Shown: one piece after another, positions 1 through 64,000 of the stretch
How positions within the stretch are numbered: position 1 is the first letter of the stretch
Layout of the letters: every line of letters starts with the position of its first letter
Source of the DNA: an uncultured Verrucomicrobiae bacterium
Lineage (GTDB): Bacteria; Verrucomicrobiota; Verrucomicrobiia; Chthoniobacterales; UBA10450
Assembly: GCA_963741065.1 (NCBI GenBank)
Contig: CAVUGV010000018.1
Location: 44,733-108,732, forward strand
DNA: 64,000 nt
Direction of reading: 5' to 3'
The notes under the pieces: generated by a model
Databases searched by the model: none
The model's input: only the letters and a program-made list of their open reading frames with translations
Told to the model about the DNA's origin: nothing
Program-made: the position numbers and the translations under genes

Positions 1-2
1 TC

Positions 3-107
3 GGATTGGGCCGGGACTACACAATTTTTGCGCTGCTGGACGGCAATGTGCGGTTCGATCGCGGCGGGCGGCGGGTAAATGTCGACCCTTTGGTGACCGG
101 GAAGTAA
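3..107 (+). CDS. rpmA: ribosomal protein L27, C-terminal fragment (5' end upstream of window)
   Basis: Frame 3 reads GLGRDYTIFALLDGNVRFDRGGRRVNVDPLVTGK-stop, matching the conserved L27 C-terminus (GRD.T.FA..DG.V.F). Confidence 0.75.
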   Translation, partial: GLGRDYTIFALLDGNVRFDRGGRRVNVDPLVTGK

Positions 108-164
108 CCGTTCTGATTCTGCTTCCCCATTCGGGCCAGCCTGCCGTATAAGCGTATTTCGCCG

Positions 165-770
165 ATGATGAGATACAACACCTTTATTCTTTTTGGCGCG
201 CCGGGAAGCGGCAAAGGCACCCAAGGCAAAACGCTTGGCACGATCCCGCGCTTGTATCACTGCGCTTGTGGCGACGTGTTCCGCTCCATCGACACTCGCA
301 CGAAAGTCGGGAAGGCATTCCTTGAGTACTCCAGCAAAGGTCAGCTCGTCCCCGATGACATCACGGTGGAACTTTGGCGACAGGCAATCGATTCGGCCGT
401 GGAAGCGCACAAGTTCAAGCCGGACATCGACACGCTGGTGTTGGACGGGATTCCACGGAACCTTGGCCAGGCCAGAATCATGGACGAAATGATCGACGTA
501 AAAAAGGTGTTTCATCTCGCCTGCCCAGACCGTGAGACGCTGTTTCACCGACTCAAGAAGCGCGCGTTGAAGGAGAACCGCCTCGATGACGCAAACGAAC
601 AGGTCATCCAACGACGTCTCGATATCTACGAGAAGGAATCGAGGCCGGTGCTTTCATATTATCCGCAAGAACTGGTTACCGTGGTTGACGCAACTCAGCC
701 GCCCGCCAAAGTTCTGCTCGAGATTCTACAGAGCGTGAACGACGGCGCGTATGAACCAGCAGCAGTTTGA
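165..770 (+). CDS. adk: adenylate kinase family nucleoside-monophosphate kinase
   Basis: 201-aa ORF with P-loop GAPGSGKGTQ, plus GQLVPDD, LDGIPR and RLDD motifs typical of Adk. Confidence 0.9.
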   Translation: MMRYNTFILFGAPGSGKGTQGKTLGTIPRLYHCACGDVFRSIDTRTKVGKAFLEYSSKGQLVPDDITVELWRQAIDSAVEAHKFKPDIDTLVLDGIPRNLGQARIMDEMIDVKKVFHLACPDRETLFHRLKKRALKENRLDDANEQVIQRRLDIYEKESRPVLSYYPQELVTVVDATQPPAKVLLEILQSVNDGAYEPAAV

Positions 771-999
771 AAATTTCACCGCTTCAAGTCTCTACTGCGA
801 AAAGTGCAGGGCCGCGATGCCCGTGCGCGAGCGGCTGCTCTTAGTTCTGCCTGACCGCGAAATTTTCGATTATCTCTGCACCGGGTGCGGATCATCGGTA
901 GGCCGGCGTGAGATCACGGCCGGAGAGAAAATGCTGGCGCAAGCGATGGCGCGGCGACGTCCGCGTCGCTCCGTCCCATTGCGGCAGCTGACGCCGTAG
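751..999 (+). CDS. small zinc-ribbon-like hypothetical protein
   Basis: 82-aa ORF with paired CxxC motifs (CEKC ... CTGC). Overlaps the adk stop by 20 nt. No family recognised. Confidence 0.4.
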   Translation: MNQQQFENFTASSLYCEKCRAAMPVRERLLLVLPDREIFDYLCTGCGSSVGRREITAGEKMLAQAMARRRPRRSVPLRQLTP

Positions 1000-1005
1000 T
1001 TCGAA

Positions 1006-1973
1006 ATGCGCATCGTTTTCATCGGCACTGGCGAGATCGGCGTGCCGACGCTGGAAGCGTTGCTGAAATCAGAACACGAGGTTGTGGCCGTGGTCACGCA
1101 ACCCGACAAGCCGGTCGGGCGCGCCCAGCAAATCGAGCCGCCGCCGATAAAGAAAGTATTAACAAGGAACGGCGGTTTCCAAACCGCCGTGGGCATTCGG
1201 CGGCTGGGAAGCCGCCGCTCCCTGAAATCTTGCAACCGGCAAAAATCAGAGACCAACAAGCGATCGAACAGATTCGCGCGTTGGTTCCAGATGTAATTGT
1301 GGTCATGGCCTACGGGCAAATCTTGCCCCGCGACGTTCTGGAAATTCCAAAGATTGCCTGCTTGAATCTGCATGCTTCCCTTCTGCCGCGCTGGCGCGGG
1401 GCGGCGCCAATTCAGGCAGCCGTCGCGGCGGGCGATCAAGAGACCGGCATCACCGTGATGTACATGAATGAAGGACTCGATACCGGCGACATCCTGTTGC
1501 AGCGTACGATCGACATTCTTCCGGCCGATACGGGTGGATTGTTGCACGACCGACTGGCGCAGATTGCGCCCGAAGCGCTGCTCGAATCTTTGCAAATGCT
1601 TGAAAAGAACAGCGCGCCGCGCATTGCGCAGGACAATGCGCAGGCTACGTCGGCTCCGAAATTGAAGCGTGAACATGGGCGAATCGATTGGTCGGAACCG
1701 GCGGAAGTAATCGAGCGAAAAATTCGCGCGTTTAATCCGTGGCCGGGTGCATTCATACAAACTCGGCGATCGAAATCTGAAAATATTTTCTGCATGCGTG
1801 GTGGATCTTAGCGGCCAGCCCGGAGAAATTTTGCGCAGCGAAAAAGAGCTGGTTATTGCGGCTGGTAAAGGCGCGCTTTCTCTGGGCGAAGTTCAACTTG
1901 AAGGAAAGCGGCGAATGAGCGCGGCGGAATTTCTCCGCGGACACGCTGCGATATTGCGCAGCGGATTGATTCC
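1006..1973 (+). CDS. fmt: methionyl-tRNA formyltransferase, frame-disrupted as read (two breaks, no own stop codon)
   Basis: Three consecutive frames give [31 protein letters not shown].., then [37 protein letters not shown].., then [26 protein letters not shown]. Colinear with E. coli Fmt. Breaks at 1174-1217 and about 1760. Confidence 0.85.
1174..1217. repeat. 44-nt double perfect hairpin (CGGCGG..CCGCCG type) inserted inside fmt
   Basis: CGGCGGTTT-CC-AAACCGCCG (1170-1189) and CGGCGGCT-GGGA-AGCCGCCG (1198-1217). Lies exactly between the last Fmt codon of frame 1 (GGC at 1171-1173) and the first of frame 3 (CTC at 1218). Confidence 0.8.
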
Positions 1974-2094
1974 GGCGAGCACAGGCTGCCAGCCTGTCAC
2001 ATCTCGGCAGCTTGCCGAGGCCGGGCAACTGCGATGGACGTTGCCGAATGTTGCCGGCAAGCTGCAGCACTGCAGGCTGGCAGCCTTGCTCCCC
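1974..2094 (+). repeat. family-A palindromic element, copy A1 (MITE/REP-like, about 121 nt)
   Basis: Termini GCGAGCACAGGCTGCCAGCCTGT ... GCAGGCTGGCAGCCTTGCTCCCC are inverted repeats. Internal CGGCAGCTTGCCG / CGGCAAGCTGC palindromes. Same architecture as 9282-9409 and 11652-11781. Confidence 0.85.
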
Positions 2095-2175
2095 AGACAG
2101 CAGAATGCCGTGCGATCCCATCGCATTTTGCTTTCCAAACATGTTCATCTTCTGTTTGATGTTGGTCTGGAGCCC

Positions 2176-2934
2176 ATGCAAAAGGAAACGCCGGCCTATA
2201 AACGCATTGTGCTTAAGCTCAGCGGTGAAGCGATGCAGGAGCGCGGTGGACGCGACAACATATCGCTCGCGGTTGTGCGTGAGATCGCTGAGCGAATAAA
2301 GGAAGTGCGCGATCTGGGGGTGCAAGTCTCCATCGTGATCGGTGGCGGAAACATCTGGCGCGGCCTGGTGGCGTCGCACCGCGGCATGGACCGCACGACT
2401 GCGGATTACATGGGCATGCTCGCTACGGTGATTAACGCGCTGGCATTGCGCAGTGCGCTTGATCAAATCGGGGTTCAGACGCGTGTGCAGACCGCCATCG
2501 ACATGAGAAACGTGGCCGAGCCGTTCATCCTCGGGCGCGCCATTCGACACCTGGAGCTGGGGCGCGTCGTGATTTTTGCCGCCGGCACCGGCAACCCTTA
2601 CTTTTCCACCGACACAACGGCAGCTCTGCGCGCGAGCGAGATTCGCGCCGATGTCATCTTAAAAGCAACCAAGGTTGACGGCGTCTATGATCGCGACCCG
2701 AAGACAGACGCAGGCGCGCGACGCTTCGACCGGCTCACCTTCAGCGAAGCGCTTGCGAAACGTTTGCAGATCATGGACTCGACGGCGTTCAGCCTTTGCA
2801 TGGACAACAAAATACCGATCGTGGTTTTCGACATGAACACGCCCAGCAACATCCGCGATGCCGTTCTGGGTCGTAAAGTTGGCACCGTGGTTTGCGATGA
2901 ACTTCCTTCAGACGTAAAAATTCAGACGCCATGA
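2176..2934 (+). CDS. pyrH: UMP kinase
   Basis: From ATG 2176: [20 protein letters not shown].., [22 protein letters not shown]. The ORF is open upstream through repeat A1 into fmt. Confidence 0.92.
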
Positions 2935-3491
2935 GCAGAGATGACATTCTTCTCGAAGCCGAGATGTCGATGGAAAAAAGCGTCGATTACATGGTGCACG
3001 AGTTTGCTGCCGTGCGCACTGGCAAAGCTTCTCCTGGCCTTGTGGAAAACGTCGATGTTCATGCTTACGGCTCGAACATGAAGCTTAAGCAACTTGCTTT
3101 GATCACCACACCCGAGCCGCGTTTGCTTGTTGTTCAACCGTTTGACGCTGGCACGGTCCCGGACATCGAGAGAGCGCTCAAGGAATCGAAGATCGGCATT
3201 ACGCCTGCGGTTGACGGCAAGATCATTCGGCTGCCCATCCCGGAGCTCTCAGAAGAACGTCGAAAGGAACTGGTGCGTTCGCTGGGCAAAATGGCCGAAG
3301 AAGCCCGTGTGCGTGTGCGCGCAAATCGGCACGCGGCGCTCGACGAAGCAAAGAAGCTGAAGGCCGCCGGTGAACTAACCGAGGACGGCTTGCGCGATGT
3401 TCAGAATGAAGTGCAAAAGCTCACCGATCGCTTCGTCAAATCCATCGACGATCATCTCAAGCACAAGGATGCCGAGGTCATGAAGGTGTGA
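2931..3491 (+). CDS. frr: ribosome recycling factor
   Basis: 186-aa ORF with full-length Frr-like sequence (..[31 protein letters not shown]..). ATGA overlap with pyrH. Confidence 0.95.
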
Positions 3492-3494
3492 CGT

Positions 3495-3527
3495 GAATGA
3501 CGAAATCCGAATGACGAATGTCGAATC
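3495..3527. repeat. tandem AATGACGAA-type word repeats (one arm only)
   Basis: gaatgacgaaatccgaatgacgaatgtcgaatc downstream of frr. Same word as the long hairpin at 39630-39767. Confidence 0.6.
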
Positions 3528-3572
3528 GGCACACCACTCAAGAAAACGACCGCTTATCCGAAAATAGCGTTT

Positions 3573-3944
3573 CTAGACGGCGAAACTTTCGCCGCAGGAG
3601 CAGTGGGCGACGGCGTTGGGATTGGTGACTTTGAACCCGCCTTTTTGCAGGTCTTCGCTGTAATCGAGCACCGAACCGCTAACGAAAAGCGCGCTCTTTG
3701 GATCGACAACCAGCCGAATGTTTTGGGTTGGCACGAGAATGTCCCGCTCCTTCGGGCCATCCACTAAATCCATCACGTATTGCAGGCCTGAGCAGCCGCC
3801 GCCCACCACCTTGAGGCGCAACGCGCCCTCTGGCTTGCCTTTTTCTTCAAGCAGTGACGCTAGCTTACGCGCAGCGTTTTCCGTCACGCTGATCAGGCGC
3901 TCATTGCCGATCTTGTAATTGAGCGGTGGAGATTCAGTGGTCAT
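3573..3944 (-). CDS. HesB/IscA-family iron-sulfur cluster insertion protein
   Basis: 123-aa ORF with GGGCSG motif and C-terminal CSCGESF, typical of IscA/ErpA. Confidence 0.85.
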   Translation of the reverse strand: MTTESPPLNYKIGNERLISVTENAARKLASLLEEKGKPEGALRLKVVGGGCSGLQYVMDLVDGPKERDILVPTQNIRLVVDPKSALFVSGSVLDYSEDLQKGGFKVTNPNAVAHCSCGESFAV

Positions 3945-4450
3945 GGTGTTGCGCTCTGCAGCAACTGAGCAACTTCGTTTTGCACGTTCTCCAGTTCGTC
4001 GAGGCGCAATTCAGGATCGGGCACGACGAACACGTCGCCCGTTGCGCCCTGTTCGTAAATGAGAACGCGGCTCCCGCCATCGCGGGATTCTGTCTTCACC
4101 TGTTTTAAGACGCGTTTGCGTTCGAGCATCGCGGCGAGGACGTAGCAGGCGTTTGCAAGGGGATTATCCGACGCCATCAAACGGCGGAAGAGTTGCTCCG
4201 CATTTTCTTTGGGCACGGGTTCGGCGGGCTTTGGCGGCAACGGTTCGTATCGCGATTTCCAAAATGAAAATGGCCGGATGTTTTCATTCCGGTTTTGCCA
4301 CGCCTCTTCGCTCAAATCCTCGCGCCGGTAGCCATTGGCGTCGTGATAGAGCAGCGTATAAAAATATTCGCCGGGAGTAAACGGCCGCTGCGTCGCGGCG
4401 CAGACGTCTGCGCGATGCTTAATCGCCCATTCGTTTGGCAGAGGGTTCAT
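3941..4450 (-). CDS. hypothetical protein
   Basis: Start taken at MNPLPNEW (ATG 4450), giving an ATGA overlap with the upstream lptF/G-like stop. The longer ORF to 4738 would overlap that gene. No family recognised. Confidence 0.5.
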   Translation of the reverse strand: MNPLPNEWAIKHRADVCAATQRPFTPGEYFYTLLYHDANGYRREDLSEEAWQNRNENIRPFSFWKSRYEPLPPKPAEPVPKENAEQLFRRLMASDNPLANACYVLAAMLERKRVLKQVKTESRDGGSRVLIYEQGATGDVFVVPDPELRLDELENVQNEVAQLLQSATP

Positions 4451-5586
4451 CGCGCAACTATACGCCGCGCGGTGAAAAGATGAAAGCTGGGCGGCTCGCG
4501 ATTGGAGGCCCGCAGATAGAGCAAGTAGAGGCCGATTACCGTGAAAATAATGTTCGGTGTCCACGCAGCGATCCATGCAGGAACGCGGGCTCCTTCGCCC
4601 AGTGCCAGAAAAAGGTGGACCAGAAAGTTCATGGTGAAGACAAGGAGGACTGCTGCGGCAACGCTTGATAGAACGCCACGGCGTGAATAGCCAATTCCAA
4701 GCGGCGCGGCGATACATACCACCACGAGGCACGTCCATGGTAGCGCGAGCCGATACTGCAAATGAGTGCGGAACGGCGCGAGCAGCGTCGCGGGAAAATC
4801 GGAATTGTAATGCAGATACTCCCGCAGCTCAGGCAAGCTCAGGAATTCCGCGCGTTCATTTGCGCTGCCCAGCCGGAACGGGGTTTCGCTCCAGTGCTCG
4901 ATTTTCAGTGAAGGATAAATCTGCTCGTCAACGATATTTCCCGCGTGATCGTAATGAACGACTTTCACATTCTCCAACTCCCAGTTTTTTGTCTCCGGGC
5001 TGTAATTCGCGCGGCTTGCGATATAATTTGTAACGATGTTGTCGTTGGCGTCCTGTTGCAGCACCTGCACGTTATTGAACGTATTGCTGCGCGGAAGGAA
5101 ATTCTGAATGAACCAGGTGCGCGAATCGGTTCGATTGCGGAAAATTTGCCCCTGAATGTAACGACCGGGACGCGACTGCGCTTCGGCGAGAAATGTTTTC
5201 CTCGCTAGTTCCGAGTGTGGCGCAAGCGAATAGTTAAGGGCCATGCTCGCCGCGACTGTGAGCAGCCCCATGCTAATCAACGGCAGCAAAACGCGGGGCA
5301 AACTTACGCCTGCCGTGAGCATGGAAACGATTTCATTCGCACGCGACATGCGACCGAGCGCAAAAAGAAGCGACAACAAGAGCGAGACCGGCAGCAGAAT
5401 GATGAAGACCTGCGGGAGCTGGGTGGCGTAATAGCGAATCACAAGCAGAAGACCTACGTGTTCGTCGATAAACGTCGAAATATTGTCGCTGACGTCGAAG
5501 ATCAGCCAGATCGAGATGAATCCGGCAATGCAGTAAAAGTAAACCTGCAGGAAATTGCGAATGACGTATCGATCGAGGATTCTCAT
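4447..5586 (-). CDS. LptF/LptG-family (YjgP/YjgQ) LPS export permease
   Basis: 379-aa ORF starting MRILDRYVIRNFL.. Multi-TM ends with a central periplasmic domain, as in LptF/LptG. Confidence 0.85.
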   Translation of the reverse strand: MRILDRYVIRNFLQVYFYCIAGFISIWLIFDVSDNISTFIDEHVGLLLVIRYYATQLPQVFIILLPVSLLLSLLFALGRMSRANEIVSMLTAGVSLPRVLLPLISMGLLTVAASMALNYSLAPHSELARKTFLAEAQSRPGRYIQGQIFRNRTDSRTWFIQNFLPRSNTFNNVQVLQQDANDNIVTNYIASRANYSPETKNWELENVKVVHYDHAGNIVDEQIYPSLKIEHWSETPFRLGSANERAEFLSLPELREYLHYNSDFPATLLAPFRTHLQYRLALPWTCLVVVCIAAPLGIGYSRRGVLSSVAAAVLLVFTMNFLVHLFLALGEGARVPAWIAAWTPNIIFTVIGLYLLYLRASNREPPSFHLFTARRIVAR

Positions 5587-5588
5587 TG

Positions 5589-5630
5589 CGATTTTCGAAT
5601 TTCAGCTCGCGATTTACGATTTACAATTGC
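5589..5630. repeat. CGATTTACGATTT-type word repeats
   Basis: cgattttcgaatttcagctcgcgatttacgatttacaattgc immediately upstream of the lptF/G-like start. Confidence 0.45.
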
Positions 5631-5651
5631 CATTTCGGCAACCAAGTGGTT

Positions 5652-5739
5652 GTCATTCCGAGCGAAGCGAGGAATTCTGAACAGTTGTTTTGCGCTGCGA
5701 CCAATAATATCAGAGATGTTTCGCTTCGCTCAACATGAC
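5652..5739. repeat. family-B inverted-repeat element, copy B1 (GTCATyCyGAGCGAAGyGAGG..)
   Basis: Left arm gtcattccgagcgaagcgaggaattc. Right arm gagatgtttcgcttcgctcaacatgac is its imperfect reverse complement. Lies in the divergent lptF/G-dinG intergenic region. Confidence 0.8.
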
Positions 5740-5789
5740 AGAGATGAGATGTCGAAGCAGAGAGCGGTTGAGACGCTGGGCTATTCCAA

Positions 5790-7773
5790 ATGATCGCGTT
5801 AAAAAACAACATCGGCAGCGAATTTGTTGAGCGTGTCCGTACATTCTTTTCTAAAGAGGGGCCGCTCTCCAAAGCGAAGAACTTTGAGTTTCGTCCGCAA
5901 CAGCAGGAAATGGCGGCGAGTGTCGCGAAAGCGCTGGAGGAAGAGCGCCATCTGGTGATTGAAGCGGGAACCGGCGTGGGCAAATCGCTCGCTTATCTCG
6001 CGCCGTCGATCCTTTTCGCACTCGAGCGGCACAAAAAGGCGATCGTTTCCACGCACACAATCAATCTTCAGGAACAACTGCTTTATAAAGACATTCCGAT
6101 TTTAAAAAAAATGCTGCCGGTCGAGTTTGAAGCAGCGTTAATGAAAGGCCGGCAAAATTATCTTTGCCCGCGCCGGCTCGAGCGCGCGTTGCAAAGCTGC
6201 GAAGGAACTTTTCACCGGCCCTGAGGAAAGCGAATTGCGACGCCTTGCCCAATGGGCAAGCACGACCCGTGACGGATCACTCAGCGATTTATCAGTGGAG
6301 CCCGATCCAAAAGTTTGGACGCAAGTTTGCAGCGAAGCGCACATCTGCACCCAGAAAACGTGCGGACAAAATCCGCGCTGTTTTTATCAGCAGGCGCGCA
6401 AACGTTTGCTCGCTGCGGACGTGATCGTGCTCAATCACACGTTGCTGTTCATCTTGCTCGGCTCGCCAGATGCACAGCAAGAACGCGAGAGCGGTTTTCT
6501 TTTTCCGAATGACTTCATCATCTTCGATGAAGCGCACACAGTCGAGCAGGTCGCATCCAAGCAGATCGGTATCGGCGTTTCGCAGTATGGACTGCGATCC
6601 ACGATCCAGCGGCTTTACAATTCGCGGACGCGCAAAGGACTGTTCACTGTAATGCGTGACGCGGAGGGCGTGCGACTCGCGGCGGAACTGATTGATGATG
6701 TTGAGAAATTTTTCGCGGCGGTCGAATCGAGAGCGAATTTTCGCAAAGGACGCGAGTTTCGCGTCCGCGATGTCGATTTTGTTCCGGACACAATCACTGG
6801 CCGGTTGACCGCGCTTCAGGCACGGATCGCCGAAGCGGTGAAACGCGCCGATGACGAAATTTTGAAAGCCGAGCTGCAGGAATACGGCCGGCGGATCCGC
6901 GACGCGCGGGACGGCATCGCCATTTTTCTCGAGCAAAGCGCGCCGGAACACGTTTATTGGGTCGAGCGCACCGGCAAAACGGAGCGGTTCCTCGCGCTCA
7001 ACGCTGCGCCGGTCGATCTTGCCCCGGTGCTACGGCGAATGCTCTTTCGAGACAACTGCTGTTGCGTGATGACCAGCGCCACGCTGGCCGTAGGCCGGCC
7101 CGATCTTGCCTATTTTCGTGAGCGCATCGGCGCGAGCGAGGCGGAACCGTTGCGGCTCGGCAGTCCCTTCAATTTTCAGCGGCAAATGAAAATGTTCGTC
7201 GTCCAAAAAATGCCCGACCCGCGCGACGCCGCTTATCAGAGAGAATTGGAGCGATGGATCGCGCATTTCGTTGAAAAGACCGATGGGTGCGCCTTTGTCC
7301 TTTTCACAAATTACCGCGACATGCAGCACGTCGCAGGCGCGATGCAGAAATTTTTTGTGGAGAAGGGCATGAATCTTCTGATGCAAGGAGCGGACGCGCC
7401 GCGGAGCAAGCTGCTTGAACAATTTAGATCAACGCCGCGTAGTGTACTCTTTGGCACCGATAGTTTTTGGGGCGGCGTGGATGTTCCGGGCGAAGCGCTT
7501 TCGAATGTGATTATCACACGGCTGCCATTTGCCGTGCCCGATCATCCGCTCGTTGAAGCGAAACTCGAGCTGATCGAGGAACGCGGCGGCGATCCATTCA
7601 CCGAATACTCCCTGCCGGAAGCGATCCTGAAACTCCGCCAGGGCGTAGGCCGCCTGATCCGAGCCAAAACTGACCGCGGCATCATCGTTATTCTCGACAA
7701 TCGCATCGTCTCCAGGCCCTACGGCCGCGCCTTCCTGCAGGCGCTGCCAAAATGTCCGGTGGAGATTGTCTAG
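5790..7773 (+). CDS. dinG: DinG/XPD-family ATP-dependent helicase (one frame break near 6195)
   Basis: Walker A AGTGVGKS, DEAH box FDEAHTVE, four-Cys cluster region (C..C..C..C at 6300-6400). Frames join as ..RALQ/AAKELFTGPEESELRRLAQW. Confidence 0.85.
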
Positions 7774-7778
7774 TAAAC

Positions 7779-7792
7779 TGTTCACTTGAACA
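7779..7792. promoter_or_regulatory. candidate LexA (SOS) box TGTTC-N4-GAACA
   Basis: TGTTCACTTGAACA is a perfect palindrome, 22 nt upstream of the imuB-like ORF start. It matches the LexA motif reported for Verrucomicrobia (recalled from the literature) and sits ahead of a classical SOS mutagenesis cassette. Confidence 0.6.
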
Positions 7793-7813
7793 TATAGAGG
7801 AATTTGTCGTAGA

Positions 7814-8800
7814 TTGCCTGCATGGAGGGACTCAATGCAGGCGCAGGAAATCTTCGAGATTCTCCACAAGTGGGGGATCCACACGCTTGGGCAGCTGGCG
7901 GCGTTGGATAAGGAGCAGCTGGAAGCGCGACTTGGCCCGGAAGCAAGCCGAATGTGGGAGCGCGCCAACGGGCGATCCATTCGAGTTCTCAAACTGGTTC
8001 GACCGCCGGAGTCGTTCGAGGAGAGCTTCGAATTCGAGCACGAGATCGAAACAGCCGAGCCGCTCCTTTTCATGCTCCGCCGTTTTCTGGAGCAGCTCAC
8101 GCTGCGGCTGACTGGAATCTATCTCGTAACAAAAGAACTGACGCTGCAAATTACGTTCGCGAATTCACGCCAAGACGAACCCGTCGTGGCGGGCAAACAG
8201 TTTTATGAGCGCGTTTTCAAAATTCCGCAGCCGACTAACGATGTCGATCTTCTCTTTCGCATGCTCCAGACGCACTTGGAGAATTTTCGATCGAAACATC
8301 CGATCGTGGCAGTCGCGCTGAGTGCGCAACCGATTAAACCCGCCAGCGAACAATTCGGATTATTTGAAACGACACTGCGCAATCCGCATCAACTATCGGA
8401 AACGCTCGCGCGTTTGACCGCCCTGCTTGGAAGCGAACGCGTCGGCACGCCAGTCATCGAGGAAACGCATCGGCCAGATGCATTTCGCATGGAACCGTTT
8501 TCGTGGGATGGGCTTCCAGCCCATTCAATCGGCAGGATGCCGATGCCACGTCCAGCTCTGCGAAGATTTCGGCCCGCAGTGTCTGCATCAGTTTTAGTGG
8601 ATGGAGACACCCGGGCGCATCTTTGCAGCGCAGAAATTTGCGGGAAAGTCATCGAGCAACATGGGCCGTATTTGATTTCTGGAAATTGGTGGGGCGAAAA
8701 ATCCTGGGCGCGCGCCGAATGGGATGTGCAGCTGCAGGATGGCGAGCTCGTTCGATGTCCACGAAACGGAGCGAACTTGGGAAATGGACGGCATCTATGA
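7814..8800 (+). CDS. imuB: ImuB-like protein lacking the N-terminal Y-family polymerase-like part
   Basis: 328-aa ORF. ..IHTLGQLAALDKEQLEARLGPEASRMWERANG.. resembles the HhH/little-finger region of ImuB. Directly precedes dnaE2. About 180 N-terminal residues expected from full-length ImuB are absent. Confidence 0.65.
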   Translation: MPAWRDSMQAQEIFEILHKWGIHTLGQLAALDKEQLEARLGPEASRMWERANGRSIRVLKLVRPPESFEESFEFEHEIETAEPLLFMLRRFLEQLTLRLTGIYLVTKELTLQITFANSRQDEPVVAGKQFYERVFKIPQPTNDVDLLFRMLQTHLENFRSKHPIVAVALSAQPIKPASEQFGLFETTLRNPHQLSETLARLTALLGSERVGTPVIEETHRPDAFRMEPFSWDGLPAHSIGRMPMPRPALRRFRPAVSASVLVDGDTRAHLCSAEICGKVIEQHGPYLISGNWWGEKSWARAEWDVQLQDGELVRCPRNGANLGNGRHL

Positions 8801-8831
8801 CTGGAGATCGAAGTCGTCTATGACGAGTCAT

Positions 8832-8859
8832 TTCGGCGGTCAAAGACCGCCGCTACAGC
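8832..8859. repeat. CGGCGG..CCGCCGCTACAG hairpin (REP-like)
   Basis: ttcggcggtcaaagaccgccgctacagc between imuB and dnaE2. Related to the hairpins at 1170-1217 and 12280-12310. Confidence 0.6.
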
Positions 8860-9281
8860 AAAATGCCGATTTGACGCTTCAATCGTTTCAATCGCTTTAA
8901 CTCGGAATCATGTCCTACATCGAGTTACACGCATGCAGCGCCTTTAGTTTTTTGCGCGGCGGCTCTTTCCCCGAGCAATTAGCTGAAGTCGCAGCGGAAT
9001 TGGAAATGCCGGCGATGGCGTTGCTTGATCGCAACGGCGTTTACGGCGCGCAACGATTTTCCGTCGCCGCGCGCGAGCACAACGTGCGCGCGATCATCGG
9101 CTGCGAATTGTCGATGGAAGACGGCAGCATTTTGCCGGTGCTGGTCGAAAATCGCACCGGTTACAAAAATTTGTGCGAACTACTCACCCAGGCGCATTTG
9201 CGCAGCGAAAAAGGAAAATGCGTGGTGCGTTGGGGTGAACTGCCGCAGTTCGCAGAAGGATTGGTAGCGCTTTTGGGATCG

Positions 9282-9409
9282 GGGAGCACAGGCTGCCAGC
9301 CTGTAGCTTCCGGCAGCTTGCCGGACGCCGGGTGCGAGGGCGTGCGCGTGATTCGAAGAGGTTTGCGGCAAGCTGCCGCAAACAACAGGCTGGCAGCCTG
9401 TGCTCCCCA
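9282..9409 (+). repeat. family-A palindromic element, copy A2, translated in frame inside dnaE2
   Basis: GGGGAGCACAGGCTGCCAGCCTGT ... ACAGGCTGGCAGCCTGTGCTCCCC are near-perfect terminal inverted repeats. The host ORF stays open and DnaE2-like on both sides. Confidence 0.85.
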
Positions 9410-11651
9410 GAACGCAGAAGATCGCGCGCGGTTTTTGATTGACGCGTTTGGCCGCGAAAATGTTTTCGTCGAAATTCAGCGGCATTTCATTCGCGGCGAG
9501 GAACGGGTCAATCGCGAACTGATCGATCTAGCGCGTGCACATCGATTGCCGCTTATCGCCACGAACGGCGTGCAATACGCGAAGCCGTACGGACGCGAAG
9601 TGCTGGATGTTTTCACCTGCATTCGCGAACACACGCATCTCGATGCTGCTGGCAAATTGCTGACGCAAAACGCCGAGCGCCATCTGAAGAGCGATCGCGA
9701 AATGCGAGCAATTTTCGCGGATTTGCCGGAAGCAATTGAAAATACATCGCGCCTGGCCGAGCGGCTCACGTTTTCGCTTGAGAATCTCGGTACGAATTTC
9801 CCGAATATCCCGTGCCGGCCGGACACAGCATGGATTCATTTTTGCGCACCATCGTCTGGTTCGGCGCGCAACAACGTTACGCCGCGATCAGCGCAAAAGT
9901 GAAACGCCAGCTCGAGGAAGAACTCGCGCTGATAACGCAAACTCGGGTTCCCCGGCTATTTCCTGATTGTCTGGGACATCGTCAATTTCTGTCGCGAACA
10001 CAACATCATGGTCCAGGGCCGCGGCAGCGCCGCCAACAGCGCAGTTTGTTATTGCCTCGGGATCACGCCGGTTGATCCGGTTGAAAATCATCTCGTCTTC
10101 GAACGATTCCTCAACGAGAGCCGCAAAGGCTGGCCGGATATCGATCTGGATCTTCCCAGCGGCGATCGGCGCGAAGCGGTGATCCAGGAAATTTATCGCC
10201 GCTACGGCAAACACGGCGCGGCGATGACCGCGAACGTGATCAGTTATCGCGGACGCAGCGCCGCGCGCGAGATCGGCAAAGCGCTGAATTTTTCGCCGAG
10301 TATTATCGATCGCTTTTCGCATCTGTTTGCGAACGGCGATTTTCCGCACACGACTCGAATTGGAATCACAGATCGAGCAGGCCGGTTTGCCAAAAATCAT
10401 CCGCGGATGCCGGCATTCATTCGACTGTATCACGCGATCTACGGCTTGCCGCGGCATCTCGGCCAGCATTCCGGCGGCATGATTATCTGTCAGAACAAAC
10501 TGAGCTCATTTGTGCCGCTGGAAAACGCCTCCATGCCGGGCCGCGTCGTCGCGCAATGGGACAAGGACGATTGCGAAGATCTCGGCATCGTGAAAGTCGA
10601 TCTGCTCGGGCTCGGGATGATGTCGGTGATGCAGGATGCGTTTGAGCTTTGCCGTGAACGCGGGCGACCTCTCGATCTGGCTCACATTCCAAAAGATGAC
10701 GCGGCGACTTTCGAGATCATGCAGCACGCCGACACGATCGGCGTTTTTCAAATCGAAAGCCGCGCGCAAATGGCGACGCTGCCGCGGATGAAACCGGAAT
10801 GTTTTTACGACGTCGTGATTGAGGTGGCGATCATTCGCCCGGGGCCAATCCAGGGCGACATGGTGCATCCTTATCTCGCGCGGCGCGCCGGCGAAAAGAG
10901 CCAATCACGTATTTCGACGAACGACTGAAGCCCGTGCTACAGCGCACTCTTGGCGTGCCGTTGTTTCAGGAACAAATGCTCAAGATCGCGATGGTCATGG
11001 CGGATTTTTCCGGCAACGAGGCCGAGGAGTTGCGACGCGCACTGAGTTTTCATCGTTCCGAGGAACGAATGCAAGAAAGTGAGCGTGAAATTGCGCGCGG
11101 CCATGGAGCGAAAAGGCGTCGCGCCGGACAAAATTGAGAAAATCATTCAATCGATCTCGTCGTTTGCGCTTTACGGGTTTCCCGAATCGCACGCGATCAG
11201 TTTCGCCATTCTCGCTTACGGCAGCGCGTATTTGAAAGTGCATCGCGCCGCCGGAATTTTACGCGAGCCTGTTGAACAATCAGCCGATGGGTTTTTACAC
11301 GCCGGCCACGATTGTGAAAGACGCGCAGCGGCATGGGCGTAAAGTGCAAGCCGGTTTGCGTCATGAAGATCGGACTGGCGCTGCAGCGTTGTTGACGACG
11401 ACACAGTTTCGACTGGGGTTTTGCGTCGTGAACGGATTGCGGCAGGAACACGCCGAAGAACTCGTCAGGCAACGGCAAGATCGACAATTTGAGTCGTTGG
11501 AAGATTTCAAGCGGCGAGTTCCTCTGTCGAAAGACGAATTGCGCACACTGGCAGAATTAGGCGCGCTGAATTGTTTTGCCGAACATCGCCGCGCGGCGAT
11601 GTGGAAAGTGGAAGAAACGCTGCATGATGATTTGCTCGATCGCACGACTCC

Positions 11652-11781
11652 GGGGAGCGCAGGCTGCCAGCCTGCAGTTTGCGGCAGCTTGCCGCAAACA
11701 TCTCGCACACGATGCGTGCAAACACCCTGAAGAGCGTTCCGCAAGCTGCTGGACGCGGCAGGCTAGCAGCCTGCGCTCCCC
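11652..11781 (+). repeat. family-A palindromic element, copy A3, inside dnaE2, with in-frame TGA and TAG
   Basis: GGGGAGCGCAGGCTGCCAGCCTGC ... GCAGGCTAGCAGCCTGCGCTCCCC. The flanking dnaE2 segments (11272.. and 11806..) share one frame. Stops at 11728-11730 and 11764-11766 lie inside the element. Confidence 0.85.
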
Positions 11782-12253
11782 AGAAAAGAATCGCCCCTCG
11801 CGCCAATGACCCTATCCGAGCGTGTGCGCGCAGATTACGAAACAATGAATCTGACGACCGGACCGCATCCGATGAAACTGTTGCGCGAAAGTTTGCCGAA
11901 TATTTGGCGCGCGATCGATCTTGTTCACGCGCGCCATGGCTCAACCATTCAGATCGCCGGCAACGTGATTTGCCGTCAGCGTCCCGGCACAGCGAAAGGA
12001 TTTGTTTTCATCAGCCTGGAAGACGAGACCGGCGTTTCAAATGCAATTGTCGAGCCAGATCTGTTCGAACAATTTCGGCTCGTCATTACCGAGGAAGCGT
12101 TTCTGCTCATCGAAGGCGAAGTGCAAAATTCAGACAACGTCGATTTTGATCAAAGCGCGCGACATCAGGCCGCTCGCACACCTGCCCGCAATGCTAGCGA
12201 TGCAGGCGGGCGAACAACTCGTCGGAAGCGAGTCGCACGATTTCCACTAATGT

Positions 12254-12310
12254 TGTAGCCGCTTCGCTGTGCGAAGCGTCGCGCTGCCGCCCACTAGGGC
12301 GGCGGCTACA
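12254..12310. terminator. compound hairpin between convergent dnaE2 and gnd (REP-like, probable bidirectional terminator)
   Basis: TGTAGCCGC ... GCGGCTACA outer stem enclosing cgcttcgc-tgtg-cgaagcg and gccgccc-acta-gggcggc hairpins. Confidence 0.5.
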
Positions 12311-12312
12311 GA

Positions 12313-13804
12313 TTACTCACCCGCGTGATGCGGCTGCGGCGTTTTGGGTTCGGTGGGTTTTTCGGCTGGTTTTTGATCGGACTCGATCCATTCGGTGTGA
12401 AAAACGCCGGGCTTATCGATGCGCTCGTAAGTGTGGGCGCCAAAGAAATCGCGTTGCGCCTGCAGGAGATTCGCCGGCAGACGCGCCGAGCGATAACTAT
12501 CGAAGTAAGCCAGCGACGCAGAAAACGCAGGGGCGGCCACGCCATGTTTGATAGCTGTCGATAACACGCAGACGCCAATTGGGCTGCGCTTTCTTGATGG
12601 CTCTCGTGAAATAGCGATCGAGCAGAAGATTGTGCAGTGCGGGGTCGCGCCGATATGCTTCGACGATCCGGTTGAGAAATTTCGCGCGAATGATGCAGCC
12701 GCCTCGCCAGATGGTGGCGATGTCGCTCAGGTTGAGGTTCCAGTTGTATTCGGTGCTTCCAGAACGCAGAAGCTCCATTCCCTGCGCGTAAGACACAATT
12801 TTCGACGCGTAAAGCGCGTCGCGCACTGCATCGACAAGACGCAGTGCGATCGCCTTTAAACTTCTCGAGCTTCGGTTGCGGCAGAATTTTCGACGCAGCC
12901 ACACGCTCTTCTTTTCGCGAGGAGATAACGCGCGCTTCAACGGCGGCGTTTATCGTTGAAATGACGACAGATTGCCGGATCGCGGATTGAAGTGTCCAGA
13001 TGCCGGTTCCTTTTTGGCCGGCTTTGTCGAGGATCATGTCGACCAGCGGCTTGCCGGTCTCGGGATCGATCTTTCGAAAAATTTGCGGATGTGATTTCGA
13101 TCAGGTAACTGTCGAGCTCGCCTTTATTCCATTCTGCAAAGATCTCGGCAAGTTGCGCGGCGTCCATCTCCAACGACGTCTTTGAGAATGGCATAGGCTT
13201 CGCAGATCAATTGGATATCGCCGTACTCGATGCCGTTGTGCACCATCTTGACGTAATGCCCGGCGCCATCCGGTCCCATGTATCGGCAACACGGCTCGCC
13301 ATCCACTTGCGCGGCGATCTTGCGGAAAATCGGCGCGATGATTTCCCATGACTCACGCGATCCTCCCGGCATGAGCGAAGGACCCTTAAGCGCGCCTTCT
13401 TCGCCGCCGGACACGCCCATGCCGACAAAATGAATTCCTTTGCCCTCTAATTCTTTGTCCGCGCCGCTGTGTGTCGGTGAAACAGCGAATTTCCTCCGTC
13501 GATGATGACATCGCCTTTTTCCAGCAGCGGCGCGAGTTGACCGATCACCGCGTCCACCGGCGCGCCGGCTTTCACCATGATCATCGCTATGCGCGGTTTC
13601 TTAAGCGCCGCCGACGAATTCCTCCATCGTGCGCGTTGGTTGAATGTTTTTTCCCTGGCCGCGGCCGGCAGCGAATTTCTCGGTGACTTCCGTGGTGCGA
13701 TTGAACACCGCGACAGAAAATCCCTTCGATTCCATGTTGAGGACGAGATTTTCGCCCATCACACCCAGGCCGATCAGGCCAATATCACATTGATTGGTTG
13801 TCAT
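12313..13804 (-). pseudogene. gnd: 6-phosphogluconate dehydrogenase (decarboxylating). As read: at least 6 frame changes
   Basis: [23 protein letters not shown].., [19 protein letters not shown].., [18 protein letters not shown].., DKAGQKGTG.W.., [10 protein letters not shown].., [14 protein letters not shown].. are all present but spread over six ORF fragments in different frames. Confidence 0.85.
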
Positions 13805-13865
13805 TTTAGTATCTTCTTTTCTGACTACTTCGGAGAAGACACCACTGTAACGAGCATTAGAGCGC

Positions 13866-14303
13866 ATGGCAAATCTCGTTTGCGAAGTTTTAGTGACTGA
13901 AGCGCCGCTTGAGGCGCCGCCGCAAAATCATCATGGCGATGCAGGAGCAACGGTCGATTTTTGGGGAGTGGTGCGGAGACTTGAAGATGGACGCGAAATC
14001 GAAGGGATCGACTATGAAGCGCATCGGGAAATGGCCGAGCATCAGTTGAGACAAATTGCCGAGCAGGCCGTGGAGAAATTTCGGCTTCAACTTGTTATCA
14101 TTCATCACCGAATCGGATTTATTGCCGTTGGGGAACCATCGCTTTTTGTGCGAGTGGCAAGTCCGCATCGCGGCGAAGCATTTCGAGCCAGTCAATGGAT
14201 AGTGGATGAGTTGAAGAAAAAAGTGCCGATTTGGAAGAAGACCACGATTTACAAGAGACAAACAGCCTCGCACGCGGCCTCGCAGGGCAGCGGCTACAGC
14301 AAG
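13866..14303 (+). CDS. moaE: molybdopterin synthase catalytic subunit MoaE (no stop before pgsA as read)
   Basis: ..GATVDFWGVVR..IEGIDYEAHREMAE..VIIHHRIGFIAVGEPSLFVRVASPHRGEAFRASQWIVDELKKKVPIWKK is colinear with E. coli MoaE. Confidence 0.8.
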
Positions 14304-14883
14304 ATGAACTGGGCGAACCGAATTACTTTGGGCCGCCTCGCGCTGACAGTTCTTTTCGTGGTCGCGGTCAATTCTTCCTGGCAATACGCGCGCACTGCCG
14401 CGCTTGTGATTTTTCTGATCGCAGGCCTGACCGATTTTGTCGATGGAGAAATCGCCCGGCGCTACGGGATCATCACGAATTTTGGCAAATTGATGGATCC
14501 GCTCGTGGACAAAATCATGGTGGCGGCGGCGTTCATTTCGCTCGTGCCTCTTAAAGCCGTGCCGGCATGGGCAGCTACGACGGTGGTGGCGCGAGATTTT
14601 TTGATCACCGGACTGCGTCTGATGGCCAGCGCCAAAGGCCGGATTCTTCCAGCGGAAAGTCTCGGTAAACAGAAAACCTCGTGGCAAATCATCACGATTA
14701 TTTTCTTTCTGGCGCTTCTTTCAATAGTCGAACTGCGATACGCGAGTGAAACATCGACATGGTGGGTGCGGGCCTGGAACGAAGCCGGTCCCGTGCTGGT
14801 GTGGATTACCGTGGCACTGACGATTTATTCCGGGTCTTGGCTTTACCTGGCGAAATCGGGAATTGATTGCGCCAGATCAATAG
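14304..14883 (+). CDS. pgsA: CDP-diacylglycerol--glycerol-3-phosphate 3-phosphatidyltransferase (frame break near 14838; as-read ORF runs to 15008)
   Basis: MNWANRITLGR.., CDP-alcohol phosphotransferase motif DFVDGEIAR..G..G..DP..DK. After a 1-nt shift the C-terminus reads TWRNRELIAPDQ-stop (TAG 14881-14883), identical to the duplicate at 17170-17205. Confidence 0.85.
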
Positions 14884-14894
14884 CGGGCAACGGG
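14882..14894 (+). repeat. 13-nt copy of the tRNA-Gly(UCC) 3' end (att-like core)
   Basis: AGCGGGCAACGGG matches 35383-35395 and 16985-16997. Abuts the inferred pgsA stop. Confidence 0.65.
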
Positions 14895-14924
14895 CAGGCG
14901 GCGTTGATAACGTCGATCGTCGGT

Positions 14925-16864
14925 TTAGCGCGCAGCGCGCGCGCGAGCGGCGGCGAGGTTGGCGCGGATGCTTTCGCTGTCGGGCGCGAGGCCTTGCGCG
15001 ATCTCTAATTCGCGAACCGCGTCGGCGTAGCGGCCGAGGTTGAACAGCGAGATGCCGAGATTTTCGTGCGCGGAAACAAGCGCGGGCGCGAGCCGCAGCG
15101 CGGCTTCGTAGTGCGGCAGAGCGTCGGCAAAACGGCCGATGTGGGCGAGAGTGTTGGCCCAGTTGTATTGGGCATCAGGAAGATTCGGGTCCGCGCGCAC
15201 TGCGGACGCGTACTGCGCTAGCGCGTCGTCGGTGCGGCCGAAAATGGTGAGGATGTTGGCAGCGTTGTTATGGGCGAGGGCGAAATCGGGACGAAGGCGG
15301 ATCGCAGCTTCGTAGCACGCGAGCGCCTCGGCATTGCGGCCTTGCTCATGACGCACGTCGCCGAGCCCATAATGCGCGTCGGCGAGTGTGGGGAGTTGTG
15401 CAAGCGCGAGCTCGAATTGCACGGCGGCTTCGTCGAGCCGGCCCGCAGCGGCCAGCGCGACGGCGTAGTTGTGGCGCACCTTGGGGTAGTTCGGCAGCAA
15501 ACGCACCGCAGTCTCGTAGGCAGCGAGCGCTTCGGGGACACGCCCGGCGTCAGAGAGCGCGCTGGCCAGTTCGCCGAACGGGCGCGGGCTTTCGGGCCGC
15601 TTTGCGATGTTGTCCTGCCAAATCGAAATGGCAGAGCGGTAGTCGATGTTGCGCCGCGCGGTCATCGCGCCCAAGGCAATCGCGATTGCAACGAATACGA
15701 CCACGCTGCGACGGCCGAGGACATGCCACACGCCAACGACGATGGCGGCGATGATCGCGGCGAGCGGCAAATACATCCGGTGTTCCGCGACGGTTTGTGT
15801 GGCAAGTGGCAACACGCTCGAAGTCGGCGCGAGCAGCAGAAAAAACCACGCGCCGAGAAAACCCCACGGCGGGCACCGGGCGAGCGCGATGAGCGTGGCA
15901 CCGAAGAGCGCGAGCAGCAGGGCGGCTTGCAGCCAGACCTCAGCGAGGGAACTGGTTGTCGCTATGCCGTAATCGAGCACCAGCGGCGCGGGCCAGAGTG
16001 CGAGTCGAATGTAATGGATGAGCGCACCGCATTGGGTGAGCAGATAGTGCCACGGCGTGATGCCGAGACCGAAACCGGCCGTCGCACCTCGATTGCCCGC
16101 TTGCATCACGAGCCAACCGAGTAACAGCCATGTCGCCGCGAGTCCGGCGTAGAACCATGGCCGCCGACGCAGCGCTTCGCGAAACGTCCCGGCGACAAAA
16201 GTGCGGTCGTGCAGCAGCACGAGCAACGGCGCGGCATACACTACTTCTTTCGTTGCCATGCCGAGCAGGCACATGACAACGGCGAGCGCGTGCCAGCGCA
16301 TGGGCGTAGGCGACTCCGCACCTCGAATCGACGCGTATAGCGTCAATAACAGGCACAACCCGGCAAGCGACTCAGCGCGTTGTGCAATGTAAGTTACCGA
16401 CTCAGTCTGGAGGGGGTGTAACATCCAAAGCGCGGCCAGCGCGAACGCGAGCGGCGTCGCGTCGGCCGCGAATTTCGCAGCGAGCGGTCGGGACCGCAAC
16501 GTCCGGCGCACGACGCCGAACAGCGCCAGCGCAGCCAGCGCGTGGATCGCGAGGTTGAGCACGTGATAGCCGCGGACGTCGGCGCCCCCGACGGCCCAAT
16601 TGAGCGCGAAGGAAAAATTGACGAGCGGCCGGCCATTCGCAGGCTGACCGGTGTGGGGCGGCGCGAGTACCATCAGGGAGCGCGAGCGTGCGGATCGTCG
16701 CGTTTTCGCACGATGGCCGGAAGATCATCGAAAATAAACGGCCCGCGAAAACTATTGGCCCATGCCGCGAGTGCAGCGGCAGTAAGTAGCGCAGCAGCGA
16801 CGAAGATTCCGGCGCGGCTAGAGTTCGGGGCCGGACGCACGATTTTGCCCTTGGCACGCACCAT
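14925..16864 (-). CDS. TPR-repeat membrane protein with TMTC/PMT-like (GT-C fold) N-terminal domain; two frame breaks near 16675-16720
   Basis: N-terminus ..AWANSFRGPFIFDDLPAI.., then about 10 TM segments, then a C-terminal run of TPR units (A..Y..A....P....A..NLG). Visibly more GC-rich than its neighbours. Confidence 0.75.
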
Positions 16865-16983
16865 GAATGACCTTTGTTAGGACCTCTCCTATGAATCGAA
16901 CAGCGAACACTGGCAAAGACTGATTTTTCGTTCTGACTGTTGCCTCCTGGCAGGCGTCTTTTGCTTCGTGTTCATAGATGAAC

Positions 16984-16999
16984 GAGCGGGCAACGGGAA
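16984..16999 (+). repeat. 16-nt copy of the tRNA-Gly(UCC) 3' end plus one flanking nt (att-like core)
   Basis: GAGCGGGCAACGGGAA matches 35382-35397. Fused directly to the pgsA 3' fragment. Confidence 0.65.
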
Positions 17000-17205
17000 A
17001 ACTTCGTGGCAAATCATCACGATTATTTTCTTTCTGGCGTTCCCTGCAAGTGTGGAACTGCGTTACGCCAATGAAACATTTACATGGTGGTACGGCCCTG
17101 GAGCGAAGCCGGTCCCGTGCTGTATGGATTACGATAGTGCTGACGATTTACTCTGGGTTTGGCGTCACCTGGCGCAATCGCGAACTGATCGCGCCCGACC
17201 AATAG
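16996..17205 (+). pseudogene. displaced, decayed duplicate of the pgsA 3' end
   Basis: About 210 nt aligning to 14672-14883. The first 43 nt have 1 mismatch, then roughly 75-80% identity with small indels. Encodes KTSWQIITIIFFLA.. and ..VWITIVLTIYSGFGVTWRNRELIAPDQ-stop in two frames. Confidence 0.75.
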
Positions 17206-19477
17206 CGGCGATCGAGCGTAGCGCATCTGCTGAAGGCCGCGAGAAATGCGAGGGCAGCGAGAATTGAAATCCACTTTCCAAGTGTAAGCACGTCACGGGC
17301 GTACTCGACTCGTAAATGGTGATGACCCGCCAGCAGCGGCACCGCTCGCAAGATGTAATTTGCCGGCAGCAATTTGTAATTTGTCTGAACGCTCCCGGGC
17401 AGGGCGATAGCTCGCCACGATGGTGTGAATGCATCCGTGATCAGCAAGATGGCCGGTTGTTCGGCGTCAGCTTCAATTTCCAGCGCGTCAGTCGAAGCGG
17501 CAACAATTCGCGCCGTGCCGGCGCTTTCGGCTGGCAAGGGTTTCGGTTCCGGTTCGGATTCCAAAATTACTTCGTGCGCGGGGTCAAACGTAGTTGATCG
17601 CAACACGTCGAAGATTGCATTGCGGTCAGCCAGGACACGGTAGCTGGAAACAAGGTGGAGGTGCGACATGGCGGGCTCTGGTGCATCGCCGATTTCCAAT
17701 TCATTTCCGCGTTGCCCCAAAACATAGCGCAGACGCAGCATGGCGAAGAGCGGATCGTAGCGGACGAACTTCACATACGACATCGCCTGGTCGGGATCCC
17801 CGCCCTGGCTCCAAGTCATGAACTCGGCGTAGCGCCGCACCACGGTCGCTTCGTATCCCCACATGTCTTGCGCGCCGATCAACATCGCGCTGTTCGGGTT
17901 CGCGACATTCAGGATGCGGTAATCGCCGGCGTGCTCCTCGAGAAAGCGCTTTTCATCCGGATTCACGATGGTAGCGCTGTCAAACGTGGCGCGCGCGCCG
18001 TGTGCAAAAATAAACATTTCCGCCGCGCCCAAAGCGATCGCGCCAAACAGCGCACGCGGCTCTCGCCTCGCGAAGGCCAGGATGATGCCAAGGAGCGCGC
18101 AAACTCCAGCGGCAAAAAACAGCGACATCGCCGCGAGATGCTGCGATTGGGCAATAAATTCCGTGTCCGCGTAGAGTTGGGGGAACAGGTACGATTGGCC
18201 ACTGGCGCGACTTGCGTTCATTAGTCTCGGCCAGAACCCAGTGCTTGCGGTCCACCATCCGGCGACGCCCAAGGCCGCGGCACATGCGAAAACGGCAGCG
18301 ATAAATGGAGTCTCGATTCTCTTTTGTTGGAACAACCGCTCGAGTCCGCTGGCCGCGAGCAGACAAAGAAACAGCGACGCTAGAAAACTAAACTTCGAAA
18401 TACTGCGGAAGCGATCAAAGCCGGGCACCCAGGTATAAAGAAAATCGAACAACGGTGTATAGGCGCCGACGGCCAATAAAAATGCAACGCAAACAACAAT
18501 CAGCGGGGGCCATTTCGTTCCGCGTTCGCACCGAATCGTCGCGTAGATGGCGAACGCCAGGCCTACTACGCCGATGAAAACTGACGTTTCCCACAGATAC
18601 CAGCGTCCCCAGTATCTCGCTATGTGGCCAAAAAAATCCGGCGCGACCAACGTCGCAAAGTTCTCCGGCGGGAGCGAGAGCATGGAGGCAAATTGAAAAG
18701 GCAGCCTGAAGCCGCGCGTGGTTTCGCGCGTTGTCTGGATGGCGGGCAGCAATTGCACGGCTGCAAGGAGAGCGCCGGCTGGATAGATACTCAGCAACGC
18801 CGCTGCGACTCGCCAATTCCAGTGGCCGATCAATCGCAATGCAGCGTAGAGCCCGGCAATGATTGCAGTGTAAAAGACGTACTGCGGAAATCCTGCCAAC
18901 GTCTGCATGGCGATAGCAAACATCCCAAGCAACGACCAACCCCGAAAGCTTTCGGGGCGCTGAGTTCTGAAAACGGCGTCGATCGAACAAAAGATCAGCG
19001 GCGACCACGTCATTGCGCTCAACTGAGGCAAATGGCCGGCAAAAACGTGGGAAAAAACGCGCCGCAAAACATAACCAGCGTGCCGGCAAAGAAACTGGCC
19101 GGAGCGGAAAGCCCCCGTTGTTTCATCCAAAAAAACATGAACGCGCCAATAGCGAAAACATGCAGCGCCACCGTCCAGTTGATCGCGACAGGGGTGGACA
19201 AAACCAGGAAGAGCCAATTCGGCGGATACAGCAGCGCGCCTTGCATCCCACCGAAATACGGAGCGCCGCTAAAGATATGGGGGTTCCACAACGCGAGATT
19301 TCCTTTGGTCAATTCGCGGAAACCGAATTCGCGCCATGCGAAGTATTGCAAGAACATATCGCTGCCGGGATGTCCAAGCACGCGTGTGCCGCCGGCGAAC
19401 AAAAGATCGGCAAACATGGCCAGCGCCATTGCGAGCAAGAGGATCAGCGAAACGATCGTGGAACGCCGGCTTTCCAT
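17148..19477 (-). CDS. YfhO-family polytopic membrane protein (putative glycosyltransferase); one frame break near 19050
   Basis: N-terminal fragment ..LALWNPHIFSGAPYFGGMQGALLYPPNWLFL.. is YfhO-like and continues into the 689-aa ORF (many TM segments, large C-terminal domain). The last roughly 19 codons are antisense to the pgsA fragment. Confidence 0.7.
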
Positions 19478-19726
19478 CAGGCGGAAATGGTGACCGCCAG
19501 AACTGGAAAAATCAAAGCTCTCGTGAATTTAAAAACGAAATGGATCGCAACATGACTGACCCGGTGCGCCAGCGCGCATAGGCTACGGCGGGAGCGAACT
19601 CAAAATAAGGATTATGCCAGATAGGCAGGCCGTCGCCGCCGTCTCGTTGCCAGATTAAACAGGCCTTGTTCTGCTTCGCAGGATCACGCTAGAATCGCTC
19701 GCTGGTGGGAGGTAGCCAAGGTTTAC

Positions 19727-22700
19727 ATGCCTATGAACGCAAGCGCGCTAATCACCCGATCAGTTCAACTGGCTGTCCGGCCGTTTGTCCTTCTCTGGGC
19801 GTTTCTCAAGAAGATCGCTCTCGCGGTCTTCGGCAGATTGCACTGGAGCCCGCCGCACTGGCTTACACGAAGCCGCGCTGCCACGTCCGATTTTCATCGC
19901 GCGCATCCCCGCATCACGGCGTCCGGGATCGTCACGATTTTTCTGTTGTTGTGCGGCGCAGCCTGGACATTGCATTGGTATCAACATCGGCCCATCCCGC
20001 ACAAAGTTACGGCGACGATCGCCTCTCCGTCGGTTACCAAGCTCGAGAAAGAACTCAAATATCCGCCGCTCTTTGTCCGGTTCAGCGAACCCGCGGCGCG
20101 TCTGGAGGATTTGAAGAAACCATCGCTGTCAGGCGTCCAGGCTCGAACCAAAGATCAATGGCGCGTGGTCATGGAACTCGGACAAGGAACTGGCTTTTCG
20201 GCCAACGCAAGACTGGCCGGCCGATCAAAAATTCAAAATCACTTTCGACAAGAAATTTTTCCCGCCGCAGGTTTTGATGGAGCGCCTTGCCTACGAGTTC
20301 CAGACGCCACCATTCGACGTCGCCATCAAAGAACTTCAGCTCTACCAGGACCCGGCCAATCCGACGCAACGCCAAATCACGGCTACGCTTGAACTCACCC
20401 ATGCGGTTGAGCCCGGCGAGTTAGATCGGCATATCCAGCTGCAGATGATCGGCGGATCGAACGTTTTTCCGCCGTCAGAGTCGTCGCCGCATTTCACGAT
20501 CAGCTATGGGTTGCACAACCGTCTGGCGTATCTGCGCAGCTCGAACGTGACTCTGCCAGAGCGGGAGGATTTCATGAAGCTCTACCTGAGCAAAGGCGTG
20601 CGCACATCGCAGGGCGGCGCGCAAACACGGAACTCCGCAGAGGATAAGGTGCGCATTCCATCACAGGAAACCGCGTTTCAGATCGATTCGATCACCGGCA
20701 CGATCGCGCGAAATAAGAATGGCGAGCCGGAGCAGGTGCTGATCTTAAGTACAACGGCCGATATCAGCAGTAGCGAGCTGGCCAAGGCTGTTCAAATACG
20801 TCTGCTGCCGAAACGCAACGCCGAAACGACTGAAGAAAGCGAAACCGAAGCGACCGGAGAAACCGATTCGCAAAGTCCCGACTCGGAAACGGCTGAGCAA
20901 AGTAACCAAAGCAGCCAGACCGGCGCATCGGGAGACGAGGAGGCGGAGGAGGGGGAAGAACCCGATCAAGCCTCAAAATGGCAGAGTCCTGCCGAGGTGC
21001 CGGACGATGTCCTCGAGCAAGCCAAACAAATCGAATTCACGGTTGTGCCTCTCGGAAAAGGCGCAAGATCGGCAACACGCTTTTAAGATACAGATCGAAT
21101 CGGAGGGCGAGCTTTACGTCCGCGTCCCGAAAGGCGTGCGCGCGCCTGGCGATTACCGATTGGCGGAAGACTACAACGCAGTCGTCGCCGTGCCGCAGTT
21201 GCCGCGCGAAGTGCAGATCGAAGGTCAAGGCGGCTTGCTCGCGTTGAGCGGTGAACGGAAATTGTCCATCCGTTCACGCGCTCTGGCGGCGATCGAATTC
21301 GAAATCGCGCGTGTTGCTACCACTCAGATCAATCACCTCGTCAGCCAGACCCAGGGCAAATTCGAGGACCCTGAATTTCGCGATTCACATTTATTCAATC
21401 AGGAAAATATCTCGCGTATCGGAATCGAGCACCAACCGATTGCGGTCGAAAACAAATGGAAAGCGAATTATTCGGCGTTCGATTTCTCCGAGCATCTTCG
21501 CAAGCCAGCCGATGGCGGAAGCGAGCGCGGGCTTTTCTTTCTGACCGCGCGCGGCTGGGACCCGGCGAAAAAGAAACCAATCAACTCAGCTACGGACAGC
21601 AGATTTCTTCTCATCACGGACATCGGAATTTTAACGAAGAAAAACACCGATGGCAGCAGCGACGTCTTTTTGATGTCGATCAAAAATGGCCAGCCGCTCG
21701 GCGGCGCGACGGTTGACATCCTGGGCAAGAACGGCGTGCCGATCCAGACGGCCAAAACGGCGGCGGATGGTCATTGCACTTTTCCATCCGTTGAAAAATC
21801 CGAGCGCGAAAAATTGCCGGTGGCGTTCGTGGCGCGCAATGGCGACGACGTCGCGTTCATGCCGTTCGCGCGCGAAGACCGCGTCCTGAATTTTTCGCGC
21901 TTTGAAATTGAAGGGGCGGAGAACATCGCCGCCGGAAGGTCTCGACGCGTTCGTTTTCACCGAGCGCGGTGTGTATCGGCCCGGGGACGAAATTCACATC
22001 GGGCTGGTGGTGAAGCAGCGAAGCTGGGGCGGCAATCTCAAAGGCTTGCCCATTGAAACCGAAGTGCATCGATGCGCGCGACCTGCGGGTCCAGACTAAG
22101 AAGCTCACCTTGCCGGAGACCGGGTTCACCGAACTGAGCTATCAAACCGCCAACGAATCGCCGACCGGCCTTTACACCGTCAATGTGTACCTGATCAAAA
22201 ATAACAAGCGCTCGAGTTTGCTCGGTTCCGCCACAGCTCAGGTGAAGGAATTTCTGCCCGACCGCATGAAAATCGAGACGCGGCTGTCCAAAGCTGCCCC
22301 GCGCGGCTGGATTCATCCCAGCGAAATGCATGCTTCCGTTGCCTTGGCCAACCTTTATGGCACGCCCGCAACCGATCGGCGTGTGACCGGCAAACTCGAA
22401 CTCGCACCGGCGGCATTTTCATTTCCGGAATTTCGCGACTTCACTTTTTTCGACCCGCTCTTTGACGAAAACAAAACTCGACAAGAGCAAACGGTCGATC
22501 TCGGCGAAACGAAAACCGACAGCGAAGGCCACGCCGATTTTGACCTGCAACTGGAACGGTTCGCCGACGCGACGTACGCGATGCGATTTATCGCTGAAGG
22601 CTTCGAAGGCGAAGGCGGAAGGAGCGTCATGGGCGACGTCGGCGCGCTGGTCTCTGCTCTGCCTTACGTGATCGGCTACAAAGCCGACGGCGACCTTCGT

Positions 22701-25655
22701 TACATCGACATGAAAAGACCGCGCGCGATCGACCTCGTCGCAGTCGATCCGCAACTCAATCGCATCGCCATCGAAAACGTCACTCTCAACCTCATCGTCC
22801 AGGAATACGTTTCCGTGCTGAAGAAACAGGAGAACGGCAATTACGCTTACGAGTCCGTCCTGAAAGAGCGGCCGGTGAAATCGGAAAAAATCTCGGTCGC
22901 GGCCAGTGGCTATCATTACGCGCTTCCCACCGATGAACCGGGCAATTATGTGATCGAGCTGCGCGACGATCAGAATCGCGCGTTAAGCAAGTTGCGTTTT
23001 TCGGTCGTGGGGCAAGCTGCGCATGGCCGGGGCTCTGGAGAAAAACGCCGAACTGGAAATTAAACTTAACGCCAAAGAGTACAATGCCGGGGATGAAATT
23101 GCAGTAAGCGTGACGGCGCCATACAGCGGCTACGGTCTGATCACGATCGAGCGGGAAAAGGTTTACGGTTACAGTTGGTTTCAAACCAACACCCCCAGCA
23201 GCATCCAGCACATTCATCTGCCTCAGGAGTTTGAGGGCAGCGGCTATATCAATGTCGCCTTTGTGCGGGCGCTCGATTCCAAGGAAATTTTTGTCAGCCC
23301 GCTCAGTTACGGCGTCGTCCCGTTCAAGGCCAATATCGAAAAACGCCGACTGAAGATCGACCTGCAAGCCGCAGCCAAAGCGAAGCCCGGCGAACCGTTG
23401 CACATCGGGTACAAAACCGACCGTCCCAGCAAGATTGTCATTTTCGCGGTCGATCAAGGAATTTTGCAGGTCACTAACTACAAGACGCCTGATCCGCTCG
23501 CTTATCTCTTTCGCAAGTGCGCGCTCGGCGTCGAGACGGCGCAGATTGTCGATCTTATCATTCCGGAATTTTCGTTGCTCCGTTCTCTCTCAGCTTTTGG
23601 CGGCGGCGAGGAAGGGGCACAGAGATTGAATCCGTTCAAGCGCGTCACGGAAAAACCGGTGGTGTTTTGGTCTGGCATCATCGATGCCGACGCCACTGCT
23701 CGTGAAGTTGTCTATGATGTGCCCGACTTTTTCGACGGCACACTCAAGATAATGGCGGTCGGTGTTTCGACCGAAACAACCGGCTCAGCCGAACGGGACG
23801 CACTCATTCGCGGGCCTTTTGTCATTACGCCGAGCGCGCCGGTGTTGACCGCTCCCGGCGACGAATTTGAGGCCGGCGTAACGGTCGCCAATAATGTGGA
23901 AGGTTCCGGCGCGGACGCGGAGATCGAGCTTCGCGTCGAGACGTCTGCGCAATTGTCGGTCTTGGGCGCGTCCACCCAAAAATTGCGAGTCGCCGAAGGG
24001 CGCGAGCAGAGCGCAAAACTGCGCTTCCACGTCAACGACGCGCTCGGCTCTGGCGAGATCAGATTTGTAGCCAGCCGAAATGGGATCGAGACACGCCGGC
24101 GCGCCACCCTGAGCGTGCGGCCACCCGTTCCGTATGCAACCGATGTTCGCAGCGGGAATTTCAAAAAAGGAAACGCGGATGTTCCGATTACGCGTGAGAT
24201 CTATTCCGAGTTCGCCAAACGCGAAGCTGCGGTTGCAGCCGTCCCGCTGGGTTTGGCGCACGGTCTTTACGCTTTTCTCAAGGATTTTCCCCACGGCTGC
24301 AGCGAGCAACTCACCAGCGGCGCATTCTGCCGGCTGCTGCTCTCGGACGAGGCCGATTTCGGGCTCAGTCGCGCAGAGGCAAATACACAGATCGAAAAAG
24401 TCTTTGGGATTCTGCGACGCCGGCAAAACGATCAAGGCGCGTTCGGTTATTGGGCGCCGGAAACTGACGAGAAGATCAGTTTCAATTCTGTTTACGTAAT
24501 GGATTTTCTGAGCGCGGCGAAAACAGCCGGCTTTGCTCCGCCAGCGGACATGTTCGCGAGCGGGTTGCGCTATTTGCAAAAGATGGTCGCGCGCGAACCC
24601 TCGACCCTGGCCGACGCGCGGACCATCGCCTACGGGATTTATGTACCTCACCCGCGAAGGCGTCGTCACCACCAATTACGTCCTTAATCTGCGCGATTAT
24701 CTCGACCAGCATCAGACCGATATATGGCAGAACGATGTCACCGGCGTTTATCTCGCGGGCGCGCTCAAACTTCTGCACAAGGACAAAGAGGCCGAAGATT
24801 TGATCGCCGCCTACAAGATTGGCGAGGCATCGGGCCGAGAGTACGACGACTTTTGCCAACCGCTCGGCGCAAACGCGCAATATATCGCCATACTCGCGCG
24901 CGCCTTTCCGGAGCGGTTGAAGAAAATTTCAGGAGGGGAATTCGAGCAAGTTCTCCAGCCGATCGGGCGCGGCCGAATTCAACACGCTCTCGGCCGCCTA
25001 CGCTGTTTCGGCGCTGAAATCGTACTCGCACATGATCGCGCAAAAGCTGCCCCAGCTCAGCATTATCGAAATTCACCGTGACAAGCGGGAAGTTGGCCTA
25101 ACGAGCGGCTCAAAGTTGCTGCAACGGACGGCATTTTCCAAAGACGCGATTGCGATTCGCTTCAAAAGCACCGGAACGCTCAGCGGTCCCGGCGCATTTT
25201 TCCAGGTCGTCGAAGCGGGATACGATCGACATGCGCCGGGACAACCGGTGACGGCCGGATTGGAAGTTCATCGCGAGTTACTGGACAAAAACGATAAGCC
25301 GGTGACGCAGACAAAACTCGGCGAACCGATTCATGTCCGGCTGTATGCGCGCACTGTGCGCGACCAACCGGTCACCAATGTTGCCATTGTCGATCTTCTT
25401 CCCGGCGGATTCGAAGTTGTCGGGTCATCCTTGCAACCGGGTGTTTCAACAATTTCCGGCGTCGATTATGTCGATGTGCGCGAAGATCGCGCTGTCTTCT
25501 ACGGAACCGTGTCCGGCAGCGCGCTCGAGATCAATTATCAGATCAAATCTACTAATCGCGGCGAGTTCACAGTGCCGCCCATTTTCGCCGAGGCGATGTA
25601 CGAGCGAAACATCAAAGGCCGCGGTATCGGGGGGAAGATCAGCGTGACGGAATAG
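19727..25655 (+). pseudogene. bacterial alpha-2-macroglobulin (YfhM-like) with thioester motif. As read: at least 6 frame changes
   Basis: Seven consecutive ORFs in frames 2,0,1,0,1,2,0 form one roughly 1970-aa MG-domain protein. Thioester GCSEQ at 24295-24309. N-terminal TM anchor. Followed by pbpC as in the classical pair. Confidence 0.8.
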
Positions 25656-25674
25656 CACTTGGAGCAACGCGAAA

Positions 25675-28046
25675 ATGAAAAACCGTGTCATCCCGAACGC
25701 AGTGAGGGACCTCTCAAGAGGACATGGGTTACACAAATTACTGTGTGTGATCCGCGCTTCGTGGGTGATGTCCCTCGCGTTGCTCGGGATGACCGTGTGG
25801 TTCGCCTGGCTGCTACTCCCGAAGCCGCCGTTGCTTGAGGGCATCTCATTTTCCCAATGCGTTCGTGATCGCAACGGAAAACTGCTGCGCGTCACGCTGA
25901 GCGGTGACCAGAAATTCCGCATCTGGACACCGCTGCGCGAGATTTCAACCGCATTGATCGATGCGACGCTGCGATTTGAAGACAAATATTACCGGCATCA
26001 CCCCGGAGTTAACCCGCTGGCATTACTGCGTTCGGCTTTGAATCTGCGACCAGGTCACGCACATAACGGAGCCTCCACCATTACGATGCAACTGGCTCGG
26101 TTGCGTTATCATCTGCGCACCCGCACCCTCAGCGGAAAGTTTGTTCAAATTGTTCGCGCGCTTGAACTGGAGCGGCATTACTCGAAGGACTGAAATTCTT
26201 GAAGCCTACCTCAATCTCGCGCCCTACGGGCGGAACATCGAAGGCGTGGGCGCGGCCAGTCAGATTTATTTTGGCAAGACTGCCGCGCATTTAACCAGGC
26301 CTGAATCAATTTCGCTGAGCGTCATTCCGCAAAGCCCGACCCGACGCGCGTTGTTTGTCGATCAGGATAACGGCGCGCTCAACGCCGCGTTATCGCGATT
26401 CGGCAGGCGAGACGCACGCCTGCCCTACAGCCAGGATGACTATGCTACTCTGGCGCGCGATTTTCGACCGCGCGCTTTAAGCGAACACAAACTTCTCGCC
26501 CCGCACTTTGTTCAGCAGGTGCTGGCGGCCGAGAAAGGCCGCGACGAAATCGTCACCACGCTCGATCTGGCAAAGCAGCAATTAATCGAGCGGCGGATCG
26601 CCGATTATGTTCGAACAAATCGCGGTCGCGGAATTCAGAATGCTGCCGCCCTGCTGGTCGATGCGCGCAACATGGATGTGCTGGCACAGGTCGGCTCGGC
26701 CGATTTCTTCAACGCTGACATACAAGGACAAGTGGACGGAACACGCGCGCCACGTTCACCCGGTTCCACTCTGAAACCGTTCGTCTATGCGCTCGCCCTC
26801 GAGCAGGGATTGATTCATCCATTGTCGATCCTGTCGGATGCGCCCCACAGTTTCGCGGACTACAATCCGGAAAATTTCGATCGCGAATTCGTCGGCCCCA
26901 TCCGCGCCAGTGACGCGCTCGCACGCAGTCGCAATCTTCCAGCGGTCGAACTCGCATCCCAGTTGCGTCATCCCACACTGTATGAATTCCTCCGGGGCGC
27001 GGGCATTAAATTGCCGCGCTCGGAACCGCTTTATGGATTGGCGCTTCCGCTGGGCGGGGCCGAAGTCACAATGGAAGACTTGGTGCGACTTTACGCTGCG
27101 CTGGCCAATAACGGAGAACTGCGTCCGCTTCGCCGCACATCGCGCGAGCTAATCGCGGCGCGGGGCCACTCGATCATGATGCCGGAAGCGGCGTTCCTGA
27201 CCCTGGAGATGCTTAACTTGCCACGACCCGAAATGGGCCGCGCTTATGCGGACCATGCCGCGCCGGTTTTTTGGAAAACGGGGACCTCCCATGGTTTTCG
27301 CGACGCATGGTCAATCGCCGTTTTCAATCACTATGTGCTCGCGGTTTGGATCGGAAATTTTGACGGCCGCGCCAATGGAACTTTTGTCGGGCGAATCGCC
27401 GCCGCTCCTCTCTTGTTTCAAATCATCGATAGTTTGCGCATGAGTTGGCCGGAACCGAACCAGCCGCATCTTCCGCCTCCGGGCGCAAATTTGAAACGTG
27501 TCTCTTTTTGCGCCGTCTCGGGCGATTTACCTGGGCCGTATTGCACTCAACAAGTCGAGGGATGGTTTATTCCCGGAATTTCTCCGATCAAACCCTGCGA
27601 TGTGCATCAGGAAGTGCTCGTCGATGCCATGAGCGGACTCCGCGTGGCGCAGGGATGACGGAACGCGCCAGCTCCGCCGTGAAGTCTATGAATTTTGGCC
27701 GACGGAGTTGTTGTCGATCTTTCGCCGGGCTGGAGTGCCGAGAAAATTGCCGCCGCCATTTTTGCCCGGAACGACTGCGGAATTCGTCGCGCGCAGTGGA
27801 AATGCGCCGCGAATCGTTTCGCCACCTGATGGGCAAAAGATTTTGCCGGCACCGGCCGGCGCAATACCCTTGCAAGCCAGGGCGGACGCTGATGTGCGCG
27901 AGATTTACTGGTTCGCGGGCAAAACCTTTATCGGCAGAGCCCCGCCGCAGGAAGTAATTTCATGGAAGGCGTCGGCAGGCCGATACGAATTGATCGCCTT
28001 GGACGACCATGGCCGCTCGGGCTCATCCGCGATTACGGTGCAATAG
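25675..28046 (+). CDS. pbpC: penicillin-binding protein 1C (transglycosylase/transpeptidase); two frame breaks (about 26150-26190, about 27655-27710); likely start ATG 25768
   Basis: GT51 motifs RFEDKYYRHHPGVNP, GASTITMQLARL, ILEAYLNLAPYG. Transpeptidase motifs STLKP, KTGTS. C-terminal PbpC-type domain (..IYWFAGKTFIG..). TM helix MSLALLGMTVWFAWLLL. Confidence 0.85.
25687..25793. repeat. family-B inverted-repeat element, copy B2, overlapping the pbpC start
   Basis: gtcatcccgaacgcagtgagggacctc ... gatgtccctcgcgttgctcgggatgac. The right arm contains ATG 25768 and the first TM codons of PbpC. Confidence 0.8.
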
Positions 28047-28171
28047 GAACACACATTTCAACGTCACCACTAACCTGAATACTGATCTCAAATTGAAGGA
28101 AGAAATCGGCCACATGATGGACTCGGTGCACCGGATGTCAGAGATAGAAGTCGAAAAGATAGAGAAGGAAT

Positions 28172-28627
28172 GTGAGAACATCGGAACTGAATTCATTCGC
28201 GTCTGACCGGGTGATTCGGAGGTGCGCTTGGTTAGCCGGAATTTTGGTTCTGTTGTTCTTTCCAAACGCTTTTGCACAGAGCGAGTTTTCGACATTTTGG
28301 AAAAAATTTGGATCCGCGGTAATCACTGGCGATAAAGCAACAGTTGCGGAGATGGCAAAATTCCCACTGTCGATGCCTGCCTTTCAAAAGGCCGTAAAGA
28401 ACAGGGCCGATTTTTTGCGCCGTTATAATGAAATTTTTAGAGGCGAGGCCAATGCCGCCCAATGTTTTGCAACCGCCGAACCGCGAAAAGAATCCGACCG
28501 GCGGTGTGAGATCTATTGTCCTTTTAAAGAAACTCCGGGCGACCGCGAGAACGCACCAATTCGCTTCGAGTTCGAATTGACCAAAAGCGGCTGGAAATTT
28601 GCCGGTCTCGACAACATTAATGAATGA
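28172..28627 (+). CDS. hypothetical secreted protein
   Basis: 151-aa ORF with a signal-like segment WLAGILVLLFFPNAFAQ. No family recognised. Start uncertain. Confidence 0.45.
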   Translation: MRTSELNSFASDRVIRRCAWLAGILVLLFFPNAFAQSEFSTFWKKFGSAVITGDKATVAEMAKFPLSMPAFQKAVKNRADFLRRYNEIFRGEANAAQCFATAEPRKESDRRCEIYCPFKETPGDRENAPIRFEFELTKSGWKFAGLDNINE

Positions 28628-28746
28628 CGCGCATTAACGCCAAAGATTCAGACACGAATTTGAAACTCGCTCGCTCCCGCGCTGCTCCGGGCTCGATCCG
28701 CTTCGGAACGATCCGCATTTCCAGAACGAGGTGTAAAAAACTGCGA

Positions 28747-29055
28747 ATGGCAAAATCCAAAAAGAACAACAACAAAGCGAAGCTCAACCTGACGGTGCGT
28801 GAGGAGCAACGAAACAAACTGGAGCAAATGGCATCTTTAGAGAGCCGTTCCGTCTCCAATCTTATCGAGGTTATGGCCGATGAACGCTGGGAGCGATTGG
28901 TCGAGCAGCAGGGCGTTGCTTACGCTAAAACCGTCGCGGAGGCGATGAACCTCAAACTCGAAATGGACAATCCAGCAGACCGCGAGAAATTGCGCCGAGC
29001 AGTTCTCGAGCTTGTCGCCGGGAGAAAAATGCCAAAGCAAAAACGGAATGGTTGA
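28747..29055 (+). CDS. ribbon-helix-helix (CopG/Arc-like) DNA-binding protein
   Basis: From ATG 28747: MAKSKKNNNKAKLNLTVREEQRNKLEQMASLESRSVSNLIEVM.., a basic tail plus beta-strand and two helices typical of RHH. Paralog at 34584-34900. Confidence 0.6.
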   Translation: MAKSKKNNNKAKLNLTVREEQRNKLEQMASLESRSVSNLIEVMADERWERLVEQQGVAYAKTVAEAMNLKLEMDNPADREKLRRAVLELVAGRKMPKQKRNG

Positions 29056-29084
29056 AATTCTCTCGTTCTCTTTCTGGCAAGCAT

Positions 29085-29272
29085 TTGCAGTTCGATTCAT
29101 CTCCGATGCGCTGCCATTCGGTCGCCTTTGGTATGCCGAACAAAACGCAGTCAGCAACGCAATCGACTACGCGAAGTTTCGCAGTCGGTCACACGATGCT
29201 GTGATTCGCGTTTACGATGAGGCGGGGAATGTGATTGAAAAGCACGAGCACAAGAGCGATTTCAAACAGTGG
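29085..29272 (+). pseudogene. 5'-truncated copy (a) of a small conserved hypothetical gene family (..ISDALPFGRLWY..HDAVIRVYD.AGNVIE.HEH..DFK.W)
   Basis: ISDALPFGRLWYAEQNAVSNAIDYAKFRSRSHDAVIRVYDEAGNVIEKHEHKSDFKQW. Lacks the N-terminal roughly 17 codons seen at 31472-31555. The stop is replaced by TCA. Confidence 0.5.
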
Positions 29273-29883
29273 TCAGGCGGAATTATCGCTTACTGTTCGG
29301 GCCTCTGGCCGGAGCCATTCTTGCTTTTGGCATAGCTGGCTTGGCCCTGCTGATTCCGGGGTATAGCCACGTGCGCCAGACGGTCAGCGAGATTGGAGAA
29401 ATTGGCTCGCCAGCCAGAGTTCCCTTCGCCATCATGTTATTTTGCGTTGCAGCCTGCATCTTGGTGTTCGCCTCGGCTGTTCGCGATATGTCAGTTGCGG
29501 CCCATCACTCCCGATTGGCCGCATACGTAATTGGGTTCATGGCGTTGCCGGCTGCAGGGATAGGACTGTTTGCCTACCCGCATCCACTTCATAACCTTTT
29601 CGGAATGTCGGAATTGATCGGATACCAAGCGCCACTCGTCTTGGCGCTCACATGGAGACGCGGCCCACGAGCGAAAACTCTCGTCGTGCTTTCATGGATA
29701 CTGTTTGCGCTCATATGGGGCGCAATCGCCTTGAACTTAAGCGCATTTGCCGCTCCAGTTTGGGCTTACGTGAAGCCTGTTCATGGCCTTGCACAAAGAG
29801 CACTCTTCGCCGCCTGGTTCGGCTGGTGTGCGGTAGTAGGTATATTACTGTTCCAGCGAAAGTGGCAGATCTCCGCCCAGTGA
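29269..29883 (+). CDS. DUF998-like integral membrane protein
   Basis: 204-aa ORF with six hydrophobic segments and an IPGYSHVRQTVSEIGE motif that I associate with DUF998. Confidence 0.55.
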   Translation: MVRRNYRLLFGPLAGAILAFGIAGLALLIPGYSHVRQTVSEIGEIGSPARVPFAIMLFCVAACILVFASAVRDMSVAAHHSRLAAYVIGFMALPAAGIGLFAYPHPLHNLFGMSELIGYQAPLVLALTWRRGPRAKTLVVLSWILFALIWGAIALNLSAFAAPVWAYVKPVHGLAQRALFAAWFGWCAVVGILLFQRKWQISAQ

Positions 29884-29994
29884 GATTACGGCAAGTTTCG
29901 CAGCCACTCACATGATGCAGTGATTCGGGTTTACGATTCAGCGGGCAACGTGATCGAGACGCACGAGCACGCGGGCGATTTCAAAGAGTGGTGA
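29884..29994 (+). pseudogene. 3' fragment (b) of the same small gene family
   Basis: DYGKFRSHSHDAVIRVYDSAGNVIETHEHAGDFKEW-stop. 108 nt parallel to 29165-29272. Begins immediately after the DUF998 stop codon. Confidence 0.55.
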
Positions 29995-30062
29995 GCCAAT
30001 CGTGTTTGGCATTTTGAGCCAAACAAAAAGTCCGCCCCCGCGGCCACGTGAGCAGAAAAATT

Positions 30063-30677
30063 TCATATTTGGATGGCCTTCAGTTTGGGGAGGCGAAGCG
30101 CCGCGAACTGCACGTGACATTCATTTGCGTTTTCGCTCTTTCTCTTTGCAGGGCAGTCGTGGCAGAGCAGCCTCTTCCACCAACTGCTGTTGTTGGATTT
30201 AGAAGTGAGGCCGGCGTAGCGAAAGATCGTTCGCCGGCTGCGAATATCGACGCAGATTGTGCGCTCATAGGTTTGAAAGAAATGCCGATTACGCCCGTGG
30301 ACGCAAAGCACCACGCGCTCGAGGTCGCGCGAGGGGAAATCAGCGGTCTTGCCGTGGAGCGAGCCGCCCTCATACATGACTTCGAGCGCTGTAAGGACCC
30401 TGCCCTCCTCGACATCGTCGAGTTTGACAGATTCATCTGGGAACTGGACTGGAATCGCCGTCATGTTGAAATCAACAAAAAGTGCTTAGCTGTTGCCCAC
30501 GGCATCTTGTCGCGGCAGTGCTTCAATTACGAAACACCGTTTCGTGCGGCCACGATCGCGAATTCCTTCAATTACCTCCCTGCTGATAACAACATTGCCG
30601 TCGGTGGCGTGAGCGATTATCCACGGACGTAGCATGTCGGTGAATTTCTCTGGTTTTTTCTTTCGTTTTTCGTTCAT
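30063..30677 (-). CDS. hypothetical protein interrupted by one in-frame TAA (30486-30488)
   Basis: ORFs 30486-30677 and 30063-30464 share a frame. MNEKRKKKPEKF.. looks like a genuine basic N-terminus. No family recognised. A 194-aa ORF on the opposite strand competes. Confidence 0.35.
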
Positions 30678-30721
30678 GATTTTTGTTCGTTCGTTTAACT
30701 TTTACTTTCTAAATTTGTCAT

Positions 30722-30901
30722 CTACGCGTTTTTGAAATCGACAAAAGGTGTCGCAGTCAAGAGCAGTTCCATCAGGCGCGCCTCGTAAGAATCACAGACG
30801 GGGGACTCGCCATTTGGCTGGACCCATTCGGGATGTTGAATCCGCAGATCGTCGTGAATCTGGTGCCGCAGCTCGGCGTAGGTGTGGATTTGGTCAGACA
30901 T
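30722..30901 (-). CDS. small hypothetical protein (59 aa)
   Basis: MSDQIHTYAELRHQIHDDLRIQHPEWVQPNGESPVCDSYEARLMELLL.. No family recognised. Confidence 0.35.
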   Translation of the reverse strand: MSDQIHTYAELRHQIHDDLRIQHPEWVQPNGESPVCDSYEARLMELLLTATPFVDFKNA

Positions 30902-30924
30902 GGCAATTTGCTTTGGTGAAAGGT

Positions 30925-31179
30925 TCAAGTGTGGCGCGGAACGGTTCCCACAGAGGGCTTGGCGGAATCGTCGACGAGCGTTCGTGCCGTGAGTGTGCGC
31001 CACCGCCGAGTGAGGCTACTCCAAAAGGGAGCTCGCACCTGCCTCCGATGTGCGGGACGCCGGGCCAACTCGATCACTTTGTGGCGCTGGCGTTGCAGCA
31101 AAACGGCCAGCAGTCCGCTTTGCGTAAGGGTCAGGTTTGATTTTGTCATAACGTAGTCTTTCCTGTTTTTCATAAGCAT
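30925..31179 (-). CDS. hypothetical protein, start uncertain
   Basis: Open frame with candidate starts at 31179 and 31149 (MTKSNLTLTQSGLLAVLLQRQRHKVIEL..). Weak evidence only. Confidence 0.3.
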   Translation of the reverse strand: MLMKNRKDYVMTKSNLTLTQSGLLAVLLQRQRHKVIELARRPAHRRQVRAPFWSSLTRRWRTLTARTLVDDSAKPSVGTVPRHT

Positions 31180-31471
31180 CTTCTTATTTGAGGTTGACTG
31201 CTCCAAATCCGCGCGGAACGAGGAACCTTCTTCGGGAGGCGCTTTGAAGAGCGGCCTCGCTTCGGAAGCCTCGGGGCTCCAGGTGAATCTGGAGATCGCG
31301 TTAGGCGGTGTCTCAGCGAAGGTTAAGCCTCTCAACCGGTCTTTTAGTCCGGCCAAAAGTACGTTGGGACGTCGGGTGACGTAATCAAAGCAAGTCTAGC
31401 AGTAGTCTCGAGACGCGCATATTGGACTTTAGTCCTATGTCTTTCTGGGGGCATCAAAGCTGTTTGTGAGC

Positions 31472-31555
31472 ATGGAGACTTACGAAGTCCGCCCTCGCAA
31501 AGATGATCGCGGCGTCGATCTGATTTCCGATGCGCTCCCATTCGGTCGGCTGTGG
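31472..31555 (+). pseudogene. 5' fragment (c) of the small gene family
   Basis: METYEVRPRKDDRGVDLISDALPFGRLW. Family similarity then ends abruptly (LHHPGVS..). Confidence 0.5.
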
Positions 31556-31682
31556 CTTCACCATCCGGGCGTATCGATTATGGTTTTCACATCTGGGAGA
31601 TTATCGAGGGGTCTAGCGCCCAGTTGGGGAACCAAACCTACGTGTCCGTCCGAAGTAACTAAGAGCCCCGCGCGTCGGACAC

Positions 31683-32048
31683 ATGGCACTGCGTATCCTT
31701 TTTGTCGAAGATCATAACTACAGCCGCCAAACAGTTTCGCGGCTACTAAGGCATTTCCATTATGACGTCGTCGCTGCGCCGGACTACCGAACCGCCAGTG
31801 CGCTTCTAGACAAATGGCAGTTCGATGTCCTCTTGAGCGACATTCGTTTGCCAGATGGGGATGGCTGCAATCTCGTAACGGTAGCTAAGTCTAAGCAACC
31901 GCTCGTCGCGATTGCGCTCACTGGTCTTGGAACTGGGGAGGATGAAGAGCGTGGTCTTTCGTGCGGCTTTGATCACTATTTCATTAAACCGTTAGATTTT
32001 TACCGACTGCGCGCGGTTCTCAGGGGAATCGCTTCGCGACATAGTTAG
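31683..32048 (+). CDS. orphan single-domain response regulator (CheY-like receiver)
   Basis: 121 aa. ILFVEDH.., phospho-acceptor context VLLSDIRLPDGDG, ..ALTG.., ..FIKP.. No kinase gene nearby. Confidence 0.8.
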   Translation: MALRILFVEDHNYSRQTVSRLLRHFHYDVVAAPDYRTASALLDKWQFDVLLSDIRLPDGDGCNLVTVAKSKQPLVAIALTGLGTGEDEERGLSCGFDHYFIKPLDFYRLRAVLRGIASRHS

Positions 32049-32229
32049 TGAAGCGGCGTCCGGTTGGTAAAACGCAAGAAACAGCCTTTCGGGGTTGTTC
32101 CCGGAGGGATGGCGTTAAAGCGCGAATATTGCCAGTCGAATGCGCGCAATGCCGCTTGGTGCCATTCGCTATCCAAGGCTGAGATCCAGTCCAAAGTTCC
32201 ATCCGGCTTTCTTGAGCTTGTCAGGGAAC

Positions 32230-32252
32230 AGCGGGCAACGGGAATCGAACCC
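32230..32252 (+). repeat. 23-nt direct copy of the tRNA-Gly(UCC) 3' end (att site of an integrated remnant)
   Basis: AGCGGGCAACGGGAATCGAACCC is identical to 35383-35405, covering the T-arm through the discriminator of the tRNA on the minus strand. Confidence 0.75.
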
Positions 32253-32404
32253 AATTTGAAGTCTTCGCGGCTTTGCGCAATTCCGCCACAAACATGCGCT
32301 AGGCTGCGTGTTAGAGGGGAAAATGCAAATCAGCGCGTTTGCACGATTCGCGCAGAATTACGCAGTTCGAGTGTCCGAATTTGTCCGAAAAGATTTAATG
32401 ATCC

Positions 32405-32785
32405 TTACCAATCTGCCGTGGCGGACAGCGATCTCGCGCCGTATTGGGTGGTGACCGTTGGCGACACTGGGGACACTGGGGGACAAGTGGTGACATTTCT
32501 TACAGAGCGCAAATCCGCCGGCAAAATGCTCCATTTGTAGCGGTAGTTCCATTGATAGAGCGTGCTTCGGGCGATTCCGGTACGCTTAGCGGCTTCAGTG
32601 TAGCCAATCTCGCCGACCAGCATGCGAACTTTCTCCCTGTCGACGGGCAACTTTTGTCTGCCTATCTGGCTGAGCATGGAAGATAGCATACCACAAACGG
32701 CTCTCCGAGTTGGATACAAGCACGCTTCCAATGCAGAGATAGATGAAGGGCTGCACTCTCTTACACGGGATACATATGGTACCAA
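32405..32785 (-). CDS. HTH protein (AlpA/excisionase-like or IS-derived), boundaries uncertain
   Basis: ..VRMLVGEIGYTEAAKRTGIARSTLYQWNYRY.. is a helix-turn-helix of the Xis/AlpA or transposase-N type. The C-terminal part looks non-coding (GGGGACACT tandem). Confidence 0.35.
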   Translation of the reverse strand: MVPYVSRVRECSPSSISALEACLYPTRRAVCGMLSSMLSQIGRQKLPVDREKVRMLVGEIGYTEAAKRTGIARSTLYQWNYRYKWSILPADLRSVRNVTTCPPVSPVSPTVTTQYGARSLSATADW

Positions 32786-33078
32786 GCCGAAGTCACTTAG
32801 TGCTTATTTCGCTTAACGCAGCCCCTTCCTCAATTCGATGTAACGGGCGAACGATCTGGATTGCCGACGCACATCGCGGCGACGGAAGGCGTTTCGTTGT
32901 GCACGCAGAGGAATTGTTGACCGCATTTTGGAACTCGAATCAGGAGTTCGATCCGGCAGAACACGCAGAGAACTGTGGAGCCCGTAAAATAACGCTCGAC
33001 AACTGTCGCGGATCGAGTAAAAGCCTCGTCGATTTCGTCATCCGACAGTTTCAACGTATTTTCGGCACGGCTGAATAA
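32743..33078 (+). CDS. hypothetical protein
   Basis: ..GRTIWIADAHRGDGRRFVVHAEELLTAF.. resembles a small conserved hypothetical I have seen in soil phyla. Start uncertain. Confidence 0.35.
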   Translation: MKGCTLLHGIHMVPSRSHLVLISLNAAPSSIRCNGRTIWIADAHRGDGRRFVVHAEELLTAFWNSNQEFDPAEHAENCGARKITLDNCRGSSKSLVDFVIRQFQRIFGTAE

Positions 33079-33241
33079 GCCGCAGGGGGCTGGACCTTCG
33101 CTGAGACACCGTTTAGCGCAATCTCCCCAGATCCAACTGGATCCCCGAGTCAGCCGAAGTGAGGTCACTGCTCCAAAGCGACCTCGGGAGGACGGTTGCT
33201 GATTCCACACGGAACTGGATTCCAGTCAGCCTCAACAAAAA

Positions 33242-34581
33242 ATGAAAAAACAGGCTAACCCGTCCATTAAGGCGCACCTGCTTTGGAGCGCATTGATCCT
33301 GCTCGCTCTTCTCGCGGTCTGCGCGATTCCATTCACGCTGGCGCAATCCAGCAGTCGCGGGACCAGCAACCAAAGCGTAGCCCAGGCGGCGGCCAAGCCG
33401 AATCTGTCCGCGATCGCGGAGCTGCCGCCTTTGACCAAGTCGATTTCTACGCGGGCGGTTTTAAATCCCGGCGCAGGCGGACCGCAGGCAGCACCGGCTG
33501 TTGATGGAGCGGTTAGGGCCCCCACACTGTCAAGCGGAGCCACCGGCGCGAATCCGGTCGTCCGTACGGGTGAGGTATGTCAGTTCCACGTGCTCATCGT
33601 GTATGCGGATCAACTAGGCCCGCCTACTCAGCTTCAGTCGGAAATCCAGGCCGAACCTAATGTGATCTCGGTTGACCTGTTTGCTGCAACAATCGGCACG
33701 CCCACTCTGGCTCAGCTTCAGCAATACCAGATCGTCGTGCCTTTCAGCGATTCTCCGTTTGCCGACGGAGATACGCTGGGTAACAACCTGGCCGACTACG
33801 TGGATGGCGGAGGCGTGGTCGTCCAGTACGGCTTTAGCTTCTTCGGCCCTGGGCAGGTGCAGGCCCGGCCGGGCGGCGATGGAACCATCTCGGGGTACGG
33901 TATTACTGGCCGATGGCTAAGTGGCAACTACAACCCGTACACCTACTCGACGAACGTGCAATACAATGCATTCTCGCTGGGCACGCATAACGCGGGGCAC
34001 CCGTTGATGGCTGGTGTCACCATGCTCAACAGCAACTATGCAAACATCATAACGCTTGCCGTTGGAGCGACAGAAGTAGCGCAGAACAACCTCGGCAACT
34101 CACTCGTGGCGTACCGGCCGGTGAGCGGCGGGCACACCACTGTGGGCGTCACAGCCTATGTCGGGTTCGCTGCGACGCAGAGCGGAGACTGGGGAAAGGT
34201 GATAGTCAATGCTGGCAACTGGCTGGCTAATTGCCAGGGAGGAAGTCCGACTCCAACGCCGACGGCAACTCACACTCCGACAGCTACCCCAACAGCTACT
34301 CACACGCCCACACCTATTCCAACAGCTACGTTCACGCCCACGCCGACTCCGACGGGAACTCACCCTCCGACAGCAACACCAACAGCTACTCACACGCCCA
34401 CGCCTACTCCAACAACTACAGCCACGCTACAGCTACAGCTACGCATACACCGACAGCTACGCCAACGGCAACGTCAACAGTTACAGCAACGGCGACGCCG
34501 ACACAAACGCCGAGACCAACCACGACACCGAGACAAATCCCGACGCCGAGGCTACGTCCGACACCGTCGCCTCGTCCGTAG
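33242..34581 (+). CDS. secreted protein with C-terminal Pro/Thr-rich tandem repeats (frame break near 34420)
   Basis: Signal peptide [35 protein letters not shown], a globular domain of about 300 aa, then (T/A)-H-T-P-T-(A/P)-T-P-T repeats continuing in a second frame to the stop at 34581. Confidence 0.6.
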
Positions 34582-34627
34582 CGCTAAATCCAAATAGAAC
34601 AAGAACAAAGCGAAGCTCAACCTGACG

Positions 34628-34900
34628 GTGCGTGAGGAGCAACGGAACAAACTGGAACAAATGGCGTCTTTAGAGAACCGTTCCGTCTCCAATCTCATCG
34701 AGGTTATGGCCGATGAACGCTGGGTCCGATTGGCCGATCCCGCAGGCAAGTTGTCAGAGGCACAAAAACAGGAGCTGGCAGAAACGATACTGGAAGCGCA
34801 CAAGGCACTTATTAAGGCGGACGGTAAAAATATTCGCCTCTGTGGGCCCGTTGTCGATTCCTTAAGCCAAGACCCTCATCGCGAGACAACTTCGAAATAA
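34628..34900 (+). CDS. RHH-domain paralog with damaged 5' end
   Basis: ..LNLTVREEQRNKLEQMASLENRSVSNLIEVMADERW.. 34584-34732 is roughly 90% identical by eye to 28751-28899. The ATG is lost and a TAG lies in the N-terminal tail. Only a GTG at 34628 remains. Confidence 0.5.
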   Translation: MREEQRNKLEQMASLENRSVSNLIEVMADERWVRLADPAGKLSEAQKQELAETILEAHKALIKADGKNIRLCGPVVDSLSQDPHRETTSK

Positions 34901-35049
34901 GCTGGTCTTTGCATGATGTGTCCGCGAGTCGACTAGATCAACCGCACGATTTGGCAACGACCAGGGGGTGAGCGTGTCGCGCTGAAACACGATAAAGACC
35001 CCCCGTAACCAATCGCGCAGGTAATGTTGTTAAAGACTTAGCAACCGTT

Positions 35050-35289
35050 TTAACTGGTGATCCTCCCGGAGAACGTGCGTTTGATCTCATGGACCTTGCG
35101 CAGTTCAGCGTCAGAGAATGGCGCAATGCGGTTTTGGGTCACCAGGATCTGCAGTTCATGCCGCGTGTAAATGCTCCACGACCCGGCGCCGGCTTCGACT
35201 AGGGCTTCTTTGGTGGCCTCGTCCTCGCAGAAGAAGATGATCTCGTCCAGGGCTTGAGAATGGACCACGACGAAGGGCAGATCGAGCAA
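35050..35289 (-). CDS. small hypothetical protein (79 aa)
   Basis: MLDLPFVVVHSQALDEIIFFCEDEATKEALVEAGAGSWSIYTRHELQILV.. No family recognised. Confidence 0.4.
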   Translation of the reverse strand: MLDLPFVVVHSQALDEIIFFCEDEATKEALVEAGAGSWSIYTRHELQILVTQNRIAPFSDAELRKVHEIKRTFSGRITS

Positions 35290-35382
35290 GGACAGGAGAG
35301 GTCGTTTGTATGCCCGGAGGGTATCGGCAAAGTCTGGCGAGCAACGTCAAAACAAGTTTGGTTCACCAATGAAATAGTAATG

Positions 35383-35453
35383 AGCGGGCAACGGGAATCG
35401 AACCCGCATGGCCAGCTTGGAAGGCTGGAACTTTACCATTAAGCTATGCCCGC
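35383..35453 (-). tRNA. tRNA-Gly (anticodon UCC), CCA not encoded
   Basis: Reverse complement GCGGGCATAGCTTAATGGTAAAGTTCCAGCCTTCCAAGCTGGCCATGCGGGTTCGATTCCCGTTGCCCGCT. 7-bp acceptor GCGGGCA/TGCCCGC, anticodon loop CTTCCAA, T-loop TTCGATT, 4-nt variable loop, discriminator U. Confidence 0.9.
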
Positions 35454-35645
35454 GCGAGTAAGCAGTGAACTCCGAAAGCCTTCGCGAGTGAACAGTGATC
35501 GGTGAAACGTGAACAGTCAACGCCAGAGCAGTCAACAATGAGAGCCCGCTAATTACGCGGATGCACGCGAAAGAATTATAGAAGAAGGCTCGCCTTTTAC
35601 TTTGATTCGCGTCAATCCGTGTGTTTCGCGGGCTTGAGGTTCTTT

Positions 35646-36900
35646 TTATTTCTCAAACGCGGCGGCAAGCAGTGTGGCATTGTGGCCGCCGAAACCGAAG
35701 GAATTGTTCAGAACGACGCGCACTTTCTTTTCGCGGGCGACGGTTGGCGTGTAATCGAGGTCGCATTCTTCGCCCGGATTTTCCAGATTGATCGTGGGCG
35801 GAATAACGGAATCGCGAATGGCGAGCGCGCACGCTGCCATCTCGACCCCACCCGCGCCGCCTAACAAATGGCCGGTCATCGATTTGGTGGAACTGATGGC
35901 GACTTTGTAAGCGTAATCCCCGAAGACCTGCTTGATGGCGCGAGTCTCGCAAATGTCACCGATGTCGGTAGAGGTAGCATGCGCATTGATATAATCCACC
36001 TGGTCCGCGAGATATGCAGGCGTGCTCGAGCGCCATTTGCATGGCGCGCGCTGCGCCTTCGCCGTTCGGCGGCGGCGCCGTCATGTGGTAAGCGTCGGCC
36101 GACACACCGTATCCCGTGATCTCACAGTAAATTTTCGCGCCACGCGCCTTGGCGTGCTCCAATTCCTCCACTACCACAACGCCTGCACCTTCGCTCATCA
36201 CAAAACCGTCGCGATCACGATCGAACGGCCGGGACGCACGCTCGGGCTCGTCGTTGCGGGTGCTGAGTGCTCTCATCGCCGAGAAGCCGGCAAGGCCAAT
36301 CTCGACGATGGACGCCTCCGAGCCGCCGGCGAGGAAGACGTCGGCATCACCAAATTTGATAATTCGCCAGGCTTCACCAATGGCGTTGTTCGATGTGGCG
36401 CAGGCGGTGACGATACACAAATTCGGGCCATGCAGGTCGAGCTCCATGGAAATGACGCCGCCGGCCATGTTGCTGATGAGCATCGGAATTGTGAACGGCG
36501 AGTTCCGCGACGGCCCTTTGGTCAGTAGAATCGTCAATTGATCCTGGAGAGTTTTCAGTCCGCCGATTCCGGTGCCAACGATCACCCCGAAACGGTCCCG
36601 ATGCTTCACGTTCGCTATATCAATCCCGCTATCCTCAATCGCCATTTTTGTTGCGGCCATTGAAAGCTGCGTGAATCGATCGGTCCGGCGGACGTCCTTC
36701 GGGTTTTTAAAGAACGGCTTCGGATCGAAATCGCGAACTTGCCCACCGATTTTGCAATCGTAAGCGGTGGTATCGAATGCATCGATTGCACGAATGCCGC
36801 TAACCCCGTTCTTCAGGTTGGACCAAAACGTCTCGACGTCACTGCCTAAAGGCGTAACGGCACCGAGACCAGTGATAACAACTCTGCGATCGTTGTTCAT
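35646..36900 (-). CDS. fabF: 3-oxoacyl-ACP synthase II (one frame break near 35960-36000)
   Basis: [19 protein letters not shown].., active-site context ..IVTACATS.., [16 protein letters not shown]. Confidence 0.9.
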
Positions 36901-36904
36901 TTAA

Positions 36905-37000
36905 CAATTTAGTGATTTAGCGATTCAAGCGTGGAACGGTTCAACGATGTGGCGCAAGGTCAATCGCTAAATCACTGAATCACTGAATCGCTAAATAATT
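36905..37000. repeat. inverted word repeats (AATCACTGAATCGCTAAAT type)
   Basis: tttagtgatttagcgattc ... gaatcgctaaatcactgaatcactgaatcgctaaat between the GuaB3-like gene and fabF. Confidence 0.6.
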
Positions 37001-38178
37001 TAGCTGGTTCCCATTCCGACGCTTTGAACGGTTTGGAAGAGTTTTCCTTCGGTCTTGATCGATGGCGCGATGATAATTTCCGTTTGCTGGAATTCGGCAA
37101 TACTTCGCGCGCCGACGTTACCCATGCAGGTGGTGACGGCACCGACCAGATTTTGGCTGCCGTCGTCAACTTCTGCAGGACCAAACAGGATTTGTTTTAG
37201 CGACCCGGTAGAACCTACCCTGATGCGGGTGCCTCGCGGAAGATTTGCATGTGGAGTGGCCATGCCCCAATGGTAGCCGCGCCCAGGCGCTTCGTGTGCT
37301 TTGGCGAACGCGCTGCCCACCATGACGGCGTCCGCGCCGCAGGCCAACGCCTTGCACACGTCACCGCCTCTGCTCATCCCGCCATCAGTGATGATTGGGA
37401 CGTAGCGATATGATTTCTTGAAGTAAGCGTCACGCGCCGCTGCGCAATCGACCGTTGCGGTGACCTGGGGAACACCGAGCCCAAGCACGCCGCGTGAAGT
37501 GCAAGCCGCTCCGGGACCGACGCCGACTAAAACCGCGGCCGGCCCGCACTCCATGATCTCAAGAGTCACGTCGTAGCCGACAGTGTTTCCAACGATGACC
37601 GGAATGCGCATGTCCCGGCAAAACTTTTCCAGATCAAGCGACTTGTACTCCGACGAAATATGCCGCACGGTCGAAACCGTGCTTTGCACCACGAAAACAT
37701 CCGCGCCAGCGTCTTGCGCAATCCTGCCAAATTCCGCGGCACGCTGGGGAATGGAACTGACCGCAGCCAATACACCGCCATCTTTGATCTGGCGCACACG
37801 CGCCGCGATTAGATCCGCCTGAATCGGTTCCTGGTAGATCCGTTGCAGCAGCGCGGTGATGTCGGATTTATTTGCATCGACGATTTTTTGCAGCACTTCC
37901 TGCGGGTTCTTGTAGCGCGTTTGCACTCCTTCGAGATTCAGGACGGCTAGTCCGCCCAACTGGTTCATGGCAACGGCGAAGCGCACATCGACGACTCCAT
38001 CCATGGCACTCGCGATGATTGGAATTTTCAATTCCAGCGGATCGGCCTGTTTGCGCGGCAAACGGAACGTGATATCGACCTCATTGGGGTTGATGGTCAC
38101 ACGCCCGGGTACAAGCGCGATTTCATCGAACCCGTAGGTCACACGCGCCTTGCGATTGCGGCCTATCCACATTCCCAT
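37000..38178 (-). CDS. IMP dehydrogenase-family protein without CBS pair (GuaB3 type)
   Basis: 392 aa. ..IPIIASAMDGV.., GVGPGAACTSRGVLGLGVPQ, ITDGGM..GGD..KALA.GAD.VM.G. Confidence 0.85.
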   Translation of the reverse strand: MGMWIGRNRKARVTYGFDEIALVPGRVTINPNEVDITFRLPRKQADPLELKIPIIASAMDGVVDVRFAVAMNQLGGLAVLNLEGVQTRYKNPQEVLQKIVDANKSDITALLQRIYQEPIQADLIAARVRQIKDGGVLAAVSSIPQRAAEFGRIAQDAGADVFVVQSTVSTVRHISSEYKSLDLEKFCRDMRIPVIVGNTVGYDVTLEIMECGPAAVLVGVGPGAACTSRGVLGLGVPQVTATVDCAAARDAYFKKSYRYVPIITDGGMSRGGDVCKALACGADAVMVGSAFAKAHEAPGRGYHWGMATPHANLPRGTRIRVGSTGSLKQILFGPAEVDDGSQNLVGAVTTCMGNVGARSIAEFQQTEIIIAPSIKTEGKLFQTVQSVGMGTS

Positions 38179-38179
38179 G

Positions 38180-38419
38180 TTAAATCTGCTCCATCTTAAA
38201 TCGTTCGTTTAGACTTCCACAATGCGGGCACCGGGGAAGCAGCGCGTCGGTTCGATCCTCAAATTCAAATGCGCAAATGACGCAGCGCAACCGGTGCTCG
38301 AGAGCCCGTCGTTCCCGCCGCCTCCGATTCCATTCTCCAACTATCCAGAACAGGAAAACCGCCGCAAGAAAAAGCAGCAGATAAATCGTGACAAGAGTGG
38401 CAAGACTAACGCGAATCAC
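38180..38419 (-). CDS. small membrane-anchored zinc-ribbon protein
   Basis: N-terminal TM helix, then CVIC ... CPHC. Confidence 0.45.
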   Translation of the reverse strand: MIRVSLATLVTIYLLLFLAAVFLFWIVGEWNRRRRERRALEHRLRCVICAFEFEDRTDALLPRCPHCGSLNERFKMEQI

Positions 38420-39213
38420 GGGGTGAAGCTGGCTGCTCGTGGCGACTGTGGGCGCGCGATGTCATTGCCCCATACAATTGTTGCGATTCCCCAAGCCAGA
38501 AACGAGTCGGGTTTGCCAGCGTTTGCGGTGTTTTGGGGAAAGCGGCAACGCGCAACATACAAGCTGGCTTGCTCGTCCAGCGCGGAGTCACCTGATGAAT
38601 TAATCGGAAAACAATAACGAACTTCTCCAAGCTTGCTCACGGCCACCCGGAACCGAATCGTTTCAGGCATCTCTTCATTGGATGCAGCAAAAGCTGGGTC
38701 TGGCAAGATCGGCGCGCCAAAAGCTTGAATCTCTTTGGAAAACGAAAGGGACGTTTTGGCAACCGTAACGGGAAGGGCGGGTTTCTGCCGGGCAAAGTGC
38801 ACCGCGCCTGGCGGCTGGCAACTCGGAATTCGCAAATCCCGCTCCAGCGGCGGAATATTCTTCAAAGTCGGCTCGACCGCGGAATAGGACGGCACGTGCT
38901 CAGCTTTTGGCAGTGCACGCAGCTTTGTTTCCTGCGGACGACGAGTTGTGAAAGCAAGCGCGGGATCTTCCGCATCGATCCAGCGAAGCAGCGTGCGACC
39001 TTCTTCGGAGGCGGGCGTGATCAACGCAACGCGGGCTGGCGGCGGCAGCAGCGCCACCGTTGGCGGATAAACAATTTGAAAAATGTAAAAACAGAGGGCA
39101 TGCGCGGCCAGAGAGATCGCCAGAAAGACTGTAATCGCTAGTTTTTCGCCGCGAGGCGAATCCCAGCTAAATATAAGCGGTTCGGCTGCGCTCTCGGAGA
39201 TGAGGCTGTTCAT
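38416..39213 (-). CDS. TonB-like energy transducer (weak)
   Basis: N-terminal TM, Pro-rich stretch (VYPPTVALLPPPA), C-terminal domain. Immediately downstream of exbB-exbD with a 4-nt overlap. Confidence 0.55.
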   Translation of the reverse strand: MNSLISESAAEPLIFSWDSPRGEKLAITVFLAISLAAHALCFYIFQIVYPPTVALLPPPARVALITPASEEGRTLLRWIDAEDPALAFTTRRPQETKLRALPKAEHVPSYSAVEPTLKNIPPLERDLRIPSCQPPGAVHFARQKPALPVTVAKTSLSFSKEIQAFGAPILPDPAFAASNEEMPETIRFRVAVSKLGEVRYCFPINSSGDSALDEQASLYVARCRFPQNTANAGKPDSFLAWGIATIVWGNDIARPQSPRAASFTP

Positions 39214-39614
39214 CGCGGTGGAGTCGCAGCCAACGCGACGGAAGTGATGCCGTGTTCAAGCGCAGAGTTTGCCACTTCGGCAACCGTTTCGTAGGAGGTA
39301 GAACGGTCCGCCTTGATGATAATCGATTCGTCCCTGCGCTTGGCTGCATCCAGTAACGGCCCGAGTTGCTCCATGGTTACTCGTTGGTCCTGGAAATAAA
39401 TGGCCGGAACTGCGCCGCCGGTGATGCTGATGATCTGCCGGCTGGTTTGCGGACCAAGCGTAAAGCGCGAGAAAGGCATCGAAACCGAGATGCCTTGTTG
39501 CAGGATGAAATTCGAACTGAGCAAGAGAAAGAAAACAAGCAGGAAAGCGACGTCCACCAGCGCGATAAGCACAAGCCAGGCAAAGTTGTAGCTCACTGTG
39601 CGGCTGAGTTTCAT
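39210..39614 (-). CDS. exbD: ExbD/TolR-family biopolymer transport protein
   Basis: 134 aa. Single TM with conserved Asp (LIALVDVAFLLVFF) and a periplasmic domain with ..IIIKADRSTSYETV.. Confidence 0.85.
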   Translation of the reverse strand: MKLSRTVSYNFAWLVLIALVDVAFLLVFFLLLSSNFILQQGISVSMPFSRFTLGPQTSRQIISITGGAVPAIYFQDQRVTMEQLGPLLDAAKRRDESIIIKADRSTSYETVAEVANSALEHGITSVALAATPPR

Positions 39615-39629
39615 GTGGACGCAGATTAA

Positions 39630-39767
39630 AGAATGACGAATTCCGAATGACTAATGATGAAATAATGACGAAGCTCGAATGACGAAAAACCGATGGTGGC
39701 CTTTACCTCTCTCTCTGCCTCGTCATTTGGATTTCCTTCGTCATTCGACATTCGTGCTTCGTCATTG
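39630..39767. repeat. long imperfect hairpin built from AATGACGAA words, between exbB and exbD
   Basis: Left arm gaatgacgaattccgaatgactaatgatgaaataatgacgaagctcgaatgacgaa. Right arm ctcgtcatttggatttccttcgtcattcgacattcgtgcttcgtcatt. Confidence 0.7.
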
Positions 39768-40523
39768 TTAGAGGTCTTGGCGTGCTTCAATCTCCCGTGC
39801 CATCTCTTCAGGTTGTTGAAAGCTGATGATGCCGCTGATCGGACGGCTTTCAGTTAACATGTGGACGATCTCGATCCCTGCGCGTTCCATATCATGAAGC
39901 ATCGTGTTTACGCGCGAAGAGAGATAGCTGTAAGCGACAAAAGTCGGAGTCGCTACGACCAGGCCGGCTGCGGTGGTCAGCAAACTCTTATACACCCCGC
40001 CGGAAAGCTCAGTCACTGTCGCATAACCACCGCTTGAAGCGATGGTCCCGAAGGCATCGATCATTCCTGCTACCGTCCCGAGTAATCCGAGCAATGGCGT
40101 CAGAAAAGCGATTGTAGCGAGCACGGCAAGAAACCGCTCCAGTTTTGGTACTTCGAGCTGGGCAGCTTCTTGCACGATATCGCGCAATTCCGCCCGTGGC
40201 GCATCGTGCCGGATAATCGCGGCGTGAATCACTCGCGCCACCGGCCCCGGTGTCCCGGCTGATTCATGCAGCGCCTCAGCGAAATTGCGACGCCGAATCA
40301 GGTTCGACAATCCCTTTAGAAATTCGCCGACATGAATACTGGCGCGGTGCAAGTAGAACAGGCGCTCGGCGAAGACAGCGATCGAGATGATACTGCAGCC
40401 CAGAATTGGCCACATTAACAATCCGCCTTTTTGGATGTAATCAATCACGCCGGTTTTTGTAACGCTCTTTCTCGACTGTGGCAAGCCAACAACCAAACGC
40501 ACAGCCTGCCGTGCGATACTCAA
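39768..40523 (-). CDS. exbB: MotA/TolQ/ExbB proton-channel protein
   Basis: 251 aa. ..LATIAFLTPLLGLLGTVAGMIDAF.. matches the family signature. Three TM segments. Confidence 0.85.
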   Translation of the reverse strand: MSIARQAVRLVVGLPQSRKSVTKTGVIDYIQKGGLLMWPILGCSIISIAVFAERLFYLHRASIHVGEFLKGLSNLIRRRNFAEALHESAGTPGPVARVIHAAIIRHDAPRAELRDIVQEAAQLEVPKLERFLAVLATIAFLTPLLGLLGTVAGMIDAFGTIASSGGYATVTELSGGVYKSLLTTAAGLVVATPTFVAYSYLSSRVNTMLHDMERAGIEIVHMLTESRPISGIISFQQPEEMAREIEARQDL

Positions 40524-40533
40524 ATGCGACTAT

Positions 40534-41049
40534 TTATCGCCGGGTTTTCTCGCGCGGTTTTGGCGAGGGAGAGCCGCGAACGATAGCGGCGCCTTTGCCA
40601 CCAACTAATTTGCCGGAAGCATCGAAGACGGAATAGCCAGTCTGCTTCCCGGAAGAGTCGTAGTTGTAAACGATCTTATGCAGAAGAGTGCTGTCCGGCG
40701 CGCTTTGGGTTTCCTCGAGGATGCGCCCGGCATTATCGTACTTGTAGCGGCTCTTGAGCCGAATGCGGCCGTCCGGTCCGGAAATTTCCGCGCTCGAGAA
40801 ACGCCCCGCGTCATCCAGTTCATAACGAATTGTCTCGCGCAGTTTGCCGTCCACATCCGTGGTCGTCGCCACCGCCTTATGCTGCGCGTTATCGAAGTTG
40901 TAAGTGGTGCGCGAGCCGTCCGGGTGCATTGTTACGGTTACCCGCACAGCGTCACTCTGAGCTTGCTCCGGTGACTGGCCAAATCCGATCGCTGTGCCGC
41001 AGACGAGGAGGGCGCAAGCAAACGCCAGCCCTAGCGGTAAAAATTTCAT
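40534..41049 (-). CDS. secreted hypothetical protein with YD-like repeats
   Basis: Signal peptide MKFLPLGLAFACALLVCGTAIG. Repeated Y.YD..GR motifs. Confidence 0.5.
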   Translation of the reverse strand: MKFLPLGLAFACALLVCGTAIGFGQSPEQAQSDAVRVTVTMHPDGSRTTYNFDNAQHKAVATTTDVDGKLRETIRYELDDAGRFSSAEISGPDGRIRLKSRYKYDNAGRILEETQSAPDSTLLHKIVYNYDSSGKQTGYSVFDASGKLVGGKGAAIVRGSPSPKPREKTRR

Positions 41050-41137
41050 GATCTGCGGAGCTTACGGTCAAGGCAATGCGGTGCAAGATAACGTTTATTA
41101 AGTGTCACCGGCGCGCGCGAGCTTGGCCCGAAGTAAA

Positions 41138-41176
41138 CCCTCACCCGTCCCTCTCCCTTTCGAAGGGAGAGGCGAC
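41138..41176. repeat. CCCTCACCC..TCCCTCTCCC..GGGAGAGG hairpin repeat
   Basis: ccctcacccgtccctctccctttcgaagggagaggcgac, a GC-rich hairpin word of a type common in intergenic DNA. Confidence 0.4.
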
Positions 41177-41245
41177 GCGTCGGTATGCCGCCTATTTTAT
41201 AGAGTCGGCCGTCGCAAATAAGCTGAAAATTTTTATTGACCACCT

Positions 41246-41280
41246 GGTGGGGAGGTGGTTAAAAGTGGGGTCAGGTGGAG
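41246..41280 (+). promoter_or_regulatory. candidate MraZ operator: four TGG(G/T/A)N boxes with 8/10/10-nt phasing, next to a TTGACC -35-like hexamer
   Basis: TGGGG 41248, TGGTT 41256, TGGGG 41266, TGGAG 41276. TTGACC at 41236. Located 30-60 nt upstream of mraZ. Confidence 0.5.
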
Positions 41281-41308
41281 CAAAATGGACGATTGCGCCA
41301 CTCGACCA

Positions 41309-41765
41309 ATGGACGCCGATTCCCCATCCGAACGCTTCTATGCCGGAGAGTTCCGGCATTCCATCGATGACAAGAATCGAATCACGATTCCCTCTCGTTG
41401 GCGACGCGATCGTCCTGAAGAATTCATTCTTTTGCCGGAGGCGACCCATCAATTTCTCCTCGTCATGTCGCCAAAGGAGTTTGCGAAAATGAGTTCGGCT
41501 GCGGAAACAAACCAGAGCGTTTCCGCGCGTGATCGCCGGGTTTTCCTGCGGCACCTGCATGCTCGCGCTCAGCACGCAGGCGCGGACCGGCAAGGCCGGC
41601 TGGTGTTGCCGGAAGATCTTTGCCGAAAGCTTGGATTGAAAGGCGAAGTTGCTCTCGTGGGCAGACCGGGGCCGCTTTGAGATTTGGAATTTGCAACGTT
41701 GGAAACGCGCGCACGAGGAGGAGACGGCTACTTACCAACACGTGGCGAAGGAAATCGGTTTATAA
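41309..41765 (+). CDS. mraZ: transcriptional regulator MraZ (frame break near 41655)
   Basis: ..FYAGEFRHSIDDKNRITIPSRWR.. and ..DRQGRLVLPEDLCRKLGL.. are the two SpoVT/AbrB-like MraZ repeats. The C-terminus GRFEIWNLQRWKRAHEEE..-stop appears after a 1-nt shift. Confidence 0.85.
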
Positions 41766-41769
41766 ACCA

Positions 41770-42726
41770 ATGGAAGCTCAAGAAGTTCTCGATATACCGT
41801 GGCTTAAGCTGCATGCATGGCTCGCCGTTGATCCGACTGCTGAAGAGGAACCCGAGGCGCAGCCAACGGAGGATTTTGTCTATCACCGTCCGGTCTTGCT
41901 AAGGGAAATACTGGGGTTCCTTAAACCGAAACCGGGTTTTCTCATTGTAGATGGAACATGCGGCGGTGGCGGCCACACCGAAGCGCTCTTGGAAAGTGGC
42001 GCCGATGTTTTGGCCTTGGATCAGGATCCTGATGCGGTCCAGCATGTAAGCGAGCGGCTGGCGCATTTCGGCCGGCGCCTCATCGTGCGCCAGGCGAATT
42101 TCCGGCACGCGAGCAGTGTTCTTGACGAGCTTGGCCTTGGCGCCATCGGCGGCGCGCTTCTTGATCTTGGTGTTTCGTCCCGCCAACTCGAAAATGCGCA
42201 GCGCGGTTTCAGCTTCGTTCGAAACGGTCCGCTCGATATGCGCATGGACCCGCGAACCAAGCTGACTGCTGCCAAGATTGTAAACGAGTACGGCGAAGAG
42301 GAATTGACTCGCCTGTTTCGTGAACTCGGTGAGGAGCCCGCCGCGCGCAGGATCTCGAGCTTGATCGTGAAGATGCGCAGGACTTCGCCCTTTCGCGAAA
42401 CTCTGCCGCTGGCGCGGGCGATCGAAAAGTTGGTCGGGCGGCATGGCCGTCATCATCCTGCCACCCAGGTTTTTCAGGCGCTGCGGATGGAAGTAAACGA
42501 TGAGCTTGGCGCGCTCGAGGAAGGCCTGCGCGTTTTAACTGCGCGACTTGCACACGGCGGGCGCATTGCCGTGATCACTTTTCACTCACTGGAGGATCGG
42601 ATCGTGAAGAACTTTTTTCGCGATCATAGTCAGGAATGGCTCGACAAGCCGGAGTGGCCCGAGCCGAAGCGCAATCCCGATTACGATCTTGAATTGGTTA
42701 CGCCGAAACCGGTGGAACCGAGCTGA
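41770..42726 (+). CDS. rsmH: 16S rRNA (cytosine1402-N4)-methyltransferase
   Basis: ..YHRPVLLREILGFL..DGTCGGGGHTEALL..DQDP.A.., FHSLEDRIVK. Confidence 0.92.
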   Translation: MEAQEVLDIPWLKLHAWLAVDPTAEEEPEAQPTEDFVYHRPVLLREILGFLKPKPGFLIVDGTCGGGGHTEALLESGADVLALDQDPDAVQHVSERLAHFGRRLIVRQANFRHASSVLDELGLGAIGGALLDLGVSSRQLENAQRGFSFVRNGPLDMRMDPRTKLTAAKIVNEYGEEELTRLFRELGEEPAARRISSLIVKMRRTSPFRETLPLARAIEKLVGRHGRHHPATQVFQALRMEVNDELGALEEGLRVLTARLAHGGRIAVITFHSLEDRIVKNFFRDHSQEWLDKPEWPEPKRNPDYDLELVTPKPVEPS

Positions 42727-42789
42727 TGACGAGCAACGCGCGAATCCCCGGTCGCGGAGCGCAAAGTTGCGCGTGGCCGAGAAATTTAA

Positions 42790-43152
42790 ATGAAGCGCTC
42801 ACGTCGAAAAAACTGTAATGCGGTAAACGCGGCCTCGCTTGCGCGCTGGATCGTGATGACTGCCTTTCTGGCGCTGGCCGGATTGAGCTACGTTTATTTG
42901 ACGCTGCAACTCTACCATCTGGGCGAGCGCAAAAAGGCGGTGGAGAACGAGCTTGTTAGTCTGCGCACTCAAAATGATATAGCCAGCGCGCAAATCGCGG
43001 CTTTGACCTCGCGCTCGGCGTTGCAACGCCGATTGAAAGAAGGCTACCTGAAAATGGTCCCGATTTCGGAGGCAAACATCGTGCGGCTGACTATTCCTCC
43101 CCGATCACGACGAAGACACGATCCAACCCGTAGTGAATCCCTCTGCCGCAAG
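42790..43152 (+). CDS. ftsL: FtsL-like cell division protein (no stop before ftsI as read)
   Basis: Basic N-terminus, one TM (WIVMTAFLALAGLSYVYL), then a coiled coil (LGERKKAVENELVSLRTQNDIASAQI). Canonical position between rsmH and ftsI. Confidence 0.6.
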
Positions 43153-45190
43153 ATGAATCCAAATAGCCGAAGTCGTTGCGTGCTGGTGTGCACTGGTTTT
43201 ATCGGACTCTTCAGCATCTTTTCATTTCGTCTGATTTATCTGCAGGCAATAAAGCACGATGAATACGCCGGCCTTGCTGCTGAAAAAAACGTTTACAAGC
43301 AAATCATCCATGCAGAGCGGGGCATGATTCTCGACGCGAACAACGAAGTCCTCGCGCACAACATTCCTGTGGAAACCGTGGTCGCCGATGCAACGCATTT
43401 TAACAACCGGCAAGCGATCGTTGCTCTCGTAAGCCACGAACTTGGCATCCCGTCCGGGGAGGTCGCGGAAAAATTAGACAGCGAGCGCCGTTATATCGTG
43501 ATCAAGCGTGAAGTGCCCGCGGCTACGGCAAACGCGCTGCGTCAGAAACTTCGCGCGGGCAATTTGCGCGGAATTTATTTCGAGCACGACGCCACGCGCA
43601 TCTATCCAAACGGCTCCATGCTTTGTCATGTCATCGGATTCACCGACTTCGATCGTCACGGCATCCAAGGCGTGGAAGCCTCGATGGAGTGAATACCTTC
43701 ACGGGCAGGACGGTTATCGTTTCATCGAGCACAACCGGGCCGGACAAGAGATCGTACCCTACCGGGGGCAGGAGCGCGCTCCGCGCGACGGCTACCAAGT
43801 CCATCTGACCGTCGATCTTGGTTTGCAGAATATCGTCGAGAATGAAATCGACGCCGCCATGGCGCAATATTCGCCGCAAAAAGCCACCATTATTCTGATG
43901 CGGCCGCAGACAGGGGAAATCCTGGCAATGGCCAATCGGCCGAATTTTGATTTGAACCTCCGCTCGGAGGCCCGGCCAGAGCAGATGAAAAACCGGGCGA
44001 TCATCGACATGATGGAGCCGGGTTCCACCTTCAAGATCGTCGCGGCCGCCGCCGCTCTCAATGAACGCAAGGTGCGGCCTGATTCGTCGATTTTTTGTGA
44101 GAACGGTCTCTGGAATTTCGGCGGCGCCGCTCTGCACGATCATCGCGCGTTTTCGAATTTAAGTGTCCGCGAGATTCTCATCAAATCGAGCAACATCGGC
44201 GCGGCCAAACTCGCCCTCACTGTGGGCGACCAAAAGTTTTACGAATACATTCGACGCTTCGGATTCGGCGAGCGCACGGGAATTGAACTGCCTGGCGAGA
44301 TCAACGGATTGATTCGGCCTCCGAAATCCTGGAGCAAAATCTCGATCACACGTATTCCGATGGGGCACGAGATCGGGGTGACGCCACTGCAAATGACGGT
44401 GGCAATGGCGACGATTGCCAACGGCGGCAAGTTGATCATGCCGCGCATGGTGAAATCGATCACTACATCGGAGGGCAAAAGCATCAGTTCACTTTCTCCG
44501 GTGGTGCTGCGTCAGGTTATTTCCTCTGAAACCGCCAAAGAAATTGGTGATGCGCTCCGAGGCGTCGTTAGCGACAGCGGCACAGCCGCCGCCGCGGCCG
44601 TGCCAGGTTTTACCATTGCTGGAAAAACCGGAACCGCGCAGAAAGTTAATCCCCGAGGCGGATATGAAGAGGGAAAGTACGTCGTTTCTTTCGCCGGCTA
44701 CCTTCCGGCCGAGCATCCTGAGTTTGTCGGTCTCGTGGTGCTCGATGATGCGCACACGAGCAAACCGGAGTTGAATTACGGCGGGCTGGTAGCAGGGCCG
44801 ATCTTTTCCCGTCTTGCGGAGAAGGCCGCCCGCTATCTTGATCTTGAGCCGCATGAGGAGATTCGCAAGGCGCTTCCTCGTGGAGCGCGTCGAAAAACCG
44901 CCGCCAGCAGAGCGAGCCCGCAAGACTGCGGCGGCGGAACGAATCGCCTTAACCAATGCCGCACGCCATTGAATGCCTCGCCGCGGCATGTTGAAACCTC
45001 ATGCAGCTCAAGACTCTCCTCGCAGCGACTCCAGTTCGCCAGGTCATCGGGCCACTTGATCGCCCAGTGGAAAACATCGCGTATGACTCGCGGCGAGTGC
45101 AAAGGAACAGCTTGTTCGCGGCATTGCGGGGCGAGAAAACCGATGGCCATCAATTCATTGGTCAAGCCATCGACAAAGGCGCGTCGGTGA
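43153..45190 (+). CDS. ftsI: peptidoglycan D,D-transpeptidase FtsI (PBP3); frame break at 43510-43690; 3' end uncertain (as-read ORF overlaps murE by 190 nt)
   Basis: TM plus dimerisation domain (..ERGMILDANNEVLA..), transpeptidase motifs STFK (about 44030), SSN (about 44190), KTGTA (about 44625). Confidence 0.85.
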
Positions 45191-46480
45191 TCGTTGCTGA
45201 ACGCGAAAACAACGATCCGCGCATCACCTGTCTGGTTGTTGAGAACACGCGCACCGCGCTTGCTGATCTTTCAGCAGCTTTTTACGGGCACCCGGCGCGG
45301 AAATTAAAACTGGCGGCGGTTACCGGCACGAATGGCAAAACCACGACAACGTTTCTCATCAAACATATCTGTGAAAGAGCGGGTTTGCGTTGCGGACTAA
45401 TCGGAACGGTGCGTTACGAGATTGGTGAGCGAATTCTGCCGGCCATCCGCACCACGCCAGAGTCGCTCGACCTGCAAGAGCTGCTGGCGCAGATCGCAAA
45501 TGCCGGCTGTAAGGCGGCTGCGATGGAAGTTTCTTCGCACGCGCTCGCGCAGGATCGCACGCGCGGCCTCGAATGGAACGTCGCCGTGTTTACAAATCTC
45601 ACCCAGGACCATCTCGATTTTCACGGGACAATGGAAAACTACTTCGATGCCAAGGCGAAGCTCTTCACTGGACTTGTGGGTCAGAAAAGAAAGCGCAAAC
45701 CCGTTGCAGTTGTGAACATTGATGACCGCTACGGCCAGCAACTCCTCAATAAAATCGATAAACGCGTGGCGGTTGTCACTTATGGCATGGGGACGCGCGC
45801 GGATTTCCGCGCTTCAAATTATCGCGCCGAGTTCAGCGGCACATCCTATCAGCTGGACGCTCATGGCAAGAGCTACCTCGTGCGTCTCCCATTAATTGGG
45901 CGCTTTAACGTGACCAACTCCGTCGCCGCGCTGGCCGCGGCCACCGCTCTCGGAATCAACTTGCGAAACGCGGTGTTTAGTCTCGCCAAGTCGCCGCAAG
46001 TACCGGGACGTCTGGAATTAGTTCCAGCCAGGCGGCAATTCCAAGTGTTCGTCGATTACGCGCACACGCCCGACGCGCTTGGGAATGTTCTCAAAACTCT
46101 GCGAGAGCTCGAGCCACAGCGATTGATTGCCGTTTTCGGCTGCGGCGGCGATCGCGACCGACAAAAGCGCCCGTTGATGGCTGAGATGGCAGATCGCCTC
46201 GCGGACTACTCCATCATCACGTCCGATAATCCACGCAAGGAAGATCCGGGCGACATCATCGCGGAGATCGAAAAAGGTTTTCGCTCGAATCGCTATGAAA
46301 AAATCGTCGATCGTACCCAGGCCATTGATCGCGCCGTTGCGCTCGCCCGACGCGCGCGACATTATATTGATTGCGGGCAAGGGACACGAAAATTATCAGG
46401 AGTTCGGCGATTACACGATCCCGTTTGACGACATTCAGGTCGCGCGTCGGGCGATTGAGGATCATCCAGTGGAGTTTTGA
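45001..46480 (+). CDS. murE: UDP-N-acetylmuramoyl-L-alanyl-D-glutamate--2,6-diaminopimelate ligase (frame break near 46350)
   Basis: ..[11 protein letters not shown].., ..TPDALGNVL.., DNPR, then ..[11 protein letters not shown].. in the second frame. Confidence 0.9.
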
Positions 46481-46494
46481 CTTTATCTGTCAGC

Positions 46495-47892
46495 ATGAAT
46501 CCGCTTCCGCTTTCTCAAATCGCCCAGTTTGCCGGGGCTTCACTCTCATCCGGAGATGGCAGCGTGATGATCGAGACAAGCTCAGCACCGATTCACGCAC
46601 GCTTAAGCCAGGCGAATTGTTCGTCGCGTTGCGTGGCGAAAATTTTGATGGTCACAATTTTGTTCAATCTGCCGCAAAAGCTGGCGCGGCTGGGGCGATC
46701 GTTGAGTCCAATTGGAGGGGGAAAGTTCCGGAGAACTTTCGCGCTGGTCCGGGCGAAAGACACTTTGCAGGCGTACCAGCAGCTCGCGGCCAACTACCGG
46801 AAATCGCTCGCGCTAAAAGTGGTCGGGATTACCGGAAGCAACGGCAAGACGAGCACGAAGGATTTTACTGCGTCAGTGCTCGCCCGCCGTTTTCAGGTCA
46901 CGAAAACGGAAGGAAATTTCAATAACCACGTTGGGCTGCCCCGAACTATCCTGGATGCCACGTCGCAAGACGAAGTCGCTGTCTGGGAGATTGGCATGAA
47001 TCACCCTGGTGAAGTTGCGGCGCTGTCGAAAATCGCCGCGCCTGATGTGGCCATCATCACCAACGTCGGTGTCGCACACATCGAGTTCATGGGTTCGCGC
47101 GAGGCAATTGCTGATGAGAAAGGCGCCCTTGTGGAAGCTGTTAGCGTTGGGGGAACAGTCATCCTGAATGCGGACGATCCTTTTAGCGCGCGCATCGCCG
47201 CGCGTGCGCGCGCCAAAGTCGTCCTGGCGGGCACAACTGACGGAACGATCCGCGCAGCCGAAATAAGCCAGAGCGAGGACGGAACGGAGTTCACTATTCT
47301 CGAGGGCGCGCATCGCTGCCGCGCACAGTTGCCCGTGCCCGGCCTGCACATGGTGCAGAATGCGTTGCTCGCAGTCGCCGCTGGACGTGTCTTCGGTGTC
47401 TCCCTGGAGGAATGTGCTGCCGGTCTCGCTGCCGCGCCGCTGGCCAAAGCGCGTTTGCAGATCAAGAAGATCGGTGGCGTTGAGTTCATTGACGACAGCT
47501 ACAACGCAAATCCTGATTCCATGAAGGCGGCCTTGCGCACCTTGGCGGAACTGCCCGCTGAGGGGAAACGCATTGCTATTTTTGGGGAAATGAGGGAACT
47601 CGGCTCCGAATCGGAGCGCGGCCATCGCGAGGTGGGAGAAATCGCGGCCACGTTAAAAATCGATCAGCTGATCGCGATCGGAAATATGGCGGCGGAAATC
47701 GCTCACGGCGCCAAGGATGCCGGACTCAAAAATACCGCAATCGTAGAATCGACCGCAGAAGCCGCTCAGTTGTTAGGTGAAATCGCTGCGCCGGGCGATC
47801 TCGTGCTGGTAAAAGGCAGCCGCCTGGCTCGGACCGAGCGCGTGATTGAAGCATTCCGCAATTCGCAATCCGCATTCGTCAGTTCGCCATGA
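46495..47892 (+). CDS. murF: UDP-N-acetylmuramoyl-tripeptide--D-alanyl-D-alanine ligase (two frame breaks, about 46575 and about 46740)
   Basis: ..STDSRTLKPGELFVALRGENFDGHNF.. lies in an alternate frame between two segments of the main frame. GITGSNGKTSTK. ..DDSYNANPDSM.. Confidence 0.88.
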   Translation: MNPLPLSQIAQFAGASLSSGDGSVMIETSSAPIHARLSQANCSSRCVAKILMVTILFNLPQKLARLGRSLSPIGGGKFRRTFALVRAKDTLQAYQQLAANYRKSLALKVVGITGSNGKTSTKDFTASVLARRFQVTKTEGNFNNHVGLPRTILDATSQDEVAVWEIGMNHPGEVAALSKIAAPDVAIITNVGVAHIEFMGSREAIADEKGALVEAVSVGGTVILNADDPFSARIAARARAKVVLAGTTDGTIRAAEISQSEDGTEFTILEGAHRCRAQLPVPGLHMVQNALLAVAAGRVFGVSLEECAAGLAAAPLAKARLQIKKIGGVEFIDDSYNANPDSMKAALRTLAELPAEGKRIAIFGEMRELGSESERGHREVGEIAATLKIDQLIAIGNMAAEIAHGAKDAGLKNTAIVESTAEAAQLLGEIAAPGDLVLVKGSRLARTERVIEAFRNSQSAFVSSP

Positions 47893-48989
47893 TGTACTAC
47901 CTCCATCGCCTGAGCGATCAGTTCATTGGGTTTAATGTTTTCCTTTATGTCACTTTCCGAGCTATCGCCGCCGCGGTCACGGCATTCCTCGGCACGTTGG
48001 TTTTTGGAAACCTTATCATCGGAAAACTGACTGCGCTGAAGGTGGGACAACCAATTCGCGAAGCGGCTGAAGTTCACCGCCTCGCCGAGCTTCATGGCGT
48101 TAAACAGGGCACGCCTACGATGGGAGGCGTGCTCATTATCGGAGCCGTTTTTGTGTCGAGTCTTTTCTGGGCCCGTCTCGATAATCGCTTCGTCTGGTTG
48201 GCGCTGTTCAGCATGGTCTATCTCGGGGCGCTCGGTTTCGCGGACGACTATCTCAAGGTGACGAAGAAGAAATCCGAAGGGATCAGCGGCCGGATCAAAC
48301 TCCTTTTTCAAATCTCGCTCGCGGCAATCGTCACTGCCCTTTTCCTCACGAATCCATTGTTGGAAGTGCAGGCGCGCTCTCTGTACGTGCCGTTCGTTAA
48401 AGCGCCGGTCATTGTGAACATGAGCTGGTTTACATTTGTTTTTTTTGCGCTCGTTATCGTGGGTTCATCGAACGCGGTGAACCTCACTGATGGATTGGAT
48501 GGCTTGGCGATCGGTTGCACCATTCCAGTGGCATTCGCATACGCATTGCTTTCTTACGCAGCCGGCAATTTCCGGATCGCGGAATACTTGCAGGTGCCTT
48601 TTTATCCGTTCGCCGCGGAGTTGACGGTAGTTTGCTCGGGCCTTATCGGCGCGGGCCTCGGTTTTCTCTGGTTTAACTGCTATCCAGCCAAAGTTTTTAT
48701 GGGCGATACCGGATCGCTGGCCATCGGCGGGATGCTGGGCGTCGTCGCGATCTGCTGCAAACAGGAACTGCTTTTGGTCGTGGTCGGCGGCGTGTTCGTG
48801 ATCGAAGCCGTCTCAGTGATTTTGCAGGTGTTGAGTTTCAAACTCACGGGCAAGCGATTTTTTGTCATGTCGCCACTGCATCATCATTTCGAACTAACGG
48901 GCTGGAAGGAGAGCACCGTGATCGTTCGGTTCTGGATTCTGTCAATCATCTTCGCCCTGCTCGGCTTGGCGACACTGAAACTGAGATGA
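47889..48989 (+). CDS. mraY: phospho-N-acetylmuramoyl-pentapeptide transferase
   Basis: Intact 366-aa ORF. ..KQGTPTMGG.., NAVNLTDGLDGLA, ..MGDTGSLA.GG.., PLHHHFE. Confidence 0.95.
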   Translation: MMYYLHRLSDQFIGFNVFLYVTFRAIAAAVTAFLGTLVFGNLIIGKLTALKVGQPIREAAEVHRLAELHGVKQGTPTMGGVLIIGAVFVSSLFWARLDNRFVWLALFSMVYLGALGFADDYLKVTKKKSEGISGRIKLLFQISLAAIVTALFLTNPLLEVQARSLYVPFVKAPVIVNMSWFTFVFFALVIVGSSNAVNLTDGLDGLAIGCTIPVAFAYALLSYAAGNFRIAEYLQVPFYPFAAELTVVCSGLIGAGLGFLWFNCYPAKVFMGDTGSLAIGGMLGVVAICCKQELLLVVVGGVFVIEAVSVILQVLSFKLTGKRFFVMSPLHHHFELTGWKESTVIVRFWILSIIFALLGLATLKLR

Positions 48990-50329
48990 AAAACGCGCGC
49001 TACGAAAATCAAAATATCGCCGTTCTTGGTGCGGGCCTGAGCGGGAGCGCTGCGGCGCTTCTGCTCAGATCGGAGGGCGCACAGGTTACGGTGCTCGATA
49101 GCGCCGAGGAGAAGAACTTACTTAAATCGACCATAGACAATCTGCGGGCACAGGGTGTGCGCGTGATTTGCGGGGCGACAGCGGATAAAGATTCGTCCGC
49201 GTATCAGATGACCATTTTAAGTCCCGGCATCGATCCGGCTTCCCCACTGGTGCGCAATTTTCTTTCGCGCGGGATTGAAGTAATCAGCGAACTCGAGCTG
49301 GGCTGGCGGTCGTGTGAGACTCCGGTCATCGCCGTTACGGGCACGAACGGCAAAACGACAACGACGGAATTGTTGGCTCAAATGTTGAATGCCTGCGGCC
49401 AGCGAACGATTGCTTGCGGGAACATTGGCAAACCGCTTTCCGAAGTGGCGCGGGAAAGGCAGCCATTCGATGTGCTAACGGTTGAGGTGAGCTCGTTCCA
49501 ACTGGAAGCGATCGAAACCTTTCATCCATCCATCAGCCTCTGGCTGAACTTCGCTCCTGACCATCTCGACCGTTATCGCTCCGTGCCTGATTATCGCGCG
49601 GCCAAGCTGCGCATTTTCGAAAATCAAACCGAGACCGACGTGGCAGTCGTAAACGGGATCGAAAAATTTCCCGCGATTTGCCCGCGCAAGATCACTTTTA
49701 GCGCGTACTCCAATCAAGCGGATTTCCAACTTTCTGATGGTGCGATTGTTTACCAAAACCAAGCCGTCCTCCGTTTGTCAGACACGAAACTTCGTGGGCT
49801 GCATAACATCGAGAACTTGATGGCGACGCTCGCTGCTGGCATGGCGCGCGGACTCTCGTTCAAGGAAATAGTCCCGTCCCTCTGTAAGTATGAGCCCCGG
49901 CCGCATCGTTGCGAATTTGTCCGCGAAGTCAGCGGCGTCGAATATGTGAACGACTCGAAGGCGACAAACCTCGACGCGGTGGACAAAGCGCTGCGTGCGC
50001 AAAATAAGCCGGTCATCCTCATCGCTGGCGGCAAGGACAAAGGTTTTAGCTTTGATCCGCTTCGCTCTCTAGTGAAGGAGAAGGTCAGATCGACGATTTT
50101 AATCGGCGACATGGCCGACAGCATCAGGCGTTCCTGGAGCGGCGCGGTCGAGTGCGAAATCGCAAACTCGCTTGCGGACGCAGTCGAGCGCGCACATGCC
50201 AGCGCAAAACACGGGGAAGTGGTCCTGTTTTCCCCGGGCACATCGTCGTTCGACATGTTCAAAAGCTACGCCGATCGAGGCGACCAATTTCGCGCGCTCG
50301 TGCAGGCATTGCCTCAAACAGACCGATGA
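48986..50329 (+). CDS. murD: UDP-N-acetylmuramoylalanine--D-glutamate ligase
   Basis: Intact 447-aa [19 protein letters not shown], ..NDSKATN.. Confidence 0.95.
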   Translation: MKNARYENQNIAVLGAGLSGSAAALLLRSEGAQVTVLDSAEEKNLLKSTIDNLRAQGVRVICGATADKDSSAYQMTILSPGIDPASPLVRNFLSRGIEVISELELGWRSCETPVIAVTGTNGKTTTTELLAQMLNACGQRTIACGNIGKPLSEVARERQPFDVLTVEVSSFQLEAIETFHPSISLWLNFAPDHLDRYRSVPDYRAAKLRIFENQTETDVAVVNGIEKFPAICPRKITFSAYSNQADFQLSDGAIVYQNQAVLRLSDTKLRGLHNIENLMATLAAGMARGLSFKEIVPSLCKYEPRPHRCEFVREVSGVEYVNDSKATNLDAVDKALRAQNKPVILIAGGKDKGFSFDPLRSLVKEKVRSTILIGDMADSIRRSWSGAVECEIANSLADAVERAHASAKHGEVVLFSPGTSSFDMFKSYADRGDQFRALVQALPQTDR

Positions 50330-50916
50330 AAATCCTCCGGCTCTTCAGACATAAAAAACTCGCGGCTGCAACCGCACGCCGCGCCTCGGCTGCATCTGCG
50401 GGAATGGATTTCGGAGACATCCCCGAGCCAAACATGAAACTGTCGCGGGCGTTGCTCATAGTGTTGCTATTGCACGTGGTTGCCGTGTCGGGAATCATCG
50501 CGTTCAACGCAATCAAGACGCGAGAGAGTTCATTTGTACCCGGAATTCCAGCGAACACGGAAAACAGGACGGCGGGCACAGCGGGAACGCCAGTTCACGC
50601 GGACGGTGCCAAACCGCGCGATGGGGTGGCACGACAGGAAAGCGCGCCACCCCACGATGCAAAGCCTTCACATTCGCCTTCGAAAGACGAACACCCAAAG
50701 GCGCCCTCCTTCGCCAAGGCTACGGCGGACAAGCCTCCGTCTTCGGGAAAAACTTACATCGTAAAAAAAGGCGATAATCCCGTCACAATCGCAAAGAGAT
50801 TGAAGGTCTCTTACGATGATCTGCTGGCTCTGAACCACATTGAAGATCCCCACAAATTGCAGATCGGCCAAAGGCTTTTGATCCCGACGACAAACCAAAA
50901 GAAGAACAAGAAATGA
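50326..50916 (+). CDS. membrane-anchored LysM-domain protein
   Basis: ATGA overlap with murD. TM LSRALLIVLLLHVVAVSGIIAF, low-complexity linker, C-terminal LysM YIVKKGDNPVTIAKRLKVSYDDLLALNHIEDPHKLQIGQRLLIP. Confidence 0.7.
   Translation: MKILRLFRHKKLAAATARRASAASAGMDFGDIPEPNMKLSRALLIVLLLHVVAVSGIIAFNAIKTRESSFVPGIPANTENRTAGTAGTPVHADGAKPRDGVARQESAPPHDAKPSHSPSKDEHPKAPSFAKATADKPPSSGKTYIVKKGDNPVTIAKRLKVSYDDLLALNHIEDPHKLQIGQRLLIPTTNQKKNKK
50708..50738 (+). repeat. family-D short GC-rich repeat (CCTTCGCCAAGGCTACGGCGG..), copy D1, inside the LysM gene
   Basis: ccttcgccaaggctacggcggacaagcctcc, translated SFAKATADKPP. Confidence 0.7.
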
Positions 50917-50926
50917 AAATCGGTGT

Positions 50927-52081
50927 GTGAATCCAATTATGCATCGTAAGAGCGCCTATATCCTTTTCCTTGCAGTGCTGGCACTGCTGGTCATTGGGAT
51001 CGTCATGCTTTTTAGCACAAGCGCTTTTGCGCACGACAGTCACGGCGACGTTTATTTCTTCATTAAACGGCAGGCGATTTGGGTTGGGATTGGATTCGTA
51101 GTCTGCATCTTCGGCGCGCTGATCGACTATCACTTCTGGCGGCGGACATGGTGGCTTTGGTTCGCGTTGGCACTGGCGGCTCTGGCGCTTTGCTATGTTC
51201 CGCACATCGGAATGCGCCTCAATGGATCGCGCCGCTGGGTCGGCTGGGGCCCGGTCACTTTCCAGCCATCGGAACTGGCAAAGTTGGCCGCAATCTTTTT
51301 TCTCGCCGCCTGGTTTGCGCGATATGAACAACCGCACAGCAACGTGCTCTTTGGACTGATTCTTCCGCTCGCGATCATCAGCCTGCCGGCTGGGCTTGTG
51401 CTGGGCGAAGTCGATCTGGGCACAACGGCTTTGATCGGTACAACGGCGTTCGTCGTGATGTTCATTGCTGGCGCTAATCCTCTATGGCTCGGTGCTGTGT
51501 CGTTCGCCGGCCTGAGCGCTCTTCTCATTGTCGCTACCCAAATCTCCGAGCGAATGGGACGGCTCTCCGCTTTTCTTCATCCGGAGAATTTCAAAGAAGA
51601 TGCTGGCTTGCAGCAAATGCAGGCGTTGATCGCCTGGGGCAGCGGCGGAATGGAAGGCCTTGGCCTGGGCAACGGGCGCCAGAAGATGCTTTATCTGCCC
51701 TACGCGCACACTGATTTTATTTTTCCAATTATCGGTGAAGAGCTGGGGCTGCGGTTCAGCCTCCTCGTGGTTTTTTTATTCGTGGTGATAATTGTTTGCG
51801 GCATCATGATTGCGCTGCACGCGAAGGATCGTTTCGGATTGCTCCTCGGCTGCGGCGTTGTTTCGCTCCTTGCGTTACAGGCCGCAGTCAACATAGGCGT
51901 GACCACGTCGCTGCTGCCGAATAAGGGGTTGCCGCTGCCTTTTATCAGCTACGGCGGTTCGAATCTGGTCGCGTGCATGTTCGGCATCGGTTTGTTGCTG
52001 AACATCTATCGGCAGGGCATTCTAGAACCGCCGCAAAAGCGACACGCCACGATGCACGCTAGGTTAACACTGCGGATTTAG
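50927..52081 (+). CDS. ftsW: FtsW/RodA/SpoVE-family peptidoglycan polymerase
   Basis: Intact 384-aa ORF, about 10 TM. ..FQPSELAK.., ..LPYAHTDFIF..IGEELG.., ..GLPLPFISYGGS.. Confidence 0.9.
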   Translation: MNPIMHRKSAYILFLAVLALLVIGIVMLFSTSAFAHDSHGDVYFFIKRQAIWVGIGFVVCIFGALIDYHFWRRTWWLWFALALAALALCYVPHIGMRLNGSRRWVGWGPVTFQPSELAKLAAIFFLAAWFARYEQPHSNVLFGLILPLAIISLPAGLVLGEVDLGTTALIGTTAFVVMFIAGANPLWLGAVSFAGLSALLIVATQISERMGRLSAFLHPENFKEDAGLQQMQALIAWGSGGMEGLGLGNGRQKMLYLPYAHTDFIFPIIGEELGLRFSLLVVFLFVVIIVCGIMIALHAKDRFGLLLGCGVVSLLALQAAVNIGVTTSLLPNKGLPLPFISYGGSNLVACMFGIGLLLNIYRQGILEPPQKRHATMHARLTLRI

Positions 52082-52140
52082 ATGAGACTGATGAATCCTA
52101 TAAAGCCTGTGCGACAACCAAAAATCGAAAACCAACTTTC

Positions 52141-53238
52141 ATGAATGCAGTGATTGCATGCGGAGGAACCGGCGGCCATCTTTTCCCCGGCATCGCTGTG
52201 GCGGAAGTGCTGCACGATCGCGGCCACGAAGTGATGCTGCTCATTTCCGAGAAGGATATTGACGCTCTGGCGCTTTCGGGTCGCACAAATTTTCGAGTCG
52301 AAAAACTACCCAGCATTGGGCTGCCTTCGGCATTTTCTCCAGCATTCTTCGGATTCATTCGCCGCTTTTACGAAAGCTTGTCACTTTGCCGGTCTCTTTA
52401 CCGTAAATTCAAGCCTCAGGTAGTCCTCGGCATGGGCGGATTCACTTCCACTGCGCCGGTGCTGGCGGGACGGATACGCGGAATTGCCACCTTCATTCAC
52501 GAATCAAACGCCATTCCCGGAAAGGCAAACCGACTGACAGCGCGGGTAGTGAATGCCGTCATGCTCGGCTTCAAGGAATGCGCGCCCTTTTTTCCAAAAA
52601 CGCACACGGAAGTCACCGGCACGCCGGTCCGGACCGAACTGGTGCGTTTGGATCGGAAAGTTGCGCGCCAAAAACTTGGGCTACACGAAGATCTTCCGAC
52701 GTTGCTTGTGATGGGAGGCAGCCAGGGTGCGAGCGGAATTAATCAGGCGCTGATCAAATCGCTGCCATTCCTGCAAGGTGTGCCGCTCCAGGTGATCCAT
52801 CTTTCCGGCGCGCGCGATGAACGGTTGGTCGCAGATAACTATCGCCGCGAAAATATCCCCGCTTACGTCGCCGCTTTTCATCATCGGATGGAAGAAGTGT
52901 ACAGCGCCGCCGATCTCGTTGTCGCGCGAGCAGGCGCGGCCAGCTTGGCTGAGTTCGCAGCTTTTTCATTGCCCGGCATCCTGATTCCGTTTCCCTACGC
53001 CACCAATGATCATCAAACGCGTAACGCAGAAATTTATGCTCGCGCTCAGGCAGCGATTCTCCTCAAGGAGTCAGAGGTCTCTGGCGAATTGCTCGCACGT
53101 AAGATTCGCGAGTTGATCCAGGATCCGCAACTGATTCAGCAAATGGCTGCCAATTGTTCGCGTCTGGCGCCAAAAGATGCAGCTGGGCGCGTAGCAACGA
53201 CGATGGAGAAATACACGAGTCATGAACCCCGCGTTTAA
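52141..53238 (+). CDS. murG: undecaprenyldiphospho-muramoylpentapeptide beta-N-acetylglucosaminyltransferase
   Basis: Intact 365-aa ORF. ..ACGGTGGHLFPG.AVA.., ..GGSQGA.., ..RAGA.S..E.. Confidence 0.93.
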   Translation: MNAVIACGGTGGHLFPGIAVAEVLHDRGHEVMLLISEKDIDALALSGRTNFRVEKLPSIGLPSAFSPAFFGFIRRFYESLSLCRSLYRKFKPQVVLGMGGFTSTAPVLAGRIRGIATFIHESNAIPGKANRLTARVVNAVMLGFKECAPFFPKTHTEVTGTPVRTELVRLDRKVARQKLGLHEDLPTLLVMGGSQGASGINQALIKSLPFLQGVPLQVIHLSGARDERLVADNYRRENIPAYVAAFHHRMEEVYSAADLVVARAGAASLAEFAAFSLPGILIPFPYATNDHQTRNAEIYARAQAAILLKESEVSGELLARKIRELIQDPQLIQQMAANCSRLAPKDAAGRVATTMEKYTSHEPRV

Positions 53239-55552
53239 AGAATGCAGTGCGCCCGCCGATCGCGTCCCACCGCTCGACTTGTCGCACTTTCTGACGCGTG
53301 AACAGCACCGGATCCATCTTATTGGCGTGGCCGGAAGCGGCATGAGTGGCCTCGCTGGGCTTCTGATCGAGCTTGGGCACGCCGTGAGCGGCTCGGACAA
53401 GGCCACTAGTACGGAGACGGAGCGATTGCAGCGGCTAGGCCTGCGGTTTCATGAGCAGCATCGTCCGGAGCATGCGGGCGCCGCCGATCTTGTCGTTTGT
53501 TCCTCCGCAATCAAAGGCGACAATCCGATTCTTGTGGCCAGCCGCGATTCCGGTAAACCGGTCGTGCGTCGCGCGGAAGCTCTGGCTGCAATCATGAGTG
53601 CAAAGCGCGGGGTTGTTATCGCCGGAATGCACGGCAAAACGACTACCTCAGCTATGACTGCACACGTGTTGCGAGAAGGCGGACTCCATCCATCGCATTA
53701 TGTCGGCGCCGAAATTCCGCTTCTCGGAACGAACGCACACTGGGATTGGCGCGGCGAATATTTTGTTGCTGAGGGAGACGAAAGCGACGGCACCCTGCGC
53801 TGCTTTCGTCCCGAGCACTCACTTATTCTGAATATCGAGGAAGAGCACCTGGATTTTTATGCCGATCTGGCTGCGATTGAAAATGTCTTTGGGCAACTCA
53901 TCGATCAAACGAGCGGAACAGTCTTCTACAACATTGACGATCCCAACACGGCTCGATTGTGTGTGAAACGCAACAGCGCTGTCTCTTACGGATTTTCGGA
54001 GAATGCCCGTTATCGCGGCATCAATGTCGAGCTGCGGGACTTCGGCTCGGTTTTTTGCGTTTATCGGCGCGGCCAAAAACTCGGCCAAGCGACCCTTAAT
54101 GTTCCCGGAGAACACAACGTGCACAATGCCCTTGGCGTGATCGCACTCGCCTCCGAGCTTGGAATTCCATTTGAGAAGATTGCGGCTTCCCTCCGTAAAT
54201 TCGAGCACGCGCGGCGCCGGTTTGAGATCAAGTATGAGAGCGATCGTTTTTTGCTTGTTGACGATTACGCGCATCACCCCAGTGAAATTCGCGCTACGTT
54301 GAGGACCGCGCGAGGCACTGGTCGCAAACGGGTGCTGGCCATATTTCAACCTCATCGCTATTCCCGCACGAAAGCGCTGCGCAGCGAGTTTGGCTGTGCC
54401 TTTGATGAGGCTGATCGCGTGGTGGTCACAGATGTTTATCCTGCGAGCGAACCGCCGATCCCTGGAATCAGCGGGCAGACGATTGTCGATGAAATGGTGA
54501 AACACGGTCATCGTGCTGCGAGTTACCAGCCGCGGTTCGAGCACGTGCATTGGGGTATCGGCAACGCGCTCGATGCCGGCGATCTCGTGTTGAGTCTCGG
54601 TGCGGGCAACATTCACGAGCAATTGTCGATCCTGGCTGCGGATCTGGTGATTGCCGAAAAGTTAAAGGCGATTGTCGGCGAAGAAGGCGACGTCCGCCTT
54701 TACGAGCCGCTCTCGAAACACACGACGCTGCGCGTAGGCGGCCCAGCGCAATTTTGGGTCGAGCCGCGAGACGAAAAGGCTTTTTCGGACTTAATTCGGT
54801 TTTGCCGGGATGAAAACCTGCCGCTTTTCGCAATGGGTCGCGGATCGAATCTTCTTGTACGCGACGGTGGCATCCGTGGTGTGGTTGTTCATCCATGCGG
54901 CGGCGATTTCGACAAGATCGAGGTCAACAGCTCCGAAATCACCGCAGGCGCAGGTGTAAAGTTGAGGGAAGTTGCTTATGCGGCGCGCGCGGCAAATCTC
55001 GGCGGACTCGAATGGATGGAAGGAATCCCGGGCGTAATCGGTGGTGGGTTGCGCATGAACGCCGGCGCGATGGGCGCTCAAACTTTCGAGAGCGTGACGC
55101 GCATTCGCTATCTCGACGCCGAAGGCAATCCGCACGCCAGGAATCGAGATCAGCTTGAGGTCTTTTACCGGCGGTTTCCGTTGCTGGAAAATAATTTTGC
55201 GATTTCGGCGACATTCCGCGCGCAGCCGGCCGAGCGTGCAGCGATTGATGGTCGCTTGCGCGAATCGCAGGAGAAACGGCGCACCACTCAGCCAATCGCC
55301 AAGAGTGCAGGCTGTATTTTTAAGAACCCCGGCAGTATTCCGGCAGGAAAACTGGTGGATGAACTGGGGCTGAAGAATTCGCGTGTCGGAAATGCGCGCG
55401 TGTCGGAGGTGCACGGCAATTTCATCGTGAACGATGGCGGCGCGACCGCAGCGGAAATGCTTCAATTGATCGACAAGATACAAAGCGCGGCGCGGGCAAA
55501 ACGTGGGATCGAGTTGGAGACTGAAGTGGAAATTGTCGGGGAGCCTGGATGA
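53222..55552 (+). CDS. murC: fused UDP-N-acetylmuramate--L-alanine ligase / UDP-N-acetylenolpyruvoylglucosamine reductase (MurC-MurB)
   Basis: Single intact 776-aa ORF. MurC part (IGVAGSGMSGLA.., GMHGKTTT, ..DDYAHHP.EI..) to about residue 470. MurB part from ..LSKHTTLRVGGPA.., ..GRGSNLL.., ..AGCIFKNP... Confidence 0.9.
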   Translation: MNPAFKECSAPADRVPPLDLSHFLTREQHRIHLIGVAGSGMSGLAGLLIELGHAVSGSDKATSTETERLQRLGLRFHEQHRPEHAGAADLVVCSSAIKGDNPILVASRDSGKPVVRRAEALAAIMSAKRGVVIAGMHGKTTTSAMTAHVLREGGLHPSHYVGAEIPLLGTNAHWDWRGEYFVAEGDESDGTLRCFRPEHSLILNIEEEHLDFYADLAAIENVFGQLIDQTSGTVFYNIDDPNTARLCVKRNSAVSYGFSENARYRGINVELRDFGSVFCVYRRGQKLGQATLNVPGEHNVHNALGVIALASELGIPFEKIAASLRKFEHARRRFEIKYESDRFLLVDDYAHHPSEIRATLRTARGTGRKRVLAIFQPHRYSRTKALRSEFGCAFDEADRVVVTDVYPASEPPIPGISGQTIVDEMVKHGHRAASYQPRFEHVHWGIGNALDAGDLVLSLGAGNIHEQLSILAADLVIAEKLKAIVGEEGDVRLYEPLSKHTTLRVGGPAQFWVEPRDEKAFSDLIRFCRDENLPLFAMGRGSNLLVRDGGIRGVVVHPCGGDFDKIEVNSSEITAGAGVKLREVAYAARAANLGGLEWMEGIPGVIGGGLRMNAGAMGAQTFESVTRIRYLDAEGNPHARNRDQLEVFYRRFPLLENNFAISATFRAQPAERAAIDGRLRESQEKRRTTQPIAKSAGCIFKNPGSIPAGKLVDELGLKNSRVGNARVSEVHGNFIVNDGGATAAEMLQLIDKIQSAARAKRGIELETEVEIVGEPG

Positions 55553-55553
55553 T

Positions 55554-56514
55554 ATGAAAGATCTGCCAAGAAAAATTGCGGTTCTCATGGGAGGCCCCGG
55601 CTCCGAACGCGAGGTTTCACTTGCCACTGGGCGAGGGGTATCGAAGGCGCTTCGCTCGTTAGGCGCGGAGGTGGCGGAAATCGATGTGCGGGACAAGGAC
55701 TTCCAATTACCCAGCGATGTCGATCTTGCGTTCATTACGATTCACGGAACTTTCGGCGAAGACGGCCAGCTCCAGAGAATTCTGGAACGCCACGGCATCG
55801 CTTATACGGGTGAGGGAGTAAATGGAAGCGAGATCGCTTTCGACAAAATTCGGACAAAAGAAAAATTTCGGGAACATGGAGTAAGGACTCCTCTCTGGGA
55901 AGTAATTCATCCCGGTCAGCGCCCAACGTTTCCGTTGCCGATCGTCGTCAAGGCCCCACGGCAGGGATCAACGGTGGGCGTCGTGATCGTGAAAAGTGAA
56001 GGCGAAATCGAATCCGCGATTAGTGAAGCCGCAAAGTATGGCCGCGAATTGTTGATAGAAAAATTTGTGATCCGGTCGGGAATTGACCATAGGTATCCTC
56101 GGTGACCAAGCCTTGCCCATTCTCGAAATAATTCCCAAGGGCGGCTTTTACGATTTCAACAACAAGTATCCGTTTCTCAATCCGCAGGCGGGCGGCGGAG
56201 CAGAGCATGTTTGCCCGGCGAAGATCGACGCCGCAAAAACAAAAGAGATTCAGGAACTGGCGCTCCGCGCATTTCGCGCAGCGGGTCTGCAGGTGTACGC
56301 GCGCGTAGACGCAATTTTGTCTGAGAACGGGGAGCCGTTTATTCTGGAGATCAATACCATCCCTGGAATGACCGAGGCCAGCCTCCTGCCCGAGGCCGCG
56401 GCTGCAGCCGGGATCAGCTACGTCGATCTTTGCGCCCGCATTATCGCGCTCTCCCGCCTTCGCCAAGGCTACGGCGGGCAAGCTCGCGCCAGAACAGAAG
56501 GGAGCGGGAGATGA
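55554..56514 (+). CDS. ddl: D-alanine--D-alanine ligase (frame break near 56075-56100; C-terminal tail built on repeat D2)
   Basis: ..IAVLMGGPGSEREVSL.., ..HGTFGEDGQLQ.., ..VVKAPRQGSTVGV.., then GRELTIGILGDQALP.., ..ILEINTIPGMT..S..P in the second frame. Confidence 0.88.
56454..56483 (+). repeat. family-D repeat, copy D2, at the ddl 3' end
   Basis: ccgccttcgccaaggctacggcgggcaagc, translated RLRQGYGGQA. Lies beyond the point where Ddl homologs normally end. Confidence 0.7.
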
Positions 56515-57608
56515 GTCTTGGCCAAAGGAAATCCCGATCGCGCAACCGACGAGTGTCCAATGTCCGCCAGCGGCGTCAGCAGCACTTGCTCGACGTGAAG
56601 GTCCGTTCCCGCAGAGTGATACAGCATCGCATTCGAAGAGCCATGGGCGTGCTCTCCAGAGTAATTTTGCTCGCGGCGGTGCTCGGTGCCGTTTACGCGG
56701 GTGCGCGCGAAGCTGTAAGACGCCTCTTCTTTGAGAATCCGGATTATCAACTCAAGACAATTGAATTGCAGACTGACGGCACCTTGCAGCGTGAGCAGGT
56801 TTTGAAAGAAGCCGATCTGCGTGAAGGCGAAAATATTTTCAAGGTAAACCTGGCGCGCGTTCACGATCGGATACAGCAGCTTCCTCAGACCGACGAAGTC
56901 CAGGTGGTGCGAAAATTGCCGGGCGAAATCGATATTCGTGTGGTGGAACGAAAGCCCGTCGCCTGGATCACTAGCGAAAAAGAAATTTCCGATCCGTTTG
57001 CGTCGGATGCTGCTTTTTTGGTGGACGCGCGGGGCGCTTTGATGAAACAAAAGAAGTTGTTGCCGGAATATTTGGGATTGCCGCTCATTTTGGGATGCTC
57101 GAGCGAAGCGCTCGAGGCCGGAAAAGTTGTCGAATCCTCCGAGGCAAAAACAGCGCTGGAGTTGCTTCGTCTAAGCACGCGCAGCTCTTTGCAAATGCGC
57201 TTTCAGATTCGAGAGATCGATGTCTCGAAAGGTTATTGCCTGCTGGTAACGGACAAGAATCACGCGCGCGTGACGTTCGGGTTTAATGATCTGGACACGC
57301 AATTACGGCGACTGGAACATTTTCTTGTTTATTGTGATGACTCAAAGCAGGAACTCGGGACTGTAAACTTGCTTGTGCAACGGAATATTCCCGTCACTTT
57401 CGCTCAGCGTCCGGCAACTGTCATTAACGATACGATCGAGCCCGCTGTGGAGCCGCGCATCATGAAGGCAATCCCTGTGCACGCCCCCGAGACCCGCCTT
57501 AGCCAAGGCTCCGGCGGGCAGGAACCTGTGCCGTCAGCTCCGAAAACCCGCGCTGATTCAGGCGTTCCTCCCAAGGCAATTCCCAGCCACCAAAAGAAAA
57601 CGGATTAA
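56511..57608 (+). CDS. ftsQ: cell division protein FtsQ (POTRA domain)
   Basis: ATGA overlap with ddl. Basic N-terminus, TM VLSRVILLAAVLGAVYAG, POTRA-like ..IELQTDGTLQREQVL..., FtsQ-type domain. Canonical position. Confidence 0.75.
   Translation: MSLGQRKSRSRNRRVSNVRQRRQQHLLDVKVRSRRVIQHRIRRAMGVLSRVILLAAVLGAVYAGAREAVRRLFFENPDYQLKTIELQTDGTLQREQVLKEADLREGENIFKVNLARVHDRIQQLPQTDEVQVVRKLPGEIDIRVVERKPVAWITSEKEISDPFASDAAFLVDARGALMKQKKLLPEYLGLPLILGCSSEALEAGKVVESSEAKTALELLRLSTRSSLQMRFQIREIDVSKGYCLLVTDKNHARVTFGFNDLDTQLRRLEHFLVYCDDSKQELGTVNLLVQRNIPVTFAQRPATVINDTIEPAVEPRIMKAIPVHAPETRLSQGSGGQEPVPSAPKTRADSGVPPKAIPSHQKKTD
57493..57522 (+). repeat. family-D repeat, diverged copy D3, in the ftsQ C-terminal tail
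   Basis: cccgccttagccaaggctccggcgggcagg, translated RLSQGSGGQE. Confidence 0.6.
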
Positions 57609-57613
57609 CAACG

Positions 57614-58822
57614 ATGGCGAGCAACAATTTGATGGTCGGTCTTGAGATTGGCACCTCCAAAATCTGCGTGGTCGTCGGGGAAAGCCGCACAGATGGCACT
57701 CTCAAAATTCTCGGTGTCGGCCAGACGCCGTCGCGCGGCGTGCGTAAGGGCGAGATTGTTGATTTTGAAACCGCGATGAAATGCGTGCACGAAGCAGTGG
57801 TCGATGCCGAGCAGAAAAGCGACGTGATGATCCGCAGTGTTTACGTTTCTGTCGCCGGGTCGCATCTGCAAAGTTTCAATAATCGCGGATGCGTGATGCT
57901 GCCCGAGGATCGCGATGAAATTGATGAGCAGGATGTCGAGGACGTGAAAATTAATGCGCGCGAGGTGAGTATTCCGGCGCAAAACGCGTTCCTGCATTCC
58001 ATCATTCAACATTACCATGTGGGTGGACAGAACGGCGTGCTGAACCCGATTGGCATGTTGGGTCAAAAATTGGAAGCCGATTTTCATATCATCCACGGCG
58101 TGCGCACGCGTATTCAAAATACCATCCGCTGCGTGAAAGAGCTGCCGCTGGACGTGGAGGACGTTGTTTTTGGCGGACTCGCTTCCGCGCAGGTGGTGCT
58201 CACCCAGCATGAAAAGGATCTTGGCGCGCTAGTGATCGATATTGGCGGCGGGACGACGGATTACGTGTTGTATGCCGACGGCGCAGTGAAACAAAGCGGT
58301 TGCCTGGCCGTGGGCGGCGACCACATCACAAACGATATCTCCATGGGGCTGCGCATCCCGATGGCGCGCGCGGAGAAATTAAAGATTGAAGAGGGCAGTT
58401 GCATCCTCGGCAATTGTTTGCCTGGCGAAATGATTTTGTTAAAGGACGATTCAGGGTTCGCTGGAAAAGAGATCGATCGGGAAACGCTGAACACGATCAT
58501 TCACCTGCGTATGCGCGAAGGCCTCGAGCTGCTCAAGCGCAGGCTCGAAGAGCAGCCGTATCTCAACTATCTCGGAGCCGGCATTTTCATTACTGGCGGT
58601 TGCAGCCTTCTTAACGGTATCGACCATCTAGTAGAGGAAATTTTCGAAATACCTGCGCACCTGGCGCACGCGCAGACAACATGGGGCGTAACGTCCGCAG
58701 TGGAGGATCCCCAGTTCTCGACGGCGATCGGCCTGGTCAAGTTCGCACAAGTGATGCAAACGGATCGGCCGCGGCGGGGATTCGGCCGGATGATCGGAAG
58801 ATTTTTCAGCGGAATGCGATGA
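57614..58822 (+). CDS. ftsA: cell division protein FtsA
   Basis: Intact 402-aa ORF. ..VGLEIGTSKICVVVGE.., ..VIDIGGGTTD.., ..ITGG... Confidence 0.93.
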   Translation: MASNNLMVGLEIGTSKICVVVGESRTDGTLKILGVGQTPSRGVRKGEIVDFETAMKCVHEAVVDAEQKSDVMIRSVYVSVAGSHLQSFNNRGCVMLPEDRDEIDEQDVEDVKINAREVSIPAQNAFLHSIIQHYHVGGQNGVLNPIGMLGQKLEADFHIIHGVRTRIQNTIRCVKELPLDVEDVVFGGLASAQVVLTQHEKDLGALVIDIGGGTTDYVLYADGAVKQSGCLAVGGDHITNDISMGLRIPMARAEKLKIEEGSCILGNCLPGEMILLKDDSGFAGKEIDRETLNTIIHLRMREGLELLKRRLEEQPYLNYLGAGIFITGGCSLLNGIDHLVEEIFEIPAHLAHAQTTWGVTSAVEDPQFSTAIGLVKFAQVMQTDRPRRGFGRMIGRFFSGMR

Positions 58823-59334
58823 CAATGAAGCACCAAGCTCCAACATCCAAGCACCAGAGAATTTCCAAGCAGCAAGCTGGGAAAGCCCCAAAGCGGCGTA
58901 ATGTAACCTTCAAGTACCCGGCAGTGTCGGACAGCACACTAGTTTTGAATGAGGCTCCAAACGGAAAAGAAGCCTCGAAGCATCCATTTGACTTGGAAGA
59001 GCGCACGGCGCGATTCGGCGAAGCAATCGTCCGCTTCTCGAAAAGGATTCCACGTAACCCCACAAATGATCGCTTAATTGATCAGTTGGTTGGGTGTGGA
59101 ACGAGTATTGGTGGAAACTACTGCGAAGCCAACGAGAGCGTTTCGAAAAAGGATTTTCGCCACATGATTTCTCGTTGCGTAAAGGAATCGAAGGAAACGA
59201 AATTCTTTCTTCGAATGCTTGCCGCTGCCGAACCGCAGCTTGCCGACGAAGCGCGCGACCATTATCGCGAGGCAAAGGAGTTGCATCTGATTTTCGCGAG
59301 CATTTTTCGGAAAACTAAGGGCCAGGCTTCATGA
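58819..59334 (+). CDS. four-helix-bundle protein (TIGR02436 / 23S rRNA intervening-sequence protein family); true start probably downstream
   Basis: Core ..FDLEERTARFGEAIVRFSKRIPRNPTNDRLIDQLVGCGTSIGGNYCEANESVSKKDFRHMISRCVKESKETKFFLRML.. fits the family pattern (..QL.R...SI..N..EA......DF......KE..ET..WL). Confidence 0.7.
   Translation: MTMKHQAPTSKHQRISKQQAGKAPKRRNVTFKYPAVSDSTLVLNEAPNGKEASKHPFDLEERTARFGEAIVRFSKRIPRNPTNDRLIDQLVGCGTSIGGNYCEANESVSKKDFRHMISRCVKESKETKFFLRMLAAAEPQLADEARDHYREAKELHLIFASIFRKTKGQAS
58831..58868. repeat. left 38-nt terminal inverted repeat of the four-helix-bundle cassette
   Basis: caccaagctccaacatccaagcaccagagaatttccaa. 31 of 38 positions match the reverse complement of 59356-59393. 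Confidence 0.75.
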
Positions 59335-59355
59335 GTGTGGCCACTGATTTGAGAT

Positions 59356-59393
59356 TTGGAGATTCTCTGGATGTTGGAATTTGGAGGTTGGTG
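59356..59393. repeat. right 38-nt terminal inverted repeat of the four-helix-bundle cassette
   Basis: ttggagattctctggatgttggaatttggaggttggtg. Ends 7 nt before the ftsZ start. Confidence 0.75.
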
Positions 59394-59400
59394 ATTAAAT

Positions 59401-60804
59401 ATGATTCAACTCAGTAAAAATTACAGTCTACCAGACCGCATGGCGGAATTTATTCCGGTAAAAGTTGTGAGCGTCGGTGGTGCCGGTTTAAACGCGCTCG
59501 ATCGAATCGTGCTCGACGGCTTGGAGAAAGCCGGCGTAGTTGCGATCAATACCGATGTGCAGTCCCTCACGAGTTCCGTGGCGCCGCACAAAGTGCAGCT
59601 GGGCCGTAATGTGACGCGCGGTTTGGGCGCGGGCGGCGACCCGGAGCTTGGTTATCAAGCCGCTGTAGAATCGACTGACGAAATTCGCGAAGCGCTCTCG
59701 GATGCAAATGTGATTTTCATTTGTGCAGGGCTGGGTGGCGGCACCGGTTCAGGCGCGGCGCCCTATGTCGCGCAACTGGCGCGTGAAGCCGGCGCGCTTG
59801 TGATCGCCTTTGTCACTCTTCCATTCACATTTGAGGGGAAACGGCGCAATGCGCAGGCACGAGAGGCGCTCGCACGGCTCAACGAGGTTGCCCACTCAGT
59901 GATTTGCTTCGAGAACGACCGAATGGGCGACATGATCGCGCCACACGCTGGAATTCATCAGGCGTTCGCGACGGCCGATATCACGATCAGTCAGAGCGTT
60001 CGCTCGATTGTGAACCTGATCCAGCGGCCGGGACTCATTCGCATCGGCTTCGATGATTTGCTCGCGGCATTGCGCGCTCACAATGGCCGTTGCTTGTTTG
60101 GCTACGGTGAAGCCGATTCAGACAATCGCGCGCACGACGCGCTCACGCAGGCGCTCAAAAATCCGTTGATGGATCGTGGCCGAATGCTGGCTGACGCCAC
60201 ACACGTTCTCGTGCAGGTGGCGGGTGGGCCGGGGCTCACACTCTCTGAAGTCGAAATCCTCATGCAGGAACTCGGCCGTCACGTGAGCGAGCAAACACAA
60301 ATTCTCTTTGGCGCCGCTGTGGACGGACGGCTGGGAGACCGGTTGAGCGTGACCATCATCAGCTCGCTCGCTGCGGAAGAGGATTTGATTTCACAATCCG
60401 CCGACTCGGGGACCTTCAGTAACGTGGCCACGCATCCGCCAGCCCAGGAGCAGCACCAACATCCCGCGCCACAGATTTATATCGAACCAGAACCAGTGGC
60501 GATGGAACCTGCGCCTCCGGAGGAAAGCATTTCGTTTGAAGAACCGGTGGCGACCGCGGAAGCGATACCGGCGTCTGGATTCGTGCCGAGTGAACCAGAG
60601 CCACTGGCAGTTAAGCCACAGAAAAAGACGGTCCCGCACAAGGAAGAAAAAGCACCGTCCGAAAAGTCTGCGCAGGCGAAGCAGGAAGTTTTGCAATTCG
60701 AGCCGGTCACGCGTGGCCGCTTTGAAAAAAGCGAGCCAACCATCGTCGAGGGCGAAGATCTCGACGTTCCGACTTATCTGCGAAAGAATATCAAAGTGAA
60801 GTGA
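59401..60804 (+). CDS. ftsZ: cell division GTPase FtsZ
   Basis: Intact 467-aa ORF. ..VGGAGLNA.., tubulin signature GLGGGTGSGAAP, long Pro/Glu-rich linker, C-terminal DLDVPTYLRK peptide. Confidence 0.95.
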   Translation: MIQLSKNYSLPDRMAEFIPVKVVSVGGAGLNALDRIVLDGLEKAGVVAINTDVQSLTSSVAPHKVQLGRNVTRGLGAGGDPELGYQAAVESTDEIREALSDANVIFICAGLGGGTGSGAAPYVAQLAREAGALVIAFVTLPFTFEGKRRNAQAREALARLNEVAHSVICFENDRMGDMIAPHAGIHQAFATADITISQSVRSIVNLIQRPGLIRIGFDDLLAALRAHNGRCLFGYGEADSDNRAHDALTQALKNPLMDRGRMLADATHVLVQVAGGPGLTLSEVEILMQELGRHVSEQTQILFGAAVDGRLGDRLSVTIISSLAAEEDLISQSADSGTFSNVATHPPAQEQHQHPAPQIYIEPEPVAMEPAPPEESISFEEPVATAEAIPASGFVPSEPEPLAVKPQKKTVPHKEEKAPSEKSAQAKQEVLQFEPVTRGRFEKSEPTIVEGEDLDVPTYLRKNIKVK

Positions 60805-60850
60805 TTTTTTGCGCCCAGGCGCGTTGACCGCGGCAGACGCAGGAAGTGCG

Positions 60851-60862
60851 CTTCGGCCGAAG
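60851..60862. terminator. short perfect hairpin between convergent ftsZ and the M20 gene
   Basis: cttcggccgaag palindrome. No clear U-tract, so weak. Confidence 0.3.
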
Positions 60863-60864
60863 GG

Positions 60865-62207
60865 TCACTTCTTCATCAATTCCAGCACCGCTGTCGTCAT
60901 TCCGACGATGCCTGTGCGAATGGTGGGCTCGGGGACGGGGGCAAACTTGCTGGAGTGCAGACTCGGCAGCGATACGCCGGTTTTCTTCGACTCGGCCACT
61001 TTTCCCGGATCGACTGCGCCGACAGTGAACATGAGCGCCGGAATCGAGTGATCGGGCAAACTGTATTCGGAAAAATCTTCAGCGCCCATGCTTGGATCTT
61101 TCTGCACGACATTGTCGTTGCCCAGCGCCGTTTTGAGCGACGCGGCCACGCGTTTGGTCAGATCCGGATTGTTGTATGTGGCAGGGTCGAATTCCGCCTG
61201 AAGCACATGGACCTCGGGCAATTTGTCTGTCGGAACACCGAACGCGGTTGCGCAATCTTTGGCGATCCGCGCAATCGCGGCCAGTACCTTTTCGCGCACT
61301 TCCTTTTTATAGGTGCGCACCGTTAACTGCATCTTCACTTCGTCGGGGATGATGTTGTGCTTGGCGCCTCCGTGAATCGAACCCACCGTGACTACGACCG
61401 GATCGACGGGGTTATTCTCGCGCGAGGCGATCGTTTGCCAGGCATTGATGATCTGCGCAGAGAGGACAATCGGATCCTTTGTCGTCTCTGGATGCGCACC
61501 GTGTCCGCCGATGCCGTGCACAGTTACGTCAACTGAATCGACATTGGCAAAAGCGTACCCCTCAGTGATGCCGATCTTGCCAGTCGCGATTTCAGCGTCG
61601 TCGTGCAACGCCAACGCGTAATCAGGCTTTGGCCAGCGCGTGTACAGGCCGTCTTTCAACATCGCACGCGCGCCCCCGATAGCCTCCTCTGCCGGCTGGC
61701 CGATGAAAATGATGGTGCCATGCCATTGGTCCTTGAGCTTCGCGAGAGCGCGCGCGGTGCCGATGAGGGTGGACATGTGAATGTCGTGCCCGCACGCGTG
61801 CGCGACTGATACTTCTTTGCCCTCGTCGTTTTTGGTCGTCACGGTGCTCGCGTAGGGCAAGCCTGTTTCTTCGTGCACCGGCAACGCATCCAGATCGCTC
61901 CGCACCAGCACGGTCGGCCCGGCGCCATTCTTCATCACGCCGACAACACCGAAGCAGGTCAGGCCCGGCTTGTCGTATTTGCCGACGTGCTCGGTGACGT
62001 CGCAACCGGCGGCTTTCAGTTCCTTCGCTACGATCGCAGACGAACGCTCCTCGTGTCCCGAGAGTTCGGGATGCGTGTGGAAGTCTTTGTAAATCGGCAG
62101 CAGCGACGGCAGTTCCGCATCGGCAAGGGATTGCGGCGTTTGCTGCGCACAAAGAAGCAACGCCGGCAAGATGGAGAACAACGAGATCAGACAACGAGCG
62201 AATTTTC
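60865..62207 (-). CDS. M20-family amidohydrolase/peptidase (secreted); frame break near 62170 in the signal peptide
   Basis: ..FHTHPELSGHE.., HACGHDIH, ..IGQPAEE.., ..HGG.. ATG 62207 (MKIRSLSDLVV..) joins to ..FSILPALLLCAQQ after a 1-nt shift. Confidence 0.85.
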
Positions 62208-62213
62208 ATGCCT

Positions 62214-62299
62214 GTCATGCTGAGCGAAGTCGAAGCATCTCTCAATTTAATTCCGCGGCAAATGAGAGTAAGAGATTCCTCGACTTCGCTCGGAATGAC
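62214..62299. repeat. family-B inverted-repeat element, copy B3
   Basis: gtcatgctgagcgaagtcgaagcatctc ... gagattcctcgacttcgctcggaatgac, in the divergent M20-polB intergenic region. Confidence 0.8.
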
Positions 62300-62317
62300 A
62301 CAAAAGTTTGTTGACCG

Positions 62318-64000
62318 ATGGAATTCGAGAAAAACACGCTGCTCTTTGGCGCTGATCCGACCTCGCGCATCGTCGCCATTGAGCTTGGCGAAACCGGGAC
62401 GGTGCGCGTTTATCGCCGGGAAAAAGATGGATCGACAATCGCCGACGTCGAGCCGTTCCATCCCTTTGTCTGGGCCGACAGCGACGTTGTCGATCTCGGC
62501 ATTGAAGCCGAGAAACTTCGCGGCGATCTGAAGTATGGCTGGCTGATCACCGTCGATAGCTGGAAGGAACTCATCGCGTTGCGGAACGGATTGAAGAATG
62601 CCGGGCGCGACTTCTTCGCGTTCACGGATCCGGTGCAGCATTACCTCACAGCCACAGGGCGCACATTATTCAAAGATCTGCCGTTTGAAGAATTGAAACG
62701 AATGCAGATCGAAGTGCTGCAATACGTGGCATCGGCTTCCAGCCGATCCGCTGAGGATCATCGGCAAGATGCCGATCCACGGCTGACAACGACACATCAT
62801 GAGCATTGCAATCTCGGACAACAGCGGCTGGGAAGAATTGCTCATTGTCGATCCAAACAACGTTGAGGAATCCGAACGAAAAGCGCTAAAGCGGCTTACT
62901 GCGCTTATCAAAGAACGCGATCCGGATGTGATCGAAGGTCATGATTTGTTTCGGATTCATCTGCCTTATCTCGTAGCCCGCTCAAAGAAACTGAAAACCA
63001 AGCTCGATTGGGGACGTACCCGCCTTCGCCAAGGCTACGGCGCGGCAGAAGGCGGCGGATTTTTGCGATCGCGGCCATCGCGACTTCAAATCGCGGAGAA
63101 GACCATCGATTATCCGAAGTTCACAATCGGTGGCCGGCATTTCGTTGATACGTTTTTGCTCGCGCAATTCTACGACGTCGGAATGCGTTCTCTTGCCGGT
63201 TTCGAACGGACGGGTGTCGCACGGCATTTCGATCTCTGTGACGACGAACAAATCTCAGCGCTTACAGGCAAAGAACTGGAGCGCGCGTATCTTGAGAATT
63301 CAGAAACGTTCCGGCGACGCGCGTTATGCGGCGTTCGAGAAGCGCGTGCCTTATCAGACCTGCTCAGTGCGAGCTACTTCATCCAGGCGCAAATTTTTCC
63401 GTACAATTACCAGGACGTCATTGTGCGCGGCAACGCCACGCGCATTAACGCGCTTTTCCTGCGCGAATATTTCCGGCAACGCCATTCCATTCCCGAGCTG
63501 CCGATGCCGCGCGCGTTCGAAGGCGGCTACACCGACATCTTCTTCACCGGCGTGGCGCGCAACGTCTGGCACTGCGACATCGCCTCGCTATATCCATCGG
63601 TGATGTTGCAGTTCGCGTGCTTCCCCGCAACGGATCAACTGCAAATTTTCAGGCATCTGCTTACTGACGTGCGCACCTTTCGACTCGAAGCGAAGGCGGA
63701 AATGCGGGCCGAACAAGATCCCGCCAAACAGCATCATCTCCAGGCGTTGCAAAACACGTTCAAGATTTTGCTTAACAGTTTCTATGGTTACCTCGGATTC
63801 GCACAGGGACATTTCGCTGATTTCGACGCAGCTGCGCGCGTCACCCAGATCGGGCGCGATCTGCTGAAGAAGATGATCGAATGGCTTAATGCTCACGGCG
63901 CGCAAGTGGTCGAGGTCGATACCGACGGAATTTATTTCGTGCCACCGGTAGACGTGGCATCGGCTTCCAGCCGATCTTCCTGAAGATCAGCGGCAAGACG
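62318..64000 (+). CDS. family-B DNA polymerase (PolB), 3' end beyond window; frame break near 62795; two palindromic inserts
   Basis: Motif A DIASLYPSVM, motif B KILLNSFYGYLG, motif C VVEVDTDGIYF. ExoI region reads RMQIE[insert]TTT. Confidence 0.85.
62726..62785 (+). repeat. family-C palindromic element, copy C1, in frame inside polB
   Basis: gtggcatcggcttccagccgatccgctgaggatcatcggcaagatgccgatccacggctg, translated VASASSRSAEDHRQDADPRL. Confidence 0.75.
63019..63055 (+). repeat. family-D repeat, copy D4, inside polB
   Basis: cccgccttcgccaaggctacggcgcggcagaaggcgg, translated RLRQGYGAAEGG. Outer CCGCCTTC/GAAGGCGG stem. Confidence 0.7.
63954..64000 (+). repeat. family-C palindromic element, copy C2 (cut by window end), inside polB just after motif C
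   Basis: gtggcatcggcttccagccgatcttcctgaagatcagcggcaagacg. The first 23 nt are identical to C1. Carries an in-frame TGA at 63981-63983. Confidence 0.7.

Follow-up and report, generated by a model that had tools for sequence, protein, structure and literature searches.

Near the start of the window, as the whole analysed stretch of 64,000 nt is called here, lies a gene for methionyl-tRNA formyltransferase (fmt), a family assignment (TIGR00460) that is not in doubt. The gene begins at position 1006 on the forward strand and, instead of matching TIGR00460 at full length in a single frame, is split over three segments. The N-terminal segment (1006-1193, frame 1) aligns colinearly with the unbroken Fmt of L001, a Candidatus Udaeobacter metagenome-assembled genome (MAG) with 95.6% nucleotide identity to the window over 1944 nt, whose orthologue scores 272.7 bits against the TIGR00460 cutoff of 201.5. 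The middle segment (1194-1760, frame 0) holds the conserved core with its motif and ends in NPWPGAFIQ, and the C-terminal segment (1762-1944), again in frame 1, ends in EFLRGH without a stop codon before pyrH. In the sequence as it stands, neither end of the gene is in the same frame as the conserved core.

The first frame break coincides with a structured piece of DNA. Fmt can be read in frame 1 up to 1173 (..KKVLTRNG) and resumes at 1218 in frame 0, which is open from 1194 to about 1760; after the break, frame 1 continues as nonsense to a stop at 1294-1296. This frame change, noticed in the initial annotation, is real, and the segment has no counterpart in E. coli-type Fmt, as had also been stated, because solved Fmt structures gap across exactly that stretch (HMMER alignments of 5UAI and 3TQQ; 1FMT and 2FMT were also matched). 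The extra residues fall in the N-terminal domain, between the segments PPIKKxL and ILQP.

Two perfect hairpins are present at this site on the forward strand, in agreement with the first description: unit 1, CGGCGGTTT-CC-AAACCGCCG, at 1170-1189, with a stem of 9 bp (10 bp when 1169/1190 is counted), and unit 2, CGGCGGCT-GGGA-AGCCGCCG, at 1198-1217, with a stem of 8 bp. They had been called back-to-back and were said to make up the interval 1174-1217. They are instead separated by a spacer, TGGGCATT (1190-1197), which has 8 nt here and 9 nt in all in-frame relatives of class 1a; hairpin 1 already begins at 1170, inside the Asn-Gly codons, and the palindrome is larger than the interval. The whole palindromic cassette occupies 1163-1224 (62 nt here, 63 nt in relatives), its arms at 1163-1189 and 1198-1224 being inverted copies of 27 nt each with 81% complementarity, and an nhmmer profile of the cassette matches itself on the minus strand. 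The region 1150-1240 folds at -40.8 kcal/mol, compared with -28.8 +/- 3.3 kcal/mol for shuffled sequences (z = -3.7; none of 200 shuffles as good), and its minimum-energy fold is one long hairpin.

Orthologues were compared starting from six contigs whose fmt is unbroken (315-321 codons) and which were found through exact-protein look-ups of two upstream genes. The same double hairpin occurs as 45 nt, in frame, in L001 and L007 (95.6% nucleotide identity), L005 and L006, and encodes GLQT(V/A)AGQSAAGKPP in L001, L005 and L006; across close Candidatus Udaeobacter relatives the insert peptide, of about 15-16 residues, reads GG(F/L)QTAxGxSAAGKPP, with the full cassette encoding TR(N/S)GG(F/L)...(L/P)E. 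In the 120 closest Fmt homologues (77-100% identity), the insert adds 16 residues in 92, 15 in seven, 13 in 12 and seven in nine; it is open without a stop in all 120, as in all class-1 loci, and is of the window's type in 99. Most sequenced Candidatus Udaeobacter fmt genes are thereby shown to share the cassette, in frame and free of stop codons, and in these relatives it is presumably translated. The initial annotation had proposed an alignment of orthologues and had named a homologous in-frame extension at this position as the result that would contradict it, which is what all 120 homologues display.

Aligned with these relatives, the window is one base short between 1193 and 1194: the third position of a Gly codon (GTG GG_ CAT) is absent, beside the G-run 1191-1193. 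The spacer reads GGG-CATT in the window versus GGGTCAAT or GGGGCAAT in relatives, the loss of one base being backed by 20 of 23 aligned relatives, and the corresponding cassette forms are GTGGGCATTCGG (44 nt) and GTGGGNCAT (45 nt). Judged from these alignments, the actual frame break in fmt is a single nucleotide missing from the spacer and not the whole 44 nt. The idea of a 44-nt inserted element accordingly falls away, the native insert having 45 nt, and so does the suggestion that this break differs from the simple 1-nt breaks elsewhere in the window, of which it is an ordinary example. That 44 equals 2 modulo 3 is correct as arithmetic, though a consequence of the way in which the interval was chosen.

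Two natural variants of the cassette bear on its coding constraint: the homologue P0104 reads a shifted frame and then returns (..AVDVRRLEAAAPRVLQP), and P0119 looks centrally inverted. The peptide itself is therefore weakly constrained, and the frame is constrained. An AlphaFold2 model (P0004 with 48 close homologues) was tried for placing the insert in the structure and was set aside as too poor (mean pLDDT 49.6).

A second break lies 568 nt downstream in the same gene and is opposite in sign. At 1759-1761 (forward strand) the window has one extra A in the run CAAAC, reading CAAACTC versus CCAA-TC in relatives, a +1 change backed by 26 of 28 aligned relatives; the flanks GAFIQ | LGDRNLKIF have the same length as AFMPINNRNLKIF in L001. 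Both indels sit at short homopolymer runs, and each fmt segment stays open in its own proper frame. Such indels are pervasive in the window alone. Its first 11 kb hold 21 private indels of lengths not divisible by three, seven of which are supported by at least 17 relatives (up to 28 aligned), near 1188, 1752, 6192, 9780, 9936, 10344 and 10392. The sister assembly L007, built of short-read k-mer contigs, has three private indels in the same 11 kb, all weakly supported. Elsewhere in the window, one alpha-2-macroglobulin gene is broken into at least six open reading frames (ORFs), and in a class A penicillin-binding protein gene (putatively pbpC) the Transgly domain is cut across two frames at about profile position 103. 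A broken fmt is also found in two long-read MAGs (L051 and L063) and in L061.

A density of about one private 1-nt indel per 1-2 kb of coding sequence is peculiar to the window and matches the look of an unpolished, error-prone consensus. Both fmt breaks are therefore most likely errors of that kind, and the gene is probably intact in the organism; the claim that an insertion inactivates fmt is accordingly unlikely. The opposite reading takes the frameshifts as real, so that this strain would have lost fmt and many other genes of the window to pseudogenisation, the cassette's 1-nt deletion being truly inactivating. The gene is broken twice in the sequence as given, and fmt is dispensable in some bacteria, which counts for that reading. 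It is nevertheless improbable, since it would require at least seven robust private frameshifting indels within 11 kb of conserved coding sequence that is otherwise 95-97% identical, in a lineage whose sister has only the three weakly supported ones; moreover, long genes of essential type are shattered at a similar density, the fmt segments remain open in their own frames, and the aligned 11 kb show no large deletions. The cassette is, in addition, in frame in more than 150 relatives, which implies purifying selection on fmt. Programmed recoding, in which the ribosome would bypass the 44 nt or shift frame at the hairpins in the manner of T4 gene 60 or the mitochondrial byp elements, might be suggested by a structured segment of non-triplet length exactly at the frame change, but hardly deserves credence. 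Orthologues read the segment as 45 nt in frame, the take-off codon GGC (1171-1173) does not match the pre-landing codon CCG (1215-1217), no slippery heptamer (X XXY YYZ) is present, frame 1 meets its stop at 1294-1296, and the ribosome would have to shift again, in the opposite sense, 568 nt downstream; with in-frame orthologues and the required motifs absent, both bypass and frameshift were rejected. The gene should be annotated as an intact fmt with a lineage-specific insert of 15-16 residues and not as a pseudogene, and the window is to be treated as having about one indel error per 1-2 kb.

The insertion site is a hypervariable loop across the Chthoniobacterales. A scan of one genome per species yielded 58 fmt loci, 56 of them scorable, and a metagenome scan added 80 more. 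Among the 56 scorable loci, 23 have no insert, and the others carry +4 (eight loci), +5 (two), +7 (six), +9 (one), +11 (two), +13 (two), +15/16, the window's type (11), or +43 codons (one). Within Udaeobacter, the loop exists in states of 0, +4, +7, +13, +16 or +43 codons. All inserts are GC-rich palindromes that keep the frame, for example ACGGCGCGCTC-GGC-GAGCGCGCCGT in L028, whereas the 23 insert-free loci are AT-rich, unstructured and colinear with E. coli. The +43 form folds at -78 kcal/mol; its 129 nt are cleanly inserted between ATGTCG and ATCCTG, and the sequence on either side is the same as in empty alleles. In a tree built from the Fmt core, close relatives show a mixture of insert states: both +13 and +16 occur in the clade of the window, and the +43 allele is sister to an empty one. 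One protein loop thus holds at least five different palindromic cassettes in a single genus, one of them in common with ileS, a series that allows tests of whether the inserts are neutral passengers, of targeting and of frame maintenance.

The cassette in common with ileS is that of the +4 and +7 states. Reverse-complementing the +4 cassette, GGTAGGGCGCGACCGCCGGGCGCGCC, gives exactly the core of the +7 cassette (GGCGCGCCCGGCGGTCGCGCCCTACC), and the same element is therefore present at the fmt site in both orientations. At least eight genomes also have it, read in frame as GRARPPGAP, within an ORF of 937 codons that lies about 7.5 kb upstream and is identified as ileS (TIGR00392, 845 bits versus a cutoff of 621). 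Additional palindromes (+20 aa) are nested in some ileS copies, and the element recurs immediately upstream of fmt. Its form, GTAG followed by an imperfect palindrome (G-GTAG-GGCGCG..), is the signature of GTAG-type repetitive extragenic palindromes (REPs) (Di Nocera, De Gregorio and Rocco, 2013; PMC3733652). With the GTAG tag, multiple copies and residence in several unrelated genes (fmt and ileS), the +4/+7 cassette of the relatives is a true dispersed GTAG REP; the window's cassette was not found in several unrelated genes among the related loci and proteins searched.

GTAG-tagged units also occur within the window. A solitary REP-like hairpin, GTAG-CGGCGGTC-TTT-GACCGCCG, is intergenic at 8834-8856 on the minus strand; its stem (CGGCGGTC..GACCGCCG) is shared with hairpin 1 of L005. 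It is found only in the window and its same-species relative L007, the slot being hypervariable in other relatives. A pair of inverted GTAG-tagged hairpins, resembling a REP dimer, lies between convergent ORFs at 12255-12311. The initial annotation had presented both places as relatives of the fmt hairpins, which holds for 8834-8852, with its CGGCGG/CCGCCG stem, and not for 12284-12309, where the stem is CCGCCC/GGGCGG and only the CTACAG tail is common. GTAG-tagged units with a CGGCGG stem are likewise present in L027 and L063, and L060 has only the GTAGCGGCGG motif, a matching second arm not being seen. The pattern CGGCGG-N(2-30)-CCGCCG occurs five times in the window versus 1.0 expected (2 of 100 shuffles reach five), and GTAG-tagged hairpins number four versus 0.5 expected, an excess that is weak given similar counts for the control tags GGAG (six) and GATG (four).

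Whether the structure of the fmt cassette is selected was judged on 19 class-1 sequences. Under the two-hairpin model, 86% of cells are paired and 12 cells are changed on both sides, values that none of 500 shuffles reaches. Hairpin 1 shows the compensatory change TTT/AAA to TCT/AGA in L005, L007, L103 and L134, and hairpin 2 the change CGGCGG/CCGCCG to CGACGG/CCGTCG in five relatives. Selection on the structure, as opposed to passive inheritance, may lie behind these changes; the double changes may also amount to only two inherited events. The long 27-bp hairpin was rejected as a conserved structure (82% paired, covariation no better than in shuffles), and class 1b variants (..ACCCCGAA-AGCA-TTCGGGGCT..) fold only as that long hairpin. 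G.U and A.C mismatches in the cassette stems are equally frequent (12 versus 13, and 45 versus 47), which favours strand-symmetric palindromy of the DNA and disfavours selection on the sense-strand RNA, rejected here for want of any G.U/A.C asymmetry. Identity across the cassette (0.75) is intermediate between that of core codon positions 1 and 2 (0.89) and position 3 (0.58). An Rfam scan of the whole window returned one tRNA and no family at the cassette. Perfect hairpins within long open frames were also surveyed across the loci, with output too noisy to rely on.

That the hairpins form a functional mRNA element under selection, such as a translational pause or processing site within fmt, would accord with the paired cells and two-sided changes unmatched by shuffles, and with a cassette evolving more slowly than the third codon positions of the core. 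Such a role is nonetheless quite unlikely, as the mismatches carry no sense-strand signature, about 40% of related species are insert-free and others have unrelated palindromes, class 1b is unable to form the two small hairpins, neither an Rfam match nor significant covariation in the long-hairpin model was obtained, and each double change may be a single inherited event. Our reading is that the insert is passenger DNA tolerated by a permissive loop; a function, though conceivable, has nothing in its support. As to how it came there, the label REP-like applied at the outset is borne out by the palindromic nature of the cassette, by its REP-dimer architecture and by the GTAG REP at the same site in relatives, and is not borne out by the tag. 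The architecture, [GGAG-CGGCGG..CCGCCG]-8/9 nt-[CGGCGG..CCGCCG-CTCC], fits a tail-to-tail REP dimer, and its two units, each of 20 nt and with a perfect stem (9-10 bp in one, 8 bp in the other), have the size of the short (20-40 bp) stem-loops of REPs. It lies, however, inside fmt and in frame instead of in an extragenic position, and the GTAG/CGTC tag (PMC3733652) is replaced by outer tetranucleotides GGAA (window) or GGAG, and CTCC, with a GTAG/CTAC tag on none of the 19 class-1 sequences. No second copy was detected in the 64-kb window (exact or 3-mismatch search) or in about 0.96-1.3 Mb of related loci, mostly one neighbourhood in many genomes, where a regex search over 965 kb, blastn-short and an nhmmer profile gave matches at fmt alone. 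Nor did the cassette peptides in four alternative frames reveal a true second copy among 5.8 billion proteins, the four matches being three ORFs antisense to fmt and a chimeric contig of 634 nt at a coverage of about 1.

These searches bear on the alternative that the cassette arose in place, through template switching or inverted duplication at replication, and was never a mobile REP-type element. An origin of this kind would fit the lack of another copy and of a GTAG tag, and also a 63-nt near-palindrome whose outer arms, CAAGGAG and CTCCTTG, run into seemingly ordinary fmt codons; stems kept intact by paired double substitutions and variants that resemble a central inversion (P0119) or a new pairing of the inner stem (class 1b) point the same way, template switching being documented to create and maintain hairpins (PMC8794818). 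It is a serious competitor, though we consider it the less likely origin. The fmt site of sister lineages holds the dispersed GTAG REP, in both orientations, and the clean 129-nt insertion, so foreign palindromes do insert there, and the unit stem CGGCGG(T/C).. recurs with a GTAG tag at 8834 and in L027 and L063. The mechanism proposed here is that the cassette would have begun as palindromic material at the DNA level, the likeliest form being two REP-type units joined tail to tail and akin to the GTAG-CGGCGG.. hairpin at 8834; it would have landed in the permissive Fmt loop and would survive through preservation of the frame. In sister lineages this loop harbours further palindromic cassettes, among them the true GTAG REP in both orientations. 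More broadly, we tentatively suggest that in Candidatus Udaeobacter a loop of Fmt and another of IleRS may repeatedly receive short, GC-rich palindromes of the REP type, entering in either orientation, nested, in frame and differently between very close relatives, and that the double hairpin of the window may be a REP dimer that lost its GTAG tag. If this is true, essential translation genes of an abundant free-living soil lineage have been colonised much as by Rickettsia palindromic elements (RPEs), and they offer a natural series for studying the target choice of REPs and the tolerance of proteins to inserts.

Among known systems, template-switch (quasi-palindrome) mutations resemble the cassette in their perfect stems, paired double substitutions and inversion-like variants (PMC8794818); they differ in needing no mobile element, are described mainly for RNA genes and leave the dispersed GTAG cassette at the fmt site unexplained. 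REPINs likewise consist of two related, inverted palindromic units that fold into one long hairpin, but are extragenic, multi-copy and tied to the RAYT transposase (PMC3116915; PMC3337134), whereas the cassette is known from the fmt site alone. RPEs are also palindromic DNA in frame within housekeeping genes, where they are inferred to add a peptide without loss of the protein, and are polymorphic in presence among relatives (PMC10969869); extension of the host ORF without stop codons, as in all 120 nearest homologues, is a trait in common with RPEs and in-frame MITEs. RPEs are nevertheless about 100-150 bp long, with dozens of copies and a conserved family peptide, compared with 45-63 nt at an apparently single locus for the fmt cassette. 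Intragenic GTAG REPs, a minority class already described, often occur as dimers encoding 20-30 aa and reach their highest number in the verrucomicrobium Opitutus terrae (PMC3733652). The fmt cassette departs from them in having GGAA/GGAG and CTCC for the tag and no other copy found, while agreeing in its short GC-rich stem-loops, in units paired in inverted orientation across a very short spacer, and in its in-frame position inside a conserved gene of the same phylum with about 16-22 residues added. The window and its relatives furthermore possess GTAG-tagged units with the CGGCGG stem (8834; L027, L063), and tRNA synthetases, which are translation-related genes like fmt, are among the reported targets (PMC3733652). 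Intragenic REP-like palindromes are thus a known phenomenon, seen here in another genus, and the present case adds to a little-studied class.

The gene for methionyl-tRNA formyltransferase, fmt, carries a second frame break at 1759-1761, where a single surplus A in the run CAAAC is private to the window, being absent in 26 of 28 relatives. The N-terminal third of the gene is read in frame 1, the middle in frame 0, and the C-terminal third in frame 1. No stop codon closes fmt in the window; ORF 1747-2934 continues across a REP-like element into pyrH (region 1944-2180). A different repeat, MITE-like and with the form GGTCATCCTGAGCGAA..CTCGGGATGAC, occupies this slot in the related loci L007, L003, and L011, where it provides the TGA that ends fmt.

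Further private 1-nt indels fall in conserved coding sequence at approximately 6198, 9786, 9936, 10350, 10392, and 11070, with 17-22 relatives speaking against each. A DinG-like helicase gene is cut by one such indel into 5790-6224 and 6235-7773. Frames are also broken at 19727-27658, where a single bacterial alpha-2-macroglobulin gene (domains MG2, bMG3, bMG5, bMG6, A2M_BRD, A2M, and bMG10) is divided into at least six overlapping ORFs in differing frames. The adjoining gene encodes a class A penicillin-binding protein (putative PBP1C/pbpC) with Transgly and Transpeptidase domains, the former being split between ORFs 25675-26193 and 26141-27658.

The site of the palindromic fmt cassette is variable among relatives. 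An in-frame insertion of 129 nt (+43 aa), present in L050 (1955-2986), L147, and L159 and compared with L157, L138, and L140, lies precisely at the cassette site, is highly structured (-78 kcal/mol), and has the same flanks as the empty alleles; a search for further copies of it found none. Two Fmt homologues have natural variants of the cassette. That of P0104 reads ..AVDVRRLEAAAPRVLQP, a local frameshift followed by a return to frame. In P0119, an inversion between the cassette arms is suggested by the reading ..TAERLTAVWKPPLLE, which agrees with that of the cassette centre in reverse complement. In the class-1b cassettes of L014, L017, and L018, the inner stem is formed by a hairpin, CCCCGAA(A/T/C)GC(A/T)TTCGGGG, found at several unrelated sites, including the fmt-pyrH spacer of relatives (window 18940-18957; L007:3403, L008:10993, L017:1793 and 7136, L051:8949, and L055:9035). 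An apparent second host gene of the cassette was rejected as a false match on L167 (ERZ27318159 NODE_46547), a chimeric contig of 634 nt with coverage of about 1. Its junction lies inside the cassette and fuses the start of a high-GC response-regulator/sensor-kinase with Udaeobacter fmt in antisense orientation.

A dispersed repeat family combining CACAGGCTGCCAGCCTGT with (GTTT)GCGGCA(AGC/GCT)TGCCGC(AAAC) hairpins (window 1975-2100, 9281-9410, and 11655-11700; L005:6454-6497) bears no sequence relationship to the fmt cassette. The intergenic slot at 8800-8909 is hypervariable, spanning 10 to 259 nt in the orthologous slots of relatives and housing various MITE/REP-like repeats; across the slots compared, its CGGCGGTC..GACCGCCG-CTAC unit occurs only in the window and L007. 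The sole Rfam match in the window is a tRNA gene on the minus strand (35383-35453).

Palindromes also occur in frame within other genes. A perfect GTAG-tagged hairpin, GTAG-GGCAGGCG-TGCGTCT-CGCCTGCC, lies at 26402-26428 (minus strand) within the putative pbpC ORF, whose frame it leaves open (..FGRRDARLPY..), and may be a further intragenic REP. In ileS, GTAG REP sites are found at L012:2486-2578, at orthologous positions in L009, L013, L021, L023, L030, L036, and L049, and at L043:2416 and L055:2463. Two genomes show a nested palindromic expansion of +20 aa at the ileS site, and other genomes carry GGASSPNAL or a shorter loop. The ileS element, which is in frame and encodes GRARPPGAP, is the GTAG REP that also makes up the +4 (four-codon) cassette of fmt.

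Follow-up and report, generated by a model that had tools for sequence, protein, structure and literature searches.

Two complementary imuB genes at separate loci with predicted LexA boxes in the bacterial family of Candidatus Udaeobacter

At the base of the GTDB family to which Candidatus Udaeobacter belongs, imuB was cut in two. The halves lie at two loci under predicted LexA control, and their products would form a two-piece ImuB; we put the probability of this reading at about 75%. In many bacteria, mycobacteria among them, damage-induced mutation is mainly the work of the DnaE2 mutasome, which ImuB organises. The reason why ImuB retains a dead polymerase core is, to our knowledge, not understood. 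Locus A consists of a box, lexA, a second box, imuA and a gene for the N-terminal part of ImuB (imuB-N), and lies on contig C51. Locus B consists of dinG, a box, a gene for the C-terminal part (imuB-C) and dnaE2, and lies in a 64,000-nucleotide stretch of the same metagenome-assembled genome (MAG), here called the window.

Results

Gene order in the window

The forward strand of the window carries a dinG/yoaA-like DEAH helicase gene (5790–7773), which matches NCBIfam YoaA/DinG and Pfam Helicase_C_2, as expected from the sequence-only reading, which had dinG ending at 7773. It occupies two frames in this assembly, with a break near 6224–6235, and is a single 660-aa ORF in relatives. Five bases past its stop starts TGTTCACTTGAACA (7779–7792, assigned to neither strand), a 14-bp palindrome picked out by sequence scan and by its conservation in relatives as a predicted LexA operator.

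The next ORF (7814–8800) matches Pfam IMS_C, the Y-family little finger, and only the C-terminal halves of Pol IV models matched it. It aligns with full-length ImuBs from residue ~180 to the end, and the ~175 N-terminal residues are absent. As read here, imuB-C spans 7835–8800 on the forward strand and encodes 321 aa, the C-terminal two-thirds of ImuB. The identification of this ORF as an ImuB without its N-terminal third, proposed from the letters alone, is borne out by the IMS_C match, by the alignment from residue ~180 and by a Y-family fold in AF2 and Foldseek analysis (below). A start near 7814 did not hold up as well: ATG 7835 or ATG 7822 is more likely than TTG 7814, and 7822 is the probable start should the C at 7833 be an indel. 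A frame break near 8758 affects the C-terminus, and the true 3′ end appears to lie in another frame after ~8758.

Downstream, dnaE2 (8910–12258, forward strand), an error-prone Pol III alpha gene, was recognised from NCBIfam error-prone DNA polymerase matches on four ORFs. It lies here in at least four pieces, with palindromic-repeat inserts, and is a single ORF of 1039–1116 aa in most relatives examined. Palindromic repeat elements occur at 9282–9409, 11652–11781 and 1974–2094 of the window; they are translated, both inside dnaE2 and in the interval from fmt to pyrH, into peptides of the kind ..GCQPV...

A second locus with lexA, imuA and imuB-N

Homology to imuA, lexA or imuB-N was not found within the window. 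The absence of imuA noted earlier therefore stands for the window and fails for the genome, as imuA is found on contig C51 together with lexA and imuB-N. A search of the genome for TGTTC-N4-GAACA, suggested at the outset, returned six exact sites, one of which lies at this locus. On the gene strand, C51 carries lexA, then TGTTCACTTGAACATATA, then an imuA homologue, then imuB-N. All 18 bases of TGTTCACTTGAACATATA recur in the window; read on the gene strand, the C51 box that precedes imuA is identical to the window box. The lexA gene is complete (TIGR00498, 170 bits). The ImuA homologue matches NF033429 at E 1.4e-5, and is 42–47% identical to the imuA genes of two outgroup cassettes and 32–36% identical to those of the other two.

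The ATG of imuB-N lies 4 nt past the imuA stop. Its ORF begins MFATIYLPNF, ends ..FLAPLPIETLATSSPGFW, and is ~175 aa long. Intact relatives cover Pfam IMS positions 1–146 of 148, corresponding to fingers and palm, and the ImuB-N profile aligns with residues 12–180 of E. coli Pol IV (PDB profile match). Opposite the SLDEAY segment of Pol IV, ImuB-N reads veatap, with Ala and Thr aligned to the catalytic Asp and Glu, and its N-terminal IYLPNF takes the place of the DxD of active enzymes. ImuB-N is a catalytically dead fingers-and-palm unit. An AF2 model of ImuB-N made from a shallow alignment was poor (pLDDT 48), and the fold was assigned from Pfam and the PDB profile match.

Convergent on the end of imuB-N is a conserved gene whose product is a ~60-aa membrane protein (L002 4831–5016 on C51, and the same place in L037–L043), with a gene for an RRM-type RNA-binding protein beyond it.

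The two pieces fit together at a single cut point. The window ORF begins M..QAQEIFEILHKWGIHTLG, and in the fused ImuBs of four other families of the same order ..FLAPLPLSDLEPDSALEMILGGWGVRTLG.. reads across the cut point uninterrupted. As the fused proteins read through it, the window ORF and the C51 ORF are complementary pieces. The N-terminal half ends 3–7 residues past ..PLPIETLA in relatives (7 in this genome), and the C-terminal half starts ~10 residues ahead of ..ILHKWGIHTLG. These alignments place the cut in the palm/thumb linker of ImuB. In place of the single polypeptide of ~480–560 aa that is canonical ImuB, the family has ORFs of ~175 and ~330 aa, at separate loci throughout. The Y-family domains (fingers/palm, thumb and little finger) are all present, spread over the two genes, with IMS on ImuB-N and IMS_C on ImuB-C. 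A duplicated junction was considered and dropped, since a comparison of the imuB-N tail with the sequence preceding imuB-C gave no significant residual nucleotide homology, only matches of 6–8 nt at E 0.25 or higher.

Domains of ImuB-C

An intact relative of ImuB-C, 88% identical, was modelled with AF2 (mean pLDDT 67), and the domains were placed on the forward strand of the window by model and alignment. A thumb/HhH region (EIFEILHKWGIHTLGQL...; 7847–7972) is indicated by alignment to full-length ImuB, by Foldseek and by AF2 helices, which form a helical thumb at residues 7–48 of the relative (pLDDT 75–85). The little-finger domain (8021–8344) is assigned by Pfam IMS_C and by a beta-alpha-beta-beta-alpha-beta unit in the model (residues 65–171, pLDDT 76–92). 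It is followed by QFGLF (8351–8365), a motif of the beta-clamp-binding type whose Q, L and F are invariant in the alignment and which aligns with Q..LF of outgroup full-length ImuBs; in the model it lies within a disordered stretch. A RecA-NT-like helix and strand (LSETLARLTALLG..VG; 8384–8464), conserved with full-length ImuBs, is presumed to be an ImuA-binding element. In the model a helix at residues 188–202 fits the RecA-NT pattern, a motif defined and proposed as an ImuA contact previously (PMC6511836), and a long linker follows. The C-terminal beta-rich ImuB-C domain (8555–8801) is supported by alignment and by AF2 strands at residues 249–325 of the relative (P0003); its last strands are out of frame here.

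Foldseek matched the ImuB-C model to Y-family polymerases with E down to 1e-10, and a phmmer search of ImuB-C against PDB sequences gave no match. The C-terminal 150 aa align with full-length ImuBs. In a 2026 survey of complete genomes, thumb, little finger and ImuB-C domain formed an irreducible core that is present in the shortest ImuBs too, and of which the thumb and ImuB-C domain contact DnaE2 (PMC12926913). The window ImuB-C keeps all three, together with the clamp motif and the RecA-NT-like helix.

Inserts are seen in some relatives. L030 and L033 (genomes G018 and G014) have an in-frame insert of ~25 codons directly after the imuB-C start codon, which suggests that the new N-terminus of ImuB-C is free and tolerant; others have inserts of 11–25 residues within the little finger (NSRQ..EPAVAG).

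Conservation and selection

A short imuB-C of ~300–400 aa was present in 80 of 80 species-level loci, most of them with dinG as a conserved 5′ neighbour and most with dnaE2 on the 3′ side, and neither imuA nor imuB-N was found within 3 kb of imuB-C in any of the 80. Across the GTDB family, imuB-C was found in 74 of 81 genomes and 35 of 36 genera, with open frames of 303–421 aa, and imuB-N in 78 of 81 genomes and all 36 genera. No fused imuB, and no frame near 500 aa, was found among the 74 genomes carrying imuB-C. Metagenomes yielded ~1760 standalone ImuB-N proteins at E ≤ 1e-5, the best 120 listed being mostly 174–178 aa, and thousands of ImuB-C homologues, of which the 120 closest are all short (316–371 aa).

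Both halves of imuB are under purifying selection: Nei-Gojobori dN/dS was 0.16 for ImuB-C (71 sequences) and 0.14 for ImuB-N (20 sequences), and 0.20 for ImuA. As relatives carry imuB-N as an uninterrupted, selectively constrained ORF, imuB has been split rather than shortened. The proposal of a natural mini-ImuB was thus half right, in that the short ImuB is natural and conserved.

Four sister families in the same order (Chthoniobacterales) have a fused (lexA-)imuA-imuB-dnaE2 cassette with imuB frames of 492–568 aa. Homologues at ≤53% identity are nearly all 480–560 aa and match from near residue 180. Comparison of these sequences places the fission early, at the base of the GTDB family containing Candidatus Udaeobacter.

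The strongest competitor to a two-piece ImuB is that ImuB-C alone serves as the DnaE2 adaptor and ImuB-N has a separate role, with ImuA, with LexA or outside the mutasome. ImuB-C does contain all the known or modelled contact elements for clamp, ImuA and DnaE2, ImuBs reduced to thumb, little finger and ImuB-C domain occur in other lineages (PMC12926913), and a few short homologues of ~310–385 aa are found elsewhere. We nevertheless consider this unlikely, as ImuB-N is kept in every one of the 36 genera sampled, at a uniform ~175 aa and with the low dN/dS given above, and imuB-N always sits tight behind imuA and behind LexA boxes, the position it has in the fused cassette.

State of the assembly

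The MAG is 77% complete, and compared with relatives its dinG, imuA, imuB-N, imuB-C and dnaE2 all contain frame breaks. These could be taken to mean that the arrangement is a misassembly, or the pseudogene remnant of a dying cassette. Against this, dozens of independent assemblies, some of them built from short reads, show the junction of dinG, box, short imuB-C and dnaE2. Two single-base insertions disturb imuB-C here, a C at 7833 and a T at 8758, and neither is present in a near-identical short-read contig (mean column identity 94%); removal of the C brings ATG 7822 into frame, and the product then begins MEGLMQAQ... In addition rpoB (G000 C30:107890–111642) lies in three frames with two in-frame TGA codons, so that frame breaks are a property of this assembly. 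A dnaE1 gene was not found in this MAG. Given the short-read contig and the broken rpoB, the breaks were treated as assembly indels, which they look like, rather than decay, and artefact or decay is a very improbable account of the split.

At 8775–8825 of the window the last ~8 codons of imuB-C (..TWEMDGIYD) seem to be tandemly duplicated, and the repeat copy is out of frame. In the near-identical contig L128 an insert of 11 residues occupies this position, and the L128 stop codon TAG corresponds to GAG in the window.

Origin of the split

In ~32 family genomes, belonging to many genera, the two loci are 7–14 kb apart and divergent. In G021, G019, G065 and G109 the map shows, from left to right, imuB-N, imuA and lexA pointing left, then dinG, imuB-C and dnaE2 pointing right; between the two loci lie the same two membrane-protein genes as are found 5′ of dinG in the window. 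The segment between the divergent loci is bounded by the two halves of imuB. Because inverting this block restores the order lexA-imuA-imuB-dnaE2, a single inversion with a breakpoint in imuB is the simplest origin. The gene order thus makes it most likely that the split arose from one inversion of ~7–10 kb, with one breakpoint within imuB. In most Udaeobacter genomes, including this one, the loci appear since to have become separated.

The proximity and opposite orientation of the halves (~10 kb apart in many genomes) might also suggest programmed rejoining, by site-specific inversion, an intein or RNA trans-splicing, to restore full-length ImuB, which we regard as scarcely credible: significant repeats were not found at the two ends, the N-terminal half ends a few residues past homology, too soon to accommodate an intein, many genomes have the loci far apart, on other contigs or in the same orientation, and none of the 74 family genomes shows a fused form.

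Some sister genera have a gene for a helical-repeat protein of 640–660 aa, with only a weak Pfam ELYS match, between dinG and imuB-C (for example L129 5215–7206 and L130 5414–7348; also L078, L118, L121, L124 and L126). The LexA box precedes this gene in some sister genera and follows it in others. No homologue of the protein was found in this MAG.

Predicted LexA boxes and a putative imuB-C promoter

The sequence TGTTC-N4-GAACA is reportedly the verrucomicrobial LexA operator, a finding attributed to Erill and colleagues in 2016. The window contains two sites with at most one mismatch, against 2.2 expected, and the genome's six exact sites compare with ~2.3 expected. By themselves these counts are weak evidence, and it is the position of the box that carries weight. 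A perfect box lies at most 260 nt upstream of imuB-C in 73 of the 80 species loci, and phylogenetic footprinting across 66 species found the locus B box and a following TAT near-invariant, with varying flanks. The claim of a LexA-type box at 7779–7792 is strengthened accordingly by its near-invariance. At locus A, a one-mismatch box (TGTTCATTTGAACT) is found upstream of lexA in 10 of 10 loci, and a box upstream of imuA in 9 of 10, seven exact and two with one mismatch. On that attribution and this footprinting, the palindrome is predicted to be a LexA site. Conservation across relatives of a short imuB-C with its own LexA-type operator also agrees with the earlier argument against a simple 5′ deletion; the imuA/imuB 5′ segment that was to be sought upstream in the window is not there, and lies on C51.

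Two further perfect boxes, both on contig C28 of this genome (G000; L003), mark candidates for uncharacterised SOS genes. One (C28:3799; L003 3799) is ~45 nt upstream of a 150-aa ORF that has no Pfam match, and the other (C28:8710; L003 8710; TGTTCACATGAACATATC) is ~80 nt upstream of a minus-strand start.

A putative imuB-C promoter (7786–7815, forward strand) has a −35-like TTGAAC (7786–7791) inside the box, an 18-nt spacer and a −10-like TAGATT (7810–7815). In relatives TAGATT or TAAATT keeps a constant 18-nt spacing, except in two loci, where it is 16 nt, and ATG comes ~6 nt later. A scan for the sigma-70 consensus gave 8 of 12 matches and did not call the proposed promoter. Such a promoter, with its −35 element inside the operator, might produce a leaderless or very short-leader mRNA.

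RNAfold shows an inverted repeat, CCTGCAT...ATGCAGG (7817–7841, forward strand), enclosing ATG 7822 and ATG 7835. Most relatives (L048–L127) have a small hairpin just past the −10-like element, with the start codon in or next to the loop, in two sequence versions, GCCTGC..GCAGGC and GAGCGC..GCGCTC. Pair counts gave 72% paired, compared with 59% for shuffled sequences, and GC/CG exchanges distinguish the clades; RNAalifold predicted no structure in the start-codon region. We regard support for this hand-drawn hairpin at the imuB-C start as moderate.

Discussion

The reading we prefer is that of a two-piece ImuB. LexA would repress both loci, and DNA damage would therefore induce all four proteins together. 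ImuB-C would act as a hub tethering DnaE2 to the clamp and to ImuA. ImuB-N, made together with ImuA, might then dock non-covalently on ImuB-C or on ImuA to rebuild the protein; reassembly of the two parts is our preferred mechanism, and is conjecture. A stronger form would make ImuB an obligate two-subunit protein, with dead palm and fingers alongside ImuA and a thumb, little-finger and ImuB-C hub alongside DnaE2, assembling only when both LexA-controlled loci fire. We offer this tentatively, at slightly less than even odds.

A family of very abundant soil bacteria has kept the dead core as a separate selected gene since the origin of the family. The cut, exactly at the palm/thumb boundary, indicates natural domain boundaries for constructs, and the split makes it possible to test directly if the dead core is required and what its binding partners are. 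It also shows that an SOS operon outlasted the breakage of one of its genes, each piece having a predicted LexA operator before it. If ImuB is indeed a two-subunit protein, the arrangement could act as a regulatory or stoichiometric checkpoint on mutasome assembly, and would be a natural dissection of what the dead ImuB core is for.

The canonical LexA-regulated (lexA-)imuA-imuB-dnaE2 cassette is said to have been described by Erill and colleagues in 2006 and 2016 in Caulobacter, Pseudomonas and other Verrucomicrobia. The system described here shares with it the four genes, their order within each piece, a leading LexA palindrome, an inactive Y-family ImuB and the DnaE2 polymerase, but differs in that imuB is divided into a pair of genes, at separate loci that have an operator apiece, and in that a dinG/yoaA-like gene precedes imuB-C and dnaE2. 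A literature search for a split inside imuB, or for the Udaeobacter SOS response, found no published description. An imuB divided throughout a family into two genes that are both under selection and both preceded by a LexA box would appear to be a variant of the known cassette.

The mycobacterial cassette is likewise divided between two chromosomal loci, imuA'-imuB and dnaE2, both damage-inducible (PMC10421592, quoted in PMC6511836). The mycobacterial cut falls between genes and imuB is whole, whereas here it falls inside imuB, at the palm/thumb linker. DnaE2X systems have a 'split ImuB' made up of iPolY and a standalone ImuB-C domain protein, with RecA as partner (PMC12926913), and so resemble the present case in having a modular ImuB and provide a precedent for a two-protein ImuB equivalent. 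The division in DnaE2X systems comes after a whole Y-family core, whereas here palm and thumb are parted, the genome has an ImuA homologue, and a canonical ImuB has undergone secondary fission.

What the first reader, a model, noticed from the sequence alone, without database searches (positions are those of the whole stretch)
9282..9409. About 128-nt palindromic element translated in frame inside the DnaE2 PHP domain (RPE-like behaviour)
Copy A2 has near-perfect termini GGGGAGCACAGGCTGCCAGCCTGT / ACAGGCTGGCAGCCTGTGCTCCCC. ORF 8910-9902 stays open through it. The flanks are DnaE2-like on both sides (..FAEGLVALLG | STGCQPVASGSLPDAG..NNRLAACAP | QNAEDRARFLIDAFGRENVFVEIQRH). The element therefore adds about 43 residues to the protein rather than breaking it. 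This recalls the Rickettsia palindromic elements that colonise ORFs in frame. All three A copies in this window share orientation and translation phase.
Basis: partly seen in the sequence, partly recalled or inferred. Interest (0 to 1): 0.7.

Follow-up and report, generated by a model that had tools for sequence, protein, structure and literature searches.

The report
Palindromic REPIN repeat translated inside DnaE2
A 128-base palindromic mobile repeat from a soil Verrucomicrobium sits in frame inside the error-prone polymerase gene dnaE2 and adds a floppy loop of about 43 residues; this kind of insertion is already known, but here every relative has an insert at the same spot and the repeat family filling it keeps changing.

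Summary
Window 9281-9408 (one base off the reported coordinates) is a 128-nt palindrome lying in frame in the DnaE2 PHP domain.

It is a REPIN-type repeat. It has two inverted arms, each with a conserved head (TCTGGGGAGC) and two covarying local hairpins. There is no target-site duplication. The family is dispersed and mostly intergenic in soil metagenomes. A roughly 620-nt relative has the same arms flanking a RAYT (Y1/HUH) transposase gene.

More distant DnaE2 proteins lack the insert. An AlphaFold model places it in a disordered surface loop. In about 65 Udaeobacter/Chthoniobacterales species the same site always carries an in-frame, stop-free insert of 9-177 nt. A second site in the linker before the OB domain behaves the same way. 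The repeat family at the site differs even between close relatives, so it turns over.

Copy A1 is intergenic in orthologues. Copy A3 has two stop codons in this assembly, which is rich in frameshifts.

Intragenic REPs in DnaE2 genes were reported in 2013, so this is a new member of a known kind. The fixed-site turnover and the RAYT genes nested in frame in recG, alaS and metH appear to be new.

The parts
9281..9408 (.). Copy A2: 128-nt REPIN-type palindromic element, in frame in dnaE2 (encodes about GSTGCQPVASGSLPDAGCEGVRVIRRGLRQAAANNRLAACAP)
   Evidence: (I2)
9281..9327 (+). Left arm: head GGGGAGC (9281-9287), local hairpin HP1 (9288-9304), local hairpin HP2 (9307-9327)
   Evidence: Arm alignment A6 and pair counts: 98.5% of cells paired, 130 double-sided changes against 34.5 in shuffles, 0/500 shuffles as high
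9328..9361 (.). Variable central spacer between the two arms
   Evidence: Not conserved among copies A1-A3 or among metagenomic copies
9362..9408 (-). Right arm (inverted): HP2 (9362-9382), HP1 (9385-9401), head GCTCCCC (9402-9408)
8910..12258 (+). dnaE2 (error-prone DNA polymerase), host gene. In this window it is split into ORFs 8910-9902, 9812-10075, 10008-10928, 10934-11137, 11079-11342, 11272-11730 and 11806-12258, probably by assembly indels
   Evidence: Pfam PHP, DNA_pol3_alpha; source names 'error-prone DNA polymerase'. Orthologues are intact at 1040-1119 aa
11652..11781 (.). Copy A3: 130-nt element of the same family at the second dnaE2 site (linker between the HhH region and the OB-fold domain). 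It has two in-frame stops in this assembly, but the flanks are in the same frame
   Evidence: (I3). The orthologous site is open and in frame in Illumina assemblies
1974..2094 (.). Copy A1: same family, with degenerate termini, between fmt and pyrH. It is intergenic in orthologues
8501..8552 (.). Two small hairpins of another repeat family (related to 62724-62790 and 63952-63976), in frame in the imuB-like gene 7814-8800. The site is hypervariable among orthologues
   Evidence: (D13, I10, I16)

Best explanation
The feature is a non-autonomous REPIN-type repeat. It consists of two inverted REP arms around a variable spacer. It belongs to a family whose full-length relative carries a RAYT (REP-associated Y1/HUH tyrosine transposase) between the same arms.

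Shown:
- An ancestor of the Udaeobacter/Chthoniobacterales clade acquired such an element in a loop of the DnaE2 PHP domain, and another in the linker before the OB domain.
- Only in-frame, stop-free versions are found in these genes.
- The element is read in the phase GGG AGC ... GCT CCC CAG (G-S ... A-P-Q), which is also the reading frame of the RAYT ORFs through their own arms.

Inferred:
- It is translated as a disordered surface insertion of about 43 residues that the polymerase tolerates.
- It is a passenger and not a functional module.
- Mobilisation is by a RAYT acting on single-stranded hairpins, without target duplication.
- The content of the fixed site is replaced repeatedly by whichever REP family is active in the genome. 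The route is either RAYT-catalysed cleavage and rejoining at the conserved CT|GGGGAGC termini, or gene conversion after palindrome-induced breaks.
For: Repeat family:
- There are three copies in the window.
Of the 80 contigs examined, 4 carry the match in dnaE2. About 60 of them carry full palindromic copies of 101-157 nt, and about 80% of those lie in no spanning ORF.
- A peptide profile of the insert hits only hypothetical ORFs of 39-79 aa without Pfam domains.

Anatomy:
- The terminal consensus is tTCTGGGGAGC-HP1-HP2. No target-site duplication appears at any boundary (0-5 matches in 50 elements at any length tested).
- The local hairpins covary: 98.5% of cells are paired, and 130 have changes on both sides against 34.5 in shuffles (0/500 as high).

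RAYT link:
- In L125, L130, L140, L177 and L185 the same arms flank an ORF of about 176 aa.
- That ORF matches Pfam Y1_Tnp at 30.6 bits (cut-off 23) and NCBIfam REP_Tyr_transpos at 77.7 bits (cut-off 80, profile positions 4-145 of 146).
- 372 homologues were found, many named RayT by JGI.
- 94 of the 120 listed read through a GS.. arm in the same phase as the dnaE2 insert.

Insertion rather than ancestral sequence:
- DnaE2 proteins at 39-64% identity have the canonical GLxALxG..G....AL..G....A......L...FG and no element.
- E. coli Pol III alpha leaves query residues 125-182 unaligned.

Tolerated loop:
- The model has mean pLDDT 88.8 and pTM 0.86, with residues 131-156 below 50, between strand 118-122 and helix 169-180.
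- The rest matches the Pol III alpha PHP domain at TM 0.78.

Frame filter:
- In all 65 loci where both flanks could be found, the flanks are in the same frame and the insert has no stop (9-177 nt).
- The DnaE2 ORF is intact at 1040-1119 aa in 25 of 29 loci.

Turnover:
- Most inserts are strong palindromes (dG -80 to -107) with the same head but different subterminal hairpins: families A, B, C and D, plus GTAG-headed elements.
- Species whose flanks are 92-95% identical carry different families.
- The two dnaE2 sites of one genome are more alike (0.85) than the same site in different genomes (0.70); 0 of 10000 permutations reach this.

Precedent: intragenic REPs in DnaE2 and other repair genes were reported in PMC3733652.
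Against: - No RAYT gene lies in the window. The link to a RAYT comes from other metagenomic contigs, not from this genome.
- Copy number per genome is unknown: 3 copies per 64 kb here, and only about 12 non-dnaE2 copies in about 0.9 Mb of flanks around orthologous dnaE2 genes.
- Neither transposition nor translation has been observed.
- The window's own dnaE2 is broken by frameshifts, so in this genome the gene could be dead.
- The NCBIfam score is just below its cut-off.
- Near-universal occupancy of two dnaE2 sites, together with well-kept hairpins, also fits selection for a function.
- The similarity between site 1 and site 2 within a genome could come from linkage and allelic recombination of the whole gene. 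It need not reflect genome-wide homogenisation.
Confidence: 0.78

Rival explanations
1. The palindromes are kept in dnaE2 because they work as a cis-acting nucleic-acid structure. One version is an mRNA or DNA hairpin that slows transcription, translation or replication and so limits expression of a mutagenic polymerase. Another is a hairpin that makes the gene a recombination or deletion switch. On this reading the encoded peptide is incidental.
For: Two sites in dnaE2, and one in the adjacent imuB-like gene, are occupied in nearly every species examined, while intergenic sites nearby are occupied only sporadically. Arms stay 80-100% complementary although the flanks have diverged 10-25%. The local hairpins covary. 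PMC3733652 argues that the enrichment of REPs in repair genes is unlikely to be fortuitous.
Against: The same elements are mostly intergenic elsewhere. The sequence at the site is replaced by unrelated families. Species with a 9-nt or 21-nt remnant (L065, L031, L037, L047) or decayed inserts (L053, L049) still have open reading frames at the site; L031 and L047 keep full-length ORFs. No Rfam family matches. Retention also follows from the fact that imprecise loss would destroy the gene.
Confidence: 0.12
2. In the genome the window comes from, dnaE2 is a decaying pseudogene. On this reading the open frame through A2 says nothing about translation.
For: There are at least five frame changes between 8910 and 12258, and two in-frame stops in A3. 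The public gene call for this sequence is the truncated 330-aa product (P0001).
Against: The housekeeping genes fmt and gnd in the same window are fragmented in the same way. The closest assemblies with the same frameshift position are long-read 'contig_N' MAGs. The A3 stops disappear if one A is removed from an AAAA run and one further indel is assumed. Orthologues from Illumina assemblies are intact.
Confidence: 0.1
3. The segment is ordinary lineage-specific protein sequence (an ancestral loop) that happens to be palindromic. It is not a mobile element.
For: All close orthologues have extra residues at this position, bounded by G-S ... A-P-Q.
Against: The identical DNA family occurs in at least 120 unrelated genomic contexts. 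Orthologues carry unrelated palindromes at the site. The same arms flank a transposase gene.
Confidence: 0.02
4. It is a classical MITE, mobilised by a DDE transposase of a parent insertion sequence.
For: It has terminal inverted repeats, is about 130 nt long and is dispersed.
Against: There is no target-site duplication. The only coding relative with the same ends is a Y1/HUH RAYT. The arms are self-folding hairpins and not plain TIRs.
Confidence: 0.03

Closest known systems
Intragenic REPs in replication and repair genes (Di Nocera et al. 2013, BMC Genomics 14:522, PMC3733652)
   Same: REP dimers lie in frame in known genes. DnaE2 is named explicitly among the REP-tagged proteins. A Verrucomicrobium (Opitutus terrae) has the most intragenic GTAG REPs. 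Some ORFs carry insertions at two sites. The paper proposes that the insertions sit in flexible linkers or loops.
   Different: Family A has the head TCTGGGGAGC, not a GTAG or CGTC tag, and belongs to a different order (Chthoniobacterales). That paper does not describe fixed-site occupancy across dozens of species, family turnover at a site, or RAYT genes nested in frame in host genes.
REPIN-RAYT systems (Bertels and Rainey 2011, PMC3116915; bioRxiv 10.1101/2021.07.10.451892)
   Same: Two inverted REP sequences, each with its own short palindrome, flank a variable spacer in an element of about 100-130 nt. A RAYT gene is flanked by the same REPs. Several families coexist, each with its own RAYT. 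Inheritance is vertical and persistence is long.
   Different: REPINs are described as almost exclusively extragenic. This copy, its twin at site 2, a metH copy and several RAYT units are inside ORFs and in frame. In this lineage the RAYT ORFs read through their own arms.
Rickettsia palindromic elements, RPE (Ogata et al. 2000, Science 290:347; summarised in PMC10969869)
   Same: Palindromic repeats of about 100-150 bp are inserted in frame in unrelated genes. They add 30-50 residues at positions judged compatible with the protein fold.
   Different: The sequences are unrelated and the phylum is different. In Rickettsia nearly half of the copies of some families are genic; here about 8% of sampled copies are. 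RPEs have no known associated RAYT.
IS200/IS605-family Y1 (HUH) transposition
   Same: Recognition of subterminal hairpins, no target-site duplication, and a Y1_Tnp catalytic domain in the coding relative.
   Different: The element is a symmetric palindrome instead of having distinct left and right ends. No activity has been shown. RAYTs are not known to move themselves.
Bacterial MITEs that give in-frame fusions (ERIC, BOX, Nezha and others; reviewed in PMC10969869)
   Same: Small non-autonomous repeats that occasionally lie in ORFs and are read through.
   Different: There is no target-site duplication and no DDE parent element.

Membership tests
REPIN (REP doublet forming a hairpin) | [quoted passage not shown] | tested here: met
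   Arms 9281-9327 and 9362-9408 around spacer 9328-9361. Each arm has two local hairpins with covariation. Length is 128 nt.
REPIN (REP doublet forming a hairpin) | Association with a RAYT gene flanked by the same REP sequence | tested here: inconclusive
   Met for the family: in five metagenomic contigs the family-A arms flank a Y1_Tnp / REP_Tyr_transpos ORF. Not shown for the genome of this window, since no RAYT lies in the 64 kb.
REPIN (REP doublet forming a hairpin) | Many copies per genome (typically tens to hundreds) | tested here: inconclusive
   3 copies in 64 kb. No complete genome could be scanned.
REPIN (REP doublet forming a hairpin) | Extragenic location | tested here: not met
   This copy and A3 are inside dnaE2. 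The family as a whole is about 80% outside spanning ORFs.
GTAG- or CGTC-tagged REP superfamilies | Conserved GTAG (or CGTC) tetranucleotide at one end of the stem-loop | tested here: not met
   The family-A head is tTCTGGGGAGC. GTAG-headed elements (TTGTAGGG...) do occupy the same dnaE2 site in L067, L069, L071, L077, L079 and probably L082 (by its peptide).
Rickettsia palindromic elements (RPE) | Sequence membership in one of the RPE families of Rickettsia | not tested
   No RPE consensus was at hand. The host is a Verrucomicrobium and the family consensus was derived only from soil contigs. The resemblance is one of behaviour.
Rickettsia palindromic elements (RPE) | In-frame insertion that adds a peptide at a structurally permissive position | tested here: met
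MITE (DDE-type) | Target-site duplication flanking terminal inverted repeats | tested here: not met
   No direct repeat of 2-8 nt above chance at six boundary definitions in 50 elements.
DnaE2 / ImuC error-prone polymerase (host gene) | PHP, Pol III alpha, HhH and OB domain order, with an adjacent imuB-like Y-family gene | tested here: met
   Pfam domains of orthologues and their neighbours. PHP fold at TM 0.78 to Pol III alpha.

The most novel reading that the evidence does not exclude
In Udaeobacter and its relatives the REPIN/RAYT system may be adapted to live inside host reading frames.

- The REP arms are coding parts of the RAYT ORF, read in the G-S ... A-C-A-P-Q phase.
- RAYT units sit in frame within recG, alaS and metH, and could be expressed as part of, or from within, those host proteins.
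- dnaE2 (two sites), metH and perhaps the imuB-like gene carry fixed in-frame docking sites.
- The cassettes at those sites would be exchanged between competing REP families by RAYT-catalysed cleavage and rejoining at the conserved CT|GGGGAGC termini.

This would be a site-specific, frame-preserving cassette exchange in essential and repair genes.
Probability: 0.25. Interest if true: 0.8.

Novelty: new member of a known kind. Interest (0 to 1): 0.5.

Why it matters
In-frame palindromic repeats are among the few ways bacteria gain new peptide segments in conserved proteins, and few lineages outside Rickettsia have been described in detail. Udaeobacter is one of the most abundant soil bacterial groups. 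This case offers a natural series of more than 60 species in which one loop of one protein has been refilled many times without losing the frame. That allows three tests:
- whether REPIN populations homogenise orthologous sites;
- whether RAYTs can exchange cassettes;
- whether REP insertions in SOS mutagenesis genes (imuB, dnaE2) and in recG are tolerated passengers or modulators of repair.

It also matters for annotation. These elements generate many spurious small ORFs, and they coincide with frameshift-prone stretches in long-read MAGs.

Tried and rejected
- **Source contig:** looking up the exact 330-aa product returned no contig and no accession.
- **Rfam:** only two chance matches below the gathering scores were found across 1800-12400.
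- **Peptide profile of the insert:** the search returned only short hypothetical ORFs and not even the DnaE2 proteins. It could not be used to list decorated genes.
- **Counting frameshifts with tblastn:** using an intact orthologue against the window merged the high-scoring pairs and was uninformative. ORF coordinates were used instead.
- **Stop-codon avoidance as the reason for the constant phase:** rejected, because all three phases are stop-free in 47-65% of intergenic copies.
- **Intein, intron or translational bypass:** no evidence. The insert is open and in frame in Illumina orthologues, so no removal is needed.
- **E. coli RayT query:** the sequence was recalled from memory and used only as a lead. 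The hits were then verified with Pfam and NCBIfam.
- **Literature:** a search for Udaeobacter with 'palindromic' gave nothing. A search for RAYT with recG gave nothing relevant.

Full report
**1. The observation**

The sequence is as described, shifted by one base. GGGGAGC occupies 9281-9287 and GCTCCCC occupies 9402-9408, which gives a 128-nt element. Its 43-nt arms are 93% complementary (I2). As a single strand it folds at -98.7 kcal/mol, against -61.5 +/- 3.6 for shuffles (z = -10.2). The subterminal palindrome ACAGGCTGSCAGCCTGT occurs four times in the window, where none is expected. ORF 8910-9902 reads through the element with no stop. Two more copies of the family lie at about 1974-2094 (A1) and 11652-11781 (A3).

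**2. Host gene and quality of the assembly**

The flanks are DnaE2. The closest proteins carry the Pfam PHP and DNA_pol3_alpha domains, and their sources name them error-prone DNA polymerase from Candidatus Udaeobacter, Chthoniobacterales or Verrucomicrobiota. Upstream lie a DinG-like helicase gene and an imuB-like gene.

In this window dnaE2 is cut into seven ORFs by at least five frame changes. The genes fmt and gnd are fragmented in the same way. The nearest assemblies that share the frameshift at LENLGYEF are long-read 'contig_N' MAGs. I therefore read the breaks as assembly indels. A true pseudogene in this strain is not excluded.

In 25 of 29 orthologous loci with full coverage, the DnaE2 ORF is intact at 1040-1119 aa and reads through both elements.

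**3. An insertion into a permissive loop**

DnaE2 proteins at 39-64% identity show the canonical segment GLxALxG..G....AL..G....A......L...FG at this position and are about 29 residues shorter. E. coli Pol III alpha aligns to query residues 3-124 and 183-288 and leaves the insert region unmatched.

An AlphaFold model built from 65 sequences has mean pLDDT 88.8 and pTM 0.86. Only residues 131-156 fall below 50, and they lie between strand 118-122 and helix 169-180. The model superposes on the Pol III alpha PHP domain with TM 0.78. The insert is therefore predicted to be a disordered surface excursion.

**4. A dispersed repeat, mostly intergenic**

Of the first 80 contigs, only four carry the match in dnaE2.

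About 60 full palindromic copies of 101-157 nt were recovered. Their lengths are random modulo 3 (15, 14 and 22 in the three classes), and about 80% are not inside a spanning ORF. One clear genic copy lies in frame in the MetH linker before the activation domain. A profile of the encoded peptide finds only hypothetical ORFs of 39-79 aa.

**5. Anatomy of the element**

The terminal consensus is tTCTGGGGAGC, followed by hairpin HP1 (RCAGGCT-GCC-AGCCTGY), then hairpin HP2 (nnnnCGGCA-GCT-TGCCGnnnn).

On 55 arms, 98.5% of cells in these two local helices are paired. There are 130 cells with changes on both sides, against 34.5 in shuffles (0/500 as high), and four HP2 pairs show all four Watson-Crick pair types. 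HP1 is partly fixed by the search pattern; HP2 is not.

There is no target-site duplication at any boundary definition. No Rfam family matches.

**6. Link to a transposase**

In five metagenomic contigs the same arms, about 620 nt apart, enclose an ORF of about 176 aa. The ORF matches Pfam Y1_Tnp at 30.6 bits (cut-off 23). It also matches NCBIfam 'REP-associated tyrosine transposase' at 77.7 bits (cut-off 80) over profile positions 4-145 of 146.

In the contigs read in full, the whole unit lies in frame inside recG, between the motif I region and IIVGTHAL. The search found 372 homologues, many named RayT by JGI and several from Chthoniobacterales. Most are ORFs of 200-220 aa that read through their own arms, as M..GSARVSRVG...core...TRDACATQ*. 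Some are embedded in alaS (family-C arms) or in metH.

So family A is a REPIN-type derivative of a RAYT unit. The G-S ... A-C-A-P-Q phase used in dnaE2 is the RAYT's own frame.

**7. The dnaE2 sites across species**

I fetched 80 orthologous loci from species-representative genomes.

- **Frame:** in all 65 loci where both flanks could be located, the flanks are in the same frame and the insert has no stop. Its length ranges from 9 to 177 nt.
- **Structure:** most inserts are strong palindromes (dG -80 to -107) with the same head. Their subterminal hairpins differ: ACAGGCTGCCAGCCTGT, GCACGCTTGCAGCGTGC, GCGGGCGCCTCGCCCGC and GCACGCGTCTCGCGTGC. About six species carry GTAG-headed elements instead.
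- **Remnants:** L065 keeps only 9 nt, and L031, L037 and L047 keep 21 nt.
- **Second site:** the linker before the OB domain is likewise occupied, in phase and open in Illumina assemblies.
- **Density:** a strict scan of 1.18 Mb found 72 elements, about 60 of them at these two sites.

**8. Turnover at the site**

The family at site 1 differs between species whose flanks are 92-95% identical, for example L013 against L047 and the window against L015. The fraction of species pairs sharing a family falls to the background level of 0.2 below 87% flank identity. In a neighbour-joining tree of the flanks the families are interleaved, and a basal clade is uniformly family A.

Within a genome, the ends of the site-1 and site-2 elements are 85% alike. 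The same site in different genomes is 70% alike, and 0 of 10000 permutations reach the observed difference.

I infer repeated, frame-preserving replacement of the cassette. Linkage of the two sites, together with allelic recombination of the whole gene, remains an alternative explanation for the within-genome similarity.

**9.

- Orthologous A1 copies begin 3-6 nt after the fmt stop codon. The window's fmt-to-pyrH read-through is a frame artefact.
- A3 has stops at 11728 and 11761 in this assembly. Removing one A from the AAAA run after CCCCAG restores ...ACAPQKESPLAPMTLSERV as in orthologues, and one more indel is needed inside the element.
- Stop avoidance does not explain the constant phase, because intergenic copies are stop-free in 47-65% of cases in every phase.

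**10. Comparison with what is known, and verdict**

Di Nocera et al. 2013 (PMC3733652) reported REPs inside coding regions and an enrichment in replication and repair genes. They named DnaE2 explicitly and found the largest number of intragenic GTAG REPs in the Verrucomicrobium Opitutus terrae. RPEs are the classical in-frame case. REPINs are defined as extragenic doublets duplicated by RAYTs.

The feature is thus a new member of a known kind. I did not find the following described in the held literature:
- fixed-site occupancy across a whole clade, with family turnover;
- RAYT ORFs that read through their own arms;
- RAYT units nested in frame in recG, alaS and metH.

Function beyond tolerated passenger is not shown.

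Noticed in passing
L177 1025-1647; also L125, L130, L140, L185: A RAYT (Y1_Tnp / REP_Tyr_transpos) ORF flanked by family-A arms lies in frame inside recG, between the motif I region and IIVGTHAL. This gives continuous ORFs of 729-919 aa (some cut by contig ends) with RecG wedge, DEAD, Y1_Tnp, Helicase_C and RecG_dom3_C domains. Whether RecG is made as one polypeptide carrying the transposase domain is unknown.
   Followed up: partly
P0333, P0335, P0350 (alaS); P0402, P0345 (metH): RAYT homologues with arms of other REP families are embedded in frame in alanyl-tRNA synthetase fragments (family-C arms, GSAGASPAVSRASRDT) and methionine synthase fragments (GSARASRAG arms). Most stand-alone RAYT ORFs of this lineage read through their own REP arms at both ends.
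   Followed up: partly
L117 339-439: A 101-nt family-A element is in frame in MetH, in the linker just before the Met_synt_B12 activation domain. It uses the same G-S ... A-C-A-P-Q phase as in dnaE2.
   Followed up: partly
window 8501-8552 (imuB-like ORF 7814-8800): Two small hairpins related to the repeats at 62724-62790 and 63952-63976 are read in frame (..DGLPAHSIGRMPMPRP..). Orthologues carry unrelated segments of different length at the same place, so this is another hypervariable in-frame repeat site in the mutagenesis cassette.
   Followed up: partly
window 1006-2934, 8910-12258, 12306-13900: fmt, dnaE2 and gnd are each split into several overlapping ORFs by frame changes. The frameshift at LENLG(Y)EF (about 9790) recurs in two other assemblies (P0021; P0023 = L001/L019, a long-read 'contig_N' MAG), which suggests a systematic sequencing error.
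   Followed up: partly
L067, L069, L071, L077, L079, L082 (dnaE2 site 1): In these species the same loop carries GTAG-headed REP doublets of about 60 nt (TTGTAGGG + hairpin ... CCCTACAA) instead of GGGGAGC-headed elements. They are also in frame.
   Followed up: no
P0122, P0176, P0166 (distant DnaE2 proteins): Distant DnaE2 proteins have other odd inserts at the same PHP loop, for example ..SPFDSAQGDGSNMVQGKNGREIPAG.. in P0176. They also have inserts at the pre-OB linker, for example ..FAVRNAECGMDNIQSNSALRTPHS.. in P0166. Both positions may be permissive hot spots in several phyla.
   Followed up: no
window 50704-50744, 56453-56493, 57493-57533, 63019-63059; 62213-62300: Other short repeat families occur in the window: CCCGCCTTCGCCAAGGCTACGGCGGGCAAG in four copies, and an 88-nt palindrome TGTCATGCTGAGCGAAGTCGAAGC.../...GCTCGGAATGACA.
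   Followed up: no
window 34247-34532; 28750-28904 vs 34583-34737; 14672-14765 vs 16997-17090: There is a 12/30-nt periodic ACNGCNAC tandem array, probably a low-complexity coding repeat. There is a 155-nt direct repeat at 93% identity, 5.8 kb apart. There is also a 94-nt repeat at 86% identity between two CDP-alcohol phosphatidyltransferase-like paralogues.
   Followed up: no

Follow-up and report, generated by a model that had tools for sequence, protein, structure and literature searches.

The window, by which we mean the whole 64,000-nucleotide stretch that was analyzed, derives from a Candidatus Udaeobacter-like soil Verrucomicrobiota bacterium. As shown in Table 1, it carries a functional pgsA gene, a second copy of the 3′ end of this gene that is contiguous with a YfhO-like gene, a single-gene cassette between the two copies, and an intact tRNA-Gly(TCC) gene. 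The pgsA gene matched Pfam CDP-OH_P_transf (E 8e-37), its orthologue in the relative L019 scored 144 bits against TIGR00560 (cutoff, 109), and relatives aligned end to end with the corrected 192-aa window PgsA. The 6PGD-moaE-pgsA synteny upstream was kept in all loci of a set of 78 related pgsA loci. The YfhO label is weak (PF09586, 18.4 bits against a cutoff of 28.5; E 7.6e-4).

Table 1. Positions of the features discussed, in window coordinates
Feature	Position	Strand	Remarks
pgsA (CDP-diacylglycerol-glycerol-3-phosphate 3-phosphatidyltransferase)	14304-14883	+	functional; true stop TAG at 14881-14883
pgsA copy 1 (F1)	14672-14883	+	last 212 nt of functional pgsA
R1, tRNA-Gly(TCC) 3′-end scar	14882-14896	+	13 nt exact, 14/15 matched; left boundary of TPR cassette
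TPR cassette	14897-16984	-	one gene, 24-nt tail, 110-nt leader, without integrase
TPR gene	14925-16864	-	645-aa protein; window copy broken by two private 1-nt insertions (16673, 16709)
R2, 15-nt tRNA-Gly 3′-end fragment	16985-16999	+	AGCGGGCAACGGGAA; ends in T-loop
pgsA copy 2 (F2)	16997-17205	+	pgsA 3′-end relic, contiguous with yfhO
YfhO-like membrane protein gene	17148-19217	-	ends inside copy 2
Region x	19218-19547		conserved upstream flank, always travelling with yfhO; right end is a synteny breakpoint
Degenerate tRNA-Gly 3′-end scar	29940-29953	+	same junction in L006
23-nt tRNA-Gly 3′-end scar	32230-32252	+	followed by conserved element end (ACTTTCGAA.TTTCGCG type)
Intact tRNA-Gly(TCC) gene	35382-35453	-	ARAGORN and sequence

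The original prediction had described a duplicated pgsA 3′ end, exact 13-nt direct repeats and a compositionally odd segment between the copies, and we recovered all of these. The alignment of F1 and F2 contained three single-base indels, and overall identity was 86% (96% in the first ~45 nt, 81% in the middle part and 80% in the last 57 nt), and the 13-mer AGCGGGCAACGGG was exact at 14882-14894 and 16985-16997. The last 12 codons read TWRNRELIAPDQ-stop in both copies and, as had been claimed, every difference there is synonymous (6/6 sites; p ~1.5e-4 under random changes). In 400-nt windows the single-gene 2.1-kb segment had a GC content of 62-68%, compared to 53-60% in its surroundings; the TPR open reading frame (ORF) had a GC content of 65.6% and a GC3 of 0.76, compared to 56% and ~0.62 in the other genes.

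Window-private single-base errors occurred at about 1 per 600 nt and also break dnaE, a2M and pbpC. The terminal pgsA frame of copy 1 is shifted by an additional C at 14836 that no relative has, L084 and L093 included, and the ORF therefore reaches 15008 as written; the predicted C-terminal peptide is present in copy 1, but not in frame with the rest of the window pgsA. Another private insertion, at 14241, fuses the pgsA ORF to the upstream moaE. L019 and L084 have an unbroken TPR ORF of 645 aa. Copy 2 also carries window-private indels, at 17089 and 17122, which cannot count as the signs of decay for which they had been taken, but copy 2 is nonfunctional as pgsA: its pN/pS in relatives was 0.50, which corresponds to relaxed constraint, compared to 0.17 among the F1 copies, a value matching single-copy relatives, and we found in-frame stops in L082 and L083 and loss of the stop codon in L084 and L082.

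The many single-base errors across the window, together with a related contig (L162) that stops exactly within R2, might point to an assembly artifact, in which two strain variants were fused into a chimera or a repeat was expanded; the prediction itself had listed an artifact as a possible refutation. We regard this as a negligible prospect. The junction between R2 and F2 and the order of features recur, with 91-97% identity, in five independent assemblies that differ in project and sequencing technology (L084 from SMAG, assembled with MEGAHIT; L093/L081 from MFD; L082 and L083 from JGI), and a de Bruijn mis-join would need more than the 3 nt by which the sequences overlap at the junction. 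The junction itself is seen in three further assemblies (L081/L093, L082 and L083), at 91-94% identity, and L084 has a degenerate form of it; being common to at least five independent assemblies, it is no artifact. A further refutation proposed with the prediction was an identical architecture and uniform composition in relatives. L084, L093, L082 and L083 do share the architecture, but composition is not uniform, and the sharing means that the event predates the lineage of the window and nothing more.

A tRNA-Gly(TCC) hotspot downstream of pgsA

Besides the two positions flanking the cassette, exact copies of AGCGGGCAACGGG lie at 32230 and 35382, and a copy with a single mismatch lies at 29940, all in one orientation; by our estimate, chance would give ~0.002 exact occurrences for each additional copy across 64 kb. 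The 13-mer represents the 3′ end of tRNA-Gly(TCC), whose intact gene starts on the plus strand with AGCGGGCAACGGGAATCGAACCC, and the occurrences at 14882, 16985, 29940 and 32230 are fragments of this 3′ end, 13 to 23 nt long and in the same orientation. R1 overlaps the pgsA stop exactly like the intact tRNA of relatives, and a whole tRNA occupies the R1 position in eight related genomes. Since the 13-mer is the tRNA-Gly(TCC) 3′ end and the tRNA overlaps the pgsA stop in relatives, the integration target is the tRNA and not pgsA. Site-specific insertion, as originally predicted, is suggested by the short direct repeats, but the pgsA 3′ end falls away as its target.

For each of the 78 related loci, we recorded how far tRNA-Gly(TCC) lies from the pgsA stop. 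The tRNA overlapped the stop in 12 of them, which answers the proposal to look for an empty site in relatives; it lay 0.1-2 kb away in 13, 2-6 kb away in 13, more than 6 kb away in 15, and beyond the end of the sequence surveyed in the remaining 25. A tRNA scar at the pgsA stop was kept in ten loci. The inserts between pgsA and the tRNA in relatives ranged from 0.1 to >9 kb and were unrelated in content, and all islands other than that of the window's junction type began at the stop codon or at a tRNA scar, none inside pgsA. Taken together, these data identify the pgsA/tRNA-Gly(TCC) interval as an island hotspot in Candidatus Udaeobacter relatives.

In the window, the array between pgsA and the tRNA (14884-35381) spans 20.5 kb on the 3′ side of the tRNA, and the flank beyond the tRNA (fabF, IMPDH-like) is syntenic in L085, L086, L091 and L164. 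L019 corresponds to the window minus 16999-32244, that is, minus the segment between two tRNA scars, and the element end that follows the 32230 scar in the window comes directly after the TPR cassette there. The 15.2 kb between R2 and the 32230 scar behave like one unit, putatively an excisable one, that is absent in L019.

As in additive islands, we found an intact tRNA, direct repeats of its 3′ end and, in relatives, an empty site and variable content. The site-specific recombinase that additive islands encode was missing from the ORFs scanned: none of the ORFs of ≥90 aa that lie between 14.9 and 35.4 kb showed an integrase domain, though frameshift errors could hide one. Among ~50 related islands, an integrase was seen in L008 only (15702-16847; PF00589, 74 bits), where it starts 140 nt from a 27-nt scar. 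In agreement with the tRNA-hotspot framework, the 13- to 15-mer is tRNA derived, and the gene order from pgsA to tRNA-Gly is not fixed in relatives. The locus is a known kind of genome plasticity, not a new one.

The TPR cassette and its product

The cassette was present with identical ends in L019, L084-L087, L091, L093 and L162-L166 and, overall, in about 10 Udaeobacter lineages in at least four arrangements. With T standing for the cassette, these are pgsA-T-tRNA (L086), pgsA-yfhO-x-(w)-T-tRNA (L085, L091, L163-L166), pgsA-T-scar-other element (L019, L162) and the arrangement of the window (also L084, L093, L082, L083). A 15-nt tRNA-derived repeat stands on both sides of the cassette in the window, L019 and L084; in L085, L086 and L091, the tRNA itself serves as the repeat on the right. 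In at least eight assemblies (L019, L086, L085, L091, L163-L166), the cassette occurs with tRNA scars and without a pgsA duplication. The cassette and the 210-nt duplication are therefore two separate events, contrary to the single capture event that had been envisaged.

The cassette of the window was 95.3% identical to that of L019 and 93.5% identical to that of L086, compared to 74-86% for core genes, and has moved horizontally between Udaeobacter clades. The TPR gene, taken as foreign in the prediction, does not come from a distant phylum: it is 85-96% identical across many Udaeobacter, and its next relatives are other Verrucomicrobia. Compared to L085/L091, both the cassette and yfhO showed 90-92% identity, about equal to core-gene divergence, so that neither is clearly foreign within the subclade; there may have been an intragenomic rearrangement. 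The sole gene of the cassette is neither a recombinase nor a transfer gene, and both attL and attR are kept. By these sequence features the cassette would be of the cis-mobilizable-element (CIME) type, phylogenetic incongruence being the one indication of its putative mobilization in cis.

The cassette product matched several Pfam TPR families (E down to 1e-30), with ~7 C-terminal TPR repeats. No Pfam match was obtained for residues 1-402 at E values up to 5, PMT_2 and DUF1736 being absent, and a sequence search against solved structures returned no match for the protein. PF13231 (PMT_2) was seen only in homologues at 42-52% identity, for which the JGI name is protein O-mannosyl-transferase. 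The N-terminal part was also modelled structurally (mean pLDDT, 72.7). In a Foldseek search of the PDB, the top 18 matches of this model were all GT-C enzymes, among them Pmt4, AftB, EmbB, STT3 and ArnT, at TM-scores of 0.38-0.52; the TPR part of the model had a pLDDT above 90 and matched the OGT TPR domain. In 28 homologues (down to 47% identity), F43, D46, I51 and N54 were invariant and D47 was at least 90% conserved. The Asp-Asp pair D46/D47 lies just after the first helix and constitutes an acidic motif in the first extracytoplasmic loop. The cargo is thus predicted to combine a GT-C-fold membrane domain with a TPR array.

Origin of the second pgsA end

At the R2-F2 junction, nucleotide 15 of the tRNA end, in the T-loop, meets pgsA at a point 210 nt within the gene, with a microhomology of GAA (16997-16999), and the tRNA breaks off after exactly the 15 nt of the cassette's own repeat. 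By eye, the pgsA site is alike in about 7 to 10 of 15 positions to the attachment core, a weak likeness that leaves room for a plain illegitimate join. On the opposite strand, the last 58 nt of F2 encode the YfhO C terminus, and the 19 codons at the end of yfhO thus run antisense to the pgsA end; this C terminus, which ends in YWSGAISSRLRQVKPSPE, is conserved across the copy-2 genomes as well as in L002 and L091. YfhO does end inside copy 2, as predicted, but not through the insertion: in the single-copy genomes L002 and L091, the yfhO tail is likewise antisense to the pgsA tail, and for such relatives a yfhO that ends within the pgsA 3′ end is ancestral.

The F2 tail was 88-96% identical to the pgsA tails of L002, L003 and L091, whereas the F1 tail was 75-86% identical to the same three. 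The first 45 nt of the pgsA end are 93-100% identical across all subclade genomes, single-copy ones included, and are thus no marker of an attachment core. In L084, F1 and F2 were 92% identical in the middle part, possibly through homogenization by gene conversion; since the copies are also too short, they give no reliable F1/F2 tree. The 5′ part of pgsA is mosaic, L093 grouping with L002 and L091 and the window with L084 and L003, so that homologous exchange must be frequent in that flank. L168 provides a second, independent case of a pgsA end carried with yfhO: at a non-pgsA locus, its yfhO has kept at least 142 nt of a pgsA 3′ end. The duplication in the window and its relatives is one old aberrant join, whose junction type is shared by descent.

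We consider it probable, though well short of certain, that the locus is explained by a tRNA-Gly cassette array together with this one join. In the ancestral state, pgsA and a convergent tRNA-Gly(TCC) gene would have overlapped by 2 nt, the tRNA 3′ end serving as an attachment site for integrating elements. With every integration, a short direct repeat would remain of the old tRNA 3′ end, and earlier arrivals would be shifted toward pgsA; the 20.5 kb between the two genes in the window would represent piled-up cassettes, and the TPR gene would be one such integrase-less cassette between R1 and R2. The locus would also have existed in a second version, with yfhO abutting pgsA in a 58-nt overlap; it is to the pgsA of this version, 210 nt within the gene, that the 15-nt tRNA core on the right of the TPR cassette would have been joined. 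As to the route, we tentatively put at a little under an even chance that a yfhO island was excised imprecisely with the pgsA 3′ end, in a manner that would resemble specialized transduction, and then entered the tRNA-Gly site beside a resident TPR cassette. The mirror path, in which homologous recombination would have brought a circle of pgsA end and TPR cassette into a pgsA-yfhO genome, is possible but doubtful. Here we note that yfhO adjoins pgsA in all of the closest core-gene relatives (L002, L003, L091, L085), so that parsimony favors a TPR-side insertion into a pgsA-yfhO genome. We infer the participation of an integrase as well as the direction and order of these events; cleavage would fall between GGGAA and T, and the circular junction would contain AGCGGGCAACGGGAAAACTTCG. 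Both copies may have persisted because the duplication keeps the convergent, overlapping pgsA and yfhO genes whole: copy 1 would complete pgsA, while copy 2 would hold the last 19 yfhO codons and drift elsewhere.

Homology-facilitated illegitimate recombination, an established route (for the term, see PMC8116780 and PMC6382021), or template switching during replication could have produced the duplication with no integrase, given homologous anchoring on one side, in pgsA/moaE or the TPR gene, and an illegitimate GAA join on the other. The microhomology of just 3 nt would suit such a join, as would the mosaic affinities of the pgsA 5′ part and the block TPR-x-yfhO-partial pgsA found elsewhere in L168, whose homologous end lies in the TPR gene and whose nonhomologous end lies in pgsA. 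We nevertheless judge this origin unlikely: the T-loop break after the cassette's own 15 nt is what an att core would give and a coincidence for a random join, and the 15.2 kb from R2 to the 32230 scar are missing from L019 as one unit. We find it improbable that an element targeted the pgsA 3′ end, bringing copy 1 and the TPR gene, displacing the host end as copy 2 and leaving the 13-nt repeats as a target duplication. The layout of F1, cargo and F2 with nearly identical first 45 nt is indeed expected of 3′-end integration, copy 2 is relaxed as pgsA, L002 with yfhO directly after pgsA resembles an empty site, and the nearest core relatives are all of the pgsA-yfhO type. However, the repeats that bound the cassette are tRNA-Gly 3′ ends recurring over a 20-kb array; the same cassette and repeats stand at the tRNA without a pgsA duplication in at least eight assemblies; single-copy genomes show the same conservation of the first 45 nt; the sole in-gene junction type among the islands of the 78 loci is shared by descent; and the ORFs scanned in the window array contain no integrase. 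A pgsA-specific integration system is thereby largely refuted, a weaker form of it surviving as the mirror path.

An in situ tandem duplication of a 223-nt pgsA end plus scar, followed by divergence and later insertion of the TPR segment with a 13-nt target-site duplication, would account for the left side of copy 2 equaling the right side of copy 1, as at a tandem-duplication junction. It is very improbable: the 13-mers are exact although the copies differ by 14-20%, the same repeats flank the cassette at an intact tRNA elsewhere, the cassette has neither a transposase nor terminal inverted repeats, and the copy-2 tail matches the yfhO-linked pgsA of other genomes. A more far-reaching reading, and in our view quite an unlikely one, is a functionally integron-analogous array of small, integrase-less and often single-gene cassettes, each bounded by a tRNA 3′ fragment (15-27 nt), that would be reshuffled, exchanged and reordered in trans by one or a few integrases encoded elsewhere. 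If it were true, the pgsA fragment with its att core would be direct sequence evidence of flanking-gene capture by imprecise excision, so far only hypothesized, for the tRNA islands of streamlined free-living bacteria.

Comparison with known systems

The tRNA-Gly cassette array with one aberrant join has counterparts in several systems. CIMEs and tandem accretion at tRNA or other 3′-end sites, of the ICESt1 type, have been reviewed (PMC5704250). There, too, tandem elements accumulate at the 3′ end of one gene, each between direct repeats, and decayed members have lost integrase and transfer genes while keeping attL and attR. The Udaeobacter cassettes differ in being tiny (0.5-3 kb, often single gene), in the lack of a functional partner element in the window, and in their host, an uncultured soil Verrucomicrobium. 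In Dehalococcoides, islands at ssrA are arranged in tandem with T-loop insertion, and about half of them, which lack an integration module, have been proposed as CIMEs (PMC3146451). The likeness extends to a tandem position downstream of one small-RNA gene and to ~20-bp direct repeats of its 3′ end; the target in Dehalococcoides is tmRNA and the enzyme the serine recombinase DsiB, whereas in Udaeobacter the target is tRNA-Gly(TCC) and the only nearby integrase (L008) is a tyrosine recombinase.

The tRNA-anchored islands of Prochlorococcus, built by tycheposons (bioRxiv 10.1101/2020.12.28.424599), resemble the present array in their fixed tRNA hotspot in a small-genome free-living bacterium, in the partial tRNAs scattered through the island, in the displacement of older elements from the tRNA by newer ones, and in a content of mostly integrase-free cargo. 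The likeness is one of island layout, and with a single integrase at the site (L008) we claim no membership. That work proposes that flanking host DNA is captured through imprecise excision (bioRxiv 10.1101/2020.12.28.424599), and a pgsA fragment on yfhO is what this model predicts. At the level of mechanism, specialized transduction (lambda gal/bio) and homology-facilitated illegitimate recombination also carry along a piece of an att-adjacent gene, duplicate it at a new location and leave a few bases of homology at the join, although, unlike in lambda gal/bio, no phage is present here. The predicted cargo protein, finally, shares a GT-C fold, an Asp-Asp pair and a TPR array with the eukaryotic TMTC/PMT O-mannosyltransferases, from which it differs in having no PMT_2 or DUF1736 Pfam match, the structural likeness resting at TM-scores of about 0.4-0.5.

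Repeats at the pgsA end and the tRNA-Gly hotspot

Alignment of the two pgsA 3' copies, copy 1 at 14672-14883 and copy 2 at 16997-17205, gave 86% identity with three 1-nt indels. AGCGGGCAACGGG is present without mismatch at 14882 and 16985, and the segment between the copies is the 2 kb richest in GC of the whole window (63.6% versus 52-60% elsewhere). The final 12 codons of both copies translate to TWRNRELIAPDQ*, with six differing sites, all synonymous. Alignment, exact repeats and GC windows thus bore out the duplication, the direct repeats, the GC-rich segment and the synonymous-only terminal differences of the original prediction. The identity of the last 12 codons also held, but not the continuity of copy 1 with the pgsA body, from which its terminal frame is offset by an extra C at 14836. 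This C removes the pgsA stop, a private insertion at 14241 removes that of moaE, and the two genes read as one 380-aa ORF (13866-15008); in L019 and L162, two related loci, moaE (160 aa) and pgsA (192 aa) are separate and overlap by ATGA. The sole yield of a promoter and terminator scan was a hairpin with T-run in the conserved pgsA core of both copies. This hairpin (TCGTGGCAAATCATCACGA) and its T-run lie at 14679-14706 and 17004-17031, just past the duplication boundary, and the nucleotides there are better conserved (93-100% in the subclade) than the codons next to them.

ARAGORN found a single tRNA in the window, a tRNA-Gly(TCC) on the minus strand whose plus-strand sequence begins AGCGGGCAACGGGAATCGAACCC, and the short repeats match its 3' end. 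The 15-nt version runs from inside the T-loop, via the T-stem and acceptor stem, to the discriminator base. The pgsA 3' end, proposed as the insertion target, is therefore not what the repeats represent. An Rfam scan of 13.5-20 kb, with E up to 1, returned no RNA family; short tRNA fragments escape such detection.

Genes and tRNA-Gly(TCC) 3'-end copies at the locus (window positions)
Feature	Position	Strand or orientation	Match to tRNA 3' end
moaE	13866-	+	
pgsA	14304-14883	+	
TPR-repeat membrane protein gene	14925-16864	-	
YfhO-like gene	17148-19217	-	
tRNA-Gly(TCC)	35382-35453	-	
tRNA-Gly 3'-end copy	14882	same as other copies	13 nt exact, 14/15
tRNA-Gly 3'-end copy	16985	same as other copies	15 nt
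tRNA-Gly 3'-end copy	29940	same as other copies	degenerate
tRNA-Gly 3'-end copy	32230	same as other copies	23 nt

A protein-guided scan yielded 80 pgsA loci, almost all of which carry the label Udaeobacter, Chthoniobacterales or Verrucomicrobiota. Synteny is kept upstream of pgsA in every locus but is lost downstream. We scored the tRNA position relative to the pgsA stop in 78 usable loci: tRNA-Gly(TCC) overlaps the stop by ~2 nt in 12, lies 0.1-2 kb away in 13, 2-6 kb away in a further 13 and >6 kb away in 15, and falls outside the available sequence in 25. At ten loci the tRNA is displaced, yet a scar stands exactly at the pgsA stop. The ORFs between pgsA and the tRNA form 77 clusters, mostly singletons. 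Sorted by how long their tRNA match is and by what follows it, the scars form several classes (27-nt; 23-nt with a conserved element end; 15-nt, that of the TPR cassette; and others), and several element families have therefore used the tRNA-Gly site. These comparisons identify pgsA/tRNA-Gly as a hotspot of integration in Candidatus Udaeobacter.

No locus matched a motif regex for tyrosine recombinases, the pattern being too strict. We therefore clustered the island ORFs and scanned ten candidates against Pfam; this returned one integrase, the only one found at the hotspot: a tyrosine recombinase (381 aa, PF00589, 74 bits) in the L008 island, with its gene start 140 nt from a 27-nt scar (L008 15562-16847). 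It is a candidate for the enzyme servicing the tRNA-Gly site. The 20.5-kb array of the window has no recognisable integrase; it carries the TPR gene, yfhO, alpha-2-macroglobulin and pbpC genes, and genes for small RHH proteins, DUF998 and a response regulator. A 451-aa ORF at 33242-34597 had no Pfam match.

Alpha-2-macroglobulin and pbpC are a well-known gene pair. In the window the alpha-2-macroglobulin gene (1977 aa intact in L084, the closest relative) and then pbpC (PBP1c) occupy 19727-27658, inside the island array, and thus belong to the accessory genome in this lineage; the pair is absent from L003, L085, L091 and L164. A 1.6-kb segment, w, with a membrane-protein ORF of ~511-517 aa, comes after yfhO and its upstream flank x in L081 (3456-5035), L003 (3421-4995) and L164 (7445-9020) and is missing from the window and L084. 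The cargo of the locus seems enriched in large membrane proteins (TPR/GT-C and w; YfhO-like only weakly classified). One recurrent island end consists of a 23-nt tRNA scar and, after it, the conserved stretch ACTTTCGAA.TTTCGCG...TTGCGCAATTYCGCCACAAAYATGCGCTAG (window 32230-32380; L019 6677-6830; also L005, L008, L027, L042, L045, L050 and L081), probably the att-proximal arm of one element family widespread in Udaeobacter.

The TPR cassette and its product

The 2.1-kb TPR cassette (T) has a constant left end, the tRNA scar followed by GGCGGCGTTGA..., and a constant right end, ...TGTTCATAGRTGAATG followed by the tRNA 3' end, in several arrangements: pgsA-T-tRNA (type A, L086); pgsA-yfhO-x-(w)-T-tRNA (type B, L085, L091 and L163-L166); pgsA-F1-R1-T-R2-F2-yfhO... 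(type C, the window, L084, L093/L081, L082 and L083), where F1 and F2 are copies 1 and 2 and R1 and R2 the scars bounding the cassette; and pgsA-T-23-nt scar-another element (type D, L019 and L162). L088, L090 and L167 have the TPR gene at an unrelated locus without the cassette flanks, and L168 has it at a second locus beside a paralogue, with x, yfhO and a pgsA fragment on its left. Identity of the cassette to the window is 95.3% in L019 and 93.5% in L086 versus 74-86% for four core blocks; in L085 and L091 it is ~90-91% for cassette and core alike. The cassette has thus moved within the genus. A circular cassette junction would read ...GATGAATGAGCGGGCAACGGGAAGGCGGCGTTGA....

The TPR gene has 62-66% GC and a GC3 of 0.70-0.76 in every Udaeobacter genome, against a background of ~55%; L091, a long-read assembly prone to frameshifts, is the exception with a GC3 of 0.63. 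Outside the genus, the gene is closest (66% amino-acid identity) to relatives in Opitutae, with genomes of 63-66% GC. The gene therefore belongs to an old verrucomicrobial family and is not a recent cross-phylum import; the odd composition behind the proposed foreign origin is real, but a donor from another phylum is not supported.

The intact protein has 645 aa, and its C-terminal third is a TPR array. The N-terminal 400 residues, with the membrane domain, had no Pfam or PDB sequence match. A homologue search returned thousands of full-length proteins, some of which, at 42-52% identity, carry PMT_2 and the JGI name protein O-mannosyl-transferase. A full-length fold search gave TPR proteins only, so an N-terminal-only model was needed. 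The top matches of this AlphaFold model (pLDDT 72.7) were all GT-C glycosyltransferases (Pmt4, AftB, EmbA/B, STT3, ArnT, PglB and PimE; TM-scores 0.38-0.52). An Asp-Asp pair follows the first helix, with D46 invariant and D47 at least 90% conserved. The label TMTC-like is fair for architecture and modelled fold only, and glycosyltransferase membership and activity are putative.

The junction and the fate of the two pgsA copies

We aligned window 12306-26868 with L084, an Illumina MAG of Candidatus Udaeobacter that is 92-97% identical, and found ~24 single-base indels, mostly extra window bases, or ~1 per 600 nt. The window-private indels are not in homopolymers and probably extend over the whole window. 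They break dnaE, a 6PGD-like gene, moaE/pgsA, the TPR gene (16673, 16709), pgsA copy 1 (14836) and copy 2 (17089, 17122), the alpha-2-macroglobulin gene and pbpC; L084 has each of these as an intact ORF, and the L019 genes are intact too. L084, L093, L082, L083 and all single-copy relatives do not have the frameshifts of copy 1 and copy 2. The window frameshifts are most plausibly errors, or changes private to this sequence, and not the decay that had been proposed for copy 2; the indels of one error-prone assembly are no basis for inferring pseudogene decay.

Constraint on copy 2 is nevertheless relaxed in relatives. In those assembled from short reads it has no indels, but L082 and L083 have in-frame stops in it and its own stop codon is mutated in L084 and L082; its pN/pS upstream of the yfhO overlap is 0.50 versus 0.16-0.17 for copy 1 and single-copy genes. 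It is thus a relic as far as pgsA goes.

The pgsA duplication is, on the collinearity of its two sides, a second, single event apart from the cassette insertion. Left of the junction, pgsA-F1-R1-T-R2 is collinear with type A and D genomes through tRNA nucleotide 15; right of it, F2-yfhO-x is collinear with genomes in which yfhO abuts pgsA (L002, L091, L085, L164). The join places ...AGCGGGCAACGGGAA against AACTTCGTGG..., with GAA common to both sides, and the pgsA site there is GGTAAACAGAAAACYTCGTGG. A search for the junction pattern matched three more contigs at 91-94% identity, one from a genome and two from metagenomes, and L084 has a degenerate form. The event is therefore real, old and inherited, and not the assembly artefact named as a possible refutation.

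In copy 2 the last 19 residues of YfhO (...YWSGAISSRLRQVKPSPE*) are encoded on the strand opposite the final 19 codons of pgsA. Although yfhO does end inside copy 2 as predicted, the same overlap in single-copy L002 and L091 means that it is older than the duplication and not a product of insertion. Because of it, a rearrangement separating the two genes must duplicate at least 58 nt for both to stay whole, which gives a simple reason why the duplication product survived. Dual coding as the sole cause of copy-2 tail conservation is weakened by L003, which has an equal tail without the overlap.

Identity to L002, L003 and L091 is 88-96% for the copy-2 tail and 75-86% for the copy-1 tail; the copy-1 differences are almost only synonymous (pS 0.63 versus 0.21). 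Among the 80 pgsA loci, screened for a possible copy-1 donor, none matches the copy-1 tail above 87.5%. L019 and L086 share the cassette at 93-95%, but their pgsA tails are unlike (71-80%), and cassette and pgsA copy were therefore not derived together from that clade. The first 45 nt are 93-100% identical across the subclade, except in the divergent L084 copies (82-93%). Their near-identity was considered as a crossover or att core and rejected; single-copy relatives are equally identical there, so the stretch is uninformative on crossover. The L084 copies (9659-9868, 11983-12191) are 92% identical in their mid-part versus 81% in the window and have a common private ACG codon at the segment start, which suggests gene conversion in that lineage. 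The pgsA 5' part (14304-14671) groups the window and L084 with L003 (92%) and L093 with L002 and L091 (90-91%), unlike moaE, which groups window, L084 and L093; this suggests that homologous exchange is frequent in the left flank of the hotspot. An exact-protein look-up of the window's YfhO found no record.

A second, independent case of a pgsA end carried with yfhO is apparent in L168, where a 3' fragment of at least 142 nt from a different pgsA is still joined to yfhO at a non-pgsA locus. This block (5480-9930, Logan SRR21358214_32) reads TPR gene-x-yfhO-partial pgsA 3' end, at another chromosomal locus beside a paralogous TPR gene; the block ends within the TPR gene at a homologous boundary and within pgsA at a non-homologous one.

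Origin and meaning of the junction

We are confident of the overall framework, a tRNA-Gly hotspot with cassettes and the pgsA duplication as a separate event; how the junction formed is less certain. The tRNA sequence breaks in the T-loop, a classical integrase crossover sublocation, after precisely the 15 nt that form the cassette's own repeat. This coincidence favours an att-core reaction with a secondary pgsA site over a random join, and we consider it somewhat the likelier origin of the R2/F2 junction; integrase-free illegitimate recombination may instead have made it. T-loop crossover has been reported for ssrA islands (PMC3146451).

That the yfhO side brought the pgsA fragment in is our preferred path, held tentatively and at slightly short of even chances. 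A yfhO island would have been cut imprecisely out of a pgsA-yfhO genome, one of the cuts falling inside pgsA, as erosion under the reading frame of yfhO had degraded the left scar it started with. The island would then have entered the att site of tRNA-Gly on the right-hand side of a TPR cassette already in place. Its circular junction would read ...AGCGGGCAACGGGAAAACTTCGTGG..., without the TPR leader flank. The L093 yfhO island (F2-yfhO-x-w) is flanked by R2 and a 23-nt scar, and 16999-32244, the segment between two scars in the window, is precisely what L019 is without. In favour of this path, yfhO distances are star-like (window 91.6-91.7% to L002 and L091 and 92-93% in the duplicated clade, compared with 82% and 90% for moaE), and the copy-1/R1 junction resembles the native pgsA/tRNA overlap. 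Against it, the closest core relatives all have yfhO adjoining pgsA, and neither the cassette nor yfhO stands out as foreign when compared with L085 and L091; in the mirror image, a circle of pgsA end plus TPR cassette may have recombined into a pgsA-yfhO genome. Purely intragenomic routes from pgsA-yfhO-TPR-tRNA to the window order, by tandem duplication and deletions or by cassette excision and reinsertion, are not preferred, as each needs a lethal pgsA-truncated intermediate or at least three steps.

Candidatus Udaeobacter is uncultured and among the most abundant soil bacteria; to our knowledge, little is known of its gene exchange. The locus offers a concrete, recurrent route of gene flow, in which one tRNA-Gly by pgsA gathers and swaps small cargo cassettes across species, several of them encoding envelope or glycosylation-type membrane proteins (TPR/GT-C, YfhO-like, alpha-2-macroglobulin with PbpC). 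The feature originally predicted is genuine, but its target was misidentified, and annotators should note that a gene 3'-end duplication with short direct repeats may be a tRNA attachment scar. The duplicated pgsA end is a molecular fossil of an imprecise event, and overlapping convergent genes limit which rearrangements survive; here such an overlap explains the duplicate's retention.

The structure belongs to the well-known class of tRNA-anchored additive islands, in which elements accrete in tandem and decayed cassettes have no integrase. As a single gene without integrase between att repeats, the TPR cassette fits what has been defined as a cis-mobilizable element that accretion leaves behind (CIME; PMC5704250). 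The preferred yfhO-island path would correspond to the flanking-DNA capture proposed for Prochlorococcus tRNA islands (bioRxiv 10.1101/2020.12.28.424599), for which a core-gene fragment fused to an att core would be tangible evidence.
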